Source of the DNA: an uncultured bacterium
GTDB lineage: Bacteria > Patescibacteriota > Minisyncoccia > Phycocordibacterales > DATDWN01
NCBI GenBank assembly: GCA_963727715.1
Contig: CAVSGX010000004.1
Coordinates: 8,455-72,454 of the forward strand
Reading direction: 5' to 3'
Length of the DNA: 64,000 bases
Shown here: piece after piece, positions 1 through 64,000 of the stretch
How positions within the stretch are numbered: position 1 is the stretch's first letter
How the letters are laid out: the number at the start of each line of letters is the position of its first letter
Notes under the pieces: generated by a model
The model's input: the letters and a program-made list of their open reading frames with translations, nothing else
Told to the model about the DNA's origin: nothing
The model's database searches: none
Program-made: the position numbers and the translations under genes

Positions 1-770
1 ATTGTTGGAGAATGTTGATGATGCTGTGGAGAAGAGACCGTTGAATCCGATGACTGTAGATGTGGAGTTGTAACCTGAATTAGAAGTGAATGGAAAGACT
101 TGACCTGACAGTGTTGAAGTGGAAATGGTTTGCACCAGTCCGTTTGATCCGAGGTAGTTAAATCCTTGTGAGAGATTGGAAAGGTAGAGATTGTTGGAGA
201 ATGTTGATGATGCTGTGGAGAAGAGACCGTTGAATCCGATGACTGTTGATGTGGAGTTGTAACCGGTGTTGACGGTGAATGGGAAAGCGAAAGATGATTT
301 GGAGTTGAGTATGGTTTGCAAATCATTTCCGTTCAGTGAGATTGTTCCGGCTAGGAGGTTAGTTGTGCTTGCTGTCAGGAAAGAAGAGTAAACAGTGGAT
401 GATGAGTAGTTAAAGTTCTGCAAGACTGTCCAGGTGTTGGTGTGATTTAGAGCAAGTCCCAAATCCGAAACTGAAGCTGAACCGTTGTATGATGTTCCTG
501 TCAAAGAAGTGTCGTGCGAGAGAGAGTAGAGACTTCCACCAAGTGAGACACCAGAGATGGTGGAGTTGGCTAGAGCGGAGTTAGGTAGATTCAAAGATGA
601 AGTGGCAATAGTCTGAACTAAACCATTTGAACCGAGGTAGCTAAAGCCTTGGGTAAGATTGGAGAGGTAGAGATTGTTGGAGAATGTTGATGATGCTGTG
701 GAGAAGAGACCGTTGAATCCGATGACGGTTGAGGTTGAGTTGTAACCGGTGTTGACGGTGAATGGGAATG
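1..770 (-). repeat. Intragenic nucleotide repeats of the surface protein, with copies starting at 1, 190 and 673
   Basis: attgttggagaatgttgatgatgctgtggagaagagaccgttgaatccgatgac recurs almost identically at 1, 190 and 673, with similar flanks (..gtggagttgtaacc..). Confidence 0.8.
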
Positions 771-2654
771 AAAAATTTTGATAGTCCGTGCCAAGTATGG
801 CCGGAATAACTGAACCGTTGGCATTTGTTTTGAGCAGAGAAGAAGTGATGTTGGTGATGGCTAGGTTTGTGGTGGTGGAATTATTCGCTGACAAATTTGT
901 GATGAAAGCATTTGTTGTTGTGGAATTGTTGACCGACAAATTCACGCTAAACAAATTTGTTGTGGTCGCGGTTGTGCCGGAAGCGGTTTGAAAATTAAGA
1001 TTTTGCACAGTTGTGGAACCTGTCACCAAAAGATCAGCCAGTGTAGTTGACCCAGTCACAGCAAAATTACCGCCGATTGTCTGACCGCTGGTAACAAGAG
1101 AACCAACAGTTAAAGATCCACTAACATTTGCATTGCCAACAACATCAAGCGCGTCTTGCGGTGTGGTTGTGCCAATACCGACATTGCCACCAAATGTTGC
1201 TCCACCACTAAATGTTCCAGAACTGGCGGAAAGGGTTACGACCGACAAGGAATTCGTGTCAATGCTTATCATGTCCTTTATCGAACCCCCGTTTATCGTC
1301 GGCGTATTGATTTGTGTACCAGTCAGCTGATCAATCCGTTGGGTGCCAGCAATTTCATTGTAGATATTGTTTACACTGCCACCACTGCCAGTGGATAATT
1401 GGGCGAACTGAGATGTGATTTTGTTTTCTAGTTCTTGCAGGCGTAAATTTAATTCATCACTTGATATGCCAACCACTGTTGGCTGTGAAATTTTTTCAAT
1501 AATGGTTGTGACTACTTGCTTTGATTGATTCGTTGATTTGGCAAAATTATTTTTCAAAACAATTGGTGTTTGAGATATTTGAGCAATAAACGGAGATTTG
1601 TTTGGTATGACAATGGTTGTAATCTTTGAATTAAATAATTCGGCCAGTGGATTATATATGCCAGAATAGAAAAGATTATTAAAATAATCATAAACATACA
1701 CTCCGGTCCGATCTACCGAGGTAAGAGCTTTGTGTTGTGTGGTTGGAGAAAATACATTGGCGGTCAATTCCTCGGTGCCATTAACCACATTTTTTGTTTC
1801 TGTATTGACAAATGACAATGTGCCGACAGAATTGGAAACAAAAGAAAAAGTTTTAAAATAGGCTAGACTCAACTGACTGCCGGAAAAAGATAAGCTGTTG
1901 TCAACTAAACTTCTTTCAGTTTTAGAAAAACCGATTATGTTATTGACAACATAGAGAGGAGGATTTTTAACAAAAATTTTAGCCCCATCGGTTAACGCTG
2001 AGCTAGAGTTTATAATAAAATCTCCGGCAAAAATAAGATTTTTTGATAATTTGTCAGAGTAAAAATTTGTCAGACCATTTAGACTTCTGTACAAAATAAA
2101 AGGCGAATCTGAAATATCCTTTGAAATTTCCGGATAATTTGCCAATAGATTACTTGATGCTTTTGAAACAACTCTGGCTACAGAGTTAGATATCTTGGAT
2201 GCATCGGAAGCAAGATTTGCAATTTGATTTTTTGTGGAAAAAGCCCCAATTATCAAAACCAAAAACAAAAAAGCGGTGATGATTTTGTTTGAAAGATTTA
2301 GATTGTAGGAGAATATTCTATTGTGAGATCTCTTGACATATTTTGGTAATCCAGATTTCCCGAATGAAGGTAAAACGGGTATGCTGGGTAATTTCTCAAT
2401 TATTTTCTTTTGGTAAGATACCGCTTTCCTGGGTTTTTTGGGAAGAATTTGCAATTCGGACAAGGATTCTGCGCCAAAATTTTTATAATTGATGATAGAT
2501 TCCTTGTTCACATACCATGTGTGACCAATCTTCTTAGCATCAATTTTATCTGACCTGCAAAGTTGCCCAATGTAGTCACTTGTGTACGAAGTGATTAGGG
2601 CTGCATCTTTTGCAGAAATGTATTTTTTATTTTCAAAAAATAATTCAGAACTCA
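1..2654 (-). CDS. Large repeat-rich envelope/surface protein, C-terminal part outside the window. It has an N-terminal MerR/excisionase-like HTH, one TM helix, then Ser/Thr/Asn/Gly-rich repeats.
   Basis: Hand-checked: triplets phased from position 1 show no minus-strand stop (tta/cta/tca) until tca at 2644-2646, giving 881 open codons. Translation starts ..ENKKYISAKDAALITSYTSDYIGQLCRSDKIDAKKIGHTWYV (HTH-like). It continues with IITAFLFLVLIIGAF (TM) and repeats such as FPFTVNTGYNSTSTVIGFNGLFSTASSTFSNNLYLSNL. The nearest ATG (2652-2654) is one frame off (see findings). The ORF is missing from the track because it runs off the window. Confidence 0.6.
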
Positions 2655-3173
2655 TCCACTAAATTATACAATTTTTTATCATCCGAGAATACAAAAAACT
2701 GTGGATAAATAAAGATATATCGGATAATCTCGGCAAAACGAGTTTATCAATTTTTTTATCAAATTTTATCTAAAATTTTTCCAAATTTTAACCTATTTTA
2801 CGAACCGACAAAAAGAGCCCTTTGGATCAACCTAAAATGATATTCTCGGATCTTCTCGGCATTCTAAATGACCCAAACCTTGTCAAGTTTTAGTCAAAAT
2901 TCTAATAGATTTATCAAATAAAGACATTTTTGTGGTCAAAAACCCTATAAACACTTGTTGATATTTGCCAATTGATATATAATTAATATGTAAAGGTTAT
3001 TTTGAGATGAAAAATGTCTGAATTATTTTTCAATTAACAAATAAAAAACTTTAAAAATGTTTTTAATCTAATTTTTACAGAGTTGTTAGATAAGAACATT
3101 TGTATTCTTTCTTATTATTTAATATCATGTATAATATAGTTTAGTAAGGTTTATAAATGTTAACAAATAGAAT

Positions 3174-3419
3174 ATGGCTAATTTATATATTACAATTAAA
3201 CAAGCTTCAAAAATTTTAGGTGTGTCAGCTATTACTCTTCGCAATTGGGATAAAAACGGTAAACTCAAGGCCCACCGCCACCCAATGAACAACTATAGGG
3301 TCTATAAGATTGAGGATCTAGAGAAGGTTATACAGGAAATTGAGACTAATGCCGGTTTGCGTAAAAGCACTAAACAACAAATCCATAAACTTATTGTCAA
3401 ACACCTGGAAGAAGAATGA
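3174..3419 (+). CDS. Small MerR/excisionase-type HTH DNA-binding protein
   Basis: 81 aa. ITIKQASKILGVSAITLRNWDKNGKLKAHRHP..YRVYKIEDL matches the helix-turn-helix pattern of MerR/Xis-like binders. It resembles the N-terminus of the divergent giant protein. Confidence 0.7.
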   Translation: MANLYITIKQASKILGVSAITLRNWDKNGKLKAHRHPMNNYRVYKIEDLEKVIQEIETNAGLRKSTKQQIHKLIVKHLEEE

Positions 3420-3445
3420 TGAATAACTGAGCCAACACATACAAA

Positions 3446-3470
3446 AAATACCGCCTAGGCGGTATTTTTT
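3446..3470. terminator. Bidirectional intrinsic terminator between the HTH gene and gatB
   Basis: aaaaaataccgcc tag gcggtatttttt: a perfect stem flanked by an A-run and a T-run. Confidence 0.7.
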
Positions 3471-3485
3471 GTTTTGTCATTTGTC

Positions 3486-4910
3486 TTACTTATTCAATAT
3501 TTCCAAGATGATCTTTTTCAAAATCTCCGGGTTAGCGCTACCTTTGCTTGCTTTCATCCCCTGCCCCACAAAAAACTGCAGAACCGATTCTTTACCGGAT
3601 TTATAATCGGCAACCACTTTTGGGTTTTCTAAAATTATTTCTTTTATTATTTTATTTAATTCTTCTGAATCATTTTTCTGAATTAAATTTTTCTCTTTGA
3701 CAATTTGTTCTGGCTTCCCACCAGATTCAAACATCATTTTCAAAATATCTTTGACCCCGCGAGAAGAAATATTTCCTTTCTTTTGCATTAAAATAAGTTG
3801 TTTAAAAGTAGTCGGAGTCACTTTACCGAAATCAAAATTACTTTCTCCAAAAGATTTTGAAAGACCCAATAAGTCGGATGTAATGTAGTTTGAAAAAGTT
3901 TGTAAAATATTTTTATCGGATATTCCTGTGGTTGCCTCTTCAAAAAACGTCGCTACTTTCGGGTTGTTGATGTAGACTTCCACATCTTCTTTTTTCAACC
4001 CTAAATCAGTCTCAAATCTTTTTCTTTTTTGCCATGGCAGTTCCGGCAATTCAGCTTTTAATTTTGCAATAGAAAATTCCGGTATTTCTGAAATGATTAA
4101 TTTTGGCAGATCCGGTTCCGGAAAATATCTGTAATCATGAGCAGATTCTTTTGATCGTTGGGAAAAAGTAATGCCTTTATTTTCATCAAAACCGCGAGTT
4201 TCTTGAACGACTTTTTCTCCCCTCTGAAGAAGAGATTTCTGTCTTTCAAATTCATATTCCACAGCCCGGCCTGCAGACCTAAAAGAGTTTATATTTTTAA
4301 CCTCTACTTTTGTGCCGAAAATATCAGAGTTTGAAATGGAAATATTTACTTCCACTCGCATTTCACCTTTTTCCATATTGGCGTCGGAAACTTGTAGGTA
4401 CTGTAGAAGCAATTGTAATTCTTGAGCAAACTTCATCACCTCTTCGGCTGAATGAATAACCGGTTCAGTTACCAGTTCTAGGAGTGGCACGCCGGCTCTG
4501 TTGTAGTCTACCAAACTGATATCCTTTGTATCGTGACTGGACCTGGCTGTATCTTCTTCAAGGTGGACGCGAGTCAACTTCACCCCGCATAGTCCCCCAC
4601 CGGAAACCAAAGGATATTTATACTGGCTGATTTGATAGCCTTTCGGTATATCCGGATAAAAATAATTCTTGCGATCAAACTCGGTAAAATCAGCCAAGTC
4701 GCTGCCGAGAGCTACGCCAACAAGCAAAACTTTTTTGACCGCCGATTTATTTATAACCGGCAAGGTGCCGGGATAACCCATACATATCGGACAAATATTT
4801 ATATTAGGTTCTTTCTCGTCCGGCACATTCAGACAACCACAAAACATCTTGGTTTTTGTCTTCAGTTCGGCGTGAATTTCCAGCCCAATAGTTATTTTGT
4901 AATCCTCCAT
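3486..4910 (-). CDS. gatB: Asp-tRNA(Asn)/Glu-tRNA(Gln) amidotransferase subunit B
   Basis: 474 aa. N-terminus YKITIGLEIHAELKTKTKMFCGC, then VDYNRAGVPLLELVTEP and a YqeY-like C-terminal tail, typical of GatB. Confidence 0.95.
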   Translation of the reverse strand: MEDYKITIGLEIHAELKTKTKMFCGCLNVPDEKEPNINICPICMGYPGTLPVINKSAVKKVLLVGVALGSDLADFTEFDRKNYFYPDIPKGYQISQYKYPLVSGGGLCGVKLTRVHLEEDTARSSHDTKDISLVDYNRAGVPLLELVTEPVIHSAEEVMKFAQELQLLLQYLQVSDANMEKGEMRVEVNISISNSDIFGTKVEVKNINSFRSAGRAVEYEFERQKSLLQRGEKVVQETRGFDENKGITFSQRSKESAHDYRYFPEPDLPKLIISEIPEFSIAKLKAELPELPWQKRKRFETDLGLKKEDVEVYINNPKVATFFEEATTGISDKNILQTFSNYITSDLLGLSKSFGESNFDFGKVTPTTFKQLILMQKKGNISSRGVKDILKMMFESGGKPEQIVKEKNLIQKNDSEELNKIIKEIILENPKVVADYKSGKESVLQFFVGQGMKASKGSANPEILKKIILEILNK

Positions 4911-4921
4911 ATGGAGTTATA

Positions 4922-5890
4922 TTACATTTTTTTCAAAATTTTTACCAGGTTTTCAGAAAGTTCTTTGACTGATTTATCGTCCAAAATAGAGACACCAAGA
5001 ACCGTCTTTTTTTGTTTTTCAAAAAGTTTCTGTCTAGCTTTAAGAGTCTTTTCGTCTATCAGATCTGTTTTGGTCAATAAAATGACCTCTGGTTTGTTCA
5101 AAAGCTCTTTATCATAAGCGTTTAATTCATCCTTTATCGTTTTATAAGCCGTTAAGGAGTCGTCAAATCCGCATGAAATGCAGTGTAGGAGCATCTTAGT
5201 GCGCGAAATATGTCTTAAAAACTTGTGGCCAAGCCCCTTTCCTTCCCCAGCACCTTCAATTAGACCCGGGATATCAGCAATAATATACCCATAAAGATTA
5301 CCGAGGTTTGGTGTGAGTGTGGTAAATTGATAACTGCCAACTTTGGCATTGGCATTTGTAATTGAATTGAGTAAACTGGACTTACCAGCATTTGGAAACC
5401 CTACTAAACCTATATCAACAATCATTTTTAACTCAATAAAGAATTGACCACTTTGACCATCTTTACCAAGGGTTCTTTCTTTAGGATTGATATTTTTTGA
5501 GCCCTTGAAATGAGCATTACCGTAACCACCATTGCCACCTTTCAAAAAGAATATTGGTTTTTCTGTCAACACCTCAATCTCGTCACCCATTTCGGTATTC
5601 TTTAAAACACTACCAAGCGGTAATTCCAGTATTAAATCATTCCCTGCCGCTCCATGCATACAATCACTTTTGCCGTTTTCACCATTTTCGGCCTTAAAAT
5701 CCTTTATGAAGCGATAGGCTGAGAGACGAGCAATATCTTGAACGCCCTTCAAATAAACATCACCGCCACGACCACCATCACCTCCACCCGGCCCGGCGTG
5801 ATCAATACCTTTGGTGTGCATCCAAGACACTACGCCGTCGCCACCGCGACCGGCAGATATATTAAGAGTTATCTCATCAATAAAAGCCAT
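4922..5890 (-). CDS. obg: GTPase Obg/CgtA
   Basis: FIDEITLNISAGRGGDGVVSW...GGGDGGRGGDVYL glycine-rich Obg fold, plus G-domain motifs GFPNAGKSSL and DIPGLIEGA. Confidence 0.95.
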   Translation of the reverse strand: MAFIDEITLNISAGRGGDGVVSWMHTKGIDHAGPGGGDGGRGGDVYLKGVQDIARLSAYRFIKDFKAENGENGKSDCMHGAAGNDLILELPLGSVLKNTEMGDEIEVLTEKPIFFLKGGNGGYGNAHFKGSKNINPKERTLGKDGQSGQFFIELKMIVDIGLVGFPNAGKSSLLNSITNANAKVGSYQFTTLTPNLGNLYGYIIADIPGLIEGAGEGKGLGHKFLRHISRTKMLLHCISCGFDDSLTAYKTIKDELNAYDKELLNKPEVILLTKTDLIDEKTLKARQKLFEKQKKTVLGVSILDDKSVKELSENLVKILKKM

Positions 5891-5916
5891 GGAAACACTC
5901 TAACAGAAAAACAGAC

Positions 5917-5941
5917 AAAAAGAAAACTCTTTTTAAGAGTT
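5917..5941 (-). terminator. Intrinsic terminator after the DsbB-like gene
   Basis: Stem aactctt/aagagtt (5925-5941), followed on the minus strand by a T-run (plus-strand aaaaagaaa, 5917-5924). Confidence 0.5.
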
Positions 5942-5966
5942 CATGGATTTTAAAAACGAAATAGAA

Positions 5967-6518
5967 TTAGTGACTGGTTTTTTTATCGTGTTTGTAATAA
6001 ATAAATTTCAGTGCAATTATATAAGCGAAAACAGTAAACGACATAAACGGTATGGTAATGTATGAATATTCCAAAACAAATACCTTGGCACAGGCGCTAC
6101 CTACCGCGGTGCAAGCGAAAAGCGAACCGCCAAAACCCCACTGGACAATTGATTGGTAGAGAGAAATAATCGCTCCGAGAATGGAGAGTGGTACAAGATA
6201 GTCAATTATCCCTTTATCTTTACGACGCATTGCCACAAAAAGTATGATGGCTTGAGGATACATAAAAATGCGTTGCCACCAGCAAAGATCACATGGCGGG
6301 AAGCCGATAATATTTGAATAAACTAAAGAGCCGACAACAGCAGATAACACAGCCCAAAAAAGAAGTTCCAAAATATATTTGTGAACGAAAGCCGAAAGAC
6401 GCACTCGTGTGCCGGCGTGAACAAGCATAGCGATCAAAACTCCGACAAAAATAATGTTTGAAAGTAAAGTTAAAAATCCGATAATCGGCGTGGCGTTTGT
6501 TTGGATAAATGTAATCAT
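5967..6518 (-). CDS. Disulfide bond formation protein B-like (DsbB/BdbC family) membrane protein
   Basis: 183 aa, multi-TM, with PPCDLCWWQRIFMYP (CxxC followed by the WQR motif). Confidence 0.8.
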   Translation of the reverse strand: MITFIQTNATPIIGFLTLLSNIIFVGVLIAMLVHAGTRVRLSAFVHKYILELLFWAVLSAVVGSLVYSNIIGFPPCDLCWWQRIFMYPQAIILFVAMRRKDKGIIDYLVPLSILGAIISLYQSIVQWGFGGSLFACTAVGSACAKVFVLEYSYITIPFMSFTVFAYIIALKFIYYKHDKKTSH

Positions 6519-6522
6519 ATTT

Positions 6523-6900
6523 TTATTGTGGCAATGGACACCCTGTTTTTTGAGTAAGATCGGAAAGTTGTTCTACACCTGGTGTTGTGCTGGTTGAGTT
6601 TGGAAATTGCCAAGTTGGGTATTCAACAATTCCTTTGTCCTTGCAAGCTTGGGTCTGACTCTGACCATCTGGAGTAGAACATTCTACGTAAGGAAGCAGG
6701 TGTACAGATGAACCAAACATAGCTTTCTGTTCCTGACAGTGTGGACACCAGAAAGCACCGTAAAAAACCGCCCCACTGTTTTTAATACAAGTGGCAAAGC
6801 TGTCATATTTCCCAACCGTCACCCTCGGCGGAGCAACAATAATATAGACAACACCAACCAAAACAACCAAACCAATTAAAATATAAAGAATTTTTTTCAT
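6523..6900 (-). CDS. Membrane-anchored thioredoxin-fold thiol-disulfide oxidoreductase
   Basis: N-terminal TM helix and FYGAFWCPHCQEQK (CPHC active site). Lies adjacent to the DsbB-like gene. Confidence 0.8.
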   Translation of the reverse strand: MKKILYILIGLVVLVGVVYIIVAPPRVTVGKYDSFATCIKNSGAVFYGAFWCPHCQEQKAMFGSSVHLLPYVECSTPDGQSQTQACKDKGIVEYPTWQFPNSTSTTPGVEQLSDLTQKTGCPLPQ

Positions 6901-6960
6901 ATAAATATATTATAATAACGTGCCATTTATAGTAGCACACCTAAAAATTATTTCCATTAT

Positions 6961-7599
6961 TTAAATGAGATTCCATTCTAAAATTAGACTGGTTTTTCTG
7001 CTGGACTCGGCTACCAAGTCTATTGAATCTACGGTGAACTTCTCCACACTAAGCATAAAAGATATTTTATCTATTATTTGGCCCATAGAGTTTTTCTTGT
7101 CCGGCAGAAAACCCAGAGTGATGTGGGGTTTGAAATCGGTTACATACGGATTGCCGTATTTTTTCAAACTTTCCACCTGCTTTTGATTAAGCTGAGAAAT
7201 TCTTTTTTCATAATCTGGATCAAGACGATCCCCTTTAAAAGGCTCTACGGCAGCCAAAATTTTCTTCTGCAACCTGTCCAAATCAGGATTGTTTTTTATT
7301 TCCACATATAAAAGCCCAAAAGAGAAAGATTTCATTTCGGAAATCTGACATTCAATTTTTGGCTGGCTAACTAAAATTTCGTCTAGAGCGATTTTGATTT
7401 TCTCCACATTGCCGGTCGGCACCGAAAGATCATAGAAATTAAGATGGGGTTTCAGATGGTCGGAGTAAGCCATGCCGGCCGACAGTTCACGAACTAGATA
7501 GTTGTTTATTTTCTTCAAATCAAAAAACAAAGCTGAATTTTCTTTAATCACAGCCGACACGCCAAGCCATTTGTAATTCGGGTCTATTTCATTTTTCAT
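6961..7599 (-). CDS. 2H-phosphoesterase / 2'-5' RNA ligase-like protein (tentative)
   Basis: Two H-x-[T/N]-x motifs (KPHLNFY and KPHITLGF) spaced as in LigT-like proteins. The first motif is degenerate. Confidence 0.4.
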   Translation of the reverse strand: MKNEIDPNYKWLGVSAVIKENSALFFDLKKINNYLVRELSAGMAYSDHLKPHLNFYDLSVPTGNVEKIKIALDEILVSQPKIECQISEMKSFSFGLLYVEIKNNPDLDRLQKKILAAVEPFKGDRLDPDYEKRISQLNQKQVESLKKYGNPYVTDFKPHITLGFLPDKKNSMGQIIDKISFMLSVEKFTVDSIDLVAESSRKTSLILEWNLI

Positions 7600-7605
7600 T
7601 TTGAA

Positions 7606-8277
7606 TCATTTTATGATTTCTATAATTTTATGACCTTTATGATAACCACCATTTTTGTCACCATCCAGTGTGTTGAAAATTTCAAACGGAGTCAAACCAA
7701 CAGACGGTTCTTCTTTTTTATTTTTATCGTCGTCGTGAAATAAAATTTCGTCAGACAATGGATATAATTTGTAGTCATATCTTGTTTTTTTAATTCTTAA
7801 TGTCTTTCCGTTATGAATCACAAAATAAATTGATCCGTTCTCTGTTCTGAAGACGTACAAAAATCTGTCCTTAACACCTATCAGCTTTTCAATGAATTTT
7901 TCGTATAACTTATGAGCATCTTCAAACATCTTGGCAGTTCCACTGAATTTATCCTCAATACGCTGTAAATCACTTTTAAAAACTTCAACCATTGACAACA
8001 ATTCCGATTCTTCCAAAAAATTTACTGCTTCAAATTTATTTCCTTCTTCAACTTCTTCCCAAAAATAATATGGCTCATCGGGCAGTTGGGAAGGCTCGTT
8101 AACATTATACTTTTCAAGAATTTTCCATCTGGAATCCCACCCCGGGCCAGGGCCTTTTTCCGGCGTGTGGTGCGAAAAAAACTGCCGTAAAGTATAGCCA
8201 CTAAAAACTTTGCGGTACTTTACACCATCAACAATTCTCTCCTCATTTCCTTGAATAAATTGTGGTTCTTTTTCCAT
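7606..8277 (-). CDS. Hypothetical protein
   Basis: The ORF track gives 7606..8382 from a TTG that overlaps secA. The ATG at 8277 (MEKEPQF..) sits just after the secA stop (8279-8281). No recognisable motifs. Confidence 0.5.
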   Translation of the reverse strand: MEKEPQFIQGNEERIVDGVKYRKVFSGYTLRQFFSHHTPEKGPGPGWDSRWKILEKYNVNEPSQLPDEPYYFWEEVEEGNKFEAVNFLEESELLSMVEVFKSDLQRIEDKFSGTAKMFEDAHKLYEKFIEKLIGVKDRFLYVFRTENGSIYFVIHNGKTLRIKKTRYDYKLYPLSDEILFHDDDKNKKEEPSVGLTPFEIFNTLDGDKNGGYHKGHKIIEIIK

Positions 8278-8278
8278 A

Positions 8279-10771
8279 TTATTCCCCATGGCAATGTTTG
8301 AACTTTTTACCGCTTCCGCACCAACACTTGTCATTCCTGCCAATTTTTTTACCATCCGGCGTGTTGCGACGAGTATCAACAACTTTGACCTCGCCCTGCC
8401 CCGCTAGAGTGCCGACCGGACCGCCGGCGTCTCGCGCTTCGGAAAGCTTGATTGGCTCCTCCAATCTAATCTGCTGTTGCCCGATTTGTGGAATGAGTTT
8501 GATAATTTCCAGCCCAATCGAAAACTCCATATCTTTGAAAAGTTTTAATCCTTCGCGTTTGTATTCCACCAACGGATCACGCTGGCCGTAAGCTCGCAGA
8601 TTAACCGAGGAGCGCATATAGTCCATCATCTCCAAGTGATCAATCCAGAACATATCAATGGTCGAGAGAATCAGTCGGCGGATATTTTGCAAGTATTCCG
8701 ATGATGCGCTTTCCAAAAGTTTTTCAACCGGCGCTCTTTCTTCATCGCTGACTGTCAGCAAAATTTCGGCCAGATAATTTTTGACTTCTTCATCTCCCCC
8801 GCGCAGAATGGCGTTGCGCCGAGCATACATTATTTTGCGCTGGAAATTCAAAACATCATCAAATTCCAAAATGTGTTTGCGGGCATCAAAGTTGAAACCT
8901 TCAATGCGTTCCTGGGCATTTTCCAAAGAGCGGGTAATCATTTTATTTTCAACTGGCTGATCATCACGAAGCCCCAGTTTGCTCAAAAGACCTTTAAAGT
9001 TTTCCCCGCCGAAAATTCGCATCAGATTGTCTTCTAGCGAAACGAAAAATTGCGTCTCGCCCGGATCGCCTTGGCGACCGCTACGGCCTCGCAGTTGGTT
9101 GTCTATGCGACGAGCATCGTGTCGTTCCGTGCCGAGCACAAAAAGCCCGCCAAGAGATTTGACCTTTTGATAATCCTGTTGGTTGCCCGGGTTGCCACCG
9201 AGTTTAACATCCACGCCTCGACCAGCCATGTTAGTGGCAATGGTTACTGCACTTGGTCTGCCAGCTTGAGCGATAATTTCTCCTTCTCGAGTGTGATTTT
9301 TGGCGTTCAAAATCTCATGGGGCACTCCTTCGGTCTTAAGATATTCGGAAAGTGTTTCGTTTTTTTCAATGGAAACCGTGCCGATCAGAACAGGCTGGCC
9401 GAGTTTGTGTCTTTCTTTGACTTCTTTGGCGATAGCCTTGAATTTACCAGCCTCTGTCTGAAAAATCAGATCATTTTTGTCTAATCGAATTGATTTTTGA
9501 TTTGTTGGAATAACTACCACTTCCAAACCGTAAACTTTGTAAAACTCCTCGCTGGATGTGACCGCTGTGCCGGTCATACCCGACAGTTTTTTGTAAAGTC
9601 TGAAATAATTTTGGAACGTTATTGAAGCGAAAGTTCGAGATTCCTTTTGGATTTTGACCCCTTCTTTGGCTTCAATGGCCTGATGCAGACCTTCCGACCA
9701 CCTTCGGCCGGGCTGAAGACGCCCGGTGAATTCATCCACGATAATCACTTCATTATCCTTGACCACGTATTCCTTGTCTTTGTGAAAAAGGGCTTCTGCC
9801 CGGACCGCCGTCTCCAAATGATGAACAAATTTGACTCCTTTTTCGGTGTAAATATTTTCTATCCCCAGAAGTTCCTCGGATCGGCTGATACCACTGTCGG
9901 TTAGAGAAATTGCTTTAAACTTCTCGTCCACTGTGTAATGCTCGTCTTTTTGGAGCTTGCTGGCGATTTGGGCAAAACGAATATAAAGCTCGTCGGAATC
10001 TCCAGCCGGCGCGGAAATAATAAGCGGAGTGCGGGCTTCATCAATCAAAATGGAATCAATTTCATCAACAATGGCATAATTAAACTCTCTTTGGCGCAAA
10101 CGAGCGACATCTTGTTCAATATTGTCTCGCAAATAATCAAAACCGAATTCATTATTGGTGCCGTAAGTGATATCGGCTTCATAGGCCTCGCGCCTAGTAG
10201 CTGGCCGCAAGAATTCGTTCACCACTTTGAAAGAACCAAGTTCATCGCGTTCTTTATCAAGCTCTCTGTGAGTCGGATCGTATAAAAATGATTCCTCATG
10301 GTTGATGACACCAACAGAAACACCAAGAAAATCATAAATTTGCCCCATCCACGTGGCATCTCTTTTAGACAAATAATCATTGACCGTGACAATGTGCACG
10401 CCGGCGCCGGATAAAGAATTAAGATAGGCCGGCAACGTGGCCACCAGCGTTTTTCCTTCACCAGTGCGCATCTCGGCTATGTTACCCTGATGCAAAACTA
10501 TGCCTCCCAAAAGCTGGACATCGAAATGTCTCTGTCCCAAAGTGCGCACAGAGGCCTCACGGACAACAGAAAAAGCTTCCGGCAAAATATCATCAAGAGA
10601 TTGGCCATCCTTAATTTTAGCCTTAAATTCTAGGGTTTTGGCCCGAAGAGCCTCGTCGGGTAGCGATTTAATCCCCGGCTCAAGCTGGTTGATTTTCTCC
10701 ACGACAGGCTTCAAATCTTTCAGCATTTTGCCCGATCTGTCACCCCCTAATTTATTCAAAAATGACAACAC
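8279..10771 (-). CDS. secA: Preprotein translocase ATPase SecA
   Basis: 830 aa. MRTGEGKTLVATLP Walker A, DEIDSILIDEARTPLIIS, and the C-terminal zinc motif CWCGSGKKFKHCHG. GTG start. Confidence 0.97.
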   Translation of the reverse strand: MLSFLNKLGGDRSGKMLKDLKPVVEKINQLEPGIKSLPDEALRAKTLEFKAKIKDGQSLDDILPEAFSVVREASVRTLGQRHFDVQLLGGIVLHQGNIAEMRTGEGKTLVATLPAYLNSLSGAGVHIVTVNDYLSKRDATWMGQIYDFLGVSVGVINHEESFLYDPTHRELDKERDELGSFKVVNEFLRPATRREAYEADITYGTNNEFGFDYLRDNIEQDVARLRQREFNYAIVDEIDSILIDEARTPLIISAPAGDSDELYIRFAQIASKLQKDEHYTVDEKFKAISLTDSGISRSEELLGIENIYTEKGVKFVHHLETAVRAEALFHKDKEYVVKDNEVIIVDEFTGRLQPGRRWSEGLHQAIEAKEGVKIQKESRTFASITFQNYFRLYKKLSGMTGTAVTSSEEFYKVYGLEVVVIPTNQKSIRLDKNDLIFQTEAGKFKAIAKEVKERHKLGQPVLIGTVSIEKNETLSEYLKTEGVPHEILNAKNHTREGEIIAQAGRPSAVTIATNMAGRGVDVKLGGNPGNQQDYQKVKSLGGLFVLGTERHDARRIDNQLRGRSGRQGDPGETQFFVSLEDNLMRIFGGENFKGLLSKLGLRDDQPVENKMITRSLENAQERIEGFNFDARKHILEFDDVLNFQRKIMYARRNAILRGGDEEVKNYLAEILLTVSDEERAPVEKLLESASSEYLQNIRRLILSTIDMFWIDHLEMMDYMRSSVNLRAYGQRDPLVEYKREGLKLFKDMEFSIGLEIIKLIPQIGQQQIRLEEPIKLSEARDAGGPVGTLAGQGEVKVVDTRRNTPDGKKIGRNDKCWCGSGKKFKHCHGE

Positions 10772-10824
10772 AACCGGTTAATGGTAACACAAAATTGATA
10801 CTTTCTCAAATTTTTAAATCACTA

Positions 10825-10855
10825 ACAAAAATCCGCACCGGATTATCGGAGCGGG
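10825..10855 (-). terminator. Terminator/attenuator-like hairpin about 55 nt upstream of secA
   Basis: Minus sense: ccgctccgataatccggtgcgg followed by attttt. Confidence 0.4.
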
Positions 10856-11113
10856 TTCTTGTAAGTAGGAAAGAAAAGAGCGATTATGCTCGTTTCTTCT
10901 TTGCAGCTTTTTTCTTCTTTGCCATAAAAGTGTATTTGAAACCAACCGGCTAGCCAATTGATTCCAGAAAAAAATTAATTTTTTTAAAGTTCGCAACGAA
11001 AATATTTTTTCGTTGTTCCGACCTGTCATAATTATAGTACAGAAAAAAATAAAAAAATATTTTTTTCAGACAAAAGTGTGGATAACTATTTTTCGAAAAA
11101 ATATTTGCAAAAC

Positions 11114-11321
11114 AAATTTTCAAAAAGTATTTTCTAGAGCACGAATATTTTTCTGCTGAAAAATTTCTCTCGCTCGCCACTCAAGAAAACAATCGTCCTC
11201 GATGACGGGACTTCCGGCGAACTCCTCGCTTCGCTCGTCAAACACCGCCTTCACCCTCTCCCATCTCGTCGTTGTTTTCTAAGTGGCTCCGCAGTCTCCA
11301 AAAAACACTTTTTGAAAATTT
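11114..11321. repeat. TIR-bounded intergenic element (family B, copy E4)
   Basis: aaattttcaaaaagt (11114-11128) is the reverse complement of actttttgaaaattt (11307-11321). The imperfect IR continues inward to ..ttttttggag. The core is GC-richer, with an A/T hairpin and a tcgcttcgctc motif, the same architecture as 61674-61843. Confidence 0.5.
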
Positions 11322-11351
11322 TTTTTGTGACATATTCTTGTCTCAGCGGGA

Positions 11352-11616
11352 TTGGAAAAACAAAAAAACACCGCGTGGTGTTTTTTGTCCCGCCGATGAG
11401 CGGCGGGCGGAGACGAACCTCCAACAAATGTCATTTTGTGAGTGTTATCCGCCTGCCACTCATCAGTAAGACAAATAAAGCATAGCAAATTGGCCAAAAT
11501 CAGGCAACCCACCAATTTACATAAACCACAAAGCCCGCCGTGAGGCGGGCTTTGTGTGACATTCGTTGAGAGGTTGTGCCTTATTGCCGAAGCAATCCTG
11601 CATTCCACTCACCCCC
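11352..11616 (-). ncRNA. Candidate structured ncRNA of unknown class
   Basis: Minus-strand promoter TTGCTT (11642-11647), 17-nt spacer, TATACT (11619-11624). The RNA would start GGGGGUGAGUGG. It contains AUUGC-UUCG-GCAAU, a perfect 13-bp hairpin (cacaaagcccgcc/ggcgggctttgtg) and a 16-bp stem (11395-11410 / 11449-11464). That stem pairs better in minus sense. A terminator lies at 11352-11382. Confidence 0.35.
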
Positions 11617-11699
11617 ACAGTATACTACAATTCGACAAATAAAGCAAATCAGAAAAAGTTGTTTGTTTTAGCCGTTTTTCAGCATAGGATATCCACAGA

Positions 11700-13901
11700 T
11701 TATTGATTCTCTATCTGCTGAATGTATTGTTCCCCTTGTGTTTTGAAATCAGGTTGTTGAGTTATTATTTGGTTTATGAGGTCAATAGCCTTCTGTTTCT
11801 GTCCTATCTGCAAATAAGCTGAGGCCAAAGACAATTTGTATTGCAAGTTGGTTGGATCACTTTGCAAACGAGTGGACAAAATGGAAATGACATCTTGATA
11901 ATCATGGACTGCGGCATAAGTTTCCAAAAATCTGTTGTCGGAAATAATGACTTTCGGATCAATTTTTGATTCCATTTCTTTCAAAACATCCGGCTTTTTA
12001 TCATAAATCGCGCCAACAGCATAAATTATCTTTCCATCGGGAGAATCGGGGGCCAAATCGTAACCAGTCTGGAAAGCTTGAAAACCAGAATCATAATCCC
12101 CGGCCCCGATATAAGCCTGACCAAGAGCAAAGTATATGGAAGGTTTGTTTGGTGATTCAGCAGCAGCTCGTTTCAGATAAATCAGGGCTGTACTATATTG
12201 TCCGAAATTTCCGTAAAACTCGCCGGCAAAAAGCAAATAACGAGCATCATGCGGAGTGTTGGCAATTTTAATTTTAATCTGCTCCGCCCCAAGATTGTAG
12301 AATTGCTGTTTCAAATCGCTCGGCACTTGCTGGGAAGATTCAACTTGAGCAGAAAAAGAGACCATCTGTTCCAGAGCTTCGCTTGTGCCAAAAGAATTGT
12401 AACTGAAAACTTTTTTAAAATTCTGCAAATTGTTTGAGAGATCAGTAAGAGATTTTGGCGGAGTGATAGCCGAGATAAGAGTGACATTAGCCAAAATAGC
12501 TGGAACATTTATAAAATAGATTCCAGCCACGACCAAAATGGTGATAAGCGGAGCAAAAATATAGTTTTCACTGTCTTTGGAAAAAGTTTTGCTGTAAAAC
12601 TGGCCGGATGGTTTTTCATCGGCTGTGCTTCTGGTATGGACATAACCCAAAATAGAAAAGAACAAAATGTAACTTATGAGGTTGTCAAAGACGAAGAGAT
12701 TATGAAATACATAAGCGGCAATCATCCCGGTCAGAAGACTTTTTTCCGTCACAGACATCTTGCTCCCCCTTCTCCATATATAATAGAGTAGAGCGACATA
12801 CATTGAGGCATAAGCCAGAAAACCGACAATGCCTCCGGCTATGAGCCAATCCAAAACTATGTCGTGAGTGCGGTCAAACCACTGCTCCTGATTCCACATC
12901 CGCGTATCGTAATATTTGTTAAAGACAAAATTGAAACTTTCCTGCCCCCAGCCGAAAATCGGTCGTTCAATGACGCCTTTGACGGCCATAGGCCAAACAT
13001 AATAACGGCCCTGACTTTGAAGTTCCCCCAGACCCATTGAGGCAAAACGCGACAGAACCGGACTTTTCTGGACGAAAGAAACATTGCGAAGACTGATAAA
13101 ACTGACAATCAAAATGACAATGCCGATAAGCACGCCGTAAGCGGTTTTGCGCAAAGTTTTATTTTCTTTTTCTTTCCAAGCAACAATGATGGAAGCCAAA
13201 ACGAGACCGCCGATAAGGCCAAGAATCGCTCCCCTGGTGGCTGTGAAATACAGAATCCACGCTTCAAACAAAACCACCAAACCATAAATCCATTTTTGCC
13301 ATTTTTTGGTATCTTCTCGGAAGAAAAAATAAAGTGACAGGAAAATATTGAAAACCAGATAAATGGCCAGATAGGAAGCATTGCCAAGTGTGGCATCAAG
13401 TCTGACACCGCCTTGGTTGATTGTCAGCAAACCCAGAAGTTGCAAAGTCCCGTAAATAGACATCAGGACACTGGCCCCGATAGAGATGTTGAAAAATTGA
13501 TACCACCTTTTGGCGCTTTGAAAAACTCCGGTAGCCACAATGTAATAAAGAACAAGATGAAAAATCAAAACAAAACCTTCCATTCTTTCGTAGTTGCTCC
13601 ACAAACTTTTGTAAACATTGGCGGAAAGCAGATCGGCCACAAGCATTGCTCCGGCAAAAATAAGGATTGATTTGGTGATCCAGGACATTTTCGGTCGATA
13701 TTCGGGCGATATGACGCACAACATGGCATAAAGCCCGAACAAAATTTCAACTAAGATGCGAAAAACAAAACCTTTGCCGGAAATAAATGGGAAAAACATA
13801 TTGACTGGAACAAAAAAAGCGATGAACGGAACAAGAAACAGGCCGATTGTTGTGGCCCACAAAAGTGCGTTTTTGGTTTTCATATGGAAAGAGTATAGCA
13901 A
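11700..13901 (-). CDS. O-antigen ligase/polymerase-like membrane protein with C-terminal TPR repeats
   Basis: 733 aa, more than 10 TM segments. FTATRGAILGLIGGLVL resembles Wzy_C/O-antigen ligase loops. The C-terminal 250 aa or so has a TPR-like A/Y/G pattern (ALGQAYIGAGDYDSG, LASAYLQIGQKQKA). Confidence 0.65.
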   Translation of the reverse strand: MLYSFHMKTKNALLWATTIGLFLVPFIAFFVPVNMFFPFISGKGFVFRILVEILFGLYAMLCVISPEYRPKMSWITKSILIFAGAMLVADLLSANVYKSLWSNYERMEGFVLIFHLVLYYIVATGVFQSAKRWYQFFNISIGASVLMSIYGTLQLLGLLTINQGGVRLDATLGNASYLAIYLVFNIFLSLYFFFREDTKKWQKWIYGLVVLFEAWILYFTATRGAILGLIGGLVLASIIVAWKEKENKTLRKTAYGVLIGIVILIVSFISLRNVSFVQKSPVLSRFASMGLGELQSQGRYYVWPMAVKGVIERPIFGWGQESFNFVFNKYYDTRMWNQEQWFDRTHDIVLDWLIAGGIVGFLAYASMYVALLYYIWRRGSKMSVTEKSLLTGMIAAYVFHNLFVFDNLISYILFFSILGYVHTRSTADEKPSGQFYSKTFSKDSENYIFAPLITILVVAGIYFINVPAILANVTLISAITPPKSLTDLSNNLQNFKKVFSYNSFGTSEALEQMVSFSAQVESSQQVPSDLKQQFYNLGAEQIKIKIANTPHDARYLLFAGEFYGNFGQYSTALIYLKRAAAESPNKPSIYFALGQAYIGAGDYDSGFQAFQTGYDLAPDSPDGKIIYAVGAIYDKKPDVLKEMESKIDPKVIISDNRFLETYAAVHDYQDVISILSTRLQSDPTNLQYKLSLASAYLQIGQKQKAIDLINQIITQQPDFKTQGEQYIQQIENQ

Positions 13902-13945
13902 ATAGATTTTCTAAGCGCTAGCAATAAGGCTTATAATAAAGTAAT

Positions 13946-15223
13946 ATGGAACCTATGAATAAATTGAAAGAGAAAGGAATCAGTTGGCTAAAGTGGTTGG
14001 AGAAATACACCAAAACCGATATGCTTTACCTGGCCAGAGGCGGTTTTTGGGGTCTAATAAGCCAAATAAGCCTCGTAATTATGACTTTTGGCCTAGCTAT
14101 AGCCTTTGCCCATCTAGTGCCAAAAGAGGTCTATGGTCAATATAAATACATTCTTTCCATCATCAGCTTACTTGGCACATTGACTTTGACCGGACTTGGC
14201 ACAGCCACATTGCAATCAATCAGCCGTGGCTATGAAGGGGCTCTTTCCTACGCTTTTTGGAAAAATATAAAATGGAGCGTATTATTTTTTCTCGGCGCCG
14301 GATTGATATCGGTTTACTATTTTATCCACGGCAATTTCACTTTGGCCGTCTCTATGCTCATTGCCGGATGTCTCTGGCCATTTTTTAACAGCACTAATTT
14401 TTATTCTTCCCTCCTGATAGCTAAAAAAGATTTTCGTCGGATAACTATTTATTTTGATATCATCGGCAACTTTGTTCCATATATTTGTTTATTCGTCACA
14501 ATGTTTTTGACCAAAAATCCTGTTTTCTTTGTGGCGGTTTATATTATCTCAAATACACTTATTGGTATCATATTATATAGACGTATCATTTCAATCTACA
14601 AACCGAACAACAAAGTTGACCCTGAGATGCTTACTTACAGCAAACATTTGAGTTTGATTGGAATATTGTCAGGTCTTTCCGATAATTTGGATCAGATACT
14701 GGTTTTCCATTATGTCGGCGCAGCCGAGCTGGCCGTCTACAATTTCGCCACGGCCATTCCGGACCAGATTAAAGGCCCGGTAAAAAATTTGGGTAATATG
14801 ATTTTCCCAAAATTCGCCGAGCGTGAAGACAAAGAGATAAAATCTGGGATGGGATTAAAAATGTTGATATTGCTGGCCGTTTGCCTCATTATGACTGTCG
14901 GGTATATTGCGTTGGCTCCGTATATATTCAAAATATTTTTCCCAAAATATCTTGATTCGGTTTTTTATTCGCAGATTTTCAGTCTTTCCTTGATTTCTTA
15001 CATAGCCATACCGGCGAACACATATCTAGTTGCCAAAAAAAAGATTCGAGAGCAATATATCACAAATGTCACAATGTCCATTTTTCAGATAATTATTCTT
15101 TTTGTGTCAGTGGTGGTTTGGGGGCTTATTGGTCTTGTAGTGGCCAGAGTGTTGGTCCGCACCCTTTCGGCCGTTATCAGCATTGTATTTTATAATGTTT
15201 CCATAAAAAGGGTTGGGACATAA
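13946..15223 (+). CDS. Wzx-like polysaccharide/oligosaccharide flippase (MOP superfamily)
   Basis: 425 aa, about 12 TM segments, located in a glycan cluster. Confidence 0.65.
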   Translation: MEPMNKLKEKGISWLKWLEKYTKTDMLYLARGGFWGLISQISLVIMTFGLAIAFAHLVPKEVYGQYKYILSIISLLGTLTLTGLGTATLQSISRGYEGALSYAFWKNIKWSVLFFLGAGLISVYYFIHGNFTLAVSMLIAGCLWPFFNSTNFYSSLLIAKKDFRRITIYFDIIGNFVPYICLFVTMFLTKNPVFFVAVYIISNTLIGIILYRRIISIYKPNNKVDPEMLTYSKHLSLIGILSGLSDNLDQILVFHYVGAAELAVYNFATAIPDQIKGPVKNLGNMIFPKFAEREDKEIKSGMGLKMLILLAVCLIMTVGYIALAPYIFKIFFPKYLDSVFYSQIFSLSLISYIAIPANTYLVAKKKIREQYITNVTMSIFQIIILFVSVVVWGLIGLVVARVLVRTLSAVISIVFYNVSIKRVGT

Positions 15224-15229
15224 AACATT

Positions 15230-15841
15230 ATGATTAAAGCTGTTTTATTCGATCTTGACGGAGTATTGGTTAATATGCCAGATGGGCACTATGAAGCTCT
15301 TAATAAAGCCCTGTCTCTTTTTGGCGCACGCATAGAAAGGGAGGAACATGACAATCATTTCAACGGATTGCCGACAAGAAAAAAGTTGGAGTTGTTGGAA
15401 AGGGAAAAAAGATTACCACCAGGATTGTCTGAATTTATAAATTCAATCAAACAAAAATATACCAAAGAAATTATACCGAAATATTGCACTCCTGATTATT
15501 CAAAAATCATCATGCTTGAACATTTGAAAAGCAGAGATTTGAAACTTGCTTGTTGTTCAAATTCAATAAAAGAAACACTAAATTTAATGCTCCAGTCCGC
15601 CAATATTTTTGACTTCTTCGATTTGATTATGGGCAACGATGAGGTTGTAAATCCAAAACCCCATCCGGAAATATATTTGAGAGCCTTTGAAGAATTGAGA
15701 GTTAAACCGCTCGAATGCATAATTGTGGAAGACGCTCCTCATGGCATCGCCGCGGCAAAGGCCTCCGGAGCCCGGGTCATAGAAGTCCGCGGAGTTGAAG
15801 ATGTGAACTTCTCTTTATTTGAGGGTATAATTTTTGATTAA
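15230..15841 (+). CDS. HAD-superfamily hydrolase/phosphatase
   Basis: AVLFDLDGVLV (DxDG motif I), CSNS (motif II) and VEDAPHG (motif IV). Confidence 0.85.
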   Translation: MIKAVLFDLDGVLVNMPDGHYEALNKALSLFGARIEREEHDNHFNGLPTRKKLELLEREKRLPPGLSEFINSIKQKYTKEIIPKYCTPDYSKIIMLEHLKSRDLKLACCSNSIKETLNLMLQSANIFDFFDLIMGNDEVVNPKPHPEIYLRAFEELRVKPLECIIVEDAPHGIAAAKASGARVIEVRGVEDVNFSLFEGIIFD

Positions 15842-16162
15842 ATGAAAATACAACGTTTGGAAAATTTCACTAAAGGATGGGTTGTCGGAGACTTTGACCC
15901 GTCAATCATCAAAACCAAAGATTTTGAGTTCATGGTTCGTTATTACAAAACTGGAGATACCGAGGCAAAACATGTCCATAAAATAGCTGAGGAAATTACT
16001 GTCATCGTTTCCGGAAAATTCAGAATGAATGATAAAATTGTCACGGCTGGAGATGCTGTTCATTTGATGCCTGGCGAAGCCACTGATTTTGAATGCATAG
16101 AAGACGGCTCAAACGCGGTTGTAAAAATCCCCTCGGTTCTAGGAGATAAATATATTGTTTAA
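15842..16162 (+). CDS. Small cupin-fold protein
   Basis: 106 aa. KHVHKIAEEITVIVSGKF..GDAVHLMPGE resembles cupin motifs. Confidence 0.45.
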   Translation: MKIQRLENFTKGWVVGDFDPSIIKTKDFEFMVRYYKTGDTEAKHVHKIAEEITVIVSGKFRMNDKIVTAGDAVHLMPGEATDFECIEDGSNAVVKIPSVLGDKYIV

Positions 16163-17002
16163 ATCTTTAACCAAATCGGGCCAATCTGTGCACACAGCAT
16201 CTGGTTTCAGATTGATTATTTCTTTTAATCGTTTGATTAAAATTTCCTTACTGCTGGCGTCTTGATGAGCTTCCCCCCCTAAAAGTCCAGGGGATGTGGC
16301 ATGAAGTTCTGGAGTAACCAGGGCGATTTTTATGTTATTTTTTCTTAACAAATCAAATGTCTGCTTTTCATAAAAAGTTTTTTCTCCTCCACCAAGCAGA
16401 GATTTATCCCATTCATCCAACCAAACCCAGTCGAACAAATTTTTATTTTTTATGGCTTCGTCCAAGGTTATGAGTGTTTTGCCCACCACTTGAGAATAAC
16501 GCTCAATATCGTAAACATGCGATACCGACGGAGCAAGATGAGTTTTTGGATTTTTTCTTTTCATGTAAGAGGCTGTTTTGACTGTAGCATCAAAAATAAT
16601 TAAACAGTCTAAATCAATTTTTTGAAGTTCGTGGGAAAGAAGATCCAAATATTCCGGGTTTTGCCAAAGATATTTCAAATGAAGAGCGGAAATTCGCGAC
16701 TCAAAAGACATTAATAAATTAAAAATTTTTGGTATTGTCATCAAGTGACAACCGGAAAAATCCATATTGAGAATTTCTTCGGCTGTTACTTCACTAATCA
16801 ATCTTTCATCTCTACCTTGAGTTATGCGTTTAAGATTTGAATCGTGAATAACAACCATTTGACGGTCTTTTGTAAATTGCAGATCAAATTCCAAGCCAAA
16901 TCCCCTACTAAGCTGATCGGTAAAGGCCTCTCTTGAACTTTCCGCGAAATAATGGTCGCGACCGCAGTCTATCCCACGATGGGTGATTATTTGCATATGC
17001 AA
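16139..17002 (-). CDS. Glycerophosphodiester phosphodiesterase family protein
   Basis: ITHRGI...GLEFDLQFTKDRQMVVIHD matches the GDPD catalytic His/Glu/Asp pattern. Confidence 0.7.
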   Translation of the reverse strand: MHMQIITHRGIDCGRDHYFAESSREAFTDQLSRGFGLEFDLQFTKDRQMVVIHDSNLKRITQGRDERLISEVTAEEILNMDFSGCHLMTIPKIFNLLMSFESRISALHLKYLWQNPEYLDLLSHELQKIDLDCLIIFDATVKTASYMKRKNPKTHLAPSVSHVYDIERYSQVVGKTLITLDEAIKNKNLFDWVWLDEWDKSLLGGGEKTFYEKQTFDLLRKNNIKIALVTPELHATSPGLLGGEAHQDASSKEILIKRLKEIINLKPDAVCTDWPDLVKDLNNIFIS

Positions 17003-17067
17003 ATAATATCACTTTAAAAATCACTTTAAAAATGCTAGGATTGCATATAACAAACTAATAAAAATCT

Positions 17068-17889
17068 ATGAAAAATAAAGGCAAAAAACAAGGAAATTTG
17101 TCAGCCAAAAAAATGACAAAAAGTGTTAAAGAAAAGGAAAAAACACTCAATATCGTCATCCCCATGGCCGGTAAGGGCTCGCGCTTTATAGAGGCCGGGT
17201 ATACTTTTCCTAAACCGCTTATATCCATAAAAAATAAAACTATGATTGAGGTGGTTATAAAAAACCTCAAACCAAAAATCAAACACCGTTTCATTTTCAT
17301 AGCCCAAAAAGAACACTGCGAAAAATACGATATATACAATGTCTTGAAAAAAACAACGGACAACAATTTTGAATTGATTCAAATAAATGGGGTGACCGAG
17401 GGCGCGGCATGCACAGTTTTATTGTCATCACAATACATAAACAACGACGACGATTTGCTTATCGCTAACTCAGATCAATATATAGACACAGACATAAACG
17501 ATTTTATAAAAAAATCCAGAAATCTGAAAATGGATGGAACGATTATGACCTTCGAAGCCAGCCATCCGAAGTGGAGTTACGCCAGAACGGATAATCTTGG
17601 TAGAATAATCGAGGTAGCCGAAAAAAAAGTCATTTCGCCCAATGCCACCGTGGGCATATATTATTTTTCAAAAGGTTCCAATTTCGTAAAAGCGGCATAG
17701 TCCATGATCCAAAAAAATATACGTCACAACAATGAATTCTATGTTTGTCCGGTATATAACGAGATGATTTTAATGGGGAAAAATTCTTATGTTTATAAAA
17801 TAGAACCGGAAGATATGCATGGGCTTGGCACACCGGAAGATCTTAACCTTTTTATGAAAAAACTGGACGAGGGAAAAGTTAAAATTTAA
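17068..17889 (+). pseudogene. Sugar-phosphate nucleotidyltransferase interrupted by a single in-frame TAG (17698-17700)
   Basis: NIVIPMAGKGSRF..FPKPL is the NTP-transferase signature. ORFs 17068..17700 and 17704..17889 are in the same frame (636 nt apart). Together they read ..NFVKAA*SMIQKNIRHNNEFYVCPVYNEMI..GLGTPEDL, as in full-length homologues. Confidence 0.6.
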
Positions 17890-17904
17890 CCATTAATCCT
17901 AAAC

Positions 17905-18729
17905 ATGACCAAACTATATTACAATTTCAAAAAAATGTGCATTTTGGTATTTAAATGGACAGGTTTGAGTGTATTGCTCCGCTATATTTCCGATGTTTAT
18001 GAGGTGAAATGCAACGCCCCCAAAGCAAACTTTGATGAACTAAAGAAAGGGTGGTCAATAATAGTCATAACCGATGGACACAATAAAGATTGTCTTGATA
18101 AATTAATACAGACGGCCGGTTTAGAATTGAAGGATTCTCCTTATGAGATAATAATAGTTGGCCCGCCGAATTTAGATATAAATTCATACAAAAATTATAA
18201 TGTTATACATTTCCCTTACAGAGAATTGTTGCTGTGGGGAGTGCCCGGTTTTATAAGCAGAAAAAAGAATGCCGGGGCAAAATTGGCCAAATATGACAAA
18301 TTGGCGGTAAGTCATGATTATGTATCTTTTTTGCCGGGTTGGAAAAAAGGATTTGATCAGTTTGGAGATTTTACAGTCGGCACAAATATTGTTTTGAATC
18401 AAAATGGAAAAAGGCATAGAGATTGGATAACATTTGACTACCCCGGTATCGGACAAGCGATGATACCATATGATAAATCCTGCAACAAATATCAATATCT
18501 CAACGGAACATATTTTGTGGTCAAAAGAAATTTTTTTCTGGAAAATCCGATTGATGAAAAACATAGATGGGGTGAAGGAGAAGATGTCTGGTGGTCAATG
18601 AAAATCAGAGAGAAGACAAATTTTTCAATGAATACACTTAGTTCCGTGATATATTCAAAACTGAAACCAAACCCTTCTGAACGTTGGCAAAGAAATTCAG
18701 AAAAATTAAAATTGGAATTGGAGAAATAA
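17905..18729 (+). CDS. Hypothetical protein, possibly a GT-A-like glycosyltransferase
   Basis: 274 aa in the glycan cluster. WGEGEDVWWS resembles the acidic motif of GT2-like enzymes. Weak call. Confidence 0.35.
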   Translation: MTKLYYNFKKMCILVFKWTGLSVLLRYISDVYEVKCNAPKANFDELKKGWSIIVITDGHNKDCLDKLIQTAGLELKDSPYEIIIVGPPNLDINSYKNYNVIHFPYRELLLWGVPGFISRKKNAGAKLAKYDKLAVSHDYVSFLPGWKKGFDQFGDFTVGTNIVLNQNGKRHRDWITFDYPGIGQAMIPYDKSCNKYQYLNGTYFVVKRNFFLENPIDEKHRWGEGEDVWWSMKIREKTNFSMNTLSSVIYSKLKPNPSERWQRNSEKLKLELEK

Positions 18730-18746
18730 TTGATAAAAATATTCAA

Positions 18747-19535
18747 ATGATTCATAAATTATTAAAAAGAATTAAAGGTATCAAGAGAACTCAAAAAATT
18801 TTTGGAAGACTTTTCAGATTTTCTTTGGCCGGGATGAATTATGGCAACGGCGATAACTTTACAGAAAGCGGAGAAATAAATACACTCAATTACATAAAAA
18901 ATAAAATCAAAAATGGAGAAAGGGCGGTAATTTTTGATGTGGGCGCAAATATAGGAAATTATTCATATCTCCTATCGGAAATGTTTGGCCCAGAATCAAT
19001 AGTCCATTCATTTGAACCATCAATAAAGACATTTGGGGTGTTCAAAGAAAATACAAAAAAGAAGGCGAATATTTTACCAAACAACTTTGGCATGAGTGAC
19101 TCAAAAAAAGAAGAGTTACTTTATACAAACGCTGAAGGCTCTGGAATAGCTTCCATGTACAAGAGAAACTTGGTTCACTTCGGAATAGTCTTGGATAAAA
19201 ATGAGAAAATAAAACTATCCACTGTGGATGATTATTGCGAAGAAAACAAAATCAAAAAAATAAACTTTCTTAAAATAGATGTGGAAAGGCATGAATTAAG
19301 TGTTCTTAAGGGTGCAGAAAAAATGATAGCTGGCGGAAAAATAGATTTCATACAGTTTGAATTTGGGGGTTGTAATATAGACTCCAGAACTTATTTTCAG
19401 GATTTTTTCTACAAATTAAAAGATAATTTCCGCATATACAGGATACTAAAAGATGGCCTCTTTGAAATACCTAGATACGACGAAACTTTGGAGATTTTCG
19501 TTACGACAAATTATTTAGCTGAAAAAATAAAATAA
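18747..19535 (+). CDS. FkbM-family methyltransferase
   Basis: VIFDVGANIGNYS..SFEPS..LKIDVERHELSVLKGA. Start moved to the ATG at 18747 to avoid overlap with the upstream gene. Confidence 0.8.
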   Translation: MIHKLLKRIKGIKRTQKIFGRLFRFSLAGMNYGNGDNFTESGEINTLNYIKNKIKNGERAVIFDVGANIGNYSYLLSEMFGPESIVHSFEPSIKTFGVFKENTKKKANILPNNFGMSDSKKEELLYTNAEGSGIASMYKRNLVHFGIVLDKNEKIKLSTVDDYCEENKIKKINFLKIDVERHELSVLKGAEKMIAGGKIDFIQFEFGGCNIDSRTYFQDFFYKLKDNFRIYRILKDGLFEIPRYDETLEIFVTTNYLAEKIK

Positions 19536-19538
19536 TCT

Positions 19539-20435
19539 ATGTCTCTAAAAAATGTAATAATCACTGAACTATCCGGTGGTTTAGGTAACCAGCTCTTTCA
19601 ATACTCTGCCGGAAAATCTTTGGCTAAAAAACTTGGCGTTCCTCTGATTTTAGATCTGGGAAATTACAAAGACAGTAAAAGGCCTTATGCTCTAGATATA
19701 TTTGATATCAATCCAAGAATCGCCACAATAGAAGAAATAGAACAAGCCAAAAGGGGAGAAATTTTCAGAAAAATAGCTCATAAAATTTCAGCGAGATTGG
19801 AAAATCCAGTTTCTTATATACTCTTATTGATAACCGGTTTTTATGTTTTTAAAGAGCCATATTCCCATTTTTATCCAGATTTTTTCAGATTGCCGAAAAA
19901 TTCTTTACTGCGCGGTAACTGGCAAAGTCAAAAATATTTTGAAAACATTATCGATGATTTACGTAATGAGCTTGTCTTTCGTTCCGATATAAAAGAAAAA
20001 TGTTTAGAAATGTTATCCCAAATATCTTCTATAAATTCCGTATCAATCCATGTAAGGCGAGAAGACTATTTGGACAAGCCCGAGAAATATCCTGTTTGCT
20101 CAATTGAATATTACAAAGAAGCAGTAAAAATTCTAGAGCAAAAAATATCTGAGCCGGTGTATTTTATTTTCTCCGATGACACAAAATGGTTTAAAGGAAA
20201 TATGGGTTTTATAAAAAATGCTATTTTCATATCTGATAAAACATACAGGGATTGCGATGAATTTTTTCTAATGAGCCTTTGCAAACACAATATTATTGCC
20301 AACTCATCATTTTCCTGGTGGGCGGCTAAACTCGGCAAAAACCGGGATAAACTGGTAATCGCACCTAAGATGTGGTTTGGTGGCCATATCAAAGACACTA
20401 TGGATATTGTACCGAGCTCGTGGATTAAAATATAA
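19539..20435 (+). CDS. Alpha-1,2-fucosyltransferase (GT11)
   Basis: GGLGNQLFQY N-terminal motif, HVRREDY, and SSFSWWAA near the C-terminus. Confidence 0.8.
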   Translation: MSLKNVIITELSGGLGNQLFQYSAGKSLAKKLGVPLILDLGNYKDSKRPYALDIFDINPRIATIEEIEQAKRGEIFRKIAHKISARLENPVSYILLLITGFYVFKEPYSHFYPDFFRLPKNSLLRGNWQSQKYFENIIDDLRNELVFRSDIKEKCLEMLSQISSINSVSIHVRREDYLDKPEKYPVCSIEYYKEAVKILEQKISEPVYFIFSDDTKWFKGNMGFIKNAIFISDKTYRDCDEFFLMSLCKHNIIANSSFSWWAAKLGKNRDKLVIAPKMWFGGHIKDTMDIVPSSWIKI

Positions 20436-20438
20436 ATC

Positions 20439-21455
20439 ATGAAATCACAGCCGAAAGTTACAGTTTTCATTTCCCTCTTTAACGCCGAGAAATATATCGG
20501 TATGACCATTGACAGTGTTTTGGTTCAAACTTTTTCTGATTTTCAGATTTTGATTGTGGATGACTGTTCAAAAGATAAAAGTGTGGAAGTGGTCAGGTCG
20601 TATAAAGACCCAAGAATCCGTCTAATCGTCAACGATAAAAACATCGGGTTATTGAAAAGCCGAAACATGGGGCTGGAAGAAGCAAAAACTGAATACGTAG
20701 CTATTATTGACTCGGACGACATTATGTACCCGACGCGTCTGGAAAAACAAGTTTCTTTTCTGGATTCACACCAAGATTTCTCCATGGTCGGGACGTGGAC
20801 AGAAATAATTGATTCCAATGGCAAAAAAACCGGTGTGGAGTGGAAAGACCCGATCCCGCCGGAAAAAATTCCCATGGTTCTATTATTTCATAATTGTTTC
20901 GCTCATTCGTCTGTTATGATAAGAATGAACGCGCTTCAAGGAGAAAGATACCAGACCGATGTGGTAGAAGACCGTGATTTGTGGATTCGACTGTCCAAAA
21001 AATCAAAAATCTGGAATATTCCAAAGATACTGACACAATATCGGGTTCACCAAACAAACAGAACGGTTGGTGTTATGGGAAAAGTGTCCTTCACAACCGA
21101 TAAAATTATCAGAAGAGAATTGAATTATTTGAATATAGATCCAACCGACGAGGAACTGGTGATACACAAAATAAGCTACGCATACAATAATGCCAATATA
21201 AAAGAATTTATAAAAAAGCGCCAAGACTGGCTTTTAAAACTGTTGGAAAAAAATACTCAAACCCATTACTTTCAGCAAAAAACATTTGAGGAAGTTTTGA
21301 AGGAAAGGTGGCTCATTAGTTGTAGCGCCAACGCGCAAGTTGGATTTTGGGTCTGGAAAACTTTTTGGAAATCTAGTTTGAGCAACAGGGCTTTATTTGC
21401 TCAACCAAAACAAGTGATAAAATTTTTTATTAAATGCTTGTTAAAGATTAGATGA
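20439..21455 (+). CDS. GT2 glycosyltransferase
   Basis: VTVFISLFNAEKYI..ILIVDDCSKD..IDSDD (DxD). Confidence 0.85.
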   Translation: MKSQPKVTVFISLFNAEKYIGMTIDSVLVQTFSDFQILIVDDCSKDKSVEVVRSYKDPRIRLIVNDKNIGLLKSRNMGLEEAKTEYVAIIDSDDIMYPTRLEKQVSFLDSHQDFSMVGTWTEIIDSNGKKTGVEWKDPIPPEKIPMVLLFHNCFAHSSVMIRMNALQGERYQTDVVEDRDLWIRLSKKSKIWNIPKILTQYRVHQTNRTVGVMGKVSFTTDKIIRRELNYLNIDPTDEELVIHKISYAYNNANIKEFIKKRQDWLLKLLEKNTQTHYFQQKTFEEVLKERWLISCSANAQVGFWVWKTFWKSSLSNRALFAQPKQVIKFFIKCLLKIR

Positions 21456-23169
21456 TTTTATAAATATAGATTCCTTTTGAAAAATACAGGATTTTATATG
21501 TTTTTGGTATGACCCAGTTTGGATTTTTGTTACTGTCCCAAACCAAATAATCCACTCTATAAGTTTTGATGATTTTGGCAAAATCAATTTTTTGCATTTG
21601 GACAGCGTCCGCCAAAACTTTGATGACTTGTTCTTGAGGAACCAAAGGACTATTATCCTGTGGCAATCCGAGAATTCTGCGAATCTTGTTTTTGCTTTGG
21701 TTGTGACCGTATTCGTCCGTGTAGTAACCGCCAAAAATCATTCTCTGATTTTGGACAATATGGGCCGGTGTAAAATTGTCAAAATAATGGTTGATAATAA
21801 ATCTCTCTTCTACTTCCCTGCCAGACATAAAAAACAATATTCCATAACCAGAATAATAAACATTTTGCGAAGTGTAGATGGGCAAAAAGAATCCGATATC
21901 ATCGTTGGTGTAAACCACCTCGTCCGGTTTGGCATTTTTAGATAGCCAATCAAATACCCCGGCATAATTTTGAGTGTAAATATCGTAAGAAGAATATGTC
22001 ATTTCAACTTTTATCATATTTGCCACACTGTATACAGACATAACACAAATCAAAAACATCATGATGTAAAAAAATATTTTCTTGAATTTCGACGACAATA
22101 TATTTTGCCATGAATAGATTACGTACGCACCGACAAAAACAAAGGTATACAAATTGCCCAAGAGATAATGGCTGGAAAATTCAAGATTCTTCCCTGTCAA
22201 TAAATGTTGATTGATAACTATGACCGCAGACAAAACAGCCGAGAAAAGAAAAATGGATAATTCACTGACAACAATTTTTTCCTTTTTGTAAGAATATAAA
22301 AACAGACAAATGATAATGACAGCCAAACCAACGCTCAAAAAACCGGACGGAAAGTGGGTGGCGATCATCCCAAGACGGCGGAGAGATTCATTGTAAACGG
22401 AAAGATTACTGCTTTGCCAGACAGAAACAAAATACGGTATGCCTATGACAAAAGCCCCCAAACATACGACAAGATATGTTTTATATGACATATCTTTTAC
22501 TTTCAGAACAAAAACCAGAACTAAAAAGACAGCAAACAAAACCACAAAAAATGTCCAGAAATACGGATAGAGATGAAATAAAAGACCAAACGAAAGAGCT
22601 GACAGAACAGCATACATTTTTTCTTTCTTTTTTATATAAAGCAGAAGAAATAGAAAAGTTAAGAGCCAGAAAACAAAATTGAAAGCCGGCGACGGCAGGC
22701 GCAAAAAAGTATTGGCTGAAAGAATAACATTGGCAAAAAACATACCCAAAATAGACCAGCTTTTTGAACCGGTTAAAACATATAAAATGACATACGATAG
22801 AACTGCAAGCAGAGCCGTCAAAATCCCCGTCCAAATAATAAACCCGACCGGCACGGAAAGACCGAGCCAGCCGATTGGTTTAGCCAAAATGTAATCAGGC
22901 AACCAAAATTGCATGGGGGAACCGTCTTTATGTTCGTAGATATACGGATTGGCTAAGTTTGGGTGACCGTCCAAAACATCACGGGCCCGAGCTTCATAAT
23001 ATATTTCGTCGTCAGTCACACCGTGATATATTCCCTGAAAATTCGGAGAATTTTTAGCGCCCATATATTGCGGAACGGAAGAAGCAACGCCTATCAAAAC
23101 GGCTAACAAAAGAATAACCCAATTATTCAACAAAAATTTAAATATTTTTTTCATCTTGTTTTTTGGCAA
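21448..23169 (-). CDS. Polytopic membrane protein, possibly a GT-C-type glycosyltransferase
   Basis: 573 aa, many TM helices followed by a soluble C-terminal domain. Located in the glycan cluster. Confidence 0.4.
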   Translation of the reverse strand: MPKNKMKKIFKFLLNNWVILLLAVLIGVASSVPQYMGAKNSPNFQGIYHGVTDDEIYYEARARDVLDGHPNLANPYIYEHKDGSPMQFWLPDYILAKPIGWLGLSVPVGFIIWTGILTALLAVLSYVILYVLTGSKSWSILGMFFANVILSANTFLRLPSPAFNFVFWLLTFLFLLLYIKKKEKMYAVLSALSFGLLFHLYPYFWTFFVVLFAVFLVLVFVLKVKDMSYKTYLVVCLGAFVIGIPYFVSVWQSSNLSVYNESLRRLGMIATHFPSGFLSVGLAVIIICLFLYSYKKEKIVVSELSIFLFSAVLSAVIVINQHLLTGKNLEFSSHYLLGNLYTFVFVGAYVIYSWQNILSSKFKKIFFYIMMFLICVMSVYSVANMIKVEMTYSSYDIYTQNYAGVFDWLSKNAKPDEVVYTNDDIGFFLPIYTSQNVYYSGYGILFFMSGREVEERFIINHYFDNFTPAHIVQNQRMIFGGYYTDEYGHNQSKNKIRRILGLPQDNSPLVPQEQVIKVLADAVQMQKIDFAKIIKTYRVDYLVWDSNKNPNWVIPKTYKILYFSKGIYIYKII

Positions 23170-24022
23170 TTAACAAAAAATTATCTTTTAGATTAATGGG
23201 AATGGACAACTTCGGATATTTTTTTGCAAAAAAATTGGCCAGATAATTCCACAGTGAAATTTTTTGCCATTTATGCAATGTTTTGAAAATGTAAGAGAAT
23301 GTGAATTTTTTGGAAACCGAACCGGTGTATAAAATTTCAAAACCGTTTTTGCCGAGGTACTCCGACAAATTTTGCGGACTGAAATAAAACAAGTGCTCCG
23401 GCGGGACGACTAGGTGCCACCGAGTTTTCATTATCTTTGAAAGCAAACTTTGGCCATTTGGCGTATTGATGACTAGCAGGCCACCGGATTTAAGAGTGAG
23501 ACGAGCCTCAAGCATTTCCCTAAATGGATTAGTCATATGTTCCAAAACATCAAACATAGTGACAACGTCAAAAAAATTCTCCGGTTTTTGGTTTGACAAA
23601 ATATCACCGACGGAAATATTCAAACCCTTTTTTCTGCCTATATTAGCGGCAAAAGCCGATATTTCCACACCAGAAACAGCAAAACCGCGCGATTTGGCAA
23701 TGGACATAAAAAAACCGGTGGCAGCGCCGATATCCAAAAGATTACCATTTTTTTTGCCAAATTTTTCGCATAAACCAAGATATTTCTCAAATGTAGGAAT
23801 CATCGGTTCTTTGTCCGAGTCATAATTAACGTAGCCGAAACCATCTTCGGCCCCGGAAAAATAATCCTCATTGTAAAGGGAAAATGAATTTGGAATCGGA
23901 TAGACAAAAATCAACTTGCAATGATCGCATCTGTATAAATCAAAATTATTCTTCCTCCCCCATTTTGAAGAAACAACACTCCCACAGAGAGGACATTTTA
24001 TTTTTTGAATCTTATTTTCCAT
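23138..24022 (-). CDS. Class I SAM-dependent methyltransferase with N-terminal zinc ribbon
   Basis: CPLCGS..CDHC, then LLDIGAATGFF (SAM motif I). Confidence 0.8.
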   Translation of the reverse strand: MENKIQKIKCPLCGSVVSSKWGRKNNFDLYRCDHCKLIFVYPIPNSFSLYNEDYFSGAEDGFGYVNYDSDKEPMIPTFEKYLGLCEKFGKKNGNLLDIGAATGFFMSIAKSRGFAVSGVEISAFAANIGRKKGLNISVGDILSNQKPENFFDVVTMFDVLEHMTNPFREMLEARLTLKSGGLLVINTPNGQSLLSKIMKTRWHLVVPPEHLFYFSPQNLSEYLGKNGFEILYTGSVSKKFTFSYIFKTLHKWQKISLWNYLANFFAKKYPKLSIPINLKDNFLLIAKKQDEKNI

Positions 24023-24702
24023 GGAGCTATTATACCTTCGCCAATAATATGATTTGATATTTTTGATTCGCCCCCGATTCGACTGCCGAAGATGATTGGT
24101 AATTCTTTGAATTTGGCTCCATTTTTCCGAAGCAGATTTTTAAATTCCATTTGAAAAGCGTATCCTGAAGAATCAATATCTTGCAAGTCAACCTTTTTCA
24201 GCACAGACATATCAATCATATAGAAACCGGCGGTTAAATCTCTGACTGGTATGCCGGTAATAATCCTGGCGTAAAGATTGCCAAAATACGACAGGGCTTT
24301 GCGCCAAGTTTCCCAGCCAATGGTATCACCGCCAGGGACATAGCGCGAACCGATGACAACCGAAAAACCTTTGTCAATCAATTTTTCCATTTCTTTCAAA
24401 TATTTCGGATGATGCGACATATCAGCATCCATCATGGCCACAATCTCCGGATCATATTTTTCAAAAATATGATTGAACGCGCCAATGTAAGCTTTACCAA
24501 GACCCTCTTTGCTTTTTCTAACCAAGAGGTGCACTTTGTTGTTTGTCAGTTTTAGATGTTTGACAATATCAGCTGTGCCGTCAGGTGAATTATCATCAAC
24601 TACCAGAATATGAGAGTGAGGGATACGCAAATTTATTTCATCAATGATTTTGACGATAGTGTCTTTTTCGTTATAAGTTGGAATGATGATAAGAAGCTTC
24701 AT
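23998..24702 (-). CDS. Polyprenol-phosphate mannosyl/glycosyltransferase (GT2, Dpm1-like)
   Basis: MKLLIIIPTYNEKDTI..VVDDNSPDGTA..DADMSHHP. Start taken at MKLL (24702). Confidence 0.8.
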   Translation of the reverse strand: MKLLIIIPTYNEKDTIVKIIDEINLRIPHSHILVVDDNSPDGTADIVKHLKLTNNKVHLLVRKSKEGLGKAYIGAFNHIFEKYDPEIVAMMDADMSHHPKYLKEMEKLIDKGFSVVIGSRYVPGGDTIGWETWRKALSYFGNLYARIITGIPVRDLTAGFYMIDMSVLKKVDLQDIDSSGYAFQMEFKNLLRKNGAKFKELPIIFGSRIGGESKISNHIIGEGIIAPWKIRFKK

Positions 24703-25823
24703 TTTGTTATGAATGAAATAATATTTTCTGCACGTTTCCCCCATGTATATTTTGATATCACATCCTCGTAAGCTTTCTGGCTTATTTTTTTTGCAACATC
24801 AGGATTTTCTTTCAAAAAAACAATCTTTTCGGCAAGAGCTTTCGGATCGTTCGGCGGAATAAGGATGGCATTTACTCCATCTGTAAGCACCTCTCGTATT
24901 GAAGGCAAATTTGTCGTTACAATCGGTTTGCCACTGGCCATATACTCAAAAATCTTCAGTGGTGACATAAAATAAGCATAATGTTCAATATTTGGAAACG
25001 GAGCGACCAAAACATCACAGAGCGACATATAGCTCGGGATTTCAGTGTGAGAAACTTTACCGACAAAAATAGCTCTGCCAGACAAACCCAAATGTTTAGT
25101 CATATTGGTATAATATTCTATATCGTCCTTCTCCCCACCAACAATCAATAGTTTAAAATTATTATTCAAGTATTTCAAAGCCAGTAAGCAATCAGATAAA
25201 CCTTTCTCTTTGCCCATTGTTTTCAGAGTGCCAATATACCCGAAAATAAAATCACTTTGTTCAATATTTTCAATTTTTTTAGCGGTAACATTTTTTCTAA
25301 AATTTTCCATATCAACTCCATCCGGAGCGATAAGTATTTTCTCTTTTTCAATTCCAAACTTTACCAATCTGTCTTTTATAAAAGAAGTCAAAACTATAAT
25401 TTTTGAAGAAAGATTGAAAAATATTTTCTGGGAGAATGACATTTTTTTCGGAAAAGAGTGTCTTTCCAAAACCACATTTGGGAAAAAAATTGCCGAGTAA
25501 GTGTCGCGAGAATACAAAATATCAAAATGATTCATCCAGACAAAAACTCTGGCCGACAGATAAAATGAGATGAACCTAAGCCAATATAAAACTATGCTTT
25601 GATTTCCCGGTATAATATCCAGACACCAAACTTTTTTGACAACAAAAGTTTTAGCCATGCCGTAGTGATCAAAAGGATCCACTCCCTGCAAAATTTTCCT
25701 TTTCGGCACAACCAAAATCACCTCTTCCCCTTTTTGAGCAAAGGCTTTGCACATACTCATAATCTGGATAGAATGCGCCCAATCGTCCGGAATATTAGCG
25801 TTGACTACATAAGCCAATTTCAT
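24699..25823 (-). CDS. GT4 glycosyltransferase
   Basis: C-terminal region has the GT4/GT-B family pattern (..SPLKIFEYMASGKPIV). Confidence 0.8.
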   Translation of the reverse strand: MKLAYVVNANIPDDWAHSIQIMSMCKAFAQKGEEVILVVPKRKILQGVDPFDHYGMAKTFVVKKVWCLDIIPGNQSIVLYWLRFISFYLSARVFVWMNHFDILYSRDTYSAIFFPNVVLERHSFPKKMSFSQKIFFNLSSKIIVLTSFIKDRLVKFGIEKEKILIAPDGVDMENFRKNVTAKKIENIEQSDFIFGYIGTLKTMGKEKGLSDCLLALKYLNNNFKLLIVGGEKDDIEYYTNMTKHLGLSGRAIFVGKVSHTEIPSYMSLCDVLVAPFPNIEHYAYFMSPLKIFEYMASGKPIVTTNLPSIREVLTDGVNAILIPPNDPKALAEKIVFLKENPDVAKKISQKAYEDVISKYTWGKRAENIISFITK

Positions 25824-26822
25824 TTATATGTGTTTTAGAAATTGCTGGGTATGGGCCATCGGATTTTTGTATTTTTCCAAGTCCGCCTCAACCATCATCT
25901 TAACCAGTTCCTTGAAAGATACTTTTGGTTTCCAGCCAAGTATTGTTTTTATTTTTGTCGGATCACCGAGAAGATAGTTGACATCAACAGGTCTGTAAAA
26001 TTGTTTATCAACTTTGACATAATTTTTGTAATCAAGACCGACGGTAGAAAACGCTTCTTGGCAAAATTCCCTGACGGAATGACTCTCTCCAGTTGCTACC
26101 ACATAATCATCCGGTTTGTTGTGTTGAAGCATCATCCACATGGCCTCGACATAATCCCCGGCAAAACCCCAGTCTCTTTTGGCATCCAAGTTGCCCAGGA
26201 AAATTTCTTTGTTATAACCCATTTTTATTCTGGCCACACCATCGGTAATTTTTTTGGTCACAAATTCTATCCCGCGTATTGGCGATTCGTGATTGAAAAG
26301 TATACCCGAGCAGGTGAACATGTTGTACCCATCCCTGTAATTTTTGTTGACCCAATGCCCATAAAGTTTGGCGACAGCATATGGACTAGCTGGCTCAAAA
26401 GGTGTTTTTTCACTTTGCGGATGCGGAGCATTGCCAAACATTTCCGAGGTTGATGCCTGATAGAATTTTATTTTTGGATTCACTATGCGTATTGAATCCA
26501 AAATTCTGGTAACACCGAGCCCGGATATTTCACCGGTTGTAATGGCTTGTTCAAAAGAGACCCCAACAAAACTTTGGGAGGCCAGATTGTATATTTCATC
26601 TGGTTCAGATTCTTTGATGGCATTTATAATGGATGTTTGATCCAGAAGATCGAACGGCAACAGTTTTATATCCTTTTTTACATCCAAATAATGCAAGCGC
26701 CAAAAATTCCTAGTGCTTGATCTTTTATACCCACCAAAGACTTCATACCCTTTGCTGACTAAAAACTTGGCCAAATACGGGCCATCTTGACCTGTGATGC
26801 CTGTGATAAGTGCTCTTTTCAT
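25824..26822 (-). CDS. gmd: GDP-mannose 4,6-dehydratase
   Basis: ALITGITGQDGPYLAKFL, then SEMFG and YAVAKLY (S/YxxxK catalytic pattern). Confidence 0.9.
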   Translation of the reverse strand: MKRALITGITGQDGPYLAKFLVSKGYEVFGGYKRSSTRNFWRLHYLDVKKDIKLLPFDLLDQTSIINAIKESEPDEIYNLASQSFVGVSFEQAITTGEISGLGVTRILDSIRIVNPKIKFYQASTSEMFGNAPHPQSEKTPFEPASPYAVAKLYGHWVNKNYRDGYNMFTCSGILFNHESPIRGIEFVTKKITDGVARIKMGYNKEIFLGNLDAKRDWGFAGDYVEAMWMMLQHNKPDDYVVATGESHSVREFCQEAFSTVGLDYKNYVKVDKQFYRPVDVNYLLGDPTKIKTILGWKPKVSFKELVKMMVEADLEKYKNPMAHTQQFLKHI

Positions 26823-26835
26823 AAAAAATAAATGA

Positions 26836-27975
26836 TTATTTCCTTTTAAAAATATTCTTTAAATTTTCCGCTATATATTTAATATCTTTGTCCAAAAGTT
26901 TTGAACTACTCGGTAAGGTCAAACCTTTTTTATGCAACATTTCGGCTACCGGAAATTTTTTACCTCTGGCAAATTCAGGATAAGCCTTTTGACTACTGAT
27001 GGTAGGAAAGAGAGGTCTTGTATCAATTCCTTTATCAGATAACAATTTTCTGATCTCATCTACACTACCATCAATTAATATATTGAAAAACCAGAAAGAT
27101 GGTACGGTACCAGAAGGAATAGGTTGAAAAGAAATCTCTGGAATACCTTTTAACAAACTTTTATACAAATGATCGTGCTCTTTTCTTTTTTTTATAAAAG
27201 CACCAATCCTTTCCAGCTGAGCAAGCCCTACTGCAGCCTGGATATTTGTCAGTCGATAATTATAACCTACAACTTCATTCAAATAGACTCCTGGTTGATT
27301 CATACCATGATGTTTTAACACCCTCATTTTTTCATACAATTTTTCGTCATTCATGAGACACATACCACCCTCTCCAGTCGTAATAATTTTATTTCCAAAA
27401 AAAGAAAAACAACTAACATCACCAAAACTTCCGACCATTTTGTTTTTGTATTTAGCACCATGAGCTTCTGCGGCATCCTCAATAAGAAATATTTTGTTTT
27501 TTTTACACCATTTTTCTATGTAGTCGTAATTGCAAGGCACACCATATATGTCGACAGATATAACGGCTTTGGTTTTTGAAGTTTTTAACTTATCAAGCTG
27601 ATTTTCATCAAGAGTCCAGTCATCTATTTTTGAGTCGATAAAAACAGGGGTGGCGCCAACATGCCTAACAACCGCTGCAGTGGAAACAAAAGTAAAAGTC
27701 GGAACTATCACTTCATCGCCTTTACCTACTCCTAAACCCAAGAGGGCCAGATGAAGGGCTGTAGTCCCATTACTGGTCGCCAGAGCATATTTTCTATTAC
27801 AAAAAGACGCAAAATCTTTTTTGAACTTATCTAAATACTTTCCGCTTGAAGAAACCCTCCCCTCGACCAAAACTGCATCTCTAAGATATTTCATTTCATT
27901 ACCACTCAAATCTGGCTCTGCAACTGGTATTTTTTTTATTTTTAAGCTCATGTGATTAGAATAGTATAGACCCAA
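26836..27975 (-). CDS. DegT/DnrJ/EryC1-family PLP aminotransferase (GDP-perosamine-synthase-like, given the adjacent gmd)
   Basis: Family pattern ..ALATSNGTTALHLAL.. and FSFFGNKIITTGEGG (PLP lysine). An alternative start is the ATG at 27951. Confidence 0.8.
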   Translation of the reverse strand: MGLYYSNHMSLKIKKIPVAEPDLSGNEMKYLRDAVLVEGRVSSSGKYLDKFKKDFASFCNRKYALATSNGTTALHLALLGLGVGKGDEVIVPTFTFVSTAAVVRHVGATPVFIDSKIDDWTLDENQLDKLKTSKTKAVISVDIYGVPCNYDYIEKWCKKNKIFLIEDAAEAHGAKYKNKMVGSFGDVSCFSFFGNKIITTGEGGMCLMNDEKLYEKMRVLKHHGMNQPGVYLNEVVGYNYRLTNIQAAVGLAQLERIGAFIKKRKEHDHLYKSLLKGIPEISFQPIPSGTVPSFWFFNILIDGSVDEIRKLLSDKGIDTRPLFPTISSQKAYPEFARGKKFPVAEMLHKKGLTLPSSSKLLDKDIKYIAENLKNIFKRK

Positions 27976-28017
27976 AAGGGTTTAAAATATACCCTTGACA
28001 TTTTACACAAAAAATTA

Positions 28018-28653
28018 TTATTTTTTAATTTCAAGTACGAGAGAAAGCCCACGAATTCCAAAAAATCTCTGAATCTTTGACACAGTGCTCGGAGTAATGT
28101 CCATAACCCTCATTATTTTCCCCAGACCAGGAAAACATCTAAAATCTTCACAGACTAGAATATTTTTAAACCCAGCATCGTAGGCAACCATACTCAGACT
28201 CTTTTTTGTAAACGGGTGTTTGTGTGTATAATCATCCCAAAATGCACGATTTAACATATAAGGACAGTTTGGTGTCAAAATTATTGCTTTGCCTTCAAAC
28301 TTCAAAATCCTATTAACCTCTTTAAAAAAAAGTAATGGATCGGAAAGATGTTCCACCACATGTTTAATATATATTCCTTCATATGCTTCATCTTTGAGGA
28401 TAGACATTGGCTTCCCCGGTTCAATTTTATCAACATTAAATCCCCTGCTCCTGGCAATAGCAATACTATCATCATCAATATCGACTCCAGATATTTGATT
28501 TGGGGCCAGAGCTATAAAATTACCGGTCGCACAACCAATATCTAGAATTTGACCTTTTGTGTCTTTAAACCAGCGATTAAAATATAGACGATCAAACCAT
28601 AATTCTTCTTGTGAATACTTAGGTCTGTATTCTTTATCTGAAAAGTAGCTCAT
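28018..28653 (-). CDS. Class I SAM-dependent methyltransferase
   Basis: ILDIGCATGNF motif I. Confidence 0.75.
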   Translation of the reverse strand: MSYFSDKEYRPKYSQEELWFDRLYFNRWFKDTKGQILDIGCATGNFIALAPNQISGVDIDDDSIAIARSRGFNVDKIEPGKPMSILKDEAYEGIYIKHVVEHLSDPLLFFKEVNRILKFEGKAIILTPNCPYMLNRAFWDDYTHKHPFTKKSLSMVAYDAGFKNILVCEDFRCFPGLGKIMRVMDITPSTVSKIQRFFGIRGLSLVLEIKK

Positions 28654-28655
28654 TT

Positions 28656-29939
28656 TTATTTTGTGACACTTAGTAATAAAGAAAACAACTCGACAGATGT
28701 TTTTTTTATATCAAACAAATCTTTTGCTTTTTTCGAGTTAAGTTCTCTGTAGTGTTTCTTTTGGTCTTCTGAAATTAAACTCATCTTGTATATAACATCG
28801 GCAAGCGCTTGTTTGTCTCCGGTCTTGACCAAAATACCATTGACATTATTTTCGACTGCCTCCTTTATACCACCGGTATCATAAGCAACCACCGGAAGGC
28901 CTACAGCCATAGCCTCTTTCATCGCCATACCCATACATTCACGTGGAGTTATCGATGGAAAACAAAAACAGTCGACAGCAGAATATAATTCAGCCAAATC
29001 TTGTTCTGAAAGAGCTTGAAAAATTTTTAGGTTTTCATCCGGAAAACCTATTTCTTCTGCCCTAGCTTTAAGTTCCAAAATATCCCCCATCCCACACAAT
29101 ACAACAGCCATAGAGTTTCGTACATTCACATCAAGTTTAAGTAAAGATTCAAATAACTGGTCGTGACCTTTTCTCATCTTAAGTGCTCCCACAGCCATAA
29201 TTAAATATTTATCTATCGGAAGATTAAATTTTATTCTTGCCTCTTTCTGATTTGAAAGCATCCTGCCATAAAAAACATCAAAACTTATTCCACTATATAC
29301 GACATGAATTTTTGAATGATCGTCTAAATATTTTTTAGGACCAATCGCACAGTGTTCGCTTGCCGGAACAACCATGTCAACTTGGTCTAAAATGTATTTC
29401 CATAGCTTTTCATATCTTGGCGCAATATTTATTCCATCGGCTTTTGCTTTAAATTGAATCTCTGCATAATTTTCAAAAACAATCGGTAATTTGTTATTTT
29501 TTGCTACCATGACCGCAACAAGAGTCTGCAAACTACCCGTTTCACTTACAATAATATTTGGTTTAATTTTTTTAATAGCATTATCAATAACAACCCCCCT
29601 TCCGGCACAATACAAAAAATATGTTAGATCAAAATTCGGAAATAATTTTACTTGTTTAGAAAATAGCCTTGCATATAAAACGGGACTGTTTAAAAAATTG
29701 CTCAGAATAAATAGTATTTTATCCATTCCATCCGGCTTTTTCTTGAAATCATATATACGACCAACACCAGAATCCAAATCATTTTCACCACCATGATAAT
29801 GGTGGGCATGCAAATATACTTCAGCATCAGCTTTTTTCCATTCTCGTGCATGTAATAAACACCTCTTCATAATTCCTCCGTACGGTGGAGGAATACATTC
29901 GCCATTGTCACCGGTAATTATAATTCTTAATTTATTCAT
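28656..29939 (-). CDS. GT4 glycosyltransferase
   Basis: GT-B C-terminal pattern (FCFPSITPRECMGMAMKEAMAVGLPVVAYDTGG). Confidence 0.8.
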   Translation of the reverse strand: MNKLRIIITGDNGECIPPPYGGIMKRCLLHAREWKKADAEVYLHAHHYHGGENDLDSGVGRIYDFKKKPDGMDKILFILSNFLNSPVLYARLFSKQVKLFPNFDLTYFLYCAGRGVVIDNAIKKIKPNIIVSETGSLQTLVAVMVAKNNKLPIVFENYAEIQFKAKADGINIAPRYEKLWKYILDQVDMVVPASEHCAIGPKKYLDDHSKIHVVYSGISFDVFYGRMLSNQKEARIKFNLPIDKYLIMAVGALKMRKGHDQLFESLLKLDVNVRNSMAVVLCGMGDILELKARAEEIGFPDENLKIFQALSEQDLAELYSAVDCFCFPSITPRECMGMAMKEAMAVGLPVVAYDTGGIKEAVENNVNGILVKTGDKQALADVIYKMSLISEDQKKHYRELNSKKAKDLFDIKKTSVELFSLLLSVTK

Positions 29940-29962
29940 ATGGATAATTCTACATTAAACAT

Positions 29963-31651
29963 CTATTTGTGCACATCCGGAGCGTGACTGCAGTCATACA
30001 CCTTGGCCGAGATGTAATGGTCGGTTTGGTTGTAGATTATTTTGCAGGAGTCCAGATATTTGCGGTAGACGCTGTTTGGATCAATGCGCGGAATATTTAT
30101 TTCCAAATAAATCTCTTTGTACTGATTAAGGGTAGCGATTTTTTCGTTTATGTCAAAAGCCGGATCGGTGTAAAGTCTTTTTCTGTATTTGCCTATCTGT
30201 TGTATTTCATATCCGCCATTGTCATTGTAAACCGTTACGTATTTTATGTCCGGGTCGTTTTTAATGAATCCCACGGCACCAGAAAGAAGTTTCGGCGCCG
30301 AGCCGTAAAGACCACCGAACAAATATTCCTCGGCGAAAAGTCCGTTGTAGACAAGCCCAAGAGGAATGAGTAAAAGCAAAGCCATGCGACGCAGATGTGG
30401 TTTCCAAATAGCCACGACAACCAAGACCAGAGAAAAAATCCAAGACAAACCCATAAACAAAAAAGAAATATAAAATCCAAGAGGTCCGGAACCACCGGAG
30501 AACGGGTAAAGAAAATTCCATTTGAAACTTAGAATGCGACCAATCCAGGCCGTCTTCGGATAAAGCGACGGCACACTGTGAGGCAATGTTGCCAAGAACA
30601 AAAACACCAAAGCAACAAAAGTTCCAAGAAGAAGATATTCCGTGTCTCTTTTTTCTCTTGATCTAAAACAAGAAACCAAAACAACAGCTGATAAGACACA
30701 TAGCGGAATTATTATAAACTGCATATATCTGTCCAAAGCGCCGAGAGAAAAATCAAAAAGAATCGTGTAAAAAATTATACCGAACAAAATGTAAAACAGA
30801 AACGGTCTGACTTTTTTGACAAGATGTTTGTCGAGAAGAAAAGGAACCAAAACCAAAAACGGAGAAGAATACAGGAGGGCTTTGAAAACTTGGATGCCTG
30901 TCTGCAACCAATTTCTGTGAATGTTGGCAAAATGCATCCAGTATTCAAAGGATGTTTTCAGATTGAAAAAAGAAAAGAAATATTGAGAAACAAATAAAAG
31001 TAGCCAGAGCAAAACAACACCGCCGAAAATAAAACCAGCGTATCGAGCCATATCTTTTTTAGTCAGAAAATTTTTCTTCTGCCAGAGGAAATCGGCCAGA
31101 AGCGCGCAGATAGCCAGAGCAAAACTGACTTTGACGAAAAAACCCATAATGCACGAGAGAGCGAGCACGGCGACCCAAACCATTTTTCTTTTGCCAAAAC
31201 TTTGCCAGATTTTGTCGTATGAAATGAGAGCAATCAGAAAAAAGAACGGCATTATTGCCCCGTCGGTGTCCACCATAAGAGAAGCCAGAATGGAAAAATA
31301 AGACAGAACAAAAATGACCGAGCCGACAGTCGCTGTTTTTTTATCAAACCTTTGCCTCAAAAAATAATACAGGAGGAGCAAATTCATCACACCGAAAAAT
31401 AACGGCACGAAACGAAAATGAACATCGAAGCCGACAATCTCGCCGGCCACGCGATATATAAACTCCGAAAGTGGCGGGTGAGGAATATCTGTCCCGAGAG
31501 CAGTGGCCGGGTTGGCTATTTGTGGCCACTTGTACTCATCCTGATGGAGAGGTGAAGAAACCCCAGGCAGACGCAGGGCCAAGAAAGCCAAAACCAAAAT
31601 CCCGACAACAACCCACTCGTTTTTTCTAAAAAATTGTTCTATTTTTCCCAT
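29963..31651 (-). CDS. GT-C family membrane glycosyltransferase (ArnT/PMT-like)
   Basis: 562 aa, about 12 TM segments, early-loop HQDEYKW motif, soluble C-terminus. Confidence 0.6.
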   Translation of the reverse strand: MGKIEQFFRKNEWVVVGILVLAFLALRLPGVSSPLHQDEYKWPQIANPATALGTDIPHPPLSEFIYRVAGEIVGFDVHFRFVPLFFGVMNLLLLYYFLRQRFDKKTATVGSVIFVLSYFSILASLMVDTDGAIMPFFFLIALISYDKIWQSFGKRKMVWVAVLALSCIMGFFVKVSFALAICALLADFLWQKKNFLTKKDMARYAGFIFGGVVLLWLLLFVSQYFFSFFNLKTSFEYWMHFANIHRNWLQTGIQVFKALLYSSPFLVLVPFLLDKHLVKKVRPFLFYILFGIIFYTILFDFSLGALDRYMQFIIIPLCVLSAVVLVSCFRSREKRDTEYLLLGTFVALVFLFLATLPHSVPSLYPKTAWIGRILSFKWNFLYPFSGGSGPLGFYISFLFMGLSWIFSLVLVVVAIWKPHLRRMALLLLIPLGLVYNGLFAEEYLFGGLYGSAPKLLSGAVGFIKNDPDIKYVTVYNDNGGYEIQQIGKYRKRLYTDPAFDINEKIATLNQYKEIYLEINIPRIDPNSVYRKYLDSCKIIYNQTDHYISAKVYDCSHAPDVHK

Positions 31652-31655
31652 ATTT

Positions 31656-32300
31656 CTATTTTTGTGCTACGAAAAGCATTTGGCCGGCGAAAGGTTTTAG
31701 TGGAGAGTGGATGTAAGCGCGGACAATGAAGGGCAGAAGAAAATCCGGGATGAGTGGAGAATTGGATCGCATAGAAAAAGGTAGAAAGCGTGGCATGGCG
31801 AGTAAGATATCGAAACTGTTTGAAATCAAAAAACTTTTAAGCGAAGCATCGCTCCAGATTTTCTTGTGAGTTGGATCGTCAAAATATTTTTTGGCCGACA
31901 GGCGGTAATTCGGTTGCATCAAAATAAGAATTCCTCTGGGTTTCAGTACACGCATTATCTCGGTGGTCGTCTTCTGGATCTCTTCGTCAGTGAAATGTTC
32001 CAAAAGATTGCTGGCAAAAACAACATCGGTCGACCGGCTTTTGATTAGAGATAGATTCCAAGCTGGAAATTTTATTTTTTTGACATCTTCTCCGGCAAAT
32101 TTGTCGATCTCCGTAGAAATATCAACCGCATATTTTTCTTCGGCCGAAGTATTGTTTATAAAATCGCAGTAGCCGGCGCCTAAGTCAACGACCACTTTTT
32201 TGTCACACAGAAAAGGTCGCAAAAATCGGACAATTTCTTTCCAGACGATCGTCCGTCTTTTGTCAAAAGTATATCGCGATGTGTAATATGGGTCTGTCAT
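31656..32300 (-). CDS. Class I SAM-dependent methyltransferase
   Basis: VVDLGAGYCDF motif I. Confidence 0.75.
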   Translation of the reverse strand: MTDPYYTSRYTFDKRRTIVWKEIVRFLRPFLCDKKVVVDLGAGYCDFINNTSAEEKYAVDISTEIDKFAGEDVKKIKFPAWNLSLIKSRSTDVVFASNLLEHFTDEEIQKTTTEIMRVLKPRGILILMQPNYRLSAKKYFDDPTHKKIWSDASLKSFLISNSFDILLAMPRFLPFSMRSNSPLIPDFLLPFIVRAYIHSPLKPFAGQMLFVAQK

Positions 32301-33010
32301 AGCGTTTTGAATCGATATTTAACAATCATCGGTAACATTTTAAAACCAAGTTTTGTGGCGCGCCAAATACTGCCGGTGTAGCCGGAGAGACCGACACGCG
32401 GTTTGTACATTATCGGAATTTCAATAACCATTTTTTCTTTCCTGACGAGCCAGATCATAAGTTCCGGAGAAAATTTCCCGTCGCCGTCGGAATATTTGAA
32501 ATATTTTTTTATGTCTTCCAGTGAAGCGCGGTTTAGAAGTTTGTATGTGCAACCGACATCGGTCAGAGTCGGACCGTTGTGCAAAACTTCCAAAACTTTT
32601 GCCACAGCCCAGTTGCCCAGACGCACCGGAAAAGGCATAAAAGCGCCGGACCAAATAGCTGCCCGAGAAGTGCGTGTGCCGAAAACCACCGGGAAATTAT
32701 CGCTGTACAAAAGAAACTTGGCAATATCAGCCGGCTCAAATGTCCCATCCGCCTCAACCATAACAGTCAAATCCCCTGTCGATTCCATAAGCCCGCGCAT
32801 CAAGGCATAACCATAGCCCTGCTTTTTTTCTACCACCAATCTAGCCTTTGTTTTGGCCACTTCTTCTTTAGTTTTACCCAAAGCATTATTATCCACCACG
32901 ATAATTTCATCAACAAAACCAGTGGCAAAAAAACCGTTTATAACAAATTTGATTGTTTTGTCCTCGTTGTACGTTGGTATGATAACCGTTACTTTTTTTG
33001 ATTTATACAT
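32297..33010 (-). CDS. GT2 glycosyltransferase (polyprenol-phosphate sugar transferase-like)
   Basis: VTVIIPTYNEDKTI..VVDNN..EADG. Confidence 0.8.
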   Translation of the reverse strand: MYKSKKVTVIIPTYNEDKTIKFVINGFFATGFVDEIIVVDNNALGKTKEEVAKTKARLVVEKKQGYGYALMRGLMESTGDLTVMVEADGTFEPADIAKFLLYSDNFPVVFGTRTSRAAIWSGAFMPFPVRLGNWAVAKVLEVLHNGPTLTDVGCTYKLLNRASLEDIKKYFKYSDGDGKFSPELMIWLVRKEKMVIEIPIMYKPRVGLSGYTGSIWRATKLGFKMLPMIVKYRFKTL

Positions 33011-34023
33011 AAAAACAAATTGTCCATTAAAGTCTTTAGACTTTGGGACAAGACTGCTTTCTCAGCCAGATTACCATACTCCAAATATTGATCTTGGTCA
33101 AAGGAGAGCAAATTTAGAGCTCCTTTCAAAATATCTTCCTTGTTGTTTGAAACACATGACGACGGTGGCAATATTTTTTTGAATGATTGATTAGTAATTA
33201 AAACCAAAAGGCCACAAGCCAAAGCTTCAATGACGGTCTTGTCAAAACTGCCGGTGTCAGTGAAATTTAAAAAAATTTGATATCCTTGATAAACTCGCGG
33301 AGTATTTTCAAAAGAAACTCCTGGGGAGAGAAATACTTGTGACCGAAGTTTTTTCTCCGAGACAAGACTTTTCAAATTCTCAAAATATCTCTTATCTTTT
33401 GGAAGGACATCACCAACTATGGAAAGTCTTGGTTGAAGACCTTTATCAACCAAGTTGGAAATGAGATTTATGCCGGTTTCAATGTTTTTTATTTTGGCTA
33501 TGCGACCAAGCATCAAAAAAGAACATGGTTTGGTTGTGACACCAGTTTTCTTGAACATATCGGTATCAATACCGGCTGGCATTATTTTAGTCTTCTTAAA
33601 ACGAGCGGTGTAAGAACTCTCGGATGTGGCAAAGACGGTGTCTGAAAACCAGACGGCGAGGCCAGTCAGAAAATTGCCGTAGCGGTGATTGCGCCAGAAG
33701 AAAATTTTCTTGCCGAGCGATTTCCAAATCAATCCGCCTAAAAGAATGTACTCCTGATTCATATGGACAAAGACCAAGTCATATTCCTTGTGGTATTTCC
33801 AAATATATGAAAAAAATCTGGCCAAATATTTCATTTTGGAAACGCCATCTTCTTTGCCCAGAGAATAAACGGAAATATTTTTCGGCAAATCATATTCTCC
33901 TTTGGACAAACAAATAACAACAATCTTGTCGCATCTTTTGGCCATCTCCAAAAGCCAACCGTGAAAAAAACCAAGAGTTTTGTCTTTTTTATCAACCGTC
34001 TGTGTGATGACAAGCAATTTCAT
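32989..34023 (-). CDS. GT4/GT1-type glycosyltransferase
   Basis: GT-B architecture with the C-terminal E-x7-E-like region (GSFDKTVIEALACGLLV). Confidence 0.7.
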   Translation of the reverse strand: MKLLVITQTVDKKDKTLGFFHGWLLEMAKRCDKIVVICLSKGEYDLPKNISVYSLGKEDGVSKMKYLARFFSYIWKYHKEYDLVFVHMNQEYILLGGLIWKSLGKKIFFWRNHRYGNFLTGLAVWFSDTVFATSESSYTARFKKTKIMPAGIDTDMFKKTGVTTKPCSFLMLGRIAKIKNIETGINLISNLVDKGLQPRLSIVGDVLPKDKRYFENLKSLVSEKKLRSQVFLSPGVSFENTPRVYQGYQIFLNFTDTGSFDKTVIEALACGLLVLITNQSFKKILPPSSCVSNNKEDILKGALNLLSFDQDQYLEYGNLAEKAVLSQSLKTLMDNLFLCINQKK

Positions 34024-34457
34024 AATTTGAATTCTGTTTCAATTTTAATGTTATTGTCTTCTTCGCGTATTTTGAAGACAAAATGTTTTGATAAGAAAAA
34101 AGTGCAACAAGCCGTGACTATACCGGCGGTTATTTGGCCGGCCAGAGCGTAGAATTTGAAATATTCAACGGAGACATACAAAACAAAAGTATTGATCAAA
34201 AGACCTAATAAAGAGGTTAGTAAATATTTTCCGATCTGATGATGAAATCTGTCCATCGAATGATCACGAAATGTCCAGAATTTTTGCAAAATCAGACTGA
34301 TCAAAAAAGCTACTGTGAAAGCTACAACCGAGGAGGTAATATAGTAAACGTGGTAGATATGATGCAACAAAAAAAATAAAGACAGGTTGACCGCCGCGCT
34401 GGTGCCACCGGAGATAATATATCTGATCAACAAATGTTTAGTTAAATATTTAATCAT
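34020..34457 (-). CDS. GtrA-family membrane protein
   Basis: 145 aa, 4 TM segments. IRYIISGGTSAAVNL is the GtrA N-terminal signature. Confidence 0.8.
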   Translation of the reverse strand: MIKYLTKHLLIRYIISGGTSAAVNLSLFFLLHHIYHVYYITSSVVAFTVAFLISLILQKFWTFRDHSMDRFHHQIGKYLLTSLLGLLINTFVLYVSVEYFKFYALAGQITAGIVTACCTFFLSKHFVFKIREEDNNIKIETEFKL

Positions 34458-35626
34458 TTTGAATTAATTCCCGGGTTGTCGTGAGTCGCTTCTTTCAAGA
34501 GAGCTGTGTACGATTCGACATATTCCTCTCTTGTGCCGATTCTGGATTCAATATCTTCCAAAAGGACCTGGGCCATCATATAACGCAAGGAGTTGTTACC
34601 AATCAATGTTTTTATACCTTCGGATATGCAAGCTATGTCGCCAACCGGACAGATGTAGGAATTTTTGAGATGAACTAAAATCTCGCCGGAAACACCAACA
34701 TCGGTAGACAAAACCGGCAAGTGAGCCAAGCCGGCTTCAATCAACGACATTCCGTATCCTTCGTATTCGGAAACGGACAAGAACATATTGGCTGATTTCA
34801 TTAGAGAAAAAATATCTTCCCGGAAACCCAGAAGAACGACTTTGTCAGAGAGTCCGAGTTTTTCAATTTTTTTCAAAAGTTTTTGGCGAAAAGGACCGTC
34901 GCCGGCGATAACAAGTCCGGCGTGAGGATAACTTTTGACCACATCAAAAAAAGCCGAGAGCGCGTCACTAAAACATTTTTCTTCGGTCAAACGACCGGCC
35001 GAGAGGATTATAAACTTGAATTGCGGAAACATTTTTTTCAGATCAGAATTTTCGTTTTTAGGATTTTGTGAAATGATAGATTCAACATCAATGCGTATGG
35101 GCAATATGCGGGCCGGATGTTTTAATTTTATCCCAGCTTCTTTTAAAGATTCGGCAATGCGCAAGGAAACAACCCTGACAAAATCAGCTCGAGGAATTAA
35201 AAATCTCGCTGTAAAAACCCTGAGACTTTGAAGAAAAGAATTTTTAAAATATGGGCTTAGAAAATCAGTATGTATTTGCAAATGGAGCGATAGGCGGAAA
35301 TATCTGGCCAGACGCCAACCGACAAACCCGCACTCAAAAGGATCTTGGCAGGTGATGACGGAATCCCCGCGGACAAATTTGTTTTCTTTTATTATTTTTT
35401 TGCCAAGTGAAATGGCATCAAAAATAAAAAACCAGCGCGAAGAAGAGTTGGTGGAATAAACAATTACATTTTCACTTATTGCGGTTTTCATCAGATTCTG
35501 TTTTTTTGTGGAAAAAACTATGATATGGAGAGAGTCCATCAATTTTCCATAATCCAAAGTACGCATAGCCACGGCGCTATTTTTTTCAAATAATTTTCTG
35601 TCTGTGCCTATGGATAAAACTTTCAT
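34454..35626 (-). CDS. GT4 glycosyltransferase
   Basis: SVSEYEGYGMSLIEAGLAHLPVLSTDVG (GT4 EX7E region). Confidence 0.8.
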   Translation of the reverse strand: MKVLSIGTDRKLFEKNSAVAMRTLDYGKLMDSLHIIVFSTKKQNLMKTAISENVIVYSTNSSSRWFFIFDAISLGKKIIKENKFVRGDSVITCQDPFECGFVGWRLARYFRLSLHLQIHTDFLSPYFKNSFLQSLRVFTARFLIPRADFVRVVSLRIAESLKEAGIKLKHPARILPIRIDVESIISQNPKNENSDLKKMFPQFKFIILSAGRLTEEKCFSDALSAFFDVVKSYPHAGLVIAGDGPFRQKLLKKIEKLGLSDKVVLLGFREDIFSLMKSANMFLSVSEYEGYGMSLIEAGLAHLPVLSTDVGVSGEILVHLKNSYICPVGDIACISEGIKTLIGNNSLRYMMAQVLLEDIESRIGTREEYVESYTALLKEATHDNPGINSK

Positions 35627-36645
35627 ATTTGCGAGTAAATATCTACGAATTGTTGGGCGATTTCATCCCAAGAATGACCGTGGGAACTCAAGAGAATATT
35701 TCTTTTATAATTTTGATATATTTCCGGCTCAAGTAAAATCTCCACATTACGGACCAAATCATCAACCGAAAAAGGATTGGTAAATACTACCATACCTTTC
35801 AGTTTTTCAAACATACCATTATCGGAAGTCAAAATGACTGGCAAATCAAAACGAATGGCATCACAAACCAAATTCGGGCTAACTTCCGAAAAAGAATTGA
35901 TAATAATGGCGTAAGATTTGGAAATTTTTTCCAAAAGAACTTCGTGGGAAACTTGATTTGTGTCCAAGATCAGATCTGGATGTTTCTGTTTGATTCTGCG
36001 GAAAGCTTCCGCCAATCTTTTTTTATTTTTTATAACAATGTCGCGAGACGGAGATAGAAATATTTTCTGCTCGATATTCTGGGCGACGGGCATTTCCGGC
36101 ATAGGAAAAAAATTCTCTATAATTTTTGTTTTGTTTAAATTCAAGTTGTACGACTCTTTCATAATATTTCTTTGCCATTCGGTACTGAAAATAACCATGT
36201 CAGCCGAGTGTAAAACAAACTTGGTGGTATTGAAAATAATCTTCTCTTTCAAAGAAAACTCGCGAGGAGTTTGATAGAAATGTGAAAGTAAAATTTCTTT
36301 TTTGGTTCTCTCAACAAAAGATTCCCATAAAAAATCTCCACCCACTCTTAAAACCATTTTTTTGCCAAGCAATTTGCTAAAAATGAGTGTCGGTAAACCA
36401 ACACTAAAAGAGTCCAGAGCAATGATATAGTCGGCAAAAAGAGCATCAAAAAATAGTTTGACAAAATAAAAAAAATGGCGAACTCCTGTGGGAAATTTTT
36501 TCAATTCACCATAAGTGACAACCGAGACATTATATTTTTGGATTAAAAATGAATTAAAAAGCTCCTTGGCATATCCCGCCGGACCGCCTATTTCCGGAGG
36601 GTAAATACCTGTTGCTATGACAATATTTTCCGGTATTTTGTTCAT
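35623..36645 (-). CDS. GT-B-type glycosyltransferase (GT4-like)
   Basis: N-terminal GIYPPEIGGPAGY and cluster context. Confidence 0.65.
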   Translation of the reverse strand: MNKIPENIVIATGIYPPEIGGPAGYAKELFNSFLIQKYNVSVVTYGELKKFPTGVRHFFYFVKLFFDALFADYIIALDSFSVGLPTLIFSKLLGKKMVLRVGGDFLWESFVERTKKEILLSHFYQTPREFSLKEKIIFNTTKFVLHSADMVIFSTEWQRNIMKESYNLNLNKTKIIENFFPMPEMPVAQNIEQKIFLSPSRDIVIKNKKRLAEAFRRIKQKHPDLILDTNQVSHEVLLEKISKSYAIIINSFSEVSPNLVCDAIRFDLPVILTSDNGMFEKLKGMVVFTNPFSVDDLVRNVEILLEPEIYQNYKRNILLSSHGHSWDEIAQQFVDIYSQI

Positions 36646-36654
36646 ATCCCATAA

Positions 36655-38508
36655 TCAATGCTGTTCAGGTTTATTTTTATCAATTGTGTCGTCCACATTA
36701 AGCACTTTACGCAAAACCTCTTCCGGCACTTCTTTCCCCGACGCTGGCGCGGCTGGGGTTTGGACGATTTCTTTTTTAATTCCGGGTTTTATTTCCGTTT
36801 TTATTTCCGGTTTATTCATAACTTGAGACAGAGCATTTTTCAAACTGGAAATATTTTCCACTGTCGGATTTTTTTTATTTTCACTTGAATTCAGAGTAGA
36901 TAATGAAGCTGTTTGCGCAGTTGGAGGATTCTTATTTGAATCTACTGGTTTTCTCTGCGAAAAAGATTTGTTGCGCAAATCTTCGGTGGCTTTTATAAAA
37001 GCCAACTTATTAGGATCAGGGGTTGCAATTGTTGGAGTATTGTTCTGGTTGTTATATTTCTCTTTCTCACTGAAAGGCTTGTTAAAAATCGGACGATTGT
37101 CGACGCTTCGCTGAGGAGATGCCGGCGCAGATAAGGGCATAGGCGAAAAGCTGGAACGTCCTGTTCCTATATTTCCGTCGCCTTGCCCACCACCAGCCAT
37201 TTTGTCTCTTTGGGCCGATGTCCCCTCTTCATGCCATTTTTTTATTTCTGCCTCGACTTCGCCCCGTGGTCGGGTAAACTGTTTCCACGAGCTTTCCATA
37301 ACTTCTTTTTTGAATGAGACATCCGGCCTAGTAATCGGTGGCATAGTGACAGCTGAAAACGGCGCTGAAGAAACTTCATCGATCATCAATTTCAAATAAA
37401 TTTGGTATTTGCCAAGATTGACCAAATCTTCGGCGGTGAAAGTTGGAGCGAATTCTTTTTCCAAAACTTCAGCATCAAAAGCGCCGACTCGAAATGTGAC
37501 CATGGTGCCAACGTTGCCGAAAACGGCGTCGCGCACTTCCTCTTCCATTTGCTCAATGTACTGATGTGTGATGTTTAAACCTAATTTGTACTTGCGGGCT
37601 TCGGACAAAATGTCGGCAAAAGATTTGTTGGCGAAAGATTGAAACTCGTCCACATACAAATAAAAATTCGGCAGTTTGGCTAATTGCTCTTTGTTTTTGT
37701 CCGCTCGAGACATGGCCGCCAAGTATATTTTTGTGATAAGCATTGAACCAATGAGGTTGGCATTGCCCTCACCAACAAGCCCTTTGGACAAGTTGATGAG
37801 CAATATCTTTTTCTCATCCATAAAATCGCGAATGTCAAAAGATGATTTCGGCTGGCCGATTAAATTTCGGACAAGCGGGTTTGATGTGAATTGTCCGACT
37901 TTGTTTTGAATAGCCGGTGTGGCTTCGGCTGCGTATTTGTCGGTGTATTTGGCAAATTCCTCCGTCCAAAAAGTTTTGACCGATGGATCTTTGATGTTCT
38001 CCACCACTTTTTTGCGATACTCTTTGTCAGCTAACATTCGATTAACACCAAGAAGTGTGGCACCCGGATATTCCAAGAGCGCCAAAAGAGTGTTGTTTAA
38101 AATGTAAGCCATGCGAGCTGACCAAGCATCCACCCAGATTTTCTCAAACGTGGACATGAGGCCGTTGACCACCAGATGTCTTTTGTCCACACCAATATCT
38201 TCCAAGACATTGAAAGAAACTGGATGTTCCAAATCAAATGGCGCGAAATAAAGCACATCTTTGATGCGATTTTCCGGGATGTAATCCAGCAGTTTTTCGG
38301 CCATTGAACCGTGCGGATCTATGACGGCGATACCGTTGCCATTTTGAATATCCTGGATGGCCATATTTTCCAAAAGATTGGACTTGCCAACGCCGGTTTT
38401 GCCGATAACATAAACATGACGCAAGCGATCGCTTTCTTTGATACCAAAACGGATTTTTTTGTTGCGAGCGTCCGTTTCGGCAAAATATGTGATGGGGTTT
38501 GGGTCCAT
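36655..38508 (-). CDS. VirD4/TraD/TraG-like (FtsK/HerA-superfamily) P-loop ATPase with a low-complexity C-terminus
   Basis: HVYVIGKTGVGKSN Walker A, LYVDEFQSF Walker B, and the LGLNITHQY pattern of type IV coupling-protein-like ATPases. Confidence 0.6.
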   Translation of the reverse strand: MDPNPITYFAETDARNKKIRFGIKESDRLRHVYVIGKTGVGKSNLLENMAIQDIQNGNGIAVIDPHGSMAEKLLDYIPENRIKDVLYFAPFDLEHPVSFNVLEDIGVDKRHLVVNGLMSTFEKIWVDAWSARMAYILNNTLLALLEYPGATLLGVNRMLADKEYRKKVVENIKDPSVKTFWTEEFAKYTDKYAAEATPAIQNKVGQFTSNPLVRNLIGQPKSSFDIRDFMDEKKILLINLSKGLVGEGNANLIGSMLITKIYLAAMSRADKNKEQLAKLPNFYLYVDEFQSFANKSFADILSEARKYKLGLNITHQYIEQMEEEVRDAVFGNVGTMVTFRVGAFDAEVLEKEFAPTFTAEDLVNLGKYQIYLKLMIDEVSSAPFSAVTMPPITRPDVSFKKEVMESSWKQFTRPRGEVEAEIKKWHEEGTSAQRDKMAGGGQGDGNIGTGRSSFSPMPLSAPASPQRSVDNRPIFNKPFSEKEKYNNQNNTPTIATPDPNKLAFIKATEDLRNKSFSQRKPVDSNKNPPTAQTASLSTLNSSENKKNPTVENISSLKNALSQVMNKPEIKTEIKPGIKKEIVQTPAAPASGKEVPEEVLRKVLNVDDTIDKNKPEQH

Positions 38509-38594
38509 AATCGTTTATTATTATATCACAGATGATTAAAATCCAAACCACTAAAAGCTCGCCTGATTTTGCTCCGCAAAATCAGAAAGTAAAG

Positions 38595-38660
38595 AAAAAT
38601 TCAAAATTCAAAAACAAAAGAAAAAACAAATCGACAAGAGACAAGCTACCTTTTTGGAAA
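38595..38660 (-). promoter_or_regulatory. Conserved 3' flank of a DGR variable repeat (copy A)
   Basis: aaaaattcaaaattcaaaaacaaaagaaaaaacaaatcgacaagagacaagctacctttttggaaa is identical to 40605-40670 and 43419-43484. Confidence 0.6.
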
Positions 38661-39650
38661 TCACAAGAACGAGCGGGAGAGGCGACCACCCAGAGGCGGA
38701 TGGGAACTGGACGGAGCATCGGCACGGACACCGAGCCGGGAACCGGCGGGGTTCCAATAGGCGCAGACGACACGAAAGGAAGATGGGGCGGTTTTGTCAG
38801 GGTTTGGCACTTTAGACCCGGGCAAAGCGGTCCAGTAGTATAGACCATCTTTCTCGTTTTTGGTGTCTATGTGCTTGCCTGTTTGTTCAAAGATTTTTCT
38901 TTGCAGGATGAGATAATCGGACAGAGTTAGAGATTGGTTCGGAGGCAAGGAGAGAAAGGTTTCAATCTTTTTGTTCAGAGTTTGTTTAAGCTCTGATTGT
39001 TGCCAGAGTTCTTGACTGTGGACTAGAACGATTCTTCTTTTTTTGTCTTCTATTACTCCTTCAAACCCGCCACCCGAGTTGAAATTGCTTCCGGTGTATG
39101 TTTCGTTGTATCCTTCCGACATTTTAGCGTTTAGGTCTGTCAGGTTTGGCAGAGTTTCCGGAATGAGCAGGATTGTGTCAAAACCGTGTTTTTCTATTTC
39201 TTCTCTGATTTGGTCAATGTTTCTTTCCCAGATGTTTTTCATCGTCTCGGAGAAGTCTTTCGGTCTGTCTATGGAGTGGGTTGTGTAAAAGGAAGTAAAG
39301 TATTCTATTTCTTTTTCAATATCTATGGTTATGGTTTCTTTCTTTTCTTCAGTGGTTGTTTTGCCGGTTTTTTCGTCTTTTGTCTCTTCGATATGTTTGT
39401 ATTCCACTTCTAGAGTTGTTGAGGATTTGCCTTCTATCTTTCTTTTGAGAGAACGGCATTGGGAGAGTGTTTCTTTGATTTTCAGGCTTAGTTCTTTCTG
39501 TTTCTCTGTATCTCCGCTCTCAATGGCTTTTAGGAGTTTATCTTTCATTTCTTCGGCCTGAGAGAGCAGGCCTTCCATTACGGTCAAGTCGGCCAGAGCT
39601 TGTTCTTTGGTTGGTGGAGAGTTTGGGATTTTGGGAGATTCGTGGGACAT
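38661..39650 (-). CDS. DGR target protein 1 (cytoplasmic, coiled-coil N-terminus, C-terminal variable CLec-like region)
   Basis: 329 aa. Identical to the 40671..41660 product except for the last 32 aa or so (VVCAYWNPAGSRLGVRADAPSSSHPPLGGRLSRSFL), which overlie the VR. Confidence 0.85.
   Translation of the reverse strand: MSHESPKIPNSPPTKEQALADLTVMEGLLSQAEEMKDKLLKAIESGDTEKQKELSLKIKETLSQCRSLKRKIEGKSSTTLEVEYKHIEETKDEKTGKTTTEEKKETITIDIEKEIEYFTSFYTTHSIDRPKDFSETMKNIWERNIDQIREEIEKHGFDTILLIPETLPNLTDLNAKMSEGYNETYTGSNFNSGGGFEGVIEDKKRRIVLVHSQELWQQSELKQTLNKKIETFLSLPPNQSLTLSDYLILQRKIFEQTGKHIDTKNEKDGLYYWTALPGSKVPNPDKTAPSSFRVVCAYWNPAGSRLGVRADAPSSSHPPLGGRLSRSFL
38664..38771 (-). repeat. DGR variable repeat VR-A
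   Basis: Aligns to the TR (43071-43177). By hand count it differs at 15 TR-adenine positions plus one non-A position (tgt>ggt). Confidence 0.85.
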
Positions 39651-39666
39651 AATGGATGGATGATAA

Positions 39667-40347
39667 TCAGTCTAATTTTATTAATTTCTTTGTCAGAACA
39701 GGAATTTCTTTTTGAAAAAAAGTTTTGACCGAATTCCAATCAGCGTCAAAAAAGATGACCGGCTCTGGATCGCTTTCGGCATCGTCAAAATAAACCATAC
39801 TTTTCAAGATATGGTGATAGTCGTGAGCCACAGACGGATACTGTCCCGGCAATCGTCTGATAATATTTTCCAGCGGTTCCACATTTTTGGCGCACCAGTA
39901 CAAATCAAAGAAATCTCTTTTTCTGCCTCTTTGCGAGCTGGCGATTATTTTCATCACGGCCACATCCGTTTTATTCAAAATTTTGACAAAACCGTATTCC
40001 AAAAATTTTTGTTTTGGAATAAAAAACGGATAAGCGATAAAACTGATTTTGGTGTCATACAATACGCCATATAAAGTGTTTGGTTCATCAATATCCGTGC
40101 TCCAATTTTCATTGCTTGCAAAACGAGATAACAGTTTCTTTGTTATAAAACTTTTTTCTGTGGTAAAAAAATCCAAATCAACAGATTTGCGATTGCCGGC
40201 CTGCAAAGCTAAGGCGGTGCCACCGGCCAGATACCAGCCTGATTCACTCAGCCATTCTTGGGTTGATAAAAAATCCAGAGCTGTTTTGGTTGATTTGGGT
40301 AAACATGAAAAGTTGATGATATTTAATTTTGAAGTGTCAGTGTCCAT
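39667..40347 (-). CDS. Nucleotidyltransferase AbiEii/AbiGii-like toxin family protein
   Basis: WYLAGGTALALQAGNRKSVDLDFFT is the family N-terminal signature. Confidence 0.65.
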   Translation of the reverse strand: MDTDTSKLNIINFSCLPKSTKTALDFLSTQEWLSESGWYLAGGTALALQAGNRKSVDLDFFTTEKSFITKKLLSRFASNENWSTDIDEPNTLYGVLYDTKISFIAYPFFIPKQKFLEYGFVKILNKTDVAVMKIIASSQRGRKRDFFDLYWCAKNVEPLENIIRRLPGQYPSVAHDYHHILKSMVYFDDAESDPEPVIFFDADWNSVKTFFQKEIPVLTKKLIKLD

Positions 40348-40547
40348 AATGCTTTTGTTCTTGGTCTCAAAGACCGTGATGCAGAAACAACTTTTCTCAA
40401 CAATGCCTTGTCATAAAAATTCCAAAGCCAGCGAACCTCATTATCCCTGCCAAAATCTAAAATTCTCTCAATTATATATTGAGCGTTTTTTTCAGTGTCA
40501 ATTCTGCTGACATCGGTGTCCCAAAACAAAGATTGTCTAAATGGCAT
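40323..40547 (-). CDS. Small partner protein of the AbiEii-like NTase (putative antitoxin-like)
   Basis: 74 aa. LFWDTDVSRIDTEKNAQYIIERILDFG pattern. Overlaps the NTase start by 25 nt, which suggests translational coupling. Confidence 0.5.
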   Translation of the reverse strand: MPFRQSLFWDTDVSRIDTEKNAQYIIERILDFGRDNEVRWLWNFYDKALLRKVVSASRSLRPRTKALWTLTLQN

Positions 40548-40670
40548 ACCTTCATTATATCAAATTTTGAGACAATATTCAACAAAAATCAAAATGCAAA
40601 AATAAAAAATTCAAAATTCAAAAACAAAAGAAAAAACAAATCGACAAGAGACAAGCTACCTTTTTGGAAA

Positions 40671-41660
40671 TCACAAGAACGAGCGGGAGAGGCGACCACC
40701 CAGAGGCGGATTGGAAATGGACGGATCATTGGCAACGACATTGAGCTGGGAACCGTCGGGGTACCAATGGGCGCAGACGACACGAAAGGAAGATGGGGCG
40801 GTTTTGTCAGGGTTTGGCACTTTAGACCCGGGCAAAGCGGTCCAGTAGTATAGACCATCTTTCTCGTTTTTGGTGTCTATGTGCTTGCCTGTTTGTTCAA
40901 AGATTTTTCTTTGCAGGATGAGATAATCGGACAGAGTTAGAGATTGGTTCGGAGGCAAGGAGAGAAAGGTTTCAATCTTTTTGTTCAGAGTTTGTTTAAG
41001 CTCTGATTGTTGCCAGAGTTCTTGACTGTGGACTAGAACGATTCTTCTTTTTTTGTCTTCTATTACTCCTTCAAACCCGCCACCCGAGTTGAAATTGCTT
41101 CCGGTGTATGTTTCGTTGTATCCTTCCGACATTTTAGCGTTTAGGTCTGTCAGGTTTGGCAGAGTTTCCGGAATGAGCAGGATTGTGTCAAAACCGTGTT
41201 TTTCTATTTCTTCTCTGATTTGGTCAATGTTTCTTTCCCAGATGTTTTTCATCGTCTCGGAGAAGTCTTTCGGTCTGTCTATGGAGTGGGTTGTGTAAAA
41301 GGAAGTAAAGTATTCTATTTCTTTTTCAATATCTATGGTTATGGTTTCTTTCTTTTCTTCAGTGGTTGTTTTGCCGGTTTTTTCGTCTTTTGTCTCTTCG
41401 ATATGTTTGTATTCCACTTCTAGAGTTGTTGAGGATTTGCCTTCTATCTTTCTTTTGAGAGAACGGCATTGGGAGAGTGTTTCTTTGATTTTCAGGCTTA
41501 GTTCTTTCTGTTTCTCTGTATCTCCGCTCTCAATGGCTTTTAGGAGTTTATCTTTCATTTCTTCGGCCTGAGAGAGCAGGCCTTCCATTACGGTCAAGTC
41601 GGCCAGAGCTTGTTCTTTGGTTGGTGGAGAGTTTGGGATTTTGGGAGATTCGTGGGACAT
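40671..41660 (-). CDS. DGR target protein 2 (paralog of target 1)
   Basis: 329 aa. C-terminus VVCAHWYPDGSQLNVVANDPSISNPPLGGRLSRSFL. Confidence 0.85.
   Translation of the reverse strand: MSHESPKIPNSPPTKEQALADLTVMEGLLSQAEEMKDKLLKAIESGDTEKQKELSLKIKETLSQCRSLKRKIEGKSSTTLEVEYKHIEETKDEKTGKTTTEEKKETITIDIEKEIEYFTSFYTTHSIDRPKDFSETMKNIWERNIDQIREEIEKHGFDTILLIPETLPNLTDLNAKMSEGYNETYTGSNFNSGGGFEGVIEDKKRRIVLVHSQELWQQSELKQTLNKKIETFLSLPPNQSLTLSDYLILQRKIFEQTGKHIDTKNEKDGLYYWTALPGSKVPNPDKTAPSSFRVVCAHWYPDGSQLNVVANDPSISNPPLGGRLSRSFL
40674..40781 (-). repeat. DGR variable repeat VR-B
   Basis: Differs from the TR at 9 adenine positions (hand count) plus the same tgt>ggt change. Confidence 0.85.
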
Positions 41661-41672
41661 GGAAGTATTCTA

Positions 41673-42700
41673 TCATGTTATAACAATATCATTCAATATT
41701 GAAGTCAGTTTGTTTTTTAATCCAAATGAATCGCAGTGTTTCAGTAAAGCAAAATAAGACTGAAAATTATTCTTGTTCATTCTTTCAAAAATTTTTTGCT
41801 TGGTTTTATCTCTCAATAAAAGACAATCTGGCAAAGTCAGAGATCCTAGAAAATCTACTCCCCATTTTAATTTTCTGATTGAGATTTTATCATCCGGGAT
41901 TTGCAGAAACAGTTTTGCCATAAATTTTTTAATTTCAACCAAACAAAACCCCAATCTTTTTTTATTTTTATTTACCAAAATAAAATCGTCGTTGTATCTT
42001 ATATAAAATCTGGCGTTTAATTTTTTCTTCACAAAATGGTCAAAATCGTTCAAATAAATGTTGGCGAAAATCTGGCTGGTGATGTTGCCGAGCGGGATGC
42101 TTTTGTCAGAGCCATGAAGCGAGCAAAAACTTTCTACTATTTTCCCCACTTCCAAAAAAATATTTTCATTTTTCACTTTTCTTTTGATAAATTTCAGCAG
42201 TAGGCGGTGGTTGACACTTTCAAAGTATTTTTTGACATCGCATTTTAAAATAAAAACATCCCCATTTTTTCTTTTCGCCAATCCATTGAAATATTGGAGA
42301 GTTTTGACGGCTTTATGCGTTCCTTTTCCGTCTCTGGATGAATAACGGCTTTATGCGTTCCTTTTCCGTCTCTGGATGAATATGAGTCGGCAATAAATGC
42401 CGGCTCAAATAGATTTTTCAAATAATCGGATATTATTTGATGAATAATTCTATCTTTAACTTCAGCTTTGTGAATATTTCTTTTCTTGTTGTCAGTAACA
42501 ATAAAATGCGAATACCCGCCATGGCGGTAAGTTTTGTTTTTCAGATCTCTGTGCAAATCAAAAATATTGTCTTCCAAATGTCTTTCAAAAATCATTACAT
42601 CCATCTTGGAGGACTTTCCCCGCCGAAATTTCCGCCAAGCTGAAAATATATTATCAAGACTGAATAATTCGTTATAATTTTTATGGAACAAGACGCTCAT
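41673..42700 (-). pseudogene. DGR reverse transcriptase, frame broken by a 38-bp tandem duplication
   Basis: Motifs SYSSRDGKGTHKAV, FILKCDVKKYFESVNH, IPLGNITSQIFANIYLN (DGR-type GxxxSQ) and YIRYNDDFILV (YxDD). Deleting one copy of 42307-42344 restores a 329-codon ORF. Confidence 0.85.
42307..42382. repeat. Perfect 38-bp tandem duplication inside the RT gene
   Basis: acggctttatgcgttccttttccgtctctggatgaata occurs twice in a row (42307-42344 and 42345-42382). Confidence 0.9.
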
Positions 42701-42718
42701 AAAATTGAAAAATTGGAA

Positions 42719-43057
42719 ATGCCTATTATGGCCAAACTCTTTATCATTTACGAACTGACGCACAAGCTTATTTTCAAATTGCCGAAATTTGAAAGATACA
42801 CTTTGGGTGAAAAAATTGAAAATATCATCTTGGAAACGATTGAAATAATTGTCATCGCCAATGGGACGAACAAATACGAAAAAGAAAAATATTTGCTCAA
42901 AGCCAATGCCAAAGTGGAAATGCTTAAGTTGCTTTTTCGCATCGTTTTGAACTGCCAAATCATTGATTTCAAAAAATATTTGGAGGCGGAAGGGTTGCTT
43001 CAAGAAATCGGCAAAATGGCGCAAGGTTGGATAAAATACACCAGAAACGCAAAATAG
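42719..43057 (+). CDS. avd: DGR accessory variability determinant (four-helix-bundle, 23S rRNA-IVS-protein family)
   Basis: MPIMAKLFIIYELTHKLIFKLPKFERYTLGEKIENIILETIEIIVIA...LLQEIGKMAQGWIKY matches the Avd/four-helix-bundle pattern. It is on the opposite strand to the RT, TR and targets. The start could be 42683, 42719 or 42728. Confidence 0.7.
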   Translation: MPIMAKLFIIYELTHKLIFKLPKFERYTLGEKIENIILETIEIIVIANGTNKYEKEKYLLKANAKVEMLKLLFRIVLNCQIIDFKKYLEAEGLLQEIGKMAQGWIKYTRNAK

Positions 43058-43070
43058 CTTTTGTATAAAG

Positions 43071-43177
43071 CAAGAACGGCGGGAGAGGCGACAACCCAGA
43101 TTCGGATTGGAATTGGACGGATCATTGGCATTGACATTGAGCTGGGAATTGTCGGGGTTCCAATTGGCGCAGACGAC
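43071..43177 (-). repeat. DGR template repeat (TR)
   Basis: Sense (minus) strand: gtcgtctgcgcc AAT tgg AAC ccc gAc AAT tcc cAg ctc AAT gtc AAT gcc AAT gAt ccg tcc AAT tcc AAT ccg AAT ctgggttgtcgcctctcccgc. It holds 21 adenines, mostly in AAT codons. All three VRs vary at these positions. Confidence 0.9.
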
Positions 43178-43409
43178 TGCGGTCGCCCCTCGATTAGCTT
43201 TGCGTCGTCATTTCCGTTTGGAAACAAGACTCTATTTATTAGGGGCTACTTCCCCCTGACGCAAAACTGCTGTTCTTGTGTTTTATTTCCACAAATCAAC
43301 GACTATTTGGTTTCTAAAATTCAGAAACCATCTTTCGCCGTCAATTAGCGCTTCGGCAAACCAACTCATCACTGATGGCTTACGAGCCGAAGCGGGCGAT
43401 TTTTGCTTC
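43178..43409 (-). other. Structured non-coding spacer between target 3 and the TR (candidate 5' part of the TR RNA)
   Basis: Nested stems: ttgcgtc..gacgcaa, gggg/cccc, tttcc/ggaaa, ggtttct/agaaacc and gcgcttcggc/gccgaagcg. A minus-strand TTGACG-17-AATTTT promoter-like signal is present. Confidence 0.4.
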
Positions 43410-43484
43410 GCAAAAATAAAAAATTCAAAATTCAAAAACAAAAGAAAAAACAAATCGACAAGAGACAAGCTACCTTTTTGGAAA

Positions 43485-45512
43485 TCACAAGAACGAGCGG
43501 GAGAGGCGACAACCCAGATTCGGATAGGAATAGGACGGATCATCGGCACCGACAACGAGCTGGGAATAGCCGGGGTCCCAATGGGCGCAGACGACGCGGA
43601 AACCGCCGGATGGATTTTTGACTGTTGAGCCGGGTAGCCATGTCCAACCGTCTTCATCCAAATGTTTGCCTGTTTGTTCAAAATATTGCTTTTGATACAA
43701 CAAATAATCTGTCAGAGACATTTTTTCACCTTGCGATATAAACTCCTCGGCTTTTTTATTCAGAGTTTTCTTCAGTTCCGAATGGTCTTTCAGATTTTGA
43801 GCGCTGTTTTTATGAATCAAAACGATTCTTCTTTTTTTGTCTTCTATTACTCCTTCAAACCCGCCACCCGAGTCGAAATTGCTTCCGGTGTATGTTTCGT
43901 TGTATCCTTCTGACATTTTTTTATGTATATCGGTTATGGTCAATCCTCCGGGCACAAGCAAAATCTCATCAAAACCATATTTTTCTACTTCTTGTTTTAT
44001 CTCGTCATAATTGTTCACCCATATATCCGCCATTTCTTCCGCAAATGATTCCGTCAATTCAATTTCGTGAGCTTTATAAAAAAGAAGAGAATCCTCAAGT
44101 TTTTTGTCAAAATTTATTTCTATTTTCTCTTTCTTTTCTTTGCCTTTCTCGTCCACGATTTTGTGTTCGGCAGAAACCACCGGTTCAAACGAACTGCCGG
44201 TCAATTCTCTTCTTTTACTTCTGAAAAATTTCTCCAAATCGGCTATTTCATTTTCAATCTTCTCTATCCCGTCCGCCGGACTTTCGGTTTTACCACCTTC
44301 AGGAATTGCCTCAGCAGACGCTTCTTTTTCTTCTTCGTTATTTTTCTTTTTTCTTTTCGTTCCTTTGCGTTTGGAATCTTTGGTTTCTATTTTGACTTCA
44401 ACCAATCGGATGATTTCTTCCAATTTTGTTCTGTCTTCGGCGCTTTCCAGTCTGTTGACATAATAATATTTCAGGGCTTTTTGAAAAGTTTCGCTGATGT
44501 CGCCATTGTAAAAACGCAAAACAAAATTTCTGACCCGCCTCGGCTCTTCGCGGTCGTCATAGGTGAAAACTTGTGGTTGATCTTCGGCGATTTGCCTGTT
44601 TTTCAAAAGTTCTTTGGCGGTTTTGTGAAATTCCTTGTATTTTTCCAAAATTTCGGCAATGCCTGGAATTTCCGAAAGTTGTTCCTGCGTCAAACCACCG
44701 GCGCCGGATAAAAACATATCATCAGGCAATTCGGCGGTTTTCTTTTCCAAACCGTTCTCTAAACCAAACAATGCACCAGTCGCTTGCTTAAAGGTCTCTT
44801 CCGGTAATTCATTTGGCATTTTTTTATAAACCCATCTGCGAAGCTGAGCTGGATCAAGTGGCTTTCTATCCAAATAACCGGCTCCCGGAGGATTCATAAA
44901 AGCGATGATTTTGGTTTTTTGTTTAGAAACTTTAACTGTTTCCGAAGCGTCTTCTGACAAAATGACATCGCTATCACGCTCCAGAGAATCCAAAACTTCA
45001 TGCAAACGAATCAAAATGTTCGGCGCCGATGAGTTGAATTCGTCCAAAACAATAATTTTGACTTTACCGTCTTCCTGTCGTAAACCGCTAGTTACTTTTC
45101 CGTCGGCGAAAATGTATTCCGGGTCTTCCGCATTATTTTTACGAGGATTTGGTATATATCGGCCCATCAAATCCTCCACATCCGTGGCACCGTTTAAGTT
45201 TATGTAATGAACTTCGTAGCCGAGCTCACTGGCCATTTTTCGCACCGTGGTGGTCTTACCAAAAGATGTTCCGCTTTCCACGGCAATAGGGTCGCCCATG
45301 GAAAACGACACGGCGATGTCACGTTGCAGTGGCAGAGCCACTTCGGTATCATTGGTGTAGTCCTTGTAATTTTCTCTTCTTGGCACAAATTGGCCATTTC
45401 TGTTTTTAGCTTTTTCCAGAGTAACACCCATATAAGAAACACTCCCGTCAGTTTCCATTATCGGCTCCAGTTTTGCTTCCGGATTGTTAAATTGTCCTTC
45501 TGGTGTTTTCAT
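43485..45512 (-). CDS. DGR target protein 3: AAA+ (MoxR/AAA_5-like) ATPase fused to the target C-terminal module
   Basis: 675 aa. GTSFGKTTTV Walker A, IIVLDEFNS Walker B. The C-terminal 230 aa or so is homologous to targets 1/2 (KMSEGYNETYTGSNF.SGGGFEGVIEDKKRRIVL). It ends VVCAHWDPGYSQLVVGADDPSYSYPNLGCRLSRSFL. Confidence 0.85.
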   Translation of the reverse strand: MKTPEGQFNNPEAKLEPIMETDGSVSYMGVTLEKAKNRNGQFVPRRENYKDYTNDTEVALPLQRDIAVSFSMGDPIAVESGTSFGKTTTVRKMASELGYEVHYINLNGATDVEDLMGRYIPNPRKNNAEDPEYIFADGKVTSGLRQEDGKVKIIVLDEFNSSAPNILIRLHEVLDSLERDSDVILSEDASETVKVSKQKTKIIAFMNPPGAGYLDRKPLDPAQLRRWVYKKMPNELPEETFKQATGALFGLENGLEKKTAELPDDMFLSGAGGLTQEQLSEIPGIAEILEKYKEFHKTAKELLKNRQIAEDQPQVFTYDDREEPRRVRNFVLRFYNGDISETFQKALKYYYVNRLESAEDRTKLEEIIRLVEVKIETKDSKRKGTKRKKKNNEEEKEASAEAIPEGGKTESPADGIEKIENEIADLEKFFRSKRRELTGSSFEPVVSAEHKIVDEKGKEKKEKIEINFDKKLEDSLLFYKAHEIELTESFAEEMADIWVNNYDEIKQEVEKYGFDEILLVPGGLTITDIHKKMSEGYNETYTGSNFDSGGGFEGVIEDKKRRIVLIHKNSAQNLKDHSELKKTLNKKAEEFISQGEKMSLTDYLLYQKQYFEQTGKHLDEDGWTWLPGSTVKNPSGGFRVVCAHWDPGYSQLVVGADDPSYSYPNLGCRLSRSFL
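43488..43595 (-). repeat. DGR variable repeat VR-C
   Basis: Differs from the TR at 11 positions, all TR adenines (hand count). Confidence 0.9.
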
Positions 45513-45515
45513 ATT

Positions 45516-45917
45516 TTATGAACGATAAACCGGCCCAACTTTGTCTATAATTTCAAAACTTCTTTCTTTCAATTTCGCCAAAACGCTTTCCGTAGCGACC
45601 AAAACCAAAACCTGACTTTGATAATCAGGTGAAAAAACTTTTGATTCATTTTTTTCTTTATCAAAAATCTCAACTTGACCTGTCGGATACTGCGCGACAA
45701 AATCATATAAGTCCTTCGGTAGATTTTCGTCCAAAACCAGATACATTTTTTGAAAACCAAAAAAATCAAAAACATTTTTTGATGTTTGAAATCCACTATC
45801 TTCAAAAAACTTGATAAAACCACCCATCTCGCTTTCATCCCGCGCCAAAACAAGTCCGACATCTTTTTGTCCTTTCAAGATATCCAGAAACTCATGCAGA
45901 CCTTCGTTTTTGTTCAT
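45516..45917 (-). CDS. Hypothetical protein between the vWA and AAA genes
   Basis: 133 aa, no recognisable motif. Tight spacing (stop at 45516, next start at 45512) suggests an operon. Confidence 0.5.
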   Translation of the reverse strand: MNKNEGLHEFLDILKGQKDVGLVLARDESEMGGFIKFFEDSGFQTSKNVFDFFGFQKMYLVLDENLPKDLYDFVAQYPTGQVEIFDKEKNESKVFSPDYQSQVLVLVATESVLAKLKERSFEIIDKVGPVYRS

Positions 45918-45956
45918 AGTTGTATTCTAACACTAACCGGAAAATTATCAAATTTT

Positions 45957-48242
45957 TCAACCAACAACTTCTTTCTCAAGTATTTCTGATATATCTTTTA
46001 TTATTTTGTCCACTTTTATATTATCGGATTTTAGCGGGTAATAAATAAGCTTTACACCGCCGGCTTTTTCGATTTTGCCTTTAATTTTTTGAAAATCATA
46101 TTTTGAGCCGGGATGTTTAGTGGATTCAGCTGGTCTGTCATCCGAAAAAACAATCATTATTTTGTTGTCTGTTTTTTGTTTTGCAAGTCTTGCCGAAGCG
46201 GTTTCCATAGCCCAACCAATGTCGGTTTCATTATGCTCATTTCCGCAATTTTTGCAACAACTATCTTCAACCTCTTTAAACATTCCTCCCATGTGTTCCC
46301 TGATTTTTTTTGACATTGGCTCTCCAAATTTTTGATACTCGTATATATCATCATTAAAACCGTTAATTTCAACGTTCAATCCTAGTTTGTTTAATGCTTC
46401 AGCCAGCACAACTTTTGCTTTGAAATCTTCTTCAATTTTTTTACGCATAGAACCAGATAAATCGTTTAGAATGGAAATTGAATATTCTTTTTCATCTGGT
46501 TTTTCTCTTTTTTGCCAAGCGTTGCTTTCTATTGGCGAAATGCGTCTGGCTTTTTCCTGAATCCTTGTTTTTATATCAATTCTTTTGCCTATTCTAAAGC
46601 CCTTTTTCCATCTTGTGGTTTGGGTGTCAACAAATATCTGTCTTAGTTTATTTTCCAATTCATCAATCAGCGACGAAACTTCTCGTCGGTGCTTTTCATA
46701 AATATTTTCGTCTTTATTGACTTCTCTTTTTAATCTTTCTTTGTATATTCTCAATCCTTCCAAATCAAGAGGTTCTTTTCTTAAAGTTCCGGTTCTGACC
46801 GGAGCGCCGCCTTGATTTTGATTGTTTATTTCAACCCCTGGCAAATTTTCCGGCGGTTCTGGATTTTTTCTTTCTGCTTTTTCCTCCGGATTTTCAGTCA
46901 ATTTGCCTTCCATTTCTTCGTTTAGTTTGTCTTCAAATTCCTTCAGCGCTTTTTCGGCTCTGTCGGCCAGCTCTTTTTTCACATCTTCCGGAAGCGAGTC
47001 GACATAATCCCTTATTTTTTGTTTTATTTCGTCGGAAAGGTCGTTCAGGTTTATTGTCCTCGCACCGATATCGTCTAGCGTCTGTGGTTGTTCATTGCCG
47101 GTGTTGTCTTCGTGTGGAGTCGGCTTGTTTGTGATTTTATCTTCTCCCTGCCCACCTGTTGACATTGGTTTGATTTTTTCTTTCTCTTTTTTTGCTTCAT
47201 CAATAGCTTTGTCAATAGCATTTTCCAACGTTTTCTTTTCTTCTTCGGTTAATTTGTCTTCCAAATCTTTTGGCAGTTTTGATTTTTTTTCATTTTTTTT
47301 ATCTTCACTTTCTCCTTCCTGATTTCCGTTATCTTTTTGTCCATCACCACCTTCCTTCCCATTTTCTCTTTCTTGCTCTTTTTTCATTTCTTCCATCATC
47401 TTTTTCATCACATCTTTCAACACTTCTTCCATTTTCTCATCCTCTTTATCTGCTTCAACCAGTTTTTTAAATTCTGGCCAAATTTCTTCCAGATTTATTT
47501 CATACGACACTTTGGCGTATTCTTTTATTTTTTCTTCACTTTCATCCGCTTCCTCTCGCGACGGATATCGCCACCAAGAATCCTGAGCTGATTTCAGTGT
47601 GGCTAAAACAACAGCTTTGACTTCTTCGGGCAAATCTTCCGAAATTTCAAAATTCTGTCCCTGTTTTTCACGAAACCATTGTCTAATATATTCATACCCC
47701 GCTTGCACAAAACGCGGTTGGAAACCCAGTTTTTCGGTAGCTTCTTTCTTTTCTTTTTCTCTTTTGGCAAAAAAATCATCCCAAGCAAATTTTATATTTT
47801 CATCGTATTTCGGATAACTCTCGGAAACAAAGTTGTCGTTTCTGGGATCTTCAATGAAATTCATCATAGCTGAAAAGCCCGGTTGTCGCCATGTTTCAAT
47901 CGGAATAAAATCTGTTCTGGAAACTCGTCTATGTCCTCCTTCGTGACAAATTAAATATCTCAATAATTCAATTGGCTCCGTCAGCAGAGTTTTCGGGTCA
48001 ACTCTGATGACATTTTTTTGAAAATCCCAATGCCAGCCAGCGCCTGGTTGGTTTAGTTCTATCGGCATCTCAAAATCTTTGCCAATAAAATAAGCCAGAG
48101 ATGACAAAATATTTTTCTTGCGCAGAATTTCTTTTTGTTCTTCTTCGTTAAATCGCTTCAAGATTTCCTCTTCTGGATTTTGCCGGAGAGAATCGTAGGT
48201 TTGTTCGTTTTGATTGAATTTTGGTCCTTCCATAATTTGCAA
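45957..48242 (-). CDS. vWA-domain protein with N-terminal HExxH metallopeptidase-like domain (DUF2201-like MoxR partner)
   Basis: 761 aa. LICHEGGHRR (HExxH), a long E/K-rich linker, and a C-terminal vWA with MIDAS LNDLSGSM and ..IMIVFSDD. Confidence 0.7.
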   Translation of the reverse strand: MQIMEGPKFNQNEQTYDSLRQNPEEEILKRFNEEEQKEILRKKNILSSLAYFIGKDFEMPIELNQPGAGWHWDFQKNVIRVDPKTLLTEPIELLRYLICHEGGHRRVSRTDFIPIETWRQPGFSAMMNFIEDPRNDNFVSESYPKYDENIKFAWDDFFAKREKEKKEATEKLGFQPRFVQAGYEYIRQWFREKQGQNFEISEDLPEEVKAVVLATLKSAQDSWWRYPSREEADESEEKIKEYAKVSYEINLEEIWPEFKKLVEADKEDEKMEEVLKDVMKKMMEEMKKEQERENGKEGGDGQKDNGNQEGESEDKKNEKKSKLPKDLEDKLTEEEKKTLENAIDKAIDEAKKEKEKIKPMSTGGQGEDKITNKPTPHEDNTGNEQPQTLDDIGARTINLNDLSDEIKQKIRDYVDSLPEDVKKELADRAEKALKEFEDKLNEEMEGKLTENPEEKAERKNPEPPENLPGVEINNQNQGGAPVRTGTLRKEPLDLEGLRIYKERLKREVNKDENIYEKHRREVSSLIDELENKLRQIFVDTQTTRWKKGFRIGKRIDIKTRIQEKARRISPIESNAWQKREKPDEKEYSISILNDLSGSMRKKIEEDFKAKVVLAEALNKLGLNVEINGFNDDIYEYQKFGEPMSKKIREHMGGMFKEVEDSCCKNCGNEHNETDIGWAMETASARLAKQKTDNKIMIVFSDDRPAESTKHPGSKYDFQKIKGKIEKAGGVKLIYYPLKSDNIKVDKIIKDISEILEKEVVG

Positions 48243-48263
48243 GATTATAGCAAATTTTTGGAA

Positions 48264-49526
48264 TTATTTCGCTTCAAGGGCCCCGGCGGTGTATTTATTG
48301 GACGCTGACCAAAGAAGCCACGAGGAAAGGCCCGAGTCGTTCACTGCTTTGATCTCAGCCGAAACTTCGGTCGGACCGTAATCCATAGTTAAACCGAAAT
48401 CTTGTAACCAAGGGCGCAACTTCTCGGCTGTGCTGGCAAAATCACTGGTGGAACTGGCTAGATTTTTTTCACGAGCAACGGCTGATTGCATAGCGTAAGA
48501 AACGATTTGATACGGATACTGTTCCGGATTTTTGAAACCGTCAAAGTTTTTAGAGTAATGGGATGGATAAACCATAGGCGAGACATAATCAAAATACGGC
48601 AAGGCATTGATTAAAACCTGCCCGATACCCATATCGTCATTGGCTGTCGTGGTTTCCCCGAAAAGATCGGCTGAAATTTTCAGAGCCGACGCTTTGGTCG
48701 GCTCCCCGACCTTCGATTTTGCAATCAAAGCGTCGGGGACGCCATCTTTTTGTGGCGTGCCGTCATTTTCGGCCAGACGGTCGCGCAAATAGCTGAAAAA
48801 ATTTTTCAAAATTTCAGTTTTCGGGGTGCTCGTGCTGAACGGATAGGAAATGTCTTGCATATTTCCATCGGATGGAAAACGAATATAATCAAAATTAACC
48901 TCATCAAAACCAATGGCTCGCGCTTGTCTGGCCAGCGAAACAATGTAATCCCAATACTCTGGCGCGCCCGGATCAATCCAAGAAATACCTTTGTTATCTT
49001 TCCAAACAGCCGTACCAGCTAAATTTTTGACAGCTAGGTCAGGACGAACTTTAACGAAGTAAGCGTCTTGAAAAACAGCAATGCGGGCAATGGCGTAGAT
49101 GCCGTTTTGGTGGAGCTCCGCCACAAAATTTTGCATATCCGGCACGCGATCATCCTCGGAACCGTAAGCTTTCAATTTTGGATCGCTGATCGGAAAAAAT
49201 ATTTTGCCGGAATAATCCTTGATATCAATAACCAAAGTATTGAGTTCAGTATCGTCAATCAACTTAACCAACGGCTCTCGCAAACTTTTGTCCGAAGCTG
49301 TCCAGCTAGTCATATAAATTCCCTTGACCGGATCCGGTGTCGGCACATATGACGGCAGAAAAATTTTAGCTGGCGCTTGGACAACTGAAGTGGAGGAAGT
49401 GGTGACGCCAATAGAATTAAAAACAAAATGTCGGCTAAAAATCTGCGGAAGATAAAAACAAAAAACAACCAAAAAAAGGACGACACAAAATATGATTACC
49501 TGCCTGTGTCGCGATAAAAAGTTCAT
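48264..49526 (-). CDS. Putative glycoside hydrolase-like TIM-barrel protein (DUF4015-like), membrane-anchored
   Basis: N-terminal TM helix. VKGIYMTSWTA..LNTLVIDIKDYSG..FDEVNFDYIRFP matches the pattern. Confidence 0.55.
   Translation of the reverse strand: MNFLSRHRQVIIFCVVLFLVVFCFYLPQIFSRHFVFNSIGVTTSSTSVVQAPAKIFLPSYVPTPDPVKGIYMTSWTASDKSLREPLVKLIDDTELNTLVIDIKDYSGKIFFPISDPKLKAYGSEDDRVPDMQNFVAELHQNGIYAIARIAVFQDAYFVKVRPDLAVKNLAGTAVWKDNKGISWIDPGAPEYWDYIVSLARQARAIGFDEVNFDYIRFPSDGNMQDISYPFSTSTPKTEILKNFFSYLRDRLAENDGTPQKDGVPDALIAKSKVGEPTKASALKISADLFGETTTANDDMGIGQVLINALPYFDYVSPMVYPSHYSKNFDGFKNPEQYPYQIVSYAMQSAVAREKNLASSTSDFASTAEKLRPWLQDFGLTMDYGPTEVSAEIKAVNDSGLSSWLLWSASNKYTAGALEAK
48685..48738 (+). repeat. 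Double-hairpin repeat, copy A (inside a CDS)
   Basis: gccgacgctttggtcggctccccgacc..gtcgggg. Its first 27 nt match 54826-54852 at 26 of 27 positions. Confidence 0.7.
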
Positions 49527-49543
49527 ATTATTTTCAAAAAATT

Positions 49544-49849
49544 TTAGAGTTGTTTGTCCTGGTTAGAAATTTCAGTGATCGTTTCAACTGTATCAGGTTT
49601 CGGTTCGGGTTTAGGTAAAATCTCCTCTCTCATCTCCGGTGCGCTTTCGCTCCAAATTGGAGTGATTTTTTCTCGGCGACGGCGAGGAATATTGTGACGG
49701 GGCAGAGAAAATTTAACCGAGAGTAAAATCAAACAGAGGCCGGAGATAACAGCCAAAAAAGTTCGGCCGGATGACGGCAAACCGAAAAAAGGAATGAGAA
49801 AAATAAATATCCCCAGAAAAAATGTTTTGTTGTTTTTTATCATATACAA
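49544..49849 (-). CDS. Small membrane protein, hypothetical
   Basis: 101 aa, two TM helices, then an RRRR stretch and a P/E-rich tail. Confidence 0.45.
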   Translation of the reverse strand: MYMIKNNKTFFLGIFIFLIPFFGLPSSGRTFLAVISGLCLILLSVKFSLPRHNIPRRRREKITPIWSESAPEMREEILPKPEPKPDTVETITEISNQDKQL

Positions 49850-49890
49850 ATCTTAATATAAAAATGTGAAAATGAAAAGCTGATAGATAT

Positions 49891-49923
49891 AAAAAGAAAG
49901 GCCCGGCGCTTGCGCACCAGGCC
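49891..49923 (-). terminator. Intrinsic terminator of the high-GC gene
   Basis: Minus sense: GGCCUGGUGC-GCAA-GCGCCGGGCC (10 bp with two G-U pairs), then UUUCUUUUU. Confidence 0.7.
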
Positions 49924-49971
49924 AGGATTCTTCGGGTCCCAACCGCCTCTCGTGAGAGAGGAAAGAACGAA

Positions 49972-50763
49972 CTAGACCGCGGCCGGCTCCTCAACTTCGG
50001 CGTCGTCGCCCGTCCAGCCGGCTCTCTCCAGGGCCGTTGCCATGATGGCAGTGCCATTGGGACCCGCTGGGTAACTCGCGTCTTCCTGGGCGACCGCCCC
50101 CGGCGAAGTGAATTTGCTGTCCGGGAATGGCTTCTTGTGACCGCCGCCACGTTGGTTGCTGGACGAATTCGGCAGGTGGTATTTGCCCTTGTTGTGAACG
50201 CTGTCCACCAGGCCCCACAGACTGTCGTCCGATTCCATCCGGTCGGCGTAAGCCAACTTGAGGAAACCGGCGATGTTCTTGAATTCATCTTCGCCGGCGC
50301 CGAGACCGAGAAGAGCGGCCAGAAGTCCCTGAACGGCGTAGAAGAAGTCTTCCGTGTCGCCGTGCGCCTTGGTCCATTCCGGCGCCTGCCAGGTCGGTTT
50401 CGCGAAGTCGTCCGAGAGTAGTCGATGGAGATAGATATCTCCGATTTCCTGGCGGTCGGTCAGCCTGATGAACTCCGGAATCGCCCCGACCCACAAACGG
50501 TTCGGGAACTTCGTGACGAATCTCACGGCAGCATCGACGCCCGCCGGGCACTCGATGGCCGCGAAGATCGTCTCAGTGCTCGTCATCACATCGGCCAACC
50601 TGACTGTGCCGGCGACGAGCCGGTCAAGGATAGAAACAGCCTCGACCGAGCGCCTCTCCCGATGTCGGAGGCTAGTAGCCTCCAAGGTCTCCTTGACAGC
50701 TTCATTTGGAGGCGGCATGACAGTGGCAGCCGCCTTAATCCTGCGGAGCAAATTCAATCCCAT
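49972..50763 (-). CDS. Hypothetical protein encoded in a high-GC segment
   Basis: 263 aa. Upstream SD ggaggagaagagg. One 60-nt line (50041-50100) hand-counts 40 G+C, against roughly 40 percent elsewhere. Several overlapping shadow ORFs are typical of high GC. Confidence 0.6.
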   Translation of the reverse strand: MGLNLLRRIKAAATVMPPPNEAVKETLEATSLRHRERRSVEAVSILDRLVAGTVRLADVMTSTETIFAAIECPAGVDAAVRFVTKFPNRLWVGAIPEFIRLTDRQEIGDIYLHRLLSDDFAKPTWQAPEWTKAHGDTEDFFYAVQGLLAALLGLGAGEDEFKNIAGFLKLAYADRMESDDSLWGLVDSVHNKGKYHLPNSSSNQRGGGHKKPFPDSKFTSPGAVAQEDASYPAGPNGTAIMATALERAGWTGDDAEVEEPAAV

Positions 50764-50943
50764 AAAAACCTCTTCTCCTCCATTTAGCCTAGGAGGTCGG
50801 CATTTTTCGAGGATCGTGCCTTTGGTTTAAACCTCCAGCATTCCGCAGATAAGTATACACCTTTTAATAATTTTGTCAAGCACATTTTTGGCCATATTTT
50901 AAGCCACTTTTTTAAGCATAAAAAATTACCTATTTATTTTTCC

Positions 50944-50977
50944 AAAAAAAATCCTGTGGCGTGTGGCCAGCAGGATT
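50944..50977 (-). terminator. Intrinsic terminator after the 175-aa gene
   Basis: Minus sense: aatcctgctggccacacgccacaggatt followed by ttttttt. Confidence 0.65.
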
Positions 50978-50985
50978 ATCAAGAA

Positions 50986-51513
50986 CTATTGCTTTTTATA
51001 CAACTTTTCCTTCACATGACTGTAGACTTCATCGCTCAATCGAAACTCTCCCATAAGATACGAGGCGATTTCCTTGGCGAATCTGACCATGGCCGGCCGC
51101 TCGAGATCCCAATCTGTGAAGGTGTGACAATTTGGATTTCTCTTACCGTCAGCGTCAAGAGTAACATCAACGAATGCTACATTTCTACAGAGAGAAAAAA
51201 TGAAATCGGTGCCGTAGAAATAATCCATCGGCGTACCGAAGGCAGTCAAAAGCCTGAGATGACGACGCAGTCTTTTTGGCAAATGCTGTTTGACTTCGAC
51301 AAACACTTGCCAGAAGAAAGCGTTGTTTTCTTTCAAAGCATTCTGATCGGCATTGCGAGCTAGGACTAAATTAATTGTCTCCACCATAGCGGTGGGGAAA
51401 TCAAAACGTTGGCTGTCTGGCCCATATGCCACCCAGCCGGTATCTACGGAAGAAAAACCCCCACAAAACCTTTCAAAATCATATCCGGTTCGAAATGACT
51501 GTCTCGTTTGCAC
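50986..51513 (-). CDS. Hypothetical protein (second gene of the compositionally atypical island)
   Basis: 175 aa, intermediate GC, no recognisable motif. Confidence 0.5.
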   Translation of the reverse strand: MQTRQSFRTGYDFERFCGGFSSVDTGWVAYGPDSQRFDFPTAMVETINLVLARNADQNALKENNAFFWQVFVEVKQHLPKRLRRHLRLLTAFGTPMDYFYGTDFIFSLCRNVAFVDVTLDADGKRNPNCHTFTDWDLERPAMVRFAKEIASYLMGEFRLSDEVYSHVKEKLYKKQ

Positions 51514-51558
51514 ATTTGGACTCCTCTGCTACTATATAAGCATAAAGCAAAAATAAAG

Positions 51559-52596
51559 TCAACTGATTTGCAAGTTTGGCAAAAGTTCCCTGTCTCGCTC
51601 CGTTTCTTCAATAATTTTTGCCATATCTGCCACTACTTCCAAGGGGTACTTGCCAACGGCCGTTTCTTCGGAGAGCATGACTGCTTCAGCGCCATCCAAA
51701 ACGGCATTGGCCACATCAGAAACTTCGGCCCGAGTCGGTCTTTCGTTTTCCACCATTGATTCCATCATTTGAGTGGCGATGATTGTCGGTTTACTGACCT
51801 CGTTGCATTTTCCGGTGATCATTTTTTGAACGAACGGCACTTTTTCAAAAGGAATCTCCACGGCCAAGTCTCCGCGAGCCACCATTATGGAGTCCGAAGC
51901 GGAAATAATTTCGTCTATGTTCTCCACAGCTTGTGGTGTTTCTATTTTGGCGATGATTTTAGCTTGGCACCCGCGCTCTTCTAGAATTTTCCGTAATCCT
52001 AAAATATCCGAAGCTCTGCGAACAAAAGATACGGCCACAAAATCAACTTTGTTTTTTATACCGAACTCCAAACTGGCCAAATCTTTTTCGGTCAGAGCAT
52101 TAACCGAAAGTTCCGAGCCAGGCAGGTTGAGCCCCTTTCTGCTTTTGACTTCCCCGCCGATTAAAACTTTGCAGACGACATCATTGTCTTTGATTCCCGA
52201 GACTTCCAATTTTATTCTGCCATCGTCAATATAAATAAAATCGCCCGGAGAAACTTCTTTCGGCAAGAATGGGTAATTGACCGAAACACGGTTTTGGTCG
52301 CCTTGGCACTGGTCCGTGGTCAGAGTAAACATTTTTCCTTCTTTCAAACAAACAGTGTCGGATCCGAAATTGCCGATGCGGATTTTTGGCCCGGGCAAAT
52401 CCTGAATGACCCCGGCGACAATGCCGGTGTTTTTTACAGCTGTTTGAATATTGTCAAAGCGTTTTTGTTGCTCATCTATATCGGCTTGAGAAAAGTTGAG
52501 ACGAAAAATATTAGCTCCAGCTTTGAGCAATTCTTCAAGCATCTCCACATCTCTGGTTGATGGACCAATGGTGACAATAATTTTAGTTTTTCTCAT
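51559..52596 (-). CDS. pyk: Pyruvate kinase lacking the C-terminal (allosteric) domain
   Basis: [19 protein letters not shown], the PGPKIRIG B-domain hinge, [10 protein letters not shown] and [12 protein letters not shown]. The protein ends about 25 aa after this motif. Start taken at the ATG at 52596. Confidence 0.85.
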
Positions 52597-52672
52597 TACA
52601 AATATAATACAGGAAAACGGGAAGAAAGAGAAATGGAAATAATCTGTTTTACACAAAACAAAAGCCAGTTGT

Positions 52673-53281
52673 TTAGAGCAACTGGCAAATTTTTGGGGTT
52701 CTTTGTTTTTGCGTCATTCGGTACGCATCGACAATAAAACCCAAAGAAATTATTTGTTGAACGAAAAGCCATGGGTAGTTTTCTATATACATCAGCCACC
52801 CACAAGCAACGTGCATAAGAACATACCAGAGATATCCGCCAGACCGCTCTTTGGCAAGCATGTATGTGCCTATAAGAAAACCTGACACAAGCCCAACCTC
52901 CAGCCATTGATTAACAGTTTTGAGCCCACCGAAATCATATAGACTGTAAGTGAACCCAAGTGCAATGCAAATGACAGCAAGGTGATCAAGCCAACGTGGT
53001 GGTTTTTTAGTTATGCCACGAATAGCAATCACTAAACCCAGCACCATTGCTGGAGCTCCACTTGTTTCTACTGAAGCGGCGATCCAGTTTCGCTCCTTCA
53101 CAAAAATAATCACCCATGGAGGTAAACCAATAAGATACACTGCCCATGAGGCGATTTTCCAATTCCGCTTTTTCCCTATATCACCCCGATTGTGGGCATG
53201 TTCCGAAAATGAGAAAAAAATCTTATTGAGAAGATAAAATATCCCCCCAAGGTACTGTAACAGCAAAACACCCCTAGCCAC
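52673..53281 (-). CDS. Integral membrane protein, hypothetical; the 5' end abuts the IS30 element
   Basis: 202 aa, about 6 TM segments. The assigned GTG start (53279-53281) sits exactly at the IS left end. Confidence 0.45.
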
Positions 53282-54296
53282 CTTTGAAGTAGGACAGTTA
53301 GAATTAATGCATTAGTCGAAAATTAATTTTAATTGTCATATGAAAAACAAATATCATCATTTGTCTTTTGAAGAGAGGTTTTGTATTGAAAAGATGTATT
53401 GCGCCGGTTCGGCCATTCGCAAAATTGCCGAATTTCTCGGTCGGAGTGTCAACACTGTGAGCAGAGAAATACAAAAACACAGTGTTAATGGGGTGTATGA
53501 AGCGGAAAAAGCCAAGCAGAAAGTTTCAATGAAAAGATGGCGAGCCAAACAGCAGTGTCTGAAAGTGGCGCTTGACCCGTTTCTCTGTCGATTCGTGGTG
53601 GAACGATTAACCAAGCCGTATCATTGGTCGCCGAAGCAGATTAGCGGGTATCTTGAATGTGAAATGGGTATCATCTGCTCGGCCAAAGCCATATACAAAT
53701 TTGCCGAGTCGAGAGGTCTAAACCACCTGCTTTTTTGGGGTTGGAACAATCACAAGGGTGGGAGAAAACGAAATCATTGGAAGCACATTCAGGATGGCAG
53801 GAAGTATATTGATGTCAGACCGGAGAGAAAAGGTCTAGGACACATTGAGCTCGATTTCATCGTTTCCAAAGACAGTTCGTGGGTACTTTTGGTTGCTGTG
53901 GATTGGCAAGCCAAAAGAACATGGGTCAGGAAACTGCCCAACAGAAAACGCGACACTATTCGTGCCGCGCTTTCCCGTCTGTTCCATGGTGTTGAATTGA
54001 AGAGCATCACCACAGACAACGATATTGCATTCACCTGTTGGAAAGAGTTGGAAACTCTCCTGCAAGTGCCAATCTATTTTACACATCCATACCATTCTTG
54101 GGAAAAAGGTCTGGTGGAAAACACCAACAGATGGATCAGATGTTTTGTGCCTAAACGAAGAGATATTGAGTCAGTCACTGAGGAAGAATTGCAAGAAATA
54201 CATTCCTTCCTAAACAACCGACCGAGAGAAGTGATTGGCTTCCGCGCGCCAATGAGTTATTATTCAAACATTAGTTCTGTCCTACTTGAGGGGTAA
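53281..54296 (+). mobile_element. IS30-family insertion sequence
   Basis: Transposase ORF plus imperfect terminal inverted repeats. Left: ..gaagtaggacagttagaattaatg (53286 onward). Right reverse complement: ..caagtaggacagaactaatg (ending about 54293). Confidence 0.75.
53340..54296 (+). CDS. IS30-family transposase
   Basis: 318 aa. N-terminal HTH (HLSFEERFCIEKMYCAGSAIRKIAEFLGRSVNTVSREI) and a DDE core (..ELDFIV..TTDNDIAF..PYHSWEKGLVENTN). Confidence 0.9.
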   Translation: MKNKYHHLSFEERFCIEKMYCAGSAIRKIAEFLGRSVNTVSREIQKHSVNGVYEAEKAKQKVSMKRWRAKQQCLKVALDPFLCRFVVERLTKPYHWSPKQISGYLECEMGIICSAKAIYKFAESRGLNHLLFWGWNNHKGGRKRNHWKHIQDGRKYIDVRPERKGLGHIELDFIVSKDSSWVLLVAVDWQAKRTWVRKLPNRKRDTIRAALSRLFHGVELKSITTDNDIAFTCWKELETLLQVPIYFTHPYHSWEKGLVENTNRWIRCFVPKRRDIESVTEEELQEIHSFLNNRPREVIGFRAPMSYYSNISSVLLEG

Positions 54297-54353
54297 TTGG
54301 AGGACACACCTCCATTAAATAAAATATCACAATAAAATAATAAAGTCAAATTG

Positions 54354-54427
54354 TGCGCGTGCCAGGACTCGAACCTGGGACCTCGTCATTATCAGTGACG
54401 TGCTCTAGCCACCTGAGCTACACGCGC
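54354..54427 (-). tRNA. tRNA-Ile (anticodon GAU), CCA not encoded
   Basis: Minus sense: GCGCGTG TAGCTCAGGTGGCTAGAGCA CGTCA CTGATAA TGACG AGGTC CCAGG TTCGAGT CCTGG CACGCGC A. All four arms pair. Confidence 0.9.
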
Positions 54428-54439
54428 GTATTTCAGAAA

Positions 54440-54468
54440 AATATAACAAAAAAAACGTTTTTAAGCAA
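54440..54468 (-). promoter_or_regulatory. Promoter of tRNA-Ile
   Basis: Minus sense: TTGCTT, 17 nt, TATATT, ending about 12 nt before the tRNA 5' end. Confidence 0.5.
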
Positions 54469-54470
54469 AC

Positions 54471-54498
54471 AAAAAAGGTCAGAGGGGACAAGCCCTCT
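54471..54498 (-). terminator. Intrinsic terminator after the small membrane-protein gene
   Basis: agaggg/ccctct stem (54481-54498), then a T-run on the minus strand. Confidence 0.55.
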
Positions 54499-54721
54499 AA
54501 CCCCGAGAATAAGGATGATTTTCCTTTTTCAAAATCTTGTATTCTAAAAAACCATAACCAAAAAGCAAAATGAGACAAACAATGAAAAAGATAAGCGACC
54601 GAAGTGGCTCCTTGGGATCGATGGGTTCCAATTTGTTTGGGAATCCTATACAAACCACAACACAAATCGCCACCGCTAGTAAAATCGGTATTCTGATTTT
54701 TTTTAGTGTACTAAGACTCAT
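54497..54721 (-). CDS. Small two-TM membrane protein between 16S and tRNA-Ile
   Basis: 74 aa from the ATG at 54721, preceded by GGAGG (54729-54733). MSLSTLKKIRIPILLAVAICVVVCIGF..LIFFIVCLILLFGYGF. Confidence 0.5.
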   Translation of the reverse strand: MSLSTLKKIRIPILLAVAICVVVCIGFPNKLEPIDPKEPLRSLIFFIVCLILLFGYGFLEYKILKKENHPYSRG

Positions 54722-54740
54722 AGGTGAACCTCCACATAGA

Positions 54741-54770
54741 ACTATATCATACTTTGTCCACAAAAGTCAA
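54741..54770 (-). promoter_or_regulatory. Promoter of the small membrane-protein gene
   Basis: Minus sense: TTGACT, 18 nt, TATAGT (with a TGn-like extension). Confidence 0.45.
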
Positions 54771-54787
54771 GTATAAATTTTTATACG

Positions 54788-54815
54788 AAAAAACCACTTT
54801 GTTTAGCGGTTTTTT
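54788..54815 (-). terminator. Probable terminator of the 16S transcription unit
   Basis: Minus sense: AACCGC-UAAACAAA-GUGGUU, then UUUU. Confidence 0.45.
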
Positions 54816-54825
54816 CGAGCTATAA

Positions 54826-54864
54826 GCCGACGCTTCGGTCGGCTCCCCGACCGCAACGTCGGGG
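54826..54864 (+). repeat. Double-hairpin repeat, copy B (3' of 16S)
   Basis: gccgac gcttcg gtcggc tccccgac cgcaac gtcgggg. Confidence 0.7.
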
Positions 54865-54867
54865 TTG

Positions 54868-54887
54868 TCCTTTATTTTGTTCCGTTC
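54868..54887 (-). promoter_or_regulatory. 3' strand of the 16S precursor processing stem
   Basis: tcctttattttgttccgttc is the perfect reverse complement of 58617-58636. Confidence 0.7.
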
Positions 54888-55380
54888 ACCCGAGTCTTTC
54901 CTCGGTGTCAAACTGTTTTAGGACGCACAGTCATCGTCCATTGTCTGCTCAATTGAGGCAGGCAATATCGACTCAATCGTTCGACACATTCTAGGAACGC
55001 GCCGGACTTCTCGATCAGAGACCGAGAGTTTTTCAAATTGAATTATTCCACGACCAGCTTCCGCTAGCCGTGCCTTGTTACGACTTAGTCTTTGTCATTG
55101 AGCTTACCTTGGTGCCGCAAAAACGACGCTTCGGGTATTCCCAACTCCCCTGACTTGACGGGCGGATTTCGATAACTTTCGTTTCAGGTTCCCTGAAGTT
55201 TTTAACTTCACCATATCGCTTCCCGTTATTCACGACTTTGGACGTAGCGAGCGGATTTCCCGCACTACGCGAGTTCGATAGTTTCTAGAACTAACGATTT
55301 TGTCCTTCATTTTGTTTTTCAACAAAACTACTACGACGCAGCTGACTTCCAGCACTAATTTTTGGAGTCAAGATTTTCAC

Positions 55381-55407
55381 TTGACAAACACATTTTTTTC
55401 TTATTAT
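55381..55407 (+). promoter_or_regulatory. Promoter-like signal in E1
   Basis: TTGACA (55381-55386) within the hairpin gtcaag..cttgac, followed by TATTAT 15 nt downstream. Confidence 0.35.
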
Positions 55408-55426
55408 TTCATAGGAGGTACTTCGT

Positions 55427-55534
55427 ATGCACATATTTGAGGTTTTTGTATGTGTTGTTTTGGCAATCATGTTTCTTCCTTTGCCAATTTTCTTTTTGCG
55501 TTTTATTGCTTGTATAATAACTGATGCTGATTAA
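55427..55534 (+). CDS. 35-aa hydrophobic peptide (type-I-toxin-like), candidate
   Basis: AGGAGG (55413-55418), 8 nt, then ATG. MHIFEVFVCVVLAIMFLPLPIFFLRFIACIITDAD, TAA stop. Too short for the ORF track. Confidence 0.4.
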   Translation: MHIFEVFVCVVLAIMFLPLPIFFLRFIACIITDAD

Positions 55535-55558
55535 ATCTAATCAGTTATTAGTCGACTT

Positions 55559-55590
55559 GAGTGATTTTGTCAAATCACTCTTTTCTTTTT
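55559..55590 (+). terminator. Intrinsic terminator of the E1 cassette
   Basis: gagtgattt-tgtc-aaatcactc (9-bp stem), then ttttcttttt. Confidence 0.55.
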
Positions 55591-56087
55591 CCAAAAATTA
55601 GTGCTGGATCTCCCAGGGTCATTTATATTTCTGTTCCAAACATCCGAATCGAGATTTTCGATAAGATTTATCGTGTGCTTCCTTCTGACTCACCGCAGAA
55701 GTCGCACATCTCTTTTTTTTGATTCGGCTGCTCTTTGCTACTAGGATCCTTCAGTCCAGTCATTGCTGATTGTGGACCTACCCGTTCGCTATTTTCACAC
55801 TCCTGTGAAAAGTTGGATTTGAACCAACTAGATATATAAACTGCCTGGCGCATTTTATTCTGAGTACAAGACTTGAGAACGTATTCACCGCGGTATGTCT
55901 GACCCGCGATTACTAGCAATTCCAACTTCATGGGGTCGAGTTTCAGCCCCCAATCTGAACTGGGGCGACTTTTCTAAGGATTGGCTCAGGGTTACCCCGT
56001 CGCAACCTGTTGTAGTCGCCATTGTATTATGTGTGTAGCCCAAGGTATCAAAGGGACATGCTGATCTGGCGTCATCCTCGCCTTCCT

Positions 56088-56197
56088 CCCAGCTCCAGTT
56101 GCGCAAGATGAACGAACTCGGTTAAGACCGAATACGGACATCGATGTTTGCACAGAGAGACATCTACTTATGATGTTCTTGTGCAACTGGAGCTGGG
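56088..56197 (-). other. Expanded helix-40 hairpin of 16S (about 110 nt)
   Basis: cccagctccagttgcgcaaga (56088-56108) pairs with tcttgtgcaactggagctggg (56177-56197). This replaces the short CCAGU-GAUA-AACUGG helix of E. coli. Confidence 0.65.
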
Positions 56198-56425
56198 CAG
56201 TCTCGCCTGATACTTATAACAGACAACGAGGGTTGCGTTCGTTACCCCACTTAAGGGAACAATTCAAATCACGAACTGACGACGACCATGCATCACCTGC
56301 CTAACTGTCCTTGTGGGACCGCAAACGTTTCTGCTTGCATTCAGTTAGGTTTCAAACCTTGGTAAGATTCTTCGTTTATCATCGAATTAAACCACATAAT
56401 CCACTGCTTGTGCAAGTCCCCGTCT

Positions 56426-56457
<32 letters not shown>

Positions 56458-56641
56458 ACCCAGGCGCTTGACTTAACGCGTTAGCTACGCCACGCAGAGG
56501 GTCGATACTCCGCATAGCTAGTCAAGATCGTTTAGGGCGTGGACTACTGGGGTCTTAATGTTACTTCAAAATTTTGGGAAATTTTGAGGCACAACATTTC
56601 TGTTGTACTCTGCATGTTGCCATGCAGTTCGGACTATATCT

Positions 56642-57403
56642 TTATCTGTATGTATTCCACTTAGCTTTTTTCTTTTCATATTCTGCTATTATGACAGATT
56701 CTGAAAAATTACTAAGAGAAACCATTTCAGATATCCAGCGTTCTTGAAATTGAGAGTTTTTATATAGAAGAATTGCTTTGGATAACATGCTCGATACTGG
56801 TATGTATGGCAGTATGATACGCAAGAATTTTTTTAATTCTTCTTGTGACCTAATCCATAACCGCCAGTATTGTTCTTGCTTCCCATCTTGCTTACGCCCG
56901 ACGGGGGCAACAATGGCACGAACATCCCAAACAACTTTAAGATAGCGAGCTAGCATTTCGACTGATTGTTTTGAAAAACCATCAGTACAAAACACACCTT
57001 TTCTGGCGCCGTAACCAATAAGCGAACCGTCATCACACCACCAAACGGCGAGTGATAACGCTGTCATTTGATTAAGCCACCTACGCTCTATAAGCAATTT
57101 ATTTTGTTTGTGAGTTAAATGATGAAGTTCTGTAAGAGATGAAGTTCGCCTACTGGCAAATCTCCATTTTTTGTTCTTACTGTATCCATCAGGTTCCTGC
57201 ACAAACACACTGCTATCTCCTGCTATCTCTTTGAGAGCTTGCGCTTTCCATAAGAGATAATCTTTCTGCATTTCCGAATGACGAATTTGTAAATTCGCAT
57301 TGAAATAATTTTTTTGGATTTTTAGCGAGCCGTCTCCAAGGATTGAACCGAAGATAATAGCTTTCGCTTCATCCGACAAAGGCACATATTTCGTATCATG
57401 CAT
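56642..57403 (-). CDS. LAGLIDADG homing endonuclease (double-motif)
   Basis: 253 aa. IIFGSILGDGSL and LAVWWCDDGSL motifs. Confidence 0.85.
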   Translation of the reverse strand: MHDTKYVPLSDEAKAIIFGSILGDGSLKIQKNYFNANLQIRHSEMQKDYLLWKAQALKEIAGDSSVFVQEPDGYSKNKKWRFASRRTSSLTELHHLTHKQNKLLIERRWLNQMTALSLAVWWCDDGSLIGYGARKGVFCTDGFSKQSVEMLARYLKVVWDVRAIVAPVGRKQDGKQEQYWRLWIRSQEELKKFLRIILPYIPVSSMLSKAILLYKNSQFQERWISEMVSLSNFSESVIIAEYEKKKAKWNTYR

Positions 57404-57509
57404 ATAATTTTAAGTTAATTGCACGACGACAGAATAGCACCAACTATCTTACTCAATTTCATAGTCTCTACGGGGTTTCTAGCACTAATTTTTGGAGTCA
57501 AGCTTTGAC

Positions 57510-57538
57510 TTGACAAGATTCATTTTATGATTTAACAT
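57510..57538 (+). promoter_or_regulatory. Promoter-like signal in E2
   Basis: TTGACA (57510-57515), 17 nt, TAACAT (57533-57538). The -35 box overlaps the hairpin gtcaag..cttgac. Confidence 0.4.
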
Positions 57539-57559
57539 CAATTCCAGGAGATTAACTCG

Positions 57560-57679
57560 ATGGAATTTATTATGATATTGATCTGTTTAGGAGTTTTTTG
57601 TTTGATCACAGATATGATGATAACTGTTGCTATTGATATCTGTGAATGGATCGATCATTACCTGCACCGGCTTTTATAG
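57560..57679 (+). CDS. 39-aa hydrophobic peptide (type-I-toxin-like), candidate
   Basis: AGGAG (57546-57550), 9 nt, then ATG. MEFIMILICLGVFCLITDMMITVAIDICEWIDHYLHRLL, TAG stop. Confidence 0.4.
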   Translation: MEFIMILICLGVFCLITDMMITVAIDICEWIDHYLHRLL

Positions 57680-57697
57680 CGGTGCAGTTTTCTTTTT
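57662..57697 (+). terminator. Intrinsic terminator of the E2 cassette
   Basis: ctgcaccg..cggtgcag stem overlapping the stop codon, then ttttcttttt. Confidence 0.55.
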
Positions 57698-58616
57698 CCA
57701 AAAATTAGTGCTAGAAACTTCCCTCGGGGTTGTCCATACGAAATCAGTAAATTTCATATTGTATGGAGTTTCCCCGATATAGCTAGATTACAATTCTATG
57801 TCACCATAGAAAAGAGACACCTTCGTCCTATATTTTATTAGCGGGACTGGATTATCTAATCCCATTCGCTACCCACGCTTTCGTGTTTCAGTGTCAGGAG
57901 TGGCCCAATGTGCTGCCTTCGCTTTCGGTGTTCCCCATGATATCAACGGATTTCACCCCTACTCCATGAGTTCCACACATCCCTGCCATCCTCTAGTCGT
58001 GCCGTTTCGCTCGCACTTCCGGGGTTAAGCCCCGGGTTTTAACAAGCGACTAACACAACCACCTACACACCCTTTACGCCCAATAATTCCGGATAACGCT
58101 CGGGGCACTCGTATTACCGCTGCTGCTGGCACGAGTTTAGCAACCCCTTATTCTTGAGGTACTATCAATAAACTTTCTCCCTCACAAAAGATGTTTACGA
58201 CCCAGAGGGTCTTCATCCATCACGCGGCGTCGCTCGATCAGGCTTTCGCCCATTGTCGAATATTCTCGGCTGCTGCCACCCGTAGGTGTATGGACCGTCT
58301 CTCAGTTCCATCGGTGGGGGCCAAGCTCTCACTCCCCCTACGCGTCATAGCCTTGGTAGGCCGTTACCCTACCAACTAGCTGATACGACGCAGACTTTTC
58401 CTTTAGCGATAAATCTTTCCTCCGAAGAGAATATCAAGTATTACCTAATCTTTCGACTAGCTATTCCTGACTAAAGGGTAAATCTCTGCGCATTATTACC
58501 TCGTTCGCCACTGTCCTTGCGGACCGTTTGACTTGCATGCCTTATCCACGCCGCCAGCGTTCATCCTGAGCTAGGATCAAACTCTTAATAAAGATTTATT
58601 AAGATCTATCTTTTAA

Positions 58617-58636
58617 GAACGGAACAAAATAAAGGA
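58617..58636 (-). promoter_or_regulatory. 5' strand of the 16S precursor processing stem
   Basis: gaacggaacaaaataaagga is complementary to 54868-54887. Confidence 0.7.
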
Positions 58637-58831
58637 AAATACTTTTGGTATCGCGATTATTTTATTTTTCTTTGATGAACACTGATTGTGTTTTTGGTTG
58701 ATTGTTATTGATGTTGTGAATTTTGCTGAATTCACTTTCCGGAATTATTTTAAAAGAATATTTTGCATCCGACTGTTTTTGACAAAACAGCCGAACTGTA
58801 AAACTTGCACGTTTTACATTCTCTAAATAAA

Positions 58832-58872
58832 GCCGACGTTTTCAGTCGGCTCCCCGACCTAATGCGTCGGGG
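58832..58872 (+). repeat. Double-hairpin repeat, copy C (5' of 16S)
   Basis: gccgac gttttca gtcggc tccccgac ctaatgc gtcgggg. Confidence 0.7.
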
Positions 58873-58971
58873 TTCATTTTGATTGTCAACGAACTATCCA
58901 GTAAAGAAAATGCCTTTTGAGGCACCTAGATAGTATAGCCACGCCAAAGAAAAAGTCAAGTCAATCAGCGG

Positions 58972-59307
58972 TCAATTTTGCAAAAAAGAAACCTGGGAGG
59001 ATGACCCAGGTTTTGTTTGCCTTTTCCCTTGTTCTTTCAGCAAAGGCTTAATCTTTTTAGGAACTTCTTTTATTTTATTTTTTGCTTTTCTTACATCTTT
59101 TATATCTCCTTTATTCTGCAAACAACCAGAATAAAAATAAAAGAGATTGTCTTCAATGAGCAACGTCTGAGAAATTATTCCATCAAAATTTCCTTTGGCC
59201 ATGGCCTTTTCAAGATCAGCGATCGACTGTTTCAAATTGTGATTGCTTTGACAAAAACAAAAAATAGAAAAGGCAAAAAACAGAACAATGAGTTTTGTTA
59301 GCTTCAT
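58972..59307 (-). CDS. Small secreted/lipoprotein-like hypothetical protein
   Basis: 111 aa. N-terminal signal-like MKLTKLIVLFFAFSIFCFC. Confidence 0.45.
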   Translation of the reverse strand: MKLTKLIVLFFAFSIFCFCQSNHNLKQSIADLEKAMAKGNFDGIISQTLLIEDNLFYFYSGCLQNKGDIKDVRKAKNKIKEVPKKIKPLLKEQGKRQTKPGSSSQVSFLQN

Positions 59308-59364
59308 CGTTCGATCTCCACCAATAATATTACACCAAAACAGATTTTTGTAAAGTTGAGAAAA

Positions 59365-60267
59365 TTACTTCTTTTGCAATTTTTCCAATGTCACTAGAAG
59401 TGGCGAGGCAATGAAAATTGACGAGTATGTGCCGGCGATGATGCCGATGATGAGGGTCAGAGCGAAATCGCGAGTGGTTTGTCCGCCGATGAGGTACAAC
59501 GCCAGAAGAGCCAGAAAAATTGTCAGAGATGTGTTGATGGAACGACCAAATGTTTCGGAAACGGATTTGCCGACAGTTTCGGTGAATGTCTCTTTGGTTT
59601 TTGTTGTTTGATTGACGCGCAGATGTTCGCGGACACGATCAAAAACGACGATGGTGTCGTGAACCGAATAACCGAGAATGGCCAGAAGTGCCGTGACAAA
59701 AAGCAAGTCAATTTCTCCACCGTGAAAATGGGTGTAAGCCACATAAAATCCAGCCGGCAAGAGCACGTCGTGAGCCAAGGCGACGATAGTGGCAAAACCG
59801 TATTTCCACGATGAGACCGGGTAGGAAACCTTGCGGAAAGCAAAAGTGATGAACAGAACGATACAGATGATGACCATCAAAATGGCGTACATGGCTTTGC
59901 TTTTCATTTCATTGCCGACAGACGGGCCTATTGTGTTGGAGAGTTGTTCTACAGCAGGATTGTTTTGATCAACAGTGAAAGCCGAAAGAACCGCGGTGTT
60001 TTCAGGTTGCGACAGCTCGCGCGATTTTAAAATAAAACTATCCGCGCCGGATGGTGTTAAAACATATTCACCGAGATTTAATTTATCCAAATTAGCTTTG
60101 ACGGGAGCCAGTTCTGGTCGTGCCGACTGATAGTTAACTTCAGTGATTGATCCTCCTTTGAAATCAATGCCAAGATTAAAACCGAAAGCGAAAAAAGAAC
60201 AAATCGCGGCCAGAACCAGAATAGCTGACAAAGTGAAAAATATTTTTCTGTGGTTTACGATAAACAT
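59365..60267 (-). CDS. secF: Protein translocase subunit SecF
   Basis: 300 aa. GIDFKGGS, six TM segments, and the HDTIVVFDRVRE motif. Confidence 0.92.
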   Translation of the reverse strand: MFIVNHRKIFFTLSAILVLAAICSFFAFGFNLGIDFKGGSITEVNYQSARPELAPVKANLDKLNLGEYVLTPSGADSFILKSRELSQPENTAVLSAFTVDQNNPAVEQLSNTIGPSVGNEMKSKAMYAILMVIICIVLFITFAFRKVSYPVSSWKYGFATIVALAHDVLLPAGFYVAYTHFHGGEIDLLFVTALLAILGYSVHDTIVVFDRVREHLRVNQTTKTKETFTETVGKSVSETFGRSINTSLTIFLALLALYLIGGQTTRDFALTLIIGIIAGTYSSIFIASPLLVTLEKLQKK

Positions 60268-60275
60268 AAAGGTTT

Positions 60276-61619
60276 TTAAAAATGAAGACCGTTGCTAAAA
60301 AGAAATTTCTTAAATCGACTTTGGGTTTTCGGCGCGATGGCGAAAAGGAATGTGCGCGAAACAGAAATAGCGGTGAACATTGAGACGAGCACACCAAGAC
60401 CGAGTGTCAGAGCGAAACCTTTGATGGCGCTTGTGCCGAGCCAGAAAAGAACGACAGCCGTGATGATTGAGGAAATGTTCGAGTCGCGGATGGAAAGCCA
60501 GGCTCGAGTGAATCCTTCGTGCAAAGCTTCGTAAATGGTTTTACCTCTTTTCAATTCTTCTTTCATTCTTTCAAAAATCAAAATGTTGGCGTCCACAGCC
60601 ATACCGATGGACAGAATAAACCCGGCGATGCCGGCCGCGGAAAGCGTCACCGGAATCAATTTGAAAACAGAGAGAGACAAAACAATGTACATTGAAAGTG
60701 AAATGGAAGCCAAAAGTCCCGGCAAGCGATACCAAAGGATTAGGAAAATAACGATGAGCAGAAAGCCGATAGCCCCGGCTTTAACACCTTGCGTCTTGGC
60801 ATCCTGGCCGAGCGACGCGCCGATGGTTTGGTTTGAAACCAGAGTGATCGGTACAGGCAGAGCGCCGTAATTTAGATTTTGCACCAGCGATTTGGCATCT
60901 GCGGCAGTAAATTTACCGGAAATGACCGCCTGTCCATTTGTAATGGCATCTTGAATGACCGGGGCGGAAATAATTTGACCATCCAGTACAATGGCTAAAA
61001 TTTCACCTTTGTGCTGCGTGGTGATTTTAGAAAATAGAGTGGTGCCTTGATCATTGAAATTTAGAGCGACAAGCGGTTGGCCGGCAATCTGCCCACTACC
61101 GGTAGTGGTAAACTGCAAAGAAGCGTTGCTCAAATATTGCCCAGTCAACCCGGTTGATTCATAGACTTGATCAAGTGTCGCTGTCTTGAGTTGATCGGCT
61201 GTAAAGTTTTTGGCCTCTGGCCGTTGTAACATAAATTCAAGTTGCGGAGTTTGGCCGATCATGGCGATGGCCTGATCGATTCTTGTCACGCCCGGCAAGT
61301 CCACGATCAAACGATAATCTTTTTGTCCGGAAACCAATCCAGCTTCTTCTGTTTGCACCACCGGCTCCGAGACGCCAAAAATGTTTACTCGTCTTTCAAT
61401 GACAGAGCGTAGAGAATCCATAGCTGCCGAAATATCTCCGCCAATAACTTTGGAAACATCGGCACGGTATGTCAGCTCGGTTCCACCGTTTAGGTCCAGA
61501 CCAAGCTTGAATGCATATTGCTGAAAATGTCCGCCGACTTTTTGCGATTGGTAAACAAAGTAGCCGAGAAAGACAAGGACAACTAGTAAAAGCAGTGACA
61601 GAAATCTATGTTTGGTCAT
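60276..61619 (-). CDS. secD: Protein translocase subunit SecD
   Basis: 447 aa. LGLDLNGG, periplasmic domain, then GIAGFILSIGMAVDANILIFERMKEE. Confidence 0.92.
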   Translation of the reverse strand: MTKHRFLSLLLLVVLVFLGYFVYQSQKVGGHFQQYAFKLGLDLNGGTELTYRADVSKVIGGDISAAMDSLRSVIERRVNIFGVSEPVVQTEEAGLVSGQKDYRLIVDLPGVTRIDQAIAMIGQTPQLEFMLQRPEAKNFTADQLKTATLDQVYESTGLTGQYLSNASLQFTTTGSGQIAGQPLVALNFNDQGTTLFSKITTQHKGEILAIVLDGQIISAPVIQDAITNGQAVISGKFTAADAKSLVQNLNYGALPVPITLVSNQTIGASLGQDAKTQGVKAGAIGFLLIVIFLILWYRLPGLLASISLSMYIVLSLSVFKLIPVTLSAAGIAGFILSIGMAVDANILIFERMKEELKRGKTIYEALHEGFTRAWLSIRDSNISSIITAVVLFWLGTSAIKGFALTLGLGVLVSMFTAISVSRTFLFAIAPKTQSRFKKFLFSNGLHF

Positions 61620-61673
61620 ATGGCGTATAGTATAGCGATTTCGGAAGAAAAGACAAGTGAAGATTTCGAGGGC

Positions 61674-61843
61674 ACAAATCCGACTGGCATAATAAATTTT
61701 TGGAGATGTAAACTTTTCCAGCGAAAAGTTTACTCGGTCCTCGGCTCGGATTTGTCAAGAGCCTTCGCTTTGCTCAGGTCATTGACAAAACCAGCTCCTC
61801 GCCTGCGTATGCTCCAAAAATTTATTATGCCAGTCGGATTTGT
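61674..61843. repeat. TIR-bounded intergenic element (family B, copy E3)
   Basis: Perfect 32-bp terminal inverted repeats: acaaatccgactggcataataaatttttggag (61674-61705) and its reverse complement (61812-61843). The core has the hairpin gtaaactttt..aaaagtttac and the motif ccttcgctttgctc. Confidence 0.6.
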
Positions 61844-61928
61844 TCAGTGATGATTTCCCACTTTGCTTTTCTTCCAAAATCTAGTGGGAATGGAAAAAAG
61901 AAAAGCGCCGGTTGCCCGGACACTTTAT

Positions 61929-62231
61929 TTACTGTTGATGATGCCTATTGTGAGACCATTCCCAAACCGCCATGGTGGCGGGCAAGACAGAGAGTGGACC
62001 CAAAAGAAATGAGAGCAGGAGTGATGTTATTTTATAATCCATCATCCAATACTCTCTACCTGTTGGGTAGTTTCCCGCTTTCCTGTCAGCAAAAAACATA
62101 ATACCCCAACTCAACAGAGCCAAAGAAAACAAAACAGAGAGCTTTGTAAAAACATACTTATGATTAATACCAAACACAAACATGTAATTCAAAAACCCTA
62201 AATAGAACCAAAGGATTGCCTTTGTGAGCAT
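61929..62231 (-). CDS. Small membrane protein, hypothetical
   Basis: 100 aa, three TM-like segments. Confidence 0.4.
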   Translation of the reverse strand: MLTKAILWFYLGFLNYMFVFGINHKYVFTKLSVLFSLALLSWGIMFFADRKAGNYPTGREYWMMDYKITSLLLSFLLGPLSVLPATMAVWEWSHNRHHQQ

Positions 62232-62272
62232 AGAGTCTCCGTTTTATAGGTTATCATTAAAACAAAATTTTG

Positions 62273-63622
62273 TCAAACTCCCCTTCTTGAAACAAGTTCA
62301 CGAATGGTTTTCAAAGCGATTTTGATATCCAACCAGAATGAGCGATTTTTGATGTAGAAAAGATCGTAGGAAAGTTTGGTTTTGGTTTGAATATAATCGG
62401 TGGCAAATTTCGGCGGAGTTTTTTGATAGAGTTGAGCCCAACCGGAAAGCCCCGGCTTGATCAAATGACGAACATTGTAGAAACTGATTTCTTTTTCGTA
62501 GAGTTCCACTAGCTTCGGCAATTCCGGACGCGGGCCGATAAGTGAAATGTCCCCGCGCAAAACGTTCCAGAGTTGGGGCAGTTCATCAATACGCGAGGCG
62601 CGCAGAAATTTCCCAACATGAGTGATTTTTTGCTCCCTGCCGACGCGTCCGTCTCCGGAGTCATCCACGGACATTGTGCGAAATTTTAAAATGCTCACGG
62701 TGTGGTTGTTCTGGCCGACTCGCTCTTGGCGAATGAAAATTTTCCCACCATCATCAAGTTTTATGAGGAACCAAACAAACAGATACAAAACAAGAGAGAT
62801 GACGCCAAGGAAAAAAGAAATAACAACATCCATAATTCTTTTCAAAAAATCGTAAGTAAACTTCGGCGAGACGGAAATATTTTCCAGAAACCAACTGTAT
62901 GTGACGAGTGAAAGTGGGATGCGGTCAAAAATATCTTCGTAGATGCGATGCGAATCAATAAAGCTCACTTTAGAAAAAATCAGATTATAAAGATGGGGCA
63001 AAAGCGGACCGACCCCGCGGTGAGAAAAATCCACCGCCACTATTTTTATGTTGTTCTCGTAAATCGGAGTGATGACTTCGTTTTGGATATCAATGCCGGA
63101 AATATCCGAAACATCCAAAGAAGAAATAAAATTTATGCCATAGCGACTGTTGCCGTTAACTTCTTCCAGAAGTTCTTTCATTTCCTCGCCAGAACCGATG
63201 AGAAGAGCCGGCTCGCGTGTTCTGACGCCCAGAAGTCCGACGCCGTACGTCCTCCACAAGACGCTCAAAACAAAAGAAATAATGAGGTAGATGAAAAGAA
63301 TTGTCTTCGGGGTGATGCCGAAAAACGGAATGATGTAGAAAAAGACAATGGCAAAAATACTGTTGACCACTTGAGCACTCCAAATGATACTCGGCAACTT
63401 GCCTTTCAGAATTAAAGTGTGTTTTTCATAAAGACCGGCGATAAAATAAATCAAAAACCAGATGACAAAAAGAAAAGAGAAAGGCACGAGGTGCGTTTGA
63501 AACCTTTGCCAAGACGGCACTTCGCCAAAACGAATATAAAGGGAAAGCCAAAGAGAAAAGGCAAAGAAAAAGATGTCGCCTAAAAATAGAATTATGGCTT
63601 CTTTTTTACCGAGGCTTTTCAT
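62273..63622 (-). CDS. Polyprenyl-phosphate glycosyl-1-phosphate transferase (bacterial sugar transferase, WbaP-like)
   Basis: 449 aa. N-terminal TM block and a C-terminal catalytic domain (KRIMDVV.., ILKFRTM, DELPQLWNVLRGDISLIGPRP). Confidence 0.88.
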   Translation of the reverse strand: MKSLGKKEAIILFLGDIFFFAFSLWLSLYIRFGEVPSWQRFQTHLVPFSFLFVIWFLIYFIAGLYEKHTLILKGKLPSIIWSAQVVNSIFAIVFFYIIPFFGITPKTILFIYLIISFVLSVLWRTYGVGLLGVRTREPALLIGSGEEMKELLEEVNGNSRYGINFISSLDVSDISGIDIQNEVITPIYENNIKIVAVDFSHRGVGPLLPHLYNLIFSKVSFIDSHRIYEDIFDRIPLSLVTYSWFLENISVSPKFTYDFLKRIMDVVISFFLGVISLVLYLFVWFLIKLDDGGKIFIRQERVGQNNHTVSILKFRTMSVDDSGDGRVGREQKITHVGKFLRASRIDELPQLWNVLRGDISLIGPRPELPKLVELYEKEISFYNVRHLIKPGLSGWAQLYQKTPPKFATDYIQTKTKLSYDLFYIKNRSFWLDIKIALKTIRELVSRRGV

Positions 63623-63658
63623 AGATTATTGACGTATTTTATGCTAAAATCCTGAAAT

Positions 63659-64000
63659 ATGCAAGGGAACGAACAAAAAATCAAGCCAAGAATAAAAGTG
63701 ATGTTCTGTATCACAAAAGGCAAACCGTTTGGCGGCGCTCAAAAATATGTATTCGATTTGGCGGTGAATCTGCCGAAAAATAATTTTGATGTTTCGGTCG
63801 TTCACGGTTTTGGCGATATTTTGGCTACAAAACTTTCGGAATATTCCGTGCCGACTTTTTATATCAAAGATATGGGCCGGGACATAAATTTTTTGAAAGA
63901 TATAAAATCTTTTTTTGATCTACTTTTGATTTTCAGAAAAAATAAACCGGATATCGTTCATCTGAACAGTTCAAAAATCGGTGGCATCGGAGCTTTGGCC
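63659..64000 (+). CDS. GT4-type glycosyltransferase, N-terminal fragment (runs off the window)
   Basis: ATG at 63659, then 114 open codons. KVMFCITKGKPFGGAQKYVFDLAVNL..DIVHLNSSKIGGIGALA. Confidence 0.6.
   Translation, partial: MQGNEQKIKPRIKVMFCITKGKPFGGAQKYVFDLAVNLPKNNFDVSVVHGFGDILATKLSEYSVPTFYIKDMGRDINFLKDIKSFFDLLLIFRKNKPDIVHLNSSKIGGIGALA

Follow-up and report, generated by a model that had tools for sequence, protein, structure and literature searches.

Is the stretch between positions 38595 and 45512 of the window (the whole 64,000-nucleotide stretch of DNA that was analysed) a diversity-generating retroelement (DGR), and, if so, how would it work? It is well established that many Patescibacteria (CPR bacteria) carry DGRs of the kind in question. 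Our analysis identifies the stretch as a genuine DGR of the CPR kind, in support of the original prediction; each defining component was found by an independent test. The identification follows from adenine-specific mismatches between the TR and the VRs, a reverse transcriptase (RT) closest to bRT, an Avd protein, a C-type-lectin (CLec)-type fold predicted for the VR domain, and a GC-rich boundary after which TR and VR diverge. The gene order is target-VR, leader RNA-TR, avd (reversed), RT, target-VR, a toxin-antitoxin pair, and a last target-VR. Taken as a whole, the locus is best explained as a chromosomal Patescibacteria DGR, including the scheme for copying, homing and leader RNA that we propose below; we put the probability of this reading at roughly 90%.

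All of the repeats lie on the minus strand. We re-derived their coordinates without gaps, and the longer coordinates given earlier correspond to these cores plus 8–9 nt past the boundary. The TR (43079–43177) is non-coding, and its 99-nt core has the 21 adenines, mostly in AAT codons, that had been described. VR-C spans 43488–43595 (gapless core 43497–43595); VR-B, in target B, spans 40674–40781 (40683–40781), and VR-A, in target A, 38664–38771 (38673–38771). Pairwise alignment and tabulation by TR base showed that substitutions are enriched at TR adenines. VR-C differs from the TR at 11 positions, all 11 of them adenines in the TR (hypergeometric p = 3e-9). The corresponding figures are nine of 10 for VR-B (p = 1.5e-6) and 15 of 16 for VR-A (p = 4e-12). 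The numbers of adenine differences agree exactly with those first reported (11, 9 and 15), as does the sole change at another base, a tgt>ggt change shared by VR-A and VR-B, which we place at T85>G (TGT to GGT).

Could the VRs have diverged by ordinary mutation, or by gene conversion among paralogues, with no retrohoming at all? The paralogues have clearly been homogenised, given the identical flanks behind the VRs and the identical paralogue copies in a sister element. However, 35 of the 37 differences fall on the 21 TR adenines (p from 1e-6 to 1e-12), the other two being the shared T85G site, and a scan of 84 related loci and the window's own region showed adenine-biased TR/VR pairs in 62 of these 85, many of them with two or three VRs. 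The base-specific pattern rules out divergence without retrohoming, to which we attach a negligible probability. The sister element has the same layout, with all VR differences at adenines, and its VR-1 sequences differ between two samples in which the RT protein and the TR are identical. Two scans of JGI metagenome contigs, one of them with a degenerate TR/VR pattern, yielded no further copies of the element.

The TR codons that contain adenine are eight AAT and one each of AAC, GAC, CAG and GAT. None is mutable to a stop codon, and by computation they allow ~2.5e12 protein variants per target. VR-A and VR-B have the same three 3ʹ-most substitutions (76, 77 and T85G), which speaks against simple independent homing, since they would not have survived such a transfer from the present TR.

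Where does mutagenesis end? At the 3ʹ end of the repeats, GTCGCCTCTCCCGC is common to the TR and the VRs, and is followed by TCGTTCTTG in the VRs and by CGTTCTTG in the TR. The 1-nt indel described at this point is present: all three VRs read CTCCCGC-T-CGTTCTTG, and the TR reads CTCCCGC-CGTTCTTG. The same 1-nt difference occurs in the sister element, in locus L004 and in one VR of locus L005. Judged from the sequence, the 3ʹ limit of mutagenesis is marked by an IMH in the VRs and a non-identical IMH* in the TR, as in other DGRs. Past this limit, the 66 nt after the VR-C stop codon (43419–43484, minus strand) are repeated identically behind VR-B (40605–40670) and VR-A (38595–38660), both also on the minus strand. 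At 43459–43472, this flank includes a pair of heptamers, TAGCTTG TCTCTTG. A GC-rich hairpin like that of BPP-1 was not found behind the VRs; the weak stems further downstream are AT-rich and unconserved.

What is diversified? The element alters the tips of three binding proteins. Target C (43485–45512, minus strand; 675 aa) joins an N-terminal MoxR/midasin-like AAA_5 ATPase (Pfam AAA_5, 5e-12; Walker A GTSFGKTT, Walker B IIVLDEFN) to a VR-bearing domain at the C-terminus, and over its last 223 aa it shares 56% identity with targets A and B. Target B (40671–41660, minus strand; 329 aa) has a coiled-coil hairpin and a CLec-type domain. Target A (38661–39650, minus strand) is also 329 aa long and is identical to target B outside the VR. 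Structural modelling assigns the VR domain to the C-type-lectin/FGE fold, with the VR at the C-terminus, as expected of DGR targets. All three VR reading frames are intact, and the targets have no signal or transmembrane domains and are apparently cytoplasmic.

Targets A and B differ at 12 positions in the VR and at none of the other 1044 of 1056 nt. Since they differ at VR sites alone, the diversification itself is recent. It is doubtful that the two genes are also recent duplicates, as had been claimed, because a relative with an RT only 63% identical has kept the same two-copy arrangement around AbiEii/DUF6922. This points to concerted evolution of targets A and B, that is, homogenisation by gene conversion, as a better fit than recent duplication. 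The DUF6922 gene (40323–40547) and the AbiEii nucleotidyltransferase gene (39667–40347), both identified with Pfam, form a minus-strand pair (39667–40547 as a whole) nested between targets B and A, and occupy the same position in the sister element. The pair is probably a passenger and no part of the DGR.

Is the element still active? The RT gene (41673–42699, minus strand) is interrupted. A perfect 38-nt tandem duplication (2 × 38 nt, 42307–42382) frameshifts it after ...GKGTHKAV, and the assembly has no intact RT reading frame, only pieces of ~160 aa and 202 aa. The gene call in the deposited assembly is a 202-aa RT fragment (P0003) with the same lesion. The LGNITSQ and YNDD motifs of the original prediction are both present, though the interruption was overlooked. 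After removal of one copy of the duplication, the RT is 329 aa long, aligns collinearly with over 1100 relatives of ~327 aa, and keeps every invariant residue; IPLGNITSQ and RYNDD are invariant across relatives. The best solved relative is bRT of the Bordetella phage (8ub7, 6e-28), and the best group II RT scores 1.5e-17. Assignment to a retron, group II intron or DRT was rejected, with scores far under the curated NCBIfam cut-offs. AbiEii was the sole defence system that PADLOC reported; the RT drew generic RT/DRT matches, and hits to mad8/HerA ATPase were weak. The closest genome matches to the RT (40–56% identity) are from Taylorbacteria, Saccharibacteria, Paceibacterota, Komeilibacteria and similar groups, all of them Patescibacteria MAGs, and the RT groups with Patescibacteria DGR RTs by similarity ranking rather than by a tree.

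The avd gene (42683–43057, plus strand; 124 aa) is recognised by two libraries: Pfam bAvd (1.4e-17, 64.5 bits; cut-off 40) and NCBIfam DivGenRetAVD, with a full-length match (5e-19) whose 68.5 bits are under the curated cut-off of 80. The Avd-like gene seen between the repeats is confirmed; what had gone unnoticed is its strand. It runs antisense to the TR and the RT, and the avd and RT genes overlap by 17 nt at their starts. In all ~47 close loci with a detected avd (all but L031), mostly labelled as Patescibacteria, avd is likewise reversed and abuts the RT. In more distant loci it is mostly in the forward orientation.

The frameshift from the 38-nt duplication means that current activity is not assured. 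A DGR that looks like a textbook example may have a disabled RT, and VR differences alone are therefore no proof of current activity. The duplication represents either a very recent inactivation, or an artefact of assembly or population variation. If the RT is a true pseudogene, split as it is in the deposited assembly too, the VR differences record past activity only, and Wu et al. (PMC5758913) set aside more than half of their DGR candidates because of premature stops or comparable lesions. However, the duplication is perfect and may be an assembly artefact or a minority variant; the remainder of the RT has lost no invariant residue, and avd, the TR, the leader RNA and all three VR frames are intact. 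Moreover, because targets A and B have no differences outside the VR, any inactivation must be extremely recent, which also counts against a dead relic. We regard such a relic as a serious possibility that falls somewhat short of an even chance.

How would the TR be copied? Just 5ʹ of the TR, on the same strand, RNAalifold and a covariance model define a structured RNA domain of ~210 nt (43186–43395). This leader comprises P1 (43350–43393), hairpins at 43309–43329 and 43276–43294, helix H2, in which 43258–43268 is paired with 43196–43206, the latter being the 3ʹ strand just upstream of the TR, and inner hairpins at 43241–43257 and 43211–43224. RNAalifold found compensatory changes in 18 of 22 pairs. 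The covariance model (R1) gives 156 bits (E = 2e-33) at the leader, its sole strong match in the window. Each close locus, non-seed loci included, has one strong match, always just 5ʹ of the TR; the match in locus L010 is weak and partial. Rfam searches at gathering and permissive thresholds (E ≤ 10) returned nothing relevant and no RT-10 match, and both the leader RNA and the VR heptamer are undescribed in Rfam 15 and in the DGR literature searched, which did not cover Paul et al. (2017).

The leader also appears to close on the far side of the TR. Strand a (AAGAACAGC, 43269–43277, minus strand), after which comes an invariant A at 43268, pairs with strand aʹ (GCCGTTCTT, 43072–43080, minus strand) in the IMH*-like 3ʹ flank of the TR. 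RNAalifold predicted this helix de novo, and it covaries. Its cells are paired in 89.6% of cases, compared with 77.6% in shuffles and 36–52% with a slid partner. Its covariation score is 0.444 compared with 0.207, and 0 of 500 shuffles reach 0.444, although shuffle controls overstate significance because the sequences are related; the slid-partner control is the fairer one.

On the BPP-1 paradigm, an RNA of the ~210-nt leader and the 99-nt TR would be copied by an RT-Avd complex that misincorporates opposite the 21 template adenines, and in each of the three genes the cDNA would take the place of the homologous VR at the 3ʹ end. The outcome would be the re-randomisation of 12 codons on a C-type-lectin-like surface. 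Helices a/aʹ and H2 may correspond to the template:primer and cPRT-Stop duplexes of BPP-1. By analogy with BPP-1, we infer that cis-priming would take place from the leader, with the invariant A43268 as candidate nucleotide, instead of from a spacer on the downstream side of the TR, which would account for a working reversed-avd layout that has no TR-RT spacer RNA. On a further-reaching view, the RNA of CPR-type DGRs may be circularly permuted. A module for RT/Avd binding, priming and stopping, equivalent to the BPP-1 spacer, would lie 5ʹ of the TR, close on the TR 3ʹ flank via the covarying helix and prime in cis at A43268, and a tandem TAGCTTG-like heptamer behind every VR would replace the GC hairpin as the mark of the target site. 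We propose this joint reading tentatively, at slightly less than even odds.

An alternative explanation is that the upstream RNA is no primer or stop module, and that the leader merely recruits RT-Avd, or stabilises or regulates the transcript, with priming by other means such as a nicked RNA 3ʹ-OH or a missed downstream element. In favour of this alternative, helix a/aʹ is short (7–9 bp), and about half of the loci, the window and 12 others, have a mispaired position (A.C or U.C) at its centre. On the other hand, it ends no more than 2 nt from the limit of TR/VR identity in the window and its closest relatives (in L020–L026 the identity continues into aʹ), and it stacks directly on the covarying helix H2, reproducing the two-duplex arrangement of the BPP-1 cryo-EM structure. 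In addition, there is no conserved structure downstream of the TR, where RNAalifold found 0 pairs in 21 loci; this region is antisense avd coding sequence, which has no excess synonymous conservation and no suppressed synonymous variation at the avd 3ʹ end. We give a non-priming leader a substantial minority chance. If the permuted, cis-priming arrangement is correct, all DGRs would have the geometry of cis-priming in common, with the connectivity of the RNA free to vary, and a CPR DGR could be reconstituted from a defined RNA of ~330 nt (43072–43395). Comparison across loci offers a possible answer to how the commonest CPR architecture can function with no TR-RT spacer.

How does the locus compare with known systems? 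Wu et al. 2017 (PMC5758913) described architecture B3, TR-(avd)-RT, with avd antisense to the TR and RT, as the normal CPR layout, together with the UVR4/Midasin-AAA target class; Roux et al. 2021 (PMC8144416) described DGR clade 2, listed with CPR/Patescibacteria DGRs. The B3 order is found here, as are Patescibacteria relatives of the RT, targets free of signal and transmembrane domains, and several targets per TR. One target has an AAA_5 (midasin-type) ATPase, a likeness to UVR4/Midasin-AAA that is drawn from the class description rather than from a VR alignment. The UVR4 VR domain was unclassified in 2017, whereas the VR domain here is modelled as an FGE/CLec-like fold. Nothing essential differs from CPR DGRs, the frameshifted RT being peculiar to this copy. 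Since the reversed-avd layout, the AAA ATPase-fused target and the several targets per TR are all documented or common in CPR DGRs, the locus is one more DGR of a known type and no special case. As a DGR it adds little to what has been catalogued. It had been called a rich example, and one TR does serve three targets; nonetheless, it is clean rather than exceptional, as two or three VRs per TR are common in its closest relatives, and ~15% of DGRs overall have one TR serving 2–3 VRs (PMC5758913).

With the BPP-1 DGR (mtd-avd-TR-brt), the locus shares adenine-specific transfer from TR to VR, the (I/L)GxxxSQ RT motif, Avd, a CLec-fold target with a C-terminal VR, and a 14-nt GC-rich boundary element. 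The duplex topology of the BPP-1 DGR RNA, including its primer and stop duplexes, has been described by Handa et al. (bioRxiv 10.1101/2023.10.23.563531), and the RT-10 motif is known from Rfam (PMC5737381). As in BPP-1, covariation here supports two stacked duplexes, one at the TR 3ʹ end and one that draws on sequence just upstream of the TR; the Sp-equivalent strand, in contrast, would lie upstream of the TR, in permuted order. The locus also differs from BPP-1 in having avd on the opposite strand, no structured TR-RT spacer and no RT-10 match, and a tandem heptamer instead of a GC-rich inverted repeat behind the VRs. Its three targets are cellular and apparently cytoplasmic; that of BPP-1 is a single phage tail fibre. 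The other comparison is with the DGR NTPase-CLec “antigen sensor” or conflict systems of multicellular bacteria (PMC10907252). Although the NTPase here is MoxR-like AAA_5 rather than STAND, and the host here belongs to the CPR bacteria, both fuse a P-loop NTPase to a diversified C-terminal CLec domain, and they have neighbours in common, including a toxin-antitoxin pair and a VWA/HExxH protein.

The DGR is real and its interpretation is correct. Repeat finding and gapless re-alignment place the TR at 43079–43177; gapless re-alignment places the VRs at 43497–43595 (VR-C), 40683–40781 (VR-B) and 38673–38771 (VR-A), all on the minus strand. As the original prediction stated, the TR contains 21 adenines (in a 99-nt core), mostly in AAT codons: the A-bearing codons are eight AAT plus AAC, GAC, CAG and GAT. 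None can reach a stop codon, and together they allow ~2.5e12 protein variants per target. The predicted numbers of differences recurred in our alignment, with 11 of 11 at TR adenines in VR-C, 9 in VR-B and 15 in VR-A; the only exception, a tgt>ggt change in VR-A and VR-B, is T85>G. Tabulated by TR base, differences are enriched at adenines (hypergeometric p = 3e-9 for VR-C, 1.5e-6 for VR-B and 4e-12 for VR-A), and substitutions affect 35/63 adenine cells in the three VRs (17 G, 10 C and 8 T). The predicted 1-nt end difference is also present: the GC-rich GTCGCCTCTCCCGC, common to TR and VRs, is followed by TCGTTCTTG-TGA in the VRs and CGTTCTTG in the TR.

Two of the three targets, A and B (329 aa), had been described as recent duplicates. 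Between blocks 38595–39650 and 40605–41660, only 12 of 1056 nt differ; each of these falls within the VR, at a TR-adenine site, and the blocks match at the remaining 1044. However, the same two-copy arrangement occurs in a sister element whose RT is 63% identical, where two target copies also flank a toxin-antitoxin pair and are again identical to each other. Hence, these sequences are better fitted by gene-conversion homogenization than by recent duplication, and on the same grounds VR rewriting must be later than the last homogenization. The VR (residues 294–326) forms the final strands of the modelled C-terminal domain, whose matches include the DGR targets TvpA (6.6), Mtd (5.4) and TaqVP (4.8), and many animal C-type lectins.

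What is the origin of the 3ʹ-most changes common to VR-A and VR-B? These changes, AA>CC at 76–77 and T85>G (Cys to Gly), lie within 38673–38697 and 40683–40707, are absent from VR-C, and all 12 differing sites are further 5ʹ. They are at odds with homing from the present TR starting at the boundary, which would be expected to erase them. They could reflect conversion tracts ending within the mismatched VR core, homing tracts beginning upstream of position 85 in VR-A and VR-B, or alteration of the TR itself.

The predicted DGR-type RT has the expected motifs, but its reading frame is split into two ORFs by a perfect 38-nt tandem duplication (42307–42344 and 42345–42382). Removing one copy in silico yields a 329-aa RT (ATG at 42699 to stop at 41673) that matches Pfam RVT_1, aligns without gaps at the lesion to >1100 relatives of ~327 aa, and keeps every invariant residue, including IPLGNITSQ and RYNDD. 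Its nearest solved structure is Bordetella phage bRT (8ub7, 6e-28; group II RTs, 1.5e-17). Scores for group II, retron and DRT families were far below curated cut-offs. The public contig record (204,555 nt) calls only a 202-aa RT fragment (P0003), so the lesion is present in the deposited assembly, in which the RT is broken. Defects such as premature stops occur in more than half of candidate DGRs (PMC5758913). The predicted Avd-like gene (42683–43057, plus strand) matches Pfam bAvd and, below its curated cut-off, NCBIfam DivGenRetAVD; its start codon and that of the RT overlap divergently by 17 nt (42683–42699). Similar overlaps, up to ~18 nt, were seen by tblastn in many close relatives (e.g. 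L004–L009 and L011), and a promoter-like site for avd (42651–42678, plus strand) falls within the RT coding sequence.

The closest genome-encoded RTs (40–56% identity) are nearly all in MAGs labelled as Patescibacteria groups. The sister element, found in three assemblies (L001–L003), has the gene order of the window (AAA target, TR, reversed avd, RT, 318-aa target, DUF6922, AbiEii, 318-aa target), VR differences only at A, and the same one-base boundary difference; its first VR varies between samples with identical RT protein and TR. In MAG GCA_037134875.1 (L001), all three VRs and ~1 kb around each are 100% identical (1–1012, 2701–3712 and 4647–5658), and the left contig end is a copy of the 318-aa paralogue, where L002 and L003 have the AAA target; assembly collapse of repeats is the probable cause. 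In all ~47 close loci with a detected avd, this gene lies in reverse orientation right next to the RT gene, whereas it is mostly forward in more distant loci. A small scan found A-biased TR/VR pairs in 62/85 loci, the window's own region included. The locus had been called a rich example, and its several VRs per TR are real; among closer relatives, however, ten loci have two VRs and three have three. TR-(avd)-RT is architecture B3, found in 90% of CPR DGRs, and target class UVR4 matches the Midasin AAA domain (PMC5758913); CPR DGRs fall in cellular clade 2, with targets lacking recognisable domains (Roux et al., PMC8144416). Given this agreement with catalogued CPR DGRs, the element is an ordinary member of a known, common class.

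The surroundings include a toxin-antitoxin-like DUF6922/AbiEii nucleotidyltransferase pair (39667–40547, minus strand) nested between targets B and A, and at the same place in L001 (3756–4636) despite only 63% RT identity. Directly downstream of target A is a 617-aa VirD4/TraG/HerA-like P-loop ATPase (36655–38508, minus strand; T4SS-DNA_transf, TrwB_AAD_bind, DUF87); otherwise, the genes nearby have housekeeping roles and encode glycosyltransferases and pyruvate kinase. Target C is preceded on its own strand (45516–48242) by a 133-aa ORF that matches no family and by a 761-aa protein, which carries an HEGGH zincin-like motif plus, at its C-terminus, a VWA/CobT_C domain and forms a MoxR-VWA-like pairing with the 675-aa AAA_5 target C; the equivalent neighbour in L002 is a transglutaminase-core protein. 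A tRNA-Ile(GAT) lies at 54353–54427. The 16S rRNA gene (55812–58592, minus strand) is split into two Rfam matches (55812–56668 and 57762–58592) by ~1.1 kb of inserted sequence with an ORF for a 253-aa LAGLIDADG_2 endonuclease (56642–57403), a hallmark typical of CPR rRNA operons.

Only two points are potentially new, a leader RNA and a heptamer motif, and both bear on the lineage as a whole, not on this locus in particular. No conserved RNA structure was found downstream of the TR (RNAalifold, 21 loci; avd synonymous variation). Alignment of the VR-to-TR intergenic region from 19–24 loci revealed a multi-helix domain upstream of the TR, comprising P1 (two parts, 12 bp), variable hairpins and H2 (10–11 bp), with compensatory changes in 18/22 predicted pairs. 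When the TR and its flank were included, RNAalifold paired AAGAAC(N)GC, just 5ʹ of H2 (strand a, 43269–43277, minus), with GC(N)GTTCTT in the TR 3ʹ flank (aʹ, 43072–43080, minus). Across three helices and 25 sequences, 89.6% of cells are paired (shuffled, 77.6%; partner slid, 36–52%), and the covariation score is 0.444 (shuffled, 0.207, with 0/500 reaching the observed value; partner slid, ≤0.128). H2 pairing is 97.8%. Three positions of helix a/aʹ show covariation (AU12/GC12, UA7/AU4 and GC19/AU5), and the helix has a central mismatch in thirteen loci, the window among them. The leader covariance model gives one strong match per close locus (only a weak partial one in L010), in every case immediately 5ʹ of the TR and on the RT strand, also in loci outside the model seed; its sole strong match in the window is 43186–43395 (156 bits). 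The leader has no match in Rfam, whose RT-10 motif is the BPP-1 spacer (PMC5737381). Directly after aʹ, a weak hairpin (GCTTT-ATACA-AAAGC) precedes a U-run, GCTTTATACAAAAGC TATTTT (43052–43071, minus strand), and clearer, stronger hairpins occupy the equivalent place in L005, L015 and L026. This is consistent with an RNA that may end just past the TR, before antisense avd.

Past the stop codon, each of the three VRs is followed by the same 66 nt, which include TAGCTTG TCTCTTG (38635–38648, 40645–40658 and 43459–43472, minus strand, behind VR-A, VR-B and VR-C). The close relatives carry a tandem (G)TAGCTTGTAGCTTG(A) 3–25 nt past the end of TR/VR homology, behind 34/58 VRs at ≤3 mismatches (loci L001–L019, L027–L030, L051 and L076). 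Outside VR context there are 36 matches in 375 kb, nearly all at the 3-mismatch limit; the tandem is ~100-fold enriched behind VRs. BPP-1 has a GC hairpin at this place, in contrast to the direct repeat here; such hairpins occur in only 34% of DGRs (Wu et al., PMC5758913). The tandem heptamer may be the target-site mark in place of the hairpin.

In the BPP-1 cryo-EM structure, TR118–121 pairs with Sp53–56, ending in priming A56, and this duplex stacks on the avd:Sp59–70 “cPRT Stop” duplex; in their survey of other DGRs, the authors considered no more than the 40 nt before and the 100 nt after the TR (10.1101/2023.10.23.563531). The helix topology here is alike, but the Sp-like strand is upstream of the TR. 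From this likeness we infer that the window element and its relatives may use a permuted DGR RNA, in which the invariant A at 43268 would be the candidate priming nucleotide and H2 the putative stop element.

Follow-up and report, generated by a model that had tools for sequence, protein, structure and literature searches.

The window analysed here is a 64,000-nt stretch of DNA from an uncultured CPR/Patescibacteria bacterium. It carries a standard CPR "B3" diversity-generating retroelement (DGR), a known kind of system, and two nearly identical genes that are paralogous targets of this one chromosomal DGR. In order, the locus comprises a long target with an AAA_5 domain and a variable repeat (VR3), the template repeat (TR), a reversed avd gene, the reverse transcriptase (RT) gene, a short target with VR2, a DUF6922/AbiEii gene pair, and a second short target with VR1. 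Its features are as follows.

45516..48242, minus strand: partner genes 5' of target 3, encoding a 133-aa protein (45516-45917) and a 761-aa vWA-domain protein (45957-48242)
43485..45512, minus strand: target 3, 675 aa, with an N-terminal AAA_5 (MoxR/midasin-type) ATPase
43497-43595, minus strand: VR3 of target 3, with 11 substitutions, all at A sites
43343..43392, minus strand: conserved two-helix stem-loop between target 3 and the TR
43071..43177, minus strand: TR, with a 99-nt core (43079-43177) and an IMH*-like segment (43071-43078)
42683..43057, plus strand: avd, 124 aa, on the opposite strand between the TR and the RT gene
41673..42700, minus strand: DGR reverse transcriptase gene, in two ORFs through a frameshift
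42307..42382, no strand assigned: tandem duplication in the RT gene, a perfect 38-bp unit present twice
40605..41660, minus strand: repeat copy 2 (RT-proximal), with a 329-aa target CDS (40671-41660; protein P0001) and a 66-nt 3' flank
40683..40781, minus strand: VR2, with 9 adenine-site substitutions and a T->G change at 40697
40323..40547, minus strand: DUF6922 gene, 74 aa, presumed antitoxin partner
39667..40347, minus strand: AbiEii-family nucleotidyltransferase toxin gene, 226 aa
38595..39650, minus strand: repeat copy 1 (RT-distal), with a 329-aa target CDS (38661-39650; protein P0017) and a 66-nt 3' flank
39027..39125, minus strand: 99-nt conversion tract, in common with copy 2 (41037-41135) and target 3 (43821-43919)
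38673..38771, minus strand: VR1, the 99-nt core that aligns with the TR, with 15 adenine-site substitutions and one non-A change
38595..38660, minus strand: post-stop element of copy 1, with GGTAGCTTGTCTCTTG (38635-38650) and a T-rich tract

The Avd protein matches PF22296 (bAvd; 1.4e-17, 64.5 bits, cutoff 40) and the NCBIfam model DivGenRetAVD NF033474 (5e-19, 68.5 bits, under its cutoff of 80), and the reversed orientation of its gene is also found in relatives. The RT ORF as assembled is split by the 38-bp duplication, which shifts the frame because 38 mod 3 = 2. Dropping one unit restores a 329-aa RT that matches RVT_1 (Pfam, 2.2e-22) and contains LGNITSQ and YNDD, which we take to be DGR-typical motifs. 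The duplication was not found in the RTs of relatives, which are intact, and the Logan contig L049 begins at the last 30 nt of the 38-bp unit. Because the RT is frameshifted, DGR diversification has probably stopped in the assembled genotype. A perfect duplication of this kind could be a reversible off-switch of hypermutation, acting through slippage or recombination.

The C-terminal domain of target 3 is paralogous to the 329-aa proteins, with which it has the VR and the entire 66-nt 3' flank in common. The N-terminus of the short targets is a helical hairpin and they contain no ATPase. The 133-aa and vWA partners adjoin long targets in relatives too. The stem-loop between target 3 and the TR probably makes up the 5' portion of the TR RNA.

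The gene pair between the short targets is presumed, from its protein families, to be an AbiE-type (type IV) toxin-antitoxin (TA) pair in which the partner is DUF6922 and not the canonical AbiEi. AbiEii is recognised by PF08843 (3e-14) and called as AbiEii by PADLOC. The two genes overlap by 25 nt, and a promoter-like TTGAAT-17-TATAAT lies 5' of the DUF6922 gene. Many CPR contigs conserve the pair, which is very common in CPR (2,459 hits); the same pair, at 75% identity, occurs in an unrelated context. AbiEii was tried as a synteny probe and rejected, since the module is too widespread for its presence alone to be diagnostic. The third VR-bearing gene, the T->G change common to VR1 and VR2, the TA pair and the frameshifted RT are absent from the initial annotation of this DNA.

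The repeat pair and its template

The two copies are 1,056 bp each and lie at an offset of 2,010. Pairwise comparison of 38595-39650 with 40605-41660 yields 12 mismatches (copy 1 positions 38702, 38707, 38716, 38720, 38725, 38726, 38731, 38732, 38737, 38746, 38753 and 38759), all confined to 38702-38759. The remaining 1,044 bp contain no changes, the sequence outside the VR core has 0/957 differences, and the copies have a perfect repeat of 891 bp in common. The initial annotation had proposed that the copies are identical except in the VR, where they carry different A-derived substitutions. This is borne out: every mismatch falls inside the VR interval that it had marked, a count outside that interval finds 0, and 12/12 differences lie at TR adenines, for which the chance is ~8e-23 (12 random mismatches, 1,056 bp, 21 sites). 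The encoded proteins differ at 10 amino acids, all in the C-terminal variable segment. Both targets are publicly recorded as distinct 329-aa products of one 204,555-bp contig. The two proteins appear in the cluster table, and searching the contig index for exact matches to either gave none.

The end positions likewise agree with the earlier description of the repeat as running from the start codon to 66 nt past the stop codon. Each copy extends from the A of the ATG (39650 and 41660, minus strand) to 66 nt beyond the stop codon (38661-38663 in copy 1, 40671-40673 in copy 2). Right outside both ends the identity at offset 2,010 is ~25%, a random level, and no exact extension was found at either side. 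The 5' edge coincides with the ATG because the two copies follow the ends of different, unrelated genes: the copy 1 ATG lies 16 nt past the AbiEii stop and the copy 2 ATG lies 12 nt past the RT stop codon, and these 16-nt and 12-nt spacers are dissimilar. A promoter-like -10 ends 7 nt ahead of the copy 2 ATG.

At its 3' boundary the repeat ends together with a post-stop element, which all targets of this DGR family carry. The element is identical in all three targets, and its equivalents in copy 2 (40596-40670) and target 3 (43410-43484) have 9 extra nt in common. Its motif is present in 27 of 39 distinct flanks, against 0.14 expected, and within a genome the 3' flanks do not differ, even between targets whose coding regions are 76-92% identical. 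The element is probably a target-recognition (IMH-plus) element. A complement of the motif, as expected if the RNA paired with the target, was sought near the TR and was not found there. The shared 66-nt flank contains no GC-rich inverted repeat, hairpin or cruciform 3' of the IMH. Such a GC-rich hairpin follows the VR in 34% of DGRs and is missing in 66% (PMC5758913).

The TR core has 21 adenines, every one at codon position 1 or 2. The A-containing codons are 9 AAT, 1 AAC, GAC, GAT and CAG, with AAY making up 10/12 of the A-containing TR codons. The TR is free of stop-capable codons and about 2.5e12 protein variants are encodable. Differences between VR and TR are at A sites in 15/16 cases for VR1 (variable A sites spanning 38695-38759), in 9/10 for VR2 (40705-40769) and in 11/11 for VR3. 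The sole exception to the adenine pattern is the T->G common to VR1 and VR2 (38687 and 40697), which in VR1 replaces Cys with Gly. VR1 and VR2 agree at 4/8 doubly mutated sites (GG at TR 27-28, CC at TR 75-76), which is compatible with independent draws (P=0.26) and equally with partial homing or a common origin.

The VR forms the 3' end of the target ORF and stops 9 nt before the stop codon. The match between VR and TR ends with an A-free, GC-rich segment of 22 nt, followed by a 1-nt indel (VR CTCCCGCTCG, TR CTCCCGC-CG) and then by divergence. In the TR, a 1-nt deletion relative to every VR separates the core from the IMH*-like 43071-43078, and this indel is kept in the related locus L001. 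An imperfect match after a GC-rich segment is what distinguishes IMH (VR) from IMH* (TR). The T->G change lies within the 22-nt segment, where transfer of cDNA information is expected to end, and homing would for this reason never have repaired it.

The TR, RT, Avd and adenine-only differences fully support the part of the initial annotation in which mutagenic homing by a DGR acts at this locus. One TR supplies the information, and the adenine pattern is the signature of mutagenic reverse transcription with subsequent replacement of the VR by cDNA. The C-terminal variable segment that results is presumed to bind a ligand.

Recurrence of the layout in relatives

Relatives of the locus were searched with a 5-sequence alignment of the C-terminal domain as query. 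The genome itself is absent among GTDB representatives, and two Logan contigs of run ERR11594402 match the locus. The target-TA-target layout is also present in two other lineages, represented by L001/L011/L012 and by L052, at ~72-80% DNA identity. L001 has the order TR, reversed avd, RT, target, DUF6922, AbiEii, target. Its amino acid identity to the window is 63% for RT, 77% for Avd, 73% for AbiEii and ~59% for the target, and the two loci align at the junctions from the RT end to the ATG and from the flank through TATAAT to DUF6922. L012 is an independent JGI assembly with the same layout and a circular k-mer path. L052, the third lineage, has a 1,867-bp circular k-mer path from the target 3' flank through the TA pair to the target.

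The L001 copies are 100% identical over 1,012 bp. All three copies of this locus are identical, VR included, and the first stops exactly at the contig end. They have 9 nt upstream of the ATG in common. Retro-duplication through an mRNA, suggested by a repeat boundary at the ATG and the promoter-like -10 near the copy 2 ATG, was set aside because the L001 repeat begins 9 nt upstream of the ATG and other support is lacking.

Comparison of L011 with L001 over 2,417 bp finds 12 changes in the VR and 0 in the remaining ~2.3 kb, as would be expected if DGR change outpaces point mutation. Copies within a genome are 100% identical (in the window, outside the VR core; in L001), as against ~59% amino acid and ~72% nucleotide identity between lineages. 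In a tree the copies group by genome, whereas those of L022/L025 and the long targets group by position. Identity between paralogues within a locus ranges from 76 to 100% across the family, and therefore duplications of different ages exist in it. A close relative (>90% ANI) that could date the duplication was not found among the relatives searched.

History of the pair

In this genome gene conversion can be demonstrated directly, through a 99-nt tract that the short copies have in common with the long target: 97 of its 99 nt are identical, and the surrounding coding sequence is ~55% identical. The ratio of identical to synonymously different codons is 31:1 in the tract and 29:41 elsewhere (Fisher p=1.8e-8). 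The tract codons differ synonymously from those of L001, and the derived residues GGG and IED-KKRR are genome-specific and present in both paralogue types, so that they point to neither type as the donor.

The layout recurs in diverged lineages with copies that are identical or collapsed into loops, and the duplication is therefore probably old, with gene conversion and/or unequal crossing-over keeping its copies the same. The arrangement of RT, target, DUF6922/AbiEii and target would already have existed before at least three diverged lineages split from their common ancestor. Recombination between the copies, by conversion and/or unequal crossing-over, would hold them identical, and after the last homogenisation the DGR would have rewritten the VR of at least one copy. 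An old pair of DGR targets that is homogenised by recombination and re-diversified in the VR afterwards is the explanation that we favour, with reasonable though not high confidence. One caveat applies to it: a de Bruijn graph of short reads represents an 891-bp perfect repeat by a single edge that is used twice, so the zero differences may partly be built in, and a few true SNPs between the copies could have been removed as bubbles. The initial annotation had offered either a very recent duplication or a conversion that homogenises everything except the VR. The second is retained in a refined form, without the sparing of the VR: conversion probably does not spare it, because the L001 copies have identical VRs. 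More likely than such sparing is a VR that the DGR diversifies anew at a rate above that of any other change.

The layout may further be a conserved and selected design, a reading that we hold only tentatively. It would consist of two receptor slots on one shared, homogenised scaffold, of repeats guarded by an addiction module, and of a rewritten VR that escapes. Of the whole unit, only ~65 bp of the VR, its adenine-templated part, would escape homogenisation, because the retroelement would rewrite it faster than conversion erases it. Chromosomal TA modules stabilise adjacent DNA. A TA pair between direct repeats would, more speculatively, penalise recombinational collapse, because the antitoxin gene would be lost in a pop-out.

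A very recent duplication in a single lineage, with the similar layouts of L001 and L052 arising independently, is unlikely. The target, from the ATG to the end of the 3' element, would have been copied behind AbiEii, or the TA pair would have been inserted between two copies. Point mutations would have had no time to accumulate since. The zero differences outside the VR fit such an event, and the 76-100% range of paralogue identity indicates duplications of various ages. The TA module is widespread and found in other contexts, so independent insertions are possible and the synteny of the layout is weaker evidence of common descent than is apparent. The spacers ahead of the two copies are also dissimilar, whereas the L001 copies have 9 nt in common. 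However, the same event would be needed at the same place relative to RT and TA in three lineages whose DNA differs by 20-28%, with identical copies each time, and conversion can be seen directly in this genome.

An effect of assembly is a still less probable source of the identity. In its weaker form, the tandem arrangement is real and a collapsed repeat edge yields the perfect identity. In its strong form, a single copy would coexist with a circular or strain-variant unit of target and TA pair, and two VR variants of the population would have been placed at two sites. Such a structure is suggested by the circular k-mer paths of L012 and L052, whose period is that of target plus TA pair, by Logan contigs whose breaks fall precisely on the repeat ends, and by the three L001 copies, identical including the VR, one of which abuts a contig end. 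Against it stand four distinct junctions (RT to repeat, repeat to TA pair, TA pair to repeat, repeat to downstream gene) and the same topology in assemblies from other studies and species. Each VR is 107 nt from unique 3' flank, so k-mers and read pairs can place it, and a 2-kb circle without replication functions would not persist. The concern raised earlier, that two strains were collapsed into a false tandem, is unlikely given the conserved synteny in independent assemblies and Logan breaks that lie k-1 nt into the repeats.

Ordinary mutation with diversifying selection, independent of the retroelement, is scarcely credible as the source of the VR differences: nothing specific favours it beyond an RT gene that is currently broken, and it has to account for 12/12 changes at the 21 TR adenines and at codon positions 1 or 2, for 1,044 unchanged bp, and for the same pattern between samples of the sister species.

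Relation to known systems and significance

Bacterial paralogues such as rRNA operons and tuf genes evolve in concert by gene conversion. As in those cases, paralogues within a genome are closer here than orthologues between genomes, and short mosaic tracts are present. The difference is that a retroelement keeps rewriting ~65 bp of the homogenised unit. No paper pairing "diversity-generating retroelement" with "concerted evolution" was found in the literature searched.

The TR-(avd)-RT order corresponds to architecture B3, which 90% of CPR DGRs have (PMC5758913). The present locus resembles these in the reversed avd between TR and RT, the VR at the very 3' end of each target, the AAY-rich TR and the IMH/IMH*-type mismatch after a GC-rich segment. 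Multi-target B3 DGRs are described in CPR (Wu et al. 2018, PMC5758913; Paul et al. 2017, cited therein), and here too three targets are diversified via one TR. The occasional non-A change is also familiar: substitutions of this kind are reportedly common among CPR DGRs (Wu et al. 2018, PMC5758913). The locus is unlike those of PMC5758913 in that a TA pair lies between two targets with no differences outside the VR, and in that its RT has a 38-bp tandem duplication.

Target 3 has, as compared by description, the Midasin/AAA ATPase motif of the "UVR4" CPR targets, whose VR-domain fold is unassigned, as is that of target 3 (Wu et al. 2018). It adjoins a vWA protein and a small partner, like the targets of the MoxR-vWA "ternary conflict system" (Dore et al. 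2024, PMC10907252). In PB-PSB1 the variable domain is on the vWA protein (PMC10907252), whereas here it is fused to the ATPase itself.

Multi-VR DGRs that arose through duplication of a target gene (Schillinger et al. 2012, PMC3521204) likewise have paralogous targets with different VRs, which depart from the TR at adenines only. The examples in the passage compared are 41-72% identical, as against 100% outside the VR in the present pair. They are read there as continuing independent diversification, and homogenisation is not invoked.

Identity at every position save TR adenines makes the pair a natural internal control, for which no experiment is needed. The VR-only differences between VR1 and VR2 and between L011 and L001 lend indirect support to mutagenic retrohoming. 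From the comparison of sequences, this CPR retroelement would have written at least one VR after the scaffolds last became identical, with nothing else in the gene changing meanwhile. The frameshifted RT indicates that a clean TR/VR signature does not imply a currently active DGR. Neither the conserved post-stop motif nor the upstream stem-loop was found described in the papers searched. Both offer concrete candidates, open to testing, for the RNA and target-recognition elements in B3 DGRs, the dominant kind in CPR bacteria. If the cross-species reading is true, DGR target families can evolve in concert, and the identity of paralogues therefore cannot date their duplication. Conversion and hypermutation would then compete over the content of the VR.

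The repeat pair and its variable repeats

Two repeats of 1,056 bp each, 38595-39650 (copy 1) and 40605-41660 (copy 2), lie at an offset of 2,010 bp. Each carries a short target gene of a diversity-generating retroelement (DGR). The initial annotation described them as identical save for the variable repeat (VR), spanning the start codon to 66 nt past the stop codon, with the boundary exactly at the ATG. Direct comparison and the ORF and repeat-end coordinates agree on all three points. There are 12 mismatches, all within 38702-38759, and a count outside the VR gave 0 in the assembled sequence. Beyond either end, identity at the 2,010-bp offset falls at once to ~25%. Both proteins are in public records (P0001 and P0017) from one 204,555-bp contig.

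Features of the locus (window coordinates, strand, description)
39650..38661, minus: copy 1 ORF, 329 aa; repeat continues 66 nt past the stop codon
41660..40671, minus: copy 2 ORF, 329 aa; repeat continues 66 nt past the stop codon
38673-38771, minus: VR1; 16 differences from the template repeat (TR), 15 at adenines
40683-40781, minus: VR2; 10 differences from TR, 9 at adenines
43497-43595, minus: VR3, end of the 675-aa gene 45512..43485; 11 differences from TR, 11 at adenines
43071-43177, minus: TR, non-coding related segment
40547..40323, minus: DUF6922, antitoxin-like partner, between the copies
40347..39667, minus: AbiEii, toxin-like; forms the toxin-antitoxin (TA)-like pair between the copies
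42700..41673, minus: reverse transcriptase (RT), RVT_1 2.2e-22 on the repaired ORF; between TR and copy 2
42683..43057, plus (opposite strand): avd, Pfam bAvd 1.4e-17; between TR and copy 2
43485-48242, minus: long target (the 675-aa gene), an AAA_5 (MoxR/midasin-type) ATPase fused to a variable domain, together with the 133-aa protein and the 761-aa vWA protein that it follows
54353-54427: tRNA-Ile

The 5' repeat end is the A of the ATG in both copies. Different genes end just upstream of the ATG, the RT 12 nt away at copy 2 and AbiEii 16 nt away at copy 1, so upstream homology cannot extend further. In L001, a MAG contig from a sister species, the repeat starts 9 nt before the ATG, and the exact coincidence is thus no rule.

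The 3' end of copy 1, searched against the window, matched four related segments, not two. The non-coding one has A wherever the VRs vary and is therefore the TR. Its 99-nt core contains 21 adenines, each in the first or second position of a codon (codons 9 AAT, 1 AAC, GAC, GAT, CAG). The claim that the two VRs carry different A-derived substitutions holds for 12/12 differences between VR1 and VR2 (P about 8e-23 if randomly placed), which alter 10 residues between 298 and 317. The adenine-only differences support mutagenic homing. As to whether it acted independently on each copy, the 8 sites mutated in both VRs, with the same base at 4 (compatible with independent draws, P=0.26), fit rewriting of one copy or of both.

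The lone non-adenine difference from the TR, a T to G change at TR position 84 (38687 / 40697), is common to VR1 and VR2 and replaces a Cys kept in most relatives (LGCRLSRSF) with Gly. It lies within the final 22 nt of the TR/VR match, a stretch rich in GC and devoid of A, and just past it a 1-nt indel separates every VR from the TR in the window and L001 species. Under the IMH concept information transfer is expected to reach its 3' limit there (PMC5758913), so homing would not repair it. Non-A substitutions are reported to be frequent in DGRs of CPR bacteria (PMC5758913). The feature is real and clean: it shows, at textbook quality, a multi-target CPR DGR rewriting its VRs specifically at adenines, and the kind is already known.

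The full-length model of the 329-aa target is confident (pLDDT 88.8). Its elements are a helical hairpin at the N-terminus, a beta-hairpin and a C-domain of alpha/beta type; the variable residues sit on two strands and the loops that belong to them. Comparison of the C-domain with solved and viral structures gave no match, which leaves a C-type-lectin fold as a possibility only; likewise, Wu et al. assign no fold to these VR classes (PMC5758913). A domain search of the protein found no signal peptide and no other domain.

DGR genes and chromosomal surroundings

The TR-(avd)-RT order is that of the "B3" architecture, found in 90% of CPR DGRs by Wu et al. (PMC5758913). The RT ORF is broken by a perfect tandem duplication of a 38-bp unit (42307-42382), the frame shifting after ...GKGTHKAV. 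With one of the two units taken out, the ORF encodes an uninterrupted 329-aa RT that is collinear with the 327-aa RT of L001, itself intact. Such a break is not unusual, since Wu et al. discarded more than half of candidate DGRs over like defects (PMC5758913). A Logan contig (run ERR11594402) starts exactly on the last 30 nt of the 38-bp unit. Because a k=31 graph breaks contigs 30 nt in at genuine duplication junctions, the assembled genotype has the broken RT. Unless the population is mixed or the duplication can revert, the VR differences arose before the RT broke. The duplication could reflect an RT that is dead, a variant within the population or a switch that can be reversed.

The long target, its 133-aa neighbor and the vWA protein recur as a trio on relatives' contigs L003, L019, L032/33, L039 and L042. 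With its AAA_5 ATPase and its place beside a vWA protein, the long target is similar to the Midasin-type "UVR4" CPR targets described by Wu et al. (PMC5758913) and to the MoxR/vWA-associated DGR targets of Dore et al. (PMC10907252). The trio is also reminiscent of MoxR-vWA 'ternary conflict systems' in which DGRs diversify the sensors.

A promoter-like TTGAAT-18-TAGAAT within 41667-41696 (minus; L001 equivalent TGATAAAAT) stops 7 nt short of the copy 2 ATG, where the sequence suggests a possible leaderless start. Another, TTGAAT-17-TATAAT (40554-40582, minus), precedes DUF6922, so copy 1 and the TA pair may share a transcript. Downstream of copy 1, 36655-38508 (minus) codes for a 617-aa VirD4/TraG/HerA-like ATPase whose long C-terminal tail is of low complexity, a gene not kept beside the DGR in L001.

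The window is chromosomal CPR DNA, with genes for 16S rRNA, tRNA-Ile, pyruvate kinase, SecDF and glycosyltransferases. An insertion of ~1.1 kb (56669-57761) with a LAGLIDADG endonuclease ORF (56642..57403) splits the 16S rRNA gene (55812-58592, minus), as is typical of CPR bacteria. Relatives are Parcubacteria/Taylorbacteria MAGs.

A post-stop element and an upstream stem-loop

Conserved non-coding elements (window coordinates, strand where assigned, description)
38635-38650: post-stop motif after copy 1
40645-40660: post-stop motif after copy 2
43459-43474: post-stop motif after the long target
43343-43392, minus: two-helix stem-loop, CTTCGGY..GTAWRR..helix..YRCCGAAG, between the upstream target and TR

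The 66 nt past the stop codon are identical in all three targets, and the flanks of copy 2 and the long target share 9 further nt beyond that of copy 1. Among target 3' flanks in L001-L047, the motif (GG)TAGCTTGTAGCTTG / GGTAGCTTGT(A/C)(G/T)CTTG, then a T-rich tract, occurs in 27 of 39 distinct flanks against 0.14 expected; within the window it occurs at the three targets only. The flank is identical among paralogues of one genome even at 76-92% coding identity. It follows that the 3' repeat boundary marks where a DGR cis element ends and is no random breakpoint, and the element is presumably a candidate part of target recognition. No hairpin was found in the shared flank, consistent with only 34% of DGRs carrying a downstream one (PMC5758913).

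The stem-loop is kept in 20 loci (e.g. L001 1040, L003 7888, L018 1646, L022 10693, L032 8060, L035 5824, L041 4569), with 94% paired cells vs 22-51% in slid controls and compensatory changes in 8/12 pairs. It has no match in Rfam and probably forms the 5' portion of the TR RNA.

Age and probable homogenization of the copies

The initial annotation offered either a very recent duplication or gene conversion. Comparison with relatives favors homogenization over a recent origin. L001 has the order of the window (TR, reversed avd, RT, target, DUF6922, AbiEii, target), at amino acid identities of 63% (RT), 77% (Avd), 73% (AbiEii), 80% (DUF6922) and ~59% (target). Its junctions from RT end to ATG, and from flank through TATAAT to DUF6922, can be aligned with those of the window, and its own copies share 100% identity across 1,012 bp, VR included. 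The target-TA-target arrangement also occurs in L012, an independent JGI assembly. A third lineage, L052 (DNA identity to the window ~80% in the TA region, ~72% in the target), has a 1,867-bp circular k-mer path from target 3' flank through TA to target. L011, from another sample, differs from L001 at 12 VR bases and is otherwise identical over 2,417 bp, which indicates that the DGR alters the VR far faster than point mutation alters the rest.

In a C-domain tree built without the VR, the window pair and the L001 pair each cluster by genome. Long upstream targets from different genomes cluster together, and in L022/L025 "up" groups with "up" and "down" with "down". Separately, the Parcubacteria MAG bin-552 (CAJBMK01; L004-L008) has at least 6 C-domain paralogues over 5 contigs, many at contig ends; its target family is much larger and probably breaks up the assembly.

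A 99-nt tract of the short targets (39027-39125 = 41037-41135) matches the long target (43821-43919) at 97/99 nt, against ~55% in other coding sequence. Identical to synonymously different codons stand at 31:1 inside the tract and 29:41 outside (p=1.8e-8). Its codons differ synonymously from L001, and its derived residues GGG and IED-KKRR occur in this genome only, in both paralogue types. The tract is a product of gene conversion linking the short targets to the long AAA_5 one. Together with the shared layout, the within-genome identity and the tree, it favors an old duplication, with gene conversion or unequal crossing-over maintaining the identity of its copies. The VR differences would then stem from DGR homing since the most recent homogenization.

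That strain variants were collapsed into a false tandem is unlikely, since the locus has four distinct junctions and its topology is seen again in other studies and species. The Logan contig L048 spans the TA region and runs exactly 30 nt into the repeat at either end, so both TA-repeat junctions are in reads and the graph has just one edge for the repeat body. The circular paths of L012 (1-127 = 1947-2073) and L052 (1-30 = 1868-1897) have the period of target plus TA, 1,946 and 1,867 bp; they fit a tandem pair, and also higher-order tandem arrays or excised circles. With a single-edge repeat body, these loops and a first L001 copy that stops at a contig end, zero non-VR differences is safe only within a few SNPs, and the target copy number may be two or more.

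The locus thus adds evidence of concerted evolution among DGR targets around a conserved TA insert, along with a defined post-stop element, an upstream stem-loop and a freshly broken RT.

Follow-up and report, generated by a model that had tools for sequence, protein, structure and literature searches.

A perfect 38-bp tandem duplication splits the reverse transcriptase gene of a Patescibacteria DGR with freshly diversified VRs

Organization of the DGR cassette

The window, by which is meant the whole 64,000-nucleotide stretch of DNA that was analysed, contains a 99-nt repeat in four copies, of which one is the template repeat (TR) and three are variable repeats (VRs) of the cassette of a diversity-generating retroelement (DGR). 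The gene order is target 3 with VR3, TR, Avd on the opposite strand, the reverse transcriptase (RT), target 2 with VR2, an AbiEii/DUF6922 pair, and target 1 with VR1. The DGR RT gene (41673..42700, minus strand), delimited by its open reading frames, tblastn matches, the Pfam RVT_1 family and a gap-free alignment to homologues, is disrupted. The gene for Avd (accessory variability determinant; 42683..43057, plus strand) is recognized by Pfam bAvd PF22296 (E = 1.4e-17) and its start overlaps that of the RT gene by 18 nt. The TR (43079..43177, minus strand), delimited through the repeat family and the comparison of TR with VRs, is a 99-nt core with 21 adenines, most of them in AAT codons, so that the variable adenines occupy codon positions 1-2.

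The three VRs are all on the minus strand at the 3′ ends of their target genes, where each encodes the last ~37 residues of an ORF. VR1 (38673..38771) differs from the TR by 16 mismatches, 15 of them at TR adenines, and closes target gene 1 (38661..39650, minus strand), which encodes 329 aa with no Pfam family and lies inside the duplicated segment 38595-39650. VR2 (40683..40781; 10 mismatches, nine at TR adenines) closes target gene 2 (40671..41660, minus strand), also of 329 aa and located inside the duplicated segment 40605-41660. VR3 (43497..43595; 11 mismatches, all at TR adenines) closes target gene 3 (43485..45512, minus strand), whose 675-aa product combines an AAA_5 ATPase domain at its N terminus with a C-terminal domain that is homologous to targets 1 and 2 and carries VR3. 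The fold of the targets gave no significant Pfam match and no PDB sequence match. The GC-rich sequence GTCGCCTCTCCCGC forms the end of both the TR and the VRs, and TR and VRs diverge beyond it by a 1-nt indel, which makes it a candidate IMH/IMH* pair; no shared inverted repeat or conserved hairpin was found within ~100 nt downstream of the VRs. A tblastn search of the window for a second RT matched only both halves of the disrupted gene, and no second TR or further VR copies were found in the window. As annotated, the cassette, with Avd, one TR and three VRs that carry adenine-specific mismatches, is complete apart from the RT lesion.

Several neighbouring genes deserve mention. An AbiEii-like nucleotidyltransferase toxin gene and a DUF6922 gene (39667-40547, minus strand), possibly a toxin-antitoxin pair, lie exactly between the identical target paralogues, and the junction around them is confirmed by a Logan contig (L082). 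Two genes upstream of target 3 on the same strand, past a 133-aa ORF (45516-45917), is the gene for a 761-aa VWA/CobT_C-domain protein (45957-48242, minus strand). Target 3 and the VWA protein look like a MoxR-VWA pair in which the ATPase (AAA_5, MoxR/dynein-like) carries a hypervariable domain. Directly downstream of target gene 1 is the gene for a 617-aa VirD4/TraD/HerA-type protein (36655-38508, minus strand), a T4SS coupling protein ATPase. A TATAAT- or TAGAAT-like box is located 5-12 nt upstream of the ATGs at 38508, 40547, 41660, 42683 and 45917, without a Shine-Dalgarno sequence, which suggests that transcripts with such start-proximal boxes are leaderless or near-leaderless.

A tandem duplication splits the RT gene

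Tandem Repeats Finder reports a period-38 array at 42307-42382 with 2.0 copies, 100% matches, no indels and a score of 152, and direct comparison of the two 38-mers finds 42307-42344 and 42345-42382 identical at 38/38 positions, in agreement with the perfect duplication described in an earlier note on this DNA. Chance is not a credible source of such a match. The 38-mer has no further occurrence on either strand of the whole 64-kb window, and the array is the sole perfect tandem duplication across it, the three other arrays with scores above 60 being A/T-rich with 82-88% matches. The array is flanked by GAGAGTTTTG to the left and TGAGTCGGCA to the right, neither of which continues the repeat, and no partial third copy or microhomology at the unit ends was found in these flanks.

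On the coding strand, copy 2 of the unit (42345..42382, minus strand) is read first, in the frame of the N-terminal part of the RT, and encodes YSSRDGKGTHKAV, while copy 1 (42307..42344, minus strand) is read second, in the frame of the C-terminal part. The insertion of 38 bp amounts to +2 nt modulo 3 and splits the RT gene into two frames. Translation in the N-terminal frame begins at the ATG at 42700 and stops at 42245, giving 151 aa, of which 119 are native and 32 aberrant, being read out of frame. Homology in the C-terminal frame extends from 42344 to the stop at 41673, and the first possible start there is a TTG at 42281, which gives a product of 202 aa. In tblastn, the restored RT matches the window in two 100% identical segments in different frames, residues 1-119 at 42700-42344 and residues 107-329 at 42344-41676, and the overlap of the two segments is exactly the duplicated peptide (residues 107-119). 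As encoded, the uninterrupted RT reading frame that an autonomous, active DGR requires is absent. The ORF list and tblastn thus agree on a frame shift and a gene split by the duplication, as had been claimed. The two ORFs named in that claim, 42245..43024 and 41673..42281, are both present on the minus strand; the stretch of the former above 42700 runs antisense to the Avd gene and is spurious, and the RT itself starts at the ATG at 42700.

Removal of one copy yields exactly the peptide quoted in the earlier note and a 329-aa protein that matches Pfam RVT_1 with E = 2.2e-22. The 151-aa N-terminal product has no match to a Pfam family, and the 202-aa downstream ORF matches only positions 62-202 of the 205 of the RVT_1 profile. 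The premature stop at 42245 precedes the catalytic D142, the LGNITSQ motif (191-197) and the YNDD motif (223-226). L191-G192-N193-I-T195-S196-Q197 and Y223-N224-D225-D226 are invariant in the RT alignment. The [I/L/V]GxxxSQ signature in motif 4 together with YxDD is diagnostic of DGR-clade RTs, and the RVT_1 match, LGNITSQ and YNDD bear out the proposed DGR type of the enzyme.

The duplicated block is located downstream of KKRNIH...DRIIHQ and upstream of the catalytic KCD142. We take the block to be RT motif 2a in the group II intron/retron numbering, KKRNIH...DRIIHQ to be motifs 1-2 and KCD142 to be motif 3/A; the site was therefore misnamed when it was placed between RT motifs 1 and 2, as the duplication sits past these and before motif 3/A. 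An alignment with 11 homologues shows S106, Y107, S109, K113, G114 and A118 within the block, and Y124 beyond it, to be invariant, and it has no gap at the repaired junction. Across a larger alignment of 117 sequences, the restored RT deviates at one of 92 columns that are at least 95% conserved, the family median also being 1. The duplication is the only lesion of the RT, with no further decay. The element is best described as a DGR by descent and structure that, as encoded, is predicted to be not functional.

The duplication in an assembly of raw reads

Exact-sequence look-ups retrieved proteins neighbouring the RT gene from a Logan assembly as well, from which the RT fragment and the targets were absent. 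A Logan contig of 1,087 bp that carries the Avd gene (ERR11594402_950171, L081) corresponds to window positions 42353-43439 with 0 mismatches and thus starts at the ninth base of copy 2 of the 38-bp unit. This end point was compared with a k=31 de Bruijn graph built from the window, in which the non-branching path through the site was followed for two copies and for one. The path predicted with the duplication is exactly 42353-43439, and with one copy the site would lie inside a single 1,771-bp unitig, 41631-43439. As a control, the 1,005-bp contig L082 coincides with the predicted unitig 39621-40625, whose ends are set by the two target paralogues, and one end of a further contig, L083, also matches, so that five of six Logan contig ends fall as predicted.

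The raw reads of ERR11594402 therefore contain a branch at the exact base where the junction between the two units would create one, and one-copy reads would give none there; an unrelated variant that happened to produce a break at exactly base 42353 is possible but improbable. A pure two-copy population and one in which one-copy and two-copy alleles are mixed would yield identical k=31 graphs. The predicted left Logan unitig, 41631-42336, was not retrieved by exact look-ups with protein P0003 or with the predicted 220-aa edge-truncated product; a gene call for this 706-bp contig may be missing from the records, both of the short Logan contigs that were retrieved being just over 1 kb. The duplication is present both in the k-mer graph of the raw reads and in the deposited assembly of the 204,555-bp contig, two assemblies that are independent in method and would not be so biologically if ERR11594402 is the same read set. 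The comparison of read support for one versus two copies proposed in the earlier note was approached indirectly through this k=31 assembly, which breaks at the base that the duplication predicts.

Adenine-specific diversification of the VRs

Across the three VRs, 35 of the 37 mismatches to the TR fall at TR adenines, which make up 21 of its 99 positions. The two non-adenine mismatches are the same T-to-G change, common to VR1 and VR2; occasional non-A substitutions are known from CPR DGRs (PMC5758913). Apart from 12 VR positions within 38702-38759, segment 38595-39650 matches segment 40605-41660 over its full 1,056 bp. All 12 positions are TR adenines, for which the chance expectation is (21/99)^12, or ~8e-9. 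The statement that the paralogous targets differ only within their VRs is thereby upheld. As VR1 and VR2 differ at TR adenines alone, in paralogues that are otherwise identical, retrohoming must have run after the paralogues arose or were last homogenized, and the sequence comparison accordingly places activity of the cassette after the origin of the two target paralogues.

No ordinary substitution has since accumulated in the ~1 kb of target paralogue. Because the paralogues lack substitutions and the RT lacks decay, the lesion appears young on an evolutionary scale and is undated in years. The earlier proposal that the RT was active very recently holds on this scale, with zero substitutions in the ~1-kb paralogue and an undecayed RT, and any finer date is unsupported.

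VR1 and VR2 also agree with each other against the template at four TR-adenine sites (AA to GG, AA to CC) and at the one T-to-G site, and these shared sites are interspersed among the 12 that differ. Such sharing is not expected from complete independent rewriting of each VR from the TR, and it implies either patchy conversion or inheritance from a common ancestor.

Relatives and known systems

A search of 5.8 billion protein clusters identified 1,158 RT homologues at E ≤ 1e-10. Among the best 120 of these 1,158, nearly all are 310-350 aa and most 326-336 aa in length, with the top one 68% identical, and the restored RT aligns gap-free to the homologues of 326-336 aa. The only 100% protein match is the 202-aa C-terminal fragment, from a single NCBI/ENA contig of 204,555 bp. 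No near-identical strain was found: the next best match in the protein search is 68% identical, and the species-representative genomes of GTDB offer 56% at best. A wobble-degenerate DNA pattern for the duplicated peptide had no match in JGI metagenome contigs. The aligned close homologues are all single-copy at the duplication site, and a frame-split RT occurs in 0 of 80 related loci, all of which suggests that the lesion is particular to this genome. The comparison with related strains suggested in the earlier note could accordingly be made at the level of the family, where 0/80 loci are split, and yielded no near-identical strain for a closer one.

The closest loci in species-representative genomes all belong to Patescibacteria MAGs or to mis-binned contigs of that type. 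They have intact RTs and share the layout of a target, the TR, an Avd gene on the opposite strand that overlaps the RT start, the RT and a further target. The cassette is thus a typical representative of the Patescibacteria DGRs (clade 2 in PMC8144416). The divergent, overlapping starts of Avd and RT (42683-42700 here) are kept in seven of seven close relatives examined (L001-L007), an arrangement that implies that a transcript from TR to RT would be antisense to avd.

The chromosomal Patescibacteria (CPR) DGRs of clade 2 (Roux et al. 2021, PMC8144416) and the CPR DGRs described by Wu et al. 2018 (PMC5758913) are the closest known systems. RT homologues 50-68% identical are found in Taylorbacteria, Saccharibacteria and other Patescibacteria MAGs, and the CPR elements share the layout, multiple targets, adenine-specific VR changes and an occasional non-A substitution, whereas an RT split by a 38-bp tandem duplication is found only here among the relatives examined. 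The prototype DGR of Bordetella phage BPP-1 (mtd-avd-TR-brt; PMC5758913) likewise comprises RT, Avd, TR and a VR at the 3′ end of the target, with AAY-rich TR codons and adenine mutagenesis. Unlike phage-borne BPP-1, the present element is cellular, has three targets and has Avd on the opposite strand between TR and RT; in addition, no GC-rich hairpin was found here directly downstream of the VRs, and the RT is non-functional as encoded.

Short perfect duplications that frameshift an otherwise intact gene and are precisely removable in principle are also described for phcA of Ralstonia solanacearum (10.1101/2023.04.27.538605) and agrC of Staphylococcus aureus (PMC6686034). The former is a reversible inactivation by a short tandem duplication, as cited in 10.1101/2023.04.27.538605, and the latter involves duplication and inversion and reverted in ~2% of cells (PMC6686034). 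Those cases were shown by culture experiments; at the present locus, reversion, allele coexistence and a fitness role are hypothetical.

Interpretation and alternatives

The reading that best fits these observations, to which we assign a probability of roughly 0.75, is a recent, unprogrammed loss-of-function tandem duplication that would silence retrohoming in the assembled genotype and leave three VRs frozen. In the working cassette, RT and Avd would have copied the TR transcript with misincorporation opposite adenines, and the resulting cDNA would have overwritten the VRs and so recoded all three targets in their C-terminal domains. Presumably, a 38-bp tandem duplication then arose spontaneously in the conserved SYSSRxxKGxHKA block of the RT, such that translation from the ATG at 42700 is predicted to end after 119 native and 32 aberrant residues, before D142, LGNITSQ and YNDD. 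The duplication would be an unprogrammed error of replication or recombination and very recent. Mutagenic retrohoming would consequently be off in the genotype that dominates the assembly, and the three VRs are probably now frozen by the RT lesion. Since the copies match perfectly, losing exactly one of them would give back an intact gene, and reversion by this route may be expected as with other short tandem duplications. The overall interpretation offered in the earlier note, a DGR RT broken by a tandem duplication next to fresh VRs, survived in each of its checkable elements.

A Patescibacteria DGR with a pseudogenized RT belongs to a known element class and carries an ordinary type of mutation, and it is no new kind of system. 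It provides a snapshot of the loss or silencing of a DGR, in which the rest of the retrohoming machinery appears intact and recently used and the RT carries a single, reversible lesion. The locus also calls for caution in DGR surveys that score activity by TR/VR patterns alone, as a fresh adenine signature is no proof of a working RT. Patescibacterial DGRs of clade 2 are reported to have lower-than-average activity in metagenomes (PMC8144416), and lesions of this kind may have a bearing on that weaker activity. A modest question raised by the locus is how DGR activity gets switched off in natural populations.

Several alternatives were weighed against loss of function in the assembled genotype. 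The lesion could be real and diversification could continue through another DGR RT, encoded elsewhere in the genome and acting on the TR in trans. As a rule, a DGR RT acts only on its cognate TR RNA, which speaks against such a substitute, and the window holds no second RT, second TR or extra VRs. The window covers no more than 64 kb out of a 204,555-bp contig and a larger genome, leaving room for one elsewhere, and ~10% of DGR-carrying genomes hold more than one DGR (PMC5758913). On balance, action in trans is quite unlikely.

A second alternative is an evolved phase variation of mutagenic retrohoming, in which a one-copy allele (RT on) and a two-copy allele (RT off) alternate and so hedge bets against what hypermutation costs. 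Among frameshifts, none is more readily reversed than a perfect, undiverged duplication. The remainder of the RT and the cassette is pristine, and reversible short tandem duplications are documented for Ralstonia phcA and S. aureus agrC in the reports cited above; the lower-than-average activity of clade 2 DGRs in metagenomes (PMC8144416) would also be compatible with such switching. The unit ends, however, lack a repeat-prone tract, simple repeat or microhomology, and the 0/80 related RT loci that are frame-split, with close homologues single-copy, give no sign of a conserved mechanism. One-copy and two-copy alleles, moreover, were not both observed. If a switch did exist, most cells would keep three receptor-like targets frozen and rare one-copy revertants would re-enable hypermutation, which would amount to natural genetic regulation of a DGR through the instability of a tandem duplication. 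We consider a programmed switch of this kind quite improbable.

The third alternative, an artefact of assembly or polishing in an organism with a single 38-mer and an intact RT, was among the three options offered in the earlier note. The sequence does come from a single metagenome-assembled contig, with P0003 on one contig only, and a second strain for comparison was not found in the collections searched. An artefact is disfavoured by the raw-read assembly at k=31, in which the contig ends at base 9 of the second copy, a break that one-copy reads would not produce. The intact 329-aa version is also absent among ~15 billion predicted proteins, those from Logan assemblies included, where the only 100% match is the 202-aa fragment, and other tandem duplications of this perfect type are absent in the 64 kb. 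An artefact is thus very improbable.

The least credible alternative, that RT is still made by ribosomal frameshifting, transcriptional slippage or non-covalent assembly of N- and C-terminal fragments, could draw on the overlap of the two frames at 42245-42344 and on a C-terminal frame that has the TTG at 42281 and keeps motifs 3-7, and is nevertheless highly doubtful, as the required -1 shift finds no X XXY YYZ heptamer in the overlap 42245-42344, a shifted product would have 13-26 extra or aberrant residues in a block of six invariant residues plus the invariant Y124, the TTG lacks a Shine-Dalgarno sequence or a promoter-like box of the kind preceding other genes here, and a split RT is found in 0/80 relatives. 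A programmed frameshift or split RT was likewise rejected as a candidate, with no slippery heptamer and with the invariant SYxxRxxKGxxxA...Y block broken in any shifted product.

A split 16S rRNA gene in the same window

The window also contains a 16S rRNA gene (55812-58592, minus strand), which is represented by two Rfam matches and split by an insertion of ~1.1 kb at about 56669-57761. An ORF in the insertion (56642-57403) encodes a 253-aa LAGLIDADG homing endonuclease (Pfam LAGLIDADG_2, E = 5e-32). This rRNA-intron arrangement of the 16S gene is typical of CPR/Patescibacteria.

Follow-up and report, generated by a model that had tools for sequence, protein, structure and literature searches.

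Gene content and layout of the locus

The window analysed here, a continuous stretch of 64 kb, contains a DGR with a reverse transcriptase (RT) gene (41673-42700, minus strand), an avd gene (42719-43057, plus strand), a TR (43071-43177, minus strand, delimited by TR-VR homology) and three target genes. The RT matches Pfam RVT_1 on its C-terminal half, and a perfect tandem duplication of 38 bp (42307-42382, found by repeat search) shifts its frame, a break that is absent from the first-pass annotation of this DNA. Removal of one repeat copy gives an intact protein of 330 aa, 50-68% identical to more than 100 intact homologues. Reverse transcriptases of the DGR clade carry the signature (I/L)GxxxSQ; the repaired RT has LGNITSQ together with the YxDD catalytic motif (YNDD), and residues L191, G192, S196, Q197, Y223, D225 and D226 are invariant in 36 homologues. 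Because the RT is frameshifted, this copy of the DGR may be inactive.

The targets, all on the minus strand, carry VRs at their 3' ends: VR3 (43497-43595) in a 675-aa AAA_5 protein (43485-45512), VR2 (40683-40781) in a 329-aa protein (40671-41660) and VR1 (38673-38771) in another protein of 329 aa (38661-39650). Each VR ends at the stop codon of its target. Adenine-specific TR/VR differences, as expected of a DGR, are found across all three: on the minus-strand reading, 15/16, 9/10 and 11/11 of the TR-to-VR differences fall on TR adenines, and the differences between two paralogous targets are confined to 12 TR-adenine sites. Since 35 of the 37 differences fall on adenines in this reading, the TR is of minus sense, like the RT and the targets, as the adenine pattern had initially been taken to indicate. 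After GTTCTTG the VR and TR sequences part, and the three segments downstream of the VRs are conserved among themselves, constituting an IMH-like segment distinct from the TR end (IMH*).

The first-pass annotation had placed avd on the plus strand, between the minus-sense TR and the RT start (42700), and both its sense and its position are confirmed. The ORF at 42683/42719-43057 matches the DGR accessory protein family bAvd (Pfam PF22296, E = 1.4e-17, 64.5 bits with a cut-off of 40, above the gathering score), and the overlapping minus-strand ORF (43000-43227) has no Pfam match. Homologues align from the ATG at 42719, giving a product of 112 aa whose gene converges on the TR and diverges from the RT, with 18 nt between the RT start and this ATG; in relatives, tblastn finds the reversed avd likewise abutting the RT. 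A promoter-like site upstream of avd (TTATCA-16-TATAAT, 42651-42678, plus strand), within the first RT codons, agrees with 10 of 12 positions in a consensus scan and is a candidate promoter by that match alone. The annotation had also called the layout atypical, which is mistaken for this lineage: in the scheme of Wu et al. (2018, NAR 46:11), TR-(avd)-RT is Architecture B3, comprising 90% of their CPR DGR set, and comparison of avd orientation across relatives found the same TR-(avd)-RT arrangement in 104 of 142 related loci.

A conserved RNA domain upstream of the TR

The region 5' of the TR (43178-43409), previously noted to be highly structured, folds as minus-sense RNA with an MFE of -86.6 kcal/mol versus -57.6 ± 4.2 kcal/mol for dinucleotide shuffles (z = -6.9; 0/200 as good); in the plus sense its MFE is -71.9 (z = -5.3). 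Covariation, proposed earlier as a check on this fold, is indeed present among homologous DGRs, in which the region is conserved. P1, P2 and P4 together make up a genuine, conserved RNA domain, about 215 nt long, with strong covariation. In the window and in each of 59 related loci, the covariance model (CM) R1 detects a single copy, which has RT sense, immediately precedes the TR and lies 470-580 nt upstream of the RT; the element is found only beside TRs of the same RT clade. The match in the window (43183-43276, 79.9 bits, E = 1e-17) has no second copy in the 64 kb, so the element is not a feature of VRs. In most loci 103-104 nt separate the end of the CM from the TR 3' anchor, a fixed spacing. 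Rfam yielded nothing meaningful, whether for 38000-46000 (E ≤ 1) or for 43040-43480 (E ≤ 10), and no published description of this RNA was found in the literature searched, from which subscription journals were largely out of reach.

In the minus-strand direction the domain begins with P1 (43350-43393), an outer stem (GCUUCGGC/GCCGAAGC) around the apical hairpin P1a, present in the MFE fold of the window sequence; its 7-bp outer and 5-bp inner stems show compensatory changes in 22 loci, and the inner stem is paired in 90.6% of cells (50 sequences). P2 (43296-43344) is predicted to be a hairpin of three tiers, variable at its tip and conserved in the GAAAGA of an internal loop (43331-43336); its shape is the same in single-sequence MFE folds of more than 20 loci, though the helix sequences differ. 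It is followed by an A-rich joiner (43276-43294), for which a small hairpin is predicted in the window sequence only; the joiner is not conserved in alignments, and some loci have an extra hairpin inserted at this site. The P4 domain (43197-43267) has a 10-bp helix (43258-43267 with 43197-43206) enclosing P4a (43242-43256) and P4b (43211-43224); the helix is paired in 97.7% of cells, and both sides change in nine of its ten pairs. A linker (43192-43196), UAAUC here and UAAAAGA in the A-rich family consensus, leads from P4 towards the TR; it is conserved in two alignments, and an A-rich linker is found at this place in a distant clade also.

For P1a, P4 and P4a together, 94.7% of cells are paired versus 37-56% in slid controls, and there are 176 double-change cells versus 45.5 ± 7.6 in shuffles (0/500). 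The evidence for P2 and P4b is weaker than that for P1a, P4 and the two helices described below. G.U pairs frequently alternate with A-U or G-C in the conserved helices, a pattern that fits the RT-sense strand alone. The distant clade keeps P1a and P4. A closing helix seen when the 5' region is folded alone (P0, UCGCCC/GGGGCGA) was rejected, its 5' strand not being conserved and its G-rich strand taking the TR 3' end as partner in folds that contain the TR.

Pairing of the upstream domain with the TR

Two further helices, the clamp and helix T, tie the 5' element to the TR. In the clamp, the 10-12 nt just 5' of the TR pair with the A-free 3' end of the TR; in the window the strands are GAGGGGCGAC (43182-43191, minus strand) and GUCGCCUCUC (43083-43092, minus strand), paired in both the MFE and the centroid folds of the 5' region together with the TR (z = -5.3). 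Clamp positions are paired in 82.9% of cells versus 50-62% in slid controls, with 35 double-change cells versus 11.8, and the cognate duplex energy (-23.5) is better than that of permuted partners (-20.06 ± 0.39; 0/20000). The pairing is specific to the TR: the duplex energy is -23.6 kcal/mol with the TR versus -11.7 kcal/mol with the VR equivalent, the TR being better in 58/58 comparisons, and the 5' strand is missing from VR flanks. In distant CPR loci a rough duplex test gave no sign of a TR-specific clamp; a later alignment revealed a homologous element with helix T in those loci.

Helix T joins the RAAC box (GAACAGC, 43269-43275, minus strand), located before P4, to the TR 3' tail (GCCGUUC, 43074-43080, minus strand), where the conserved RNA structure ends. 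It is paired in 93.3% of cells versus 24-50% in slid controls, and both sides change in five of seven pairs, giving haplotypes that include AAACAGC/GCUGUUU, AAACUAC/GUAGUUU and AAACUGC/GCAGUUU. The distant clade has a RAAC box and helix-T equivalents. With the clamp and helix T in place, the mutagenised TR is a loop of about 89 nt on a three-way junction; between the clamp strands in the window (43093-43181) it is 89 nt long and contains 22 A, and in 54 TR-VR pairs the substituted adenines are confined to the span between the A-free ends, inside this loop. The RAAC box is followed by an invariant C-A and a near-invariant G (43269-43267), a C-A-G junction that resembles Sp A56-G57 of the Bordetella phage BPP-1 and is not kept in the distant clade; that the junction A (43268) corresponds to Sp A56 is a weak idea at most, that clade being without it.

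Alternative locations and functions for the priming RNA

The first-pass annotation asked where the RNA for cDNA priming resides if avd lies where the phage system has its spacer. The question was legitimate, and the evidence points to the 5' region, no conserved element having been detected in antisense avd. It is nonetheless conceivable, if unlikely, that the priming spacer still lies 3' of the TR in antisense avd, in the phage order TR-Sp-RT, with the 5' element serving in RNA stability, processing or regulation as an RT-mRNA leader. In 207 of 278 DGRs with Avd, those of CPR among them, Handa et al. predicted stem-loops that immediately follow the TR and may bind Avd, and a transcript running from TR through antisense avd to RT is plausible: a consensus scan found no sigma-70-like promoter for the RT inside avd, and because the TR-avd gap in the window has no terminator, TR RNA may read through into the RT. 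Several observations oppose a spacer in this position. The conserved structure ends at the avd stop, which lies 16 nt after helix T in the window and a median of 5 nt after it in 44 loci. Stop and helix are adjacent or overlapping in most loci; the overlap is 1 nt in 13 of the 44, and two others have overlaps of 2 and 6 nt. Conserved avd sequence lies at a variable distance from the TR tail, about 9 to more than 160 nt, and the longer gaps contain inserts unrelated to one another, some resembling bidirectional terminators; terminator-like hairpins flanked by A and T runs come straight after the TR tail in several loci and in the distant clade. Neither this variable spacing nor the synonymous codon entropy, which is not depleted at the avd C-terminus, indicates an Sp-like element in antisense avd, and 5' strands already pair with the whole of the TR 3' end. 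The hallmarks of a BPP-1-type spacer (about 140 nt of non-coding RNA 3' of the TR, with a primer strand and RT/Avd-binding stem-loops) were not found at the locus; an RNA element of flexible sequence may be present inside antisense avd.

The 5' element could also have no direct role in reverse transcription, being a cis-regulatory leader, an unknown riboswitch or ribozyme, or an independent small RNA. Its complex multi-helix fold, its conserved loops (GAAAGA, CCCUGAUAAAU) and the lack of an Rfam match would suit such a function, and its sequence is compatible with ligand binding or self-cleavage; this reading becomes improbable, however, in view of the two covarying helices that join the element to both ends of the TR at fixed spacing, its restriction to TRs of one RT clade, and the distance of about 480 nt, across an antisense gene, to the nearest same-strand downstream coding start, that of the RT. 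Very improbable indeed is a DNA-level or target-gene feature, whether the terminator or 3' UTR belonging to the upstream target or a homing cruciform like the inverted repeat that follows the IMH in the phage. The target gene with VR3 does lie immediately upstream of the element, and the plus strand, too, is more stably folded than expected by chance. VR1 and VR2, however, have after them the conserved sequence that also follows VR3 but no copy of the element, the clamp partner is missing at VRs, and the many conserved G.U pairs would turn into A-C mismatches if the other strand were used or a cruciform formed.

A probable RNA scaffold on the 5' side

The explanation that we favour is that the 5' region and the TR probably form one structured non-coding RNA of about 320 nt (43393 to 43074, minus strand), a cis-acting scaffold for RT-Avd; its ends, its binding of RT-Avd and its part in priming are predicted from the sequence. 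The hairpin domains P1 and P2 would come first, followed by the three-way junction, in which helix T, formed by the RAAC box and the TR 3' tail, would enclose the P4 domain and the clamp helix. The adenine-bearing TR would thereby be presented with both ends held together beside the conserved domain, and the scaffold would recruit RT-Avd and position the TR 3' end for initiation. The 5' RNA would do from the 5' side the job of the 140-nt Sp and upstream avd segment of BPP-1, and by this analogy it probably replaces the downstream priming spacer of the phage system; of the two strands paired with the TR 3' end, namely the RAAC box with the adjoining C-A-G junction and the 5' strand of the clamp, one would serve as the primer. 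We infer that the scaffold and priming functions lie 5' of the TR, and for this reason avd could occupy the TR-RT interval on the opposite strand. In one close relative (L135) the whole element has been deleted, yet a diversified VR is present; depending on when the deletion took place, this loss would count against the scaffold explanation.

A bolder version, which is possible but rather doubtful, is that the CPR-type DGR RNA is permuted relative to that of the phage, with all RT-Avd-binding and priming elements 5' of the TR. The cDNA would then be primed in cis from the RAAC-box junction or the clamp 5' strand, yielding a retron-like branched RNA-cDNA of which the start and stop are both set by a single three-way junction.

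CPR and DPANN genomes hold a large share of the known DGRs, almost all in the TR-(avd)-RT layout, and the sole mechanistic model, that of the Bordetella phage, has its priming RNA exactly where avd sits here. The structure spanning the 5' element and the TR suggests that the TR ends meet by direct pairing, not through a bridging spacer, and would explain the packing of avd against the TR on the opposite strand. It also supplies defined bounds (~43393 to 43074) for a minimal RNA in reconstitution of a CPR DGR in vitro, and the RAAC box, P4 and clamp constitute a sequence and structure signature by which TRs may be found and oriented in metagenomes. If the 5' scaffold is sufficient, it could be used in compact, retargetable tools for DGR mutagenesis.

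Comparison with known systems

The layout of the locus is wholly covered by Architecture B3 of Wu et al. (2018), with which it shares the order and orientation of TR, avd and RT, a CPR host and targets both upstream and downstream. It differs in that their survey sorts loci by gene order, and its available text has no RNA structure 5' of the TR or pairing of TR ends; the layout is already known, and the structured 5' RNA domain is the new part. Conserved structured RNAs beside bacterial RT genes were described by Weinberg et al. (2017) as the RT-1 to RT-19 motifs, among which RT-10 is a proposed DGR priming element. The present RNA likewise adjoins an RT gene, but none of the RT motifs represented in Rfam matches the region, even at E ≤ 10.

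In geometry alone the RNA resembles retron msr-msd: both have structured non-coding RNA on the 5' side of the template, the start site is fixed by a helix of template-flanking sequences in retrons and would be here, and if the clamp 5' strand or the junction provides a 2'-OH primer, a branched RNA-cDNA would result as in msDNA. The RT belongs to a different clade, however, characterised DGRs require Avd, and the output here is mutagenic homing into VRs; moreover, msr lies inside the stem of the flanking repeats, whereas the structured RNA here lies outside the clamp. The defining retron set, an msr-msd between inverted repeats together with a branching G and an RT of the retron clade, was not found: the RT has DGR hallmarks, adenine mutagenesis between TR and VR is present, and no retron RNA family of Rfam gave a match.

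Another close parallel is the BPP-1 DGR RNA (the avd 3' end, TR and 140-nt Sp; Rfam RT-10), in which the RNA flanking the TR envelops bRT-Avd, TR117-129 pairs with the primer strand Sp47-56 (7 canonical bp), and an upstream segment pairs with Sp59-70, the TR being looped out between these duplexes. Both loci have Avd and a DGR-clade RT, and in both the TR lies within a structured RNA, which in the phage is cis-acting and essential. A short duplex holds the TR 3' end in each (TR117-129/Sp47-56 in the phage; helix T, of 7 bp, and the clamp in the CPR locus), the A-free end of the TR is the pairing site, and the segment just upstream of the TR is also in duplex. The two have no sequence or Rfam similarity; avd is here on the opposite strand, abutting the end of the RNA structure, and cis-priming from a 2'-OH of the RNA to give a covalent RNA-cDNA, a property of the BPP-1 type, is a prediction for the CPR locus. 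The structured RNA lies 5' of the TR here and 3' of it in the phage, and while a strand of Sp bridges the upstream flank and the TR 3' end in the phage, the two are paired with each other here.

Organization of the retroelement and its relatives

The diversity-generating retroelement (DGR) occupies 38.6-45.5 kb of the window, with all of its parts on the minus strand except the accessory gene avd. The core of its template repeat (TR, 43079-43177) recurs as three variable repeats, VR1 (38673-38771), VR2 (40683-40781) and VR3 (43497-43595), each lying 3'-terminally in a target ORF. In the minus sense, 15/16, 9/10 and 11/11 of the TR-to-VR differences, respectively, fall on TR adenines, which bears out the TR orientation proposed in the first-pass annotation. 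The avd gene (ORF 42683/42719-43057, plus strand) matches the Pfam family bAvd (E 1.4e-17), whereas an overlapping minus-strand ORF has no Pfam match, so the plus-strand frame stands. The reverse transcriptase (RT) gene (minus strand, start at 42700) has its frame broken by two perfect tandem copies of 38 bp (42307-42344 and 42345-42382), and the public call for this gene (P0003, 202 aa) mirrors the break. With one copy removed, the gene encodes an intact 330-aa RT with LGNITSQ and YNDD, whose identity to over 100 intact homologues is 50-68%. Either the duplication inactivated the gene very recently or it is an artefact of assembly. The avd and RT start codons are 18 nt apart, and thus the promoter of either gene must sit within the other or further upstream. 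The top sigma-70-like site of the region (TTATCA-16-TATAAT, 42651-42678, plus strand) lies inside the first RT codons, directed at avd.

Every element of the initial observation was confirmed (avd antisense between TR and RT, a minus-sense TR, a structured region 5' of it), but the layout is atypical only against the phage paradigm and is already known: Wu et al. (2018) define it as architecture B3, TR-(avd)-RT, in which avd is reversed. An RT alignment retrieved 160 related loci, 142 with an Avd match, of which 104 have avd reversed and adjoining the RT start; the 38 with avd co-oriented are distant relatives such as Poribacteria, Planctomycetota and Desulfobacteraceae. About 36 Patescibacteria loci share one order, in which target-VR is followed after 247-420 nt by TR, (avd) and RT.

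A 1056-bp duplicated block (38595-39650 and 40605-41660) bears the two 329-aa targets, and its copies differ at only 12 positions, all within the VR and at TR-adenine sites; thus, the DGR diversified both targets once they had been duplicated, an odd finding given the broken RT. Between target 2 and target 1, within the DGR cassette, a DUF6922 gene and an AbiEii nucleotidyltransferase toxin gene (39667-40547, minus strand) resemble a type IV TA pair. The third target (43485-45512, minus strand, 675 aa) carries an AAA_5 (dynein-related/MoxR-like) ATPase domain at its N-terminus and has a C-terminal part in common with the 329-aa targets (DNA repeats D3-D8, approximately the last 150 aa, including the VR); the VR region has no Pfam match in any target. 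Downstream of each VR is a segment conserved between loci too (43419-43484, 40605-40670 and 38595-38660, minus sense), consisting of AGGTAGCTTGT(C/A)(T/G)CTTG and a T-rich tract, and a TTGTAT motif is repeatedly found 5-25 nt upstream of helix P1 of the RNA described below. Segment and motif are candidates for an IMH-side recognition element or a TR RNA promoter.

A conserved RNA element 5' of the TR

The region 5' of the TR (43178-43409) is structured as first noted: its minus-sense RNA folds at -86.6 kcal/mol, versus -57.6 +/- 4.2 in shuffles (z -6.9), and the plus sense folds more weakly (-71.9, z -5.3). The predicted 5' element comprises P1 (with apical hairpin P1a), P2 and P4 (P4a and P4b). 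Alignment of the VR-TR gaps of 22 loci revealed conserved motifs and compensatory changes, the latter in 21 of the 27 pairs called by RNAalifold. A covariance model of the 3' half of the element, R1, has exactly one match per locus, always on the RT strand and 470-580 nt upstream of the RT. Besides the match in the window (43183-43276, 79.9 bits), it finds the element in 25 loci from genomes and 33 from metagenomes, plus one truncated hit; because the 64-kb window contains no other match, the element belongs to the TR and not to the VRs.

Covariation was evaluated in 50 non-redundant copies aligned with MAFFT on sequence alone, with slid partners and 500 shuffles as controls. Paired cells amount to 94.7%, versus 37-56% when slid, and double-change cells to 176, versus 45.5 +/- 7.6 in shuffles (0/500 as many). 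Alternations of U.G/U-A/C-G or G.U/A-U are common among the pairs and fit the RT-sense strand only, which excludes a cruciform and indicates RNA (or that single strand). P2 and P4b are less well supported than the other helices; when over 20 loci are folded singly, P2 keeps its three-tier shape and GAAAGA internal loop despite differing helix sequences. In L003, L088, L082 and L158 (related loci), an additional hairpin, CACCCTGTTAAA...TTTAACAGGG, is inserted between P2 and helix T (see below), just 5' of the RAAC box, indicating that the joiner there tolerates insertions. A scan of the region against Rfam, which presumably holds the RT-associated motifs of Weinberg et al., gave no match. The RT-10 motif of that set is the phage spacer.

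Pairing of the element with the TR

Two helices join the element to the 3' end of the TR. In the clamp, GAGGGGCGAC (43182-43191, minus strand), within the stretch of 10-12 nt that immediately precedes the TR-VR homology, is complementary to GUCGCCUCUC (43083-43092, minus strand) at the A-free TR 3' end. The partners covary across loci (GAGAGCCG/CGGCUCUC, AGAGGCGGAGC/GCUCCGCCUCU, CGGGGCGG/CCGCCCCG, GGGGGACGGC/GCCGUCCCUC), with 82.9% of cells paired in MAFFT alignment A5 versus 50-62% slid, and 35 double-change cells versus 11.8 +/- 3.1. Independently of alignment, cognate duplexes average -23.5 kcal/mol versus -20.06 +/- 0.39 when permuted (0/20000). The clamp is specific to the TR (-23.6 versus -11.7 kcal/mol for the equivalent VR flanks; TR better in 58/58) and appears in MFE and centroid folds of 43058-43400 alike.

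Helix T, found through a mutual-information scan, pairs the conserved RAAC[U/A][G/A]C box just before P4 (43269-43275, minus strand) with the TR tail G[C/U]NGUU[C/U] (43074-43080, minus strand). Its haplotypes are GAACUGC/GCCGUUC (16 loci), AAACAGC/GCUGUUU (10), AAACUAC/GUAGUUU (8), AAACUGC/GCAGUUU (6), AGACAGC/GCCGUCU (1) and AAAUAGC/GCUAUUU (1); 93.3% of cells are paired versus 24-50% slid, both sides change in 5/7 pairs, and there are 43 double-change cells versus 13.4 +/- 2.5. The topology is nested, with helix T closing off P4, an A-rich linker, and the clamp and its TR loop, forming a three-way junction whose nucleotides are strongly conserved (C-A-G on one side, CC on the other). This structure fits the spacing of 103-104 nt between the element and the TR 3' anchor in most loci, the start of TR-VR homology in mid clamp 5' strand, and the confinement of substituted adenines to the TR loop between A-free ends.

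In a distant B3 clade (L025, L026, L033, L039, L119, L118, L029 and L019; RT approximately 40-47% identical), the covariance model found no match, but alignment from about 250 nt upstream of the TR to its tail revealed homologous P1a, RAAC box, P4 and A-rich linker. The helix-T equivalents covary (AGAAAC/GUUUCU, GGAAAC/GUUUCC, GGGAAC/GUUCCC); the C-A-G junction is not conserved. A terminator-like hairpin with A and T runs directly follows the TR tail, suggesting that the TR RNA of this clade is a separate transcript. The close relative L135, whose Avd is 65% identical, has a deletion (L135:1900-2150) that fuses the post-VR segment to about nt 25 of the TR and removes the whole 5' element and the clamp 5' strand; its VR is diversified at adenine sites even so.

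Nothing comparable to the 5' element was found 3' of the TR, judging by the gap, its inserts and avd codon diversity. Across 44 loci, the median distance from helix T to the antisense avd stop is 5 nt (at most 20 nt in 37/44); stop and helix overlap by 1 nt in 13/44, and two others have overlaps of 2 and 6 nt. Longer TR-avd gaps hold unrelated inserts, several of them hairpins between A and T runs that resemble bidirectional terminators, and codons at the avd C-terminus show at least as much synonymous diversity as those in the rest of the gene.

Comparison with the phage DGR

What folds 5' of the TR is a genuine RNA, conserved and integrated with the TR, that is best classed as a new form of DGR cis-acting RNA. 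A literature search of incomplete coverage found no published description of it; the screen of TR flanks by Handa et al. reached no further than 40 nt upstream and 100 nt downstream, and so the element would have escaped it. Functional statements throughout are drawn from sequence, in an assembly where the RT is frameshifted.

In the DGR of Bordetella phage BPP-1, the RNA around the TR envelops bRT-Avd. TR117-129 is paired with the primer strand Sp47-56 of the spacer RNA 3' of the TR (7 canonical bp, priming A56, then G57), an upstream avd segment is paired with Sp59-70 (the "cPRT Stop"), and the TR is looped out between these two duplexes; cDNA starts at G117, leaving the last 17 nt of the TR uncopied. 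In the DGR described here, the geometry would allow priming from the clamp 5' strand, retron-like and with a stop built in, or from the RAAC-box strand with its C-A-G junction. As in the phage, the two ends of the TR lie side by side and its A-free 3' end is held in short duplexes; unlike in the phage, direct pairing with the strands flanking P4 would give this spatial result, from which we infer that the spacer function has shifted to the 5' side of the TR in this lineage, which would explain how antisense avd can sit right against the TR.
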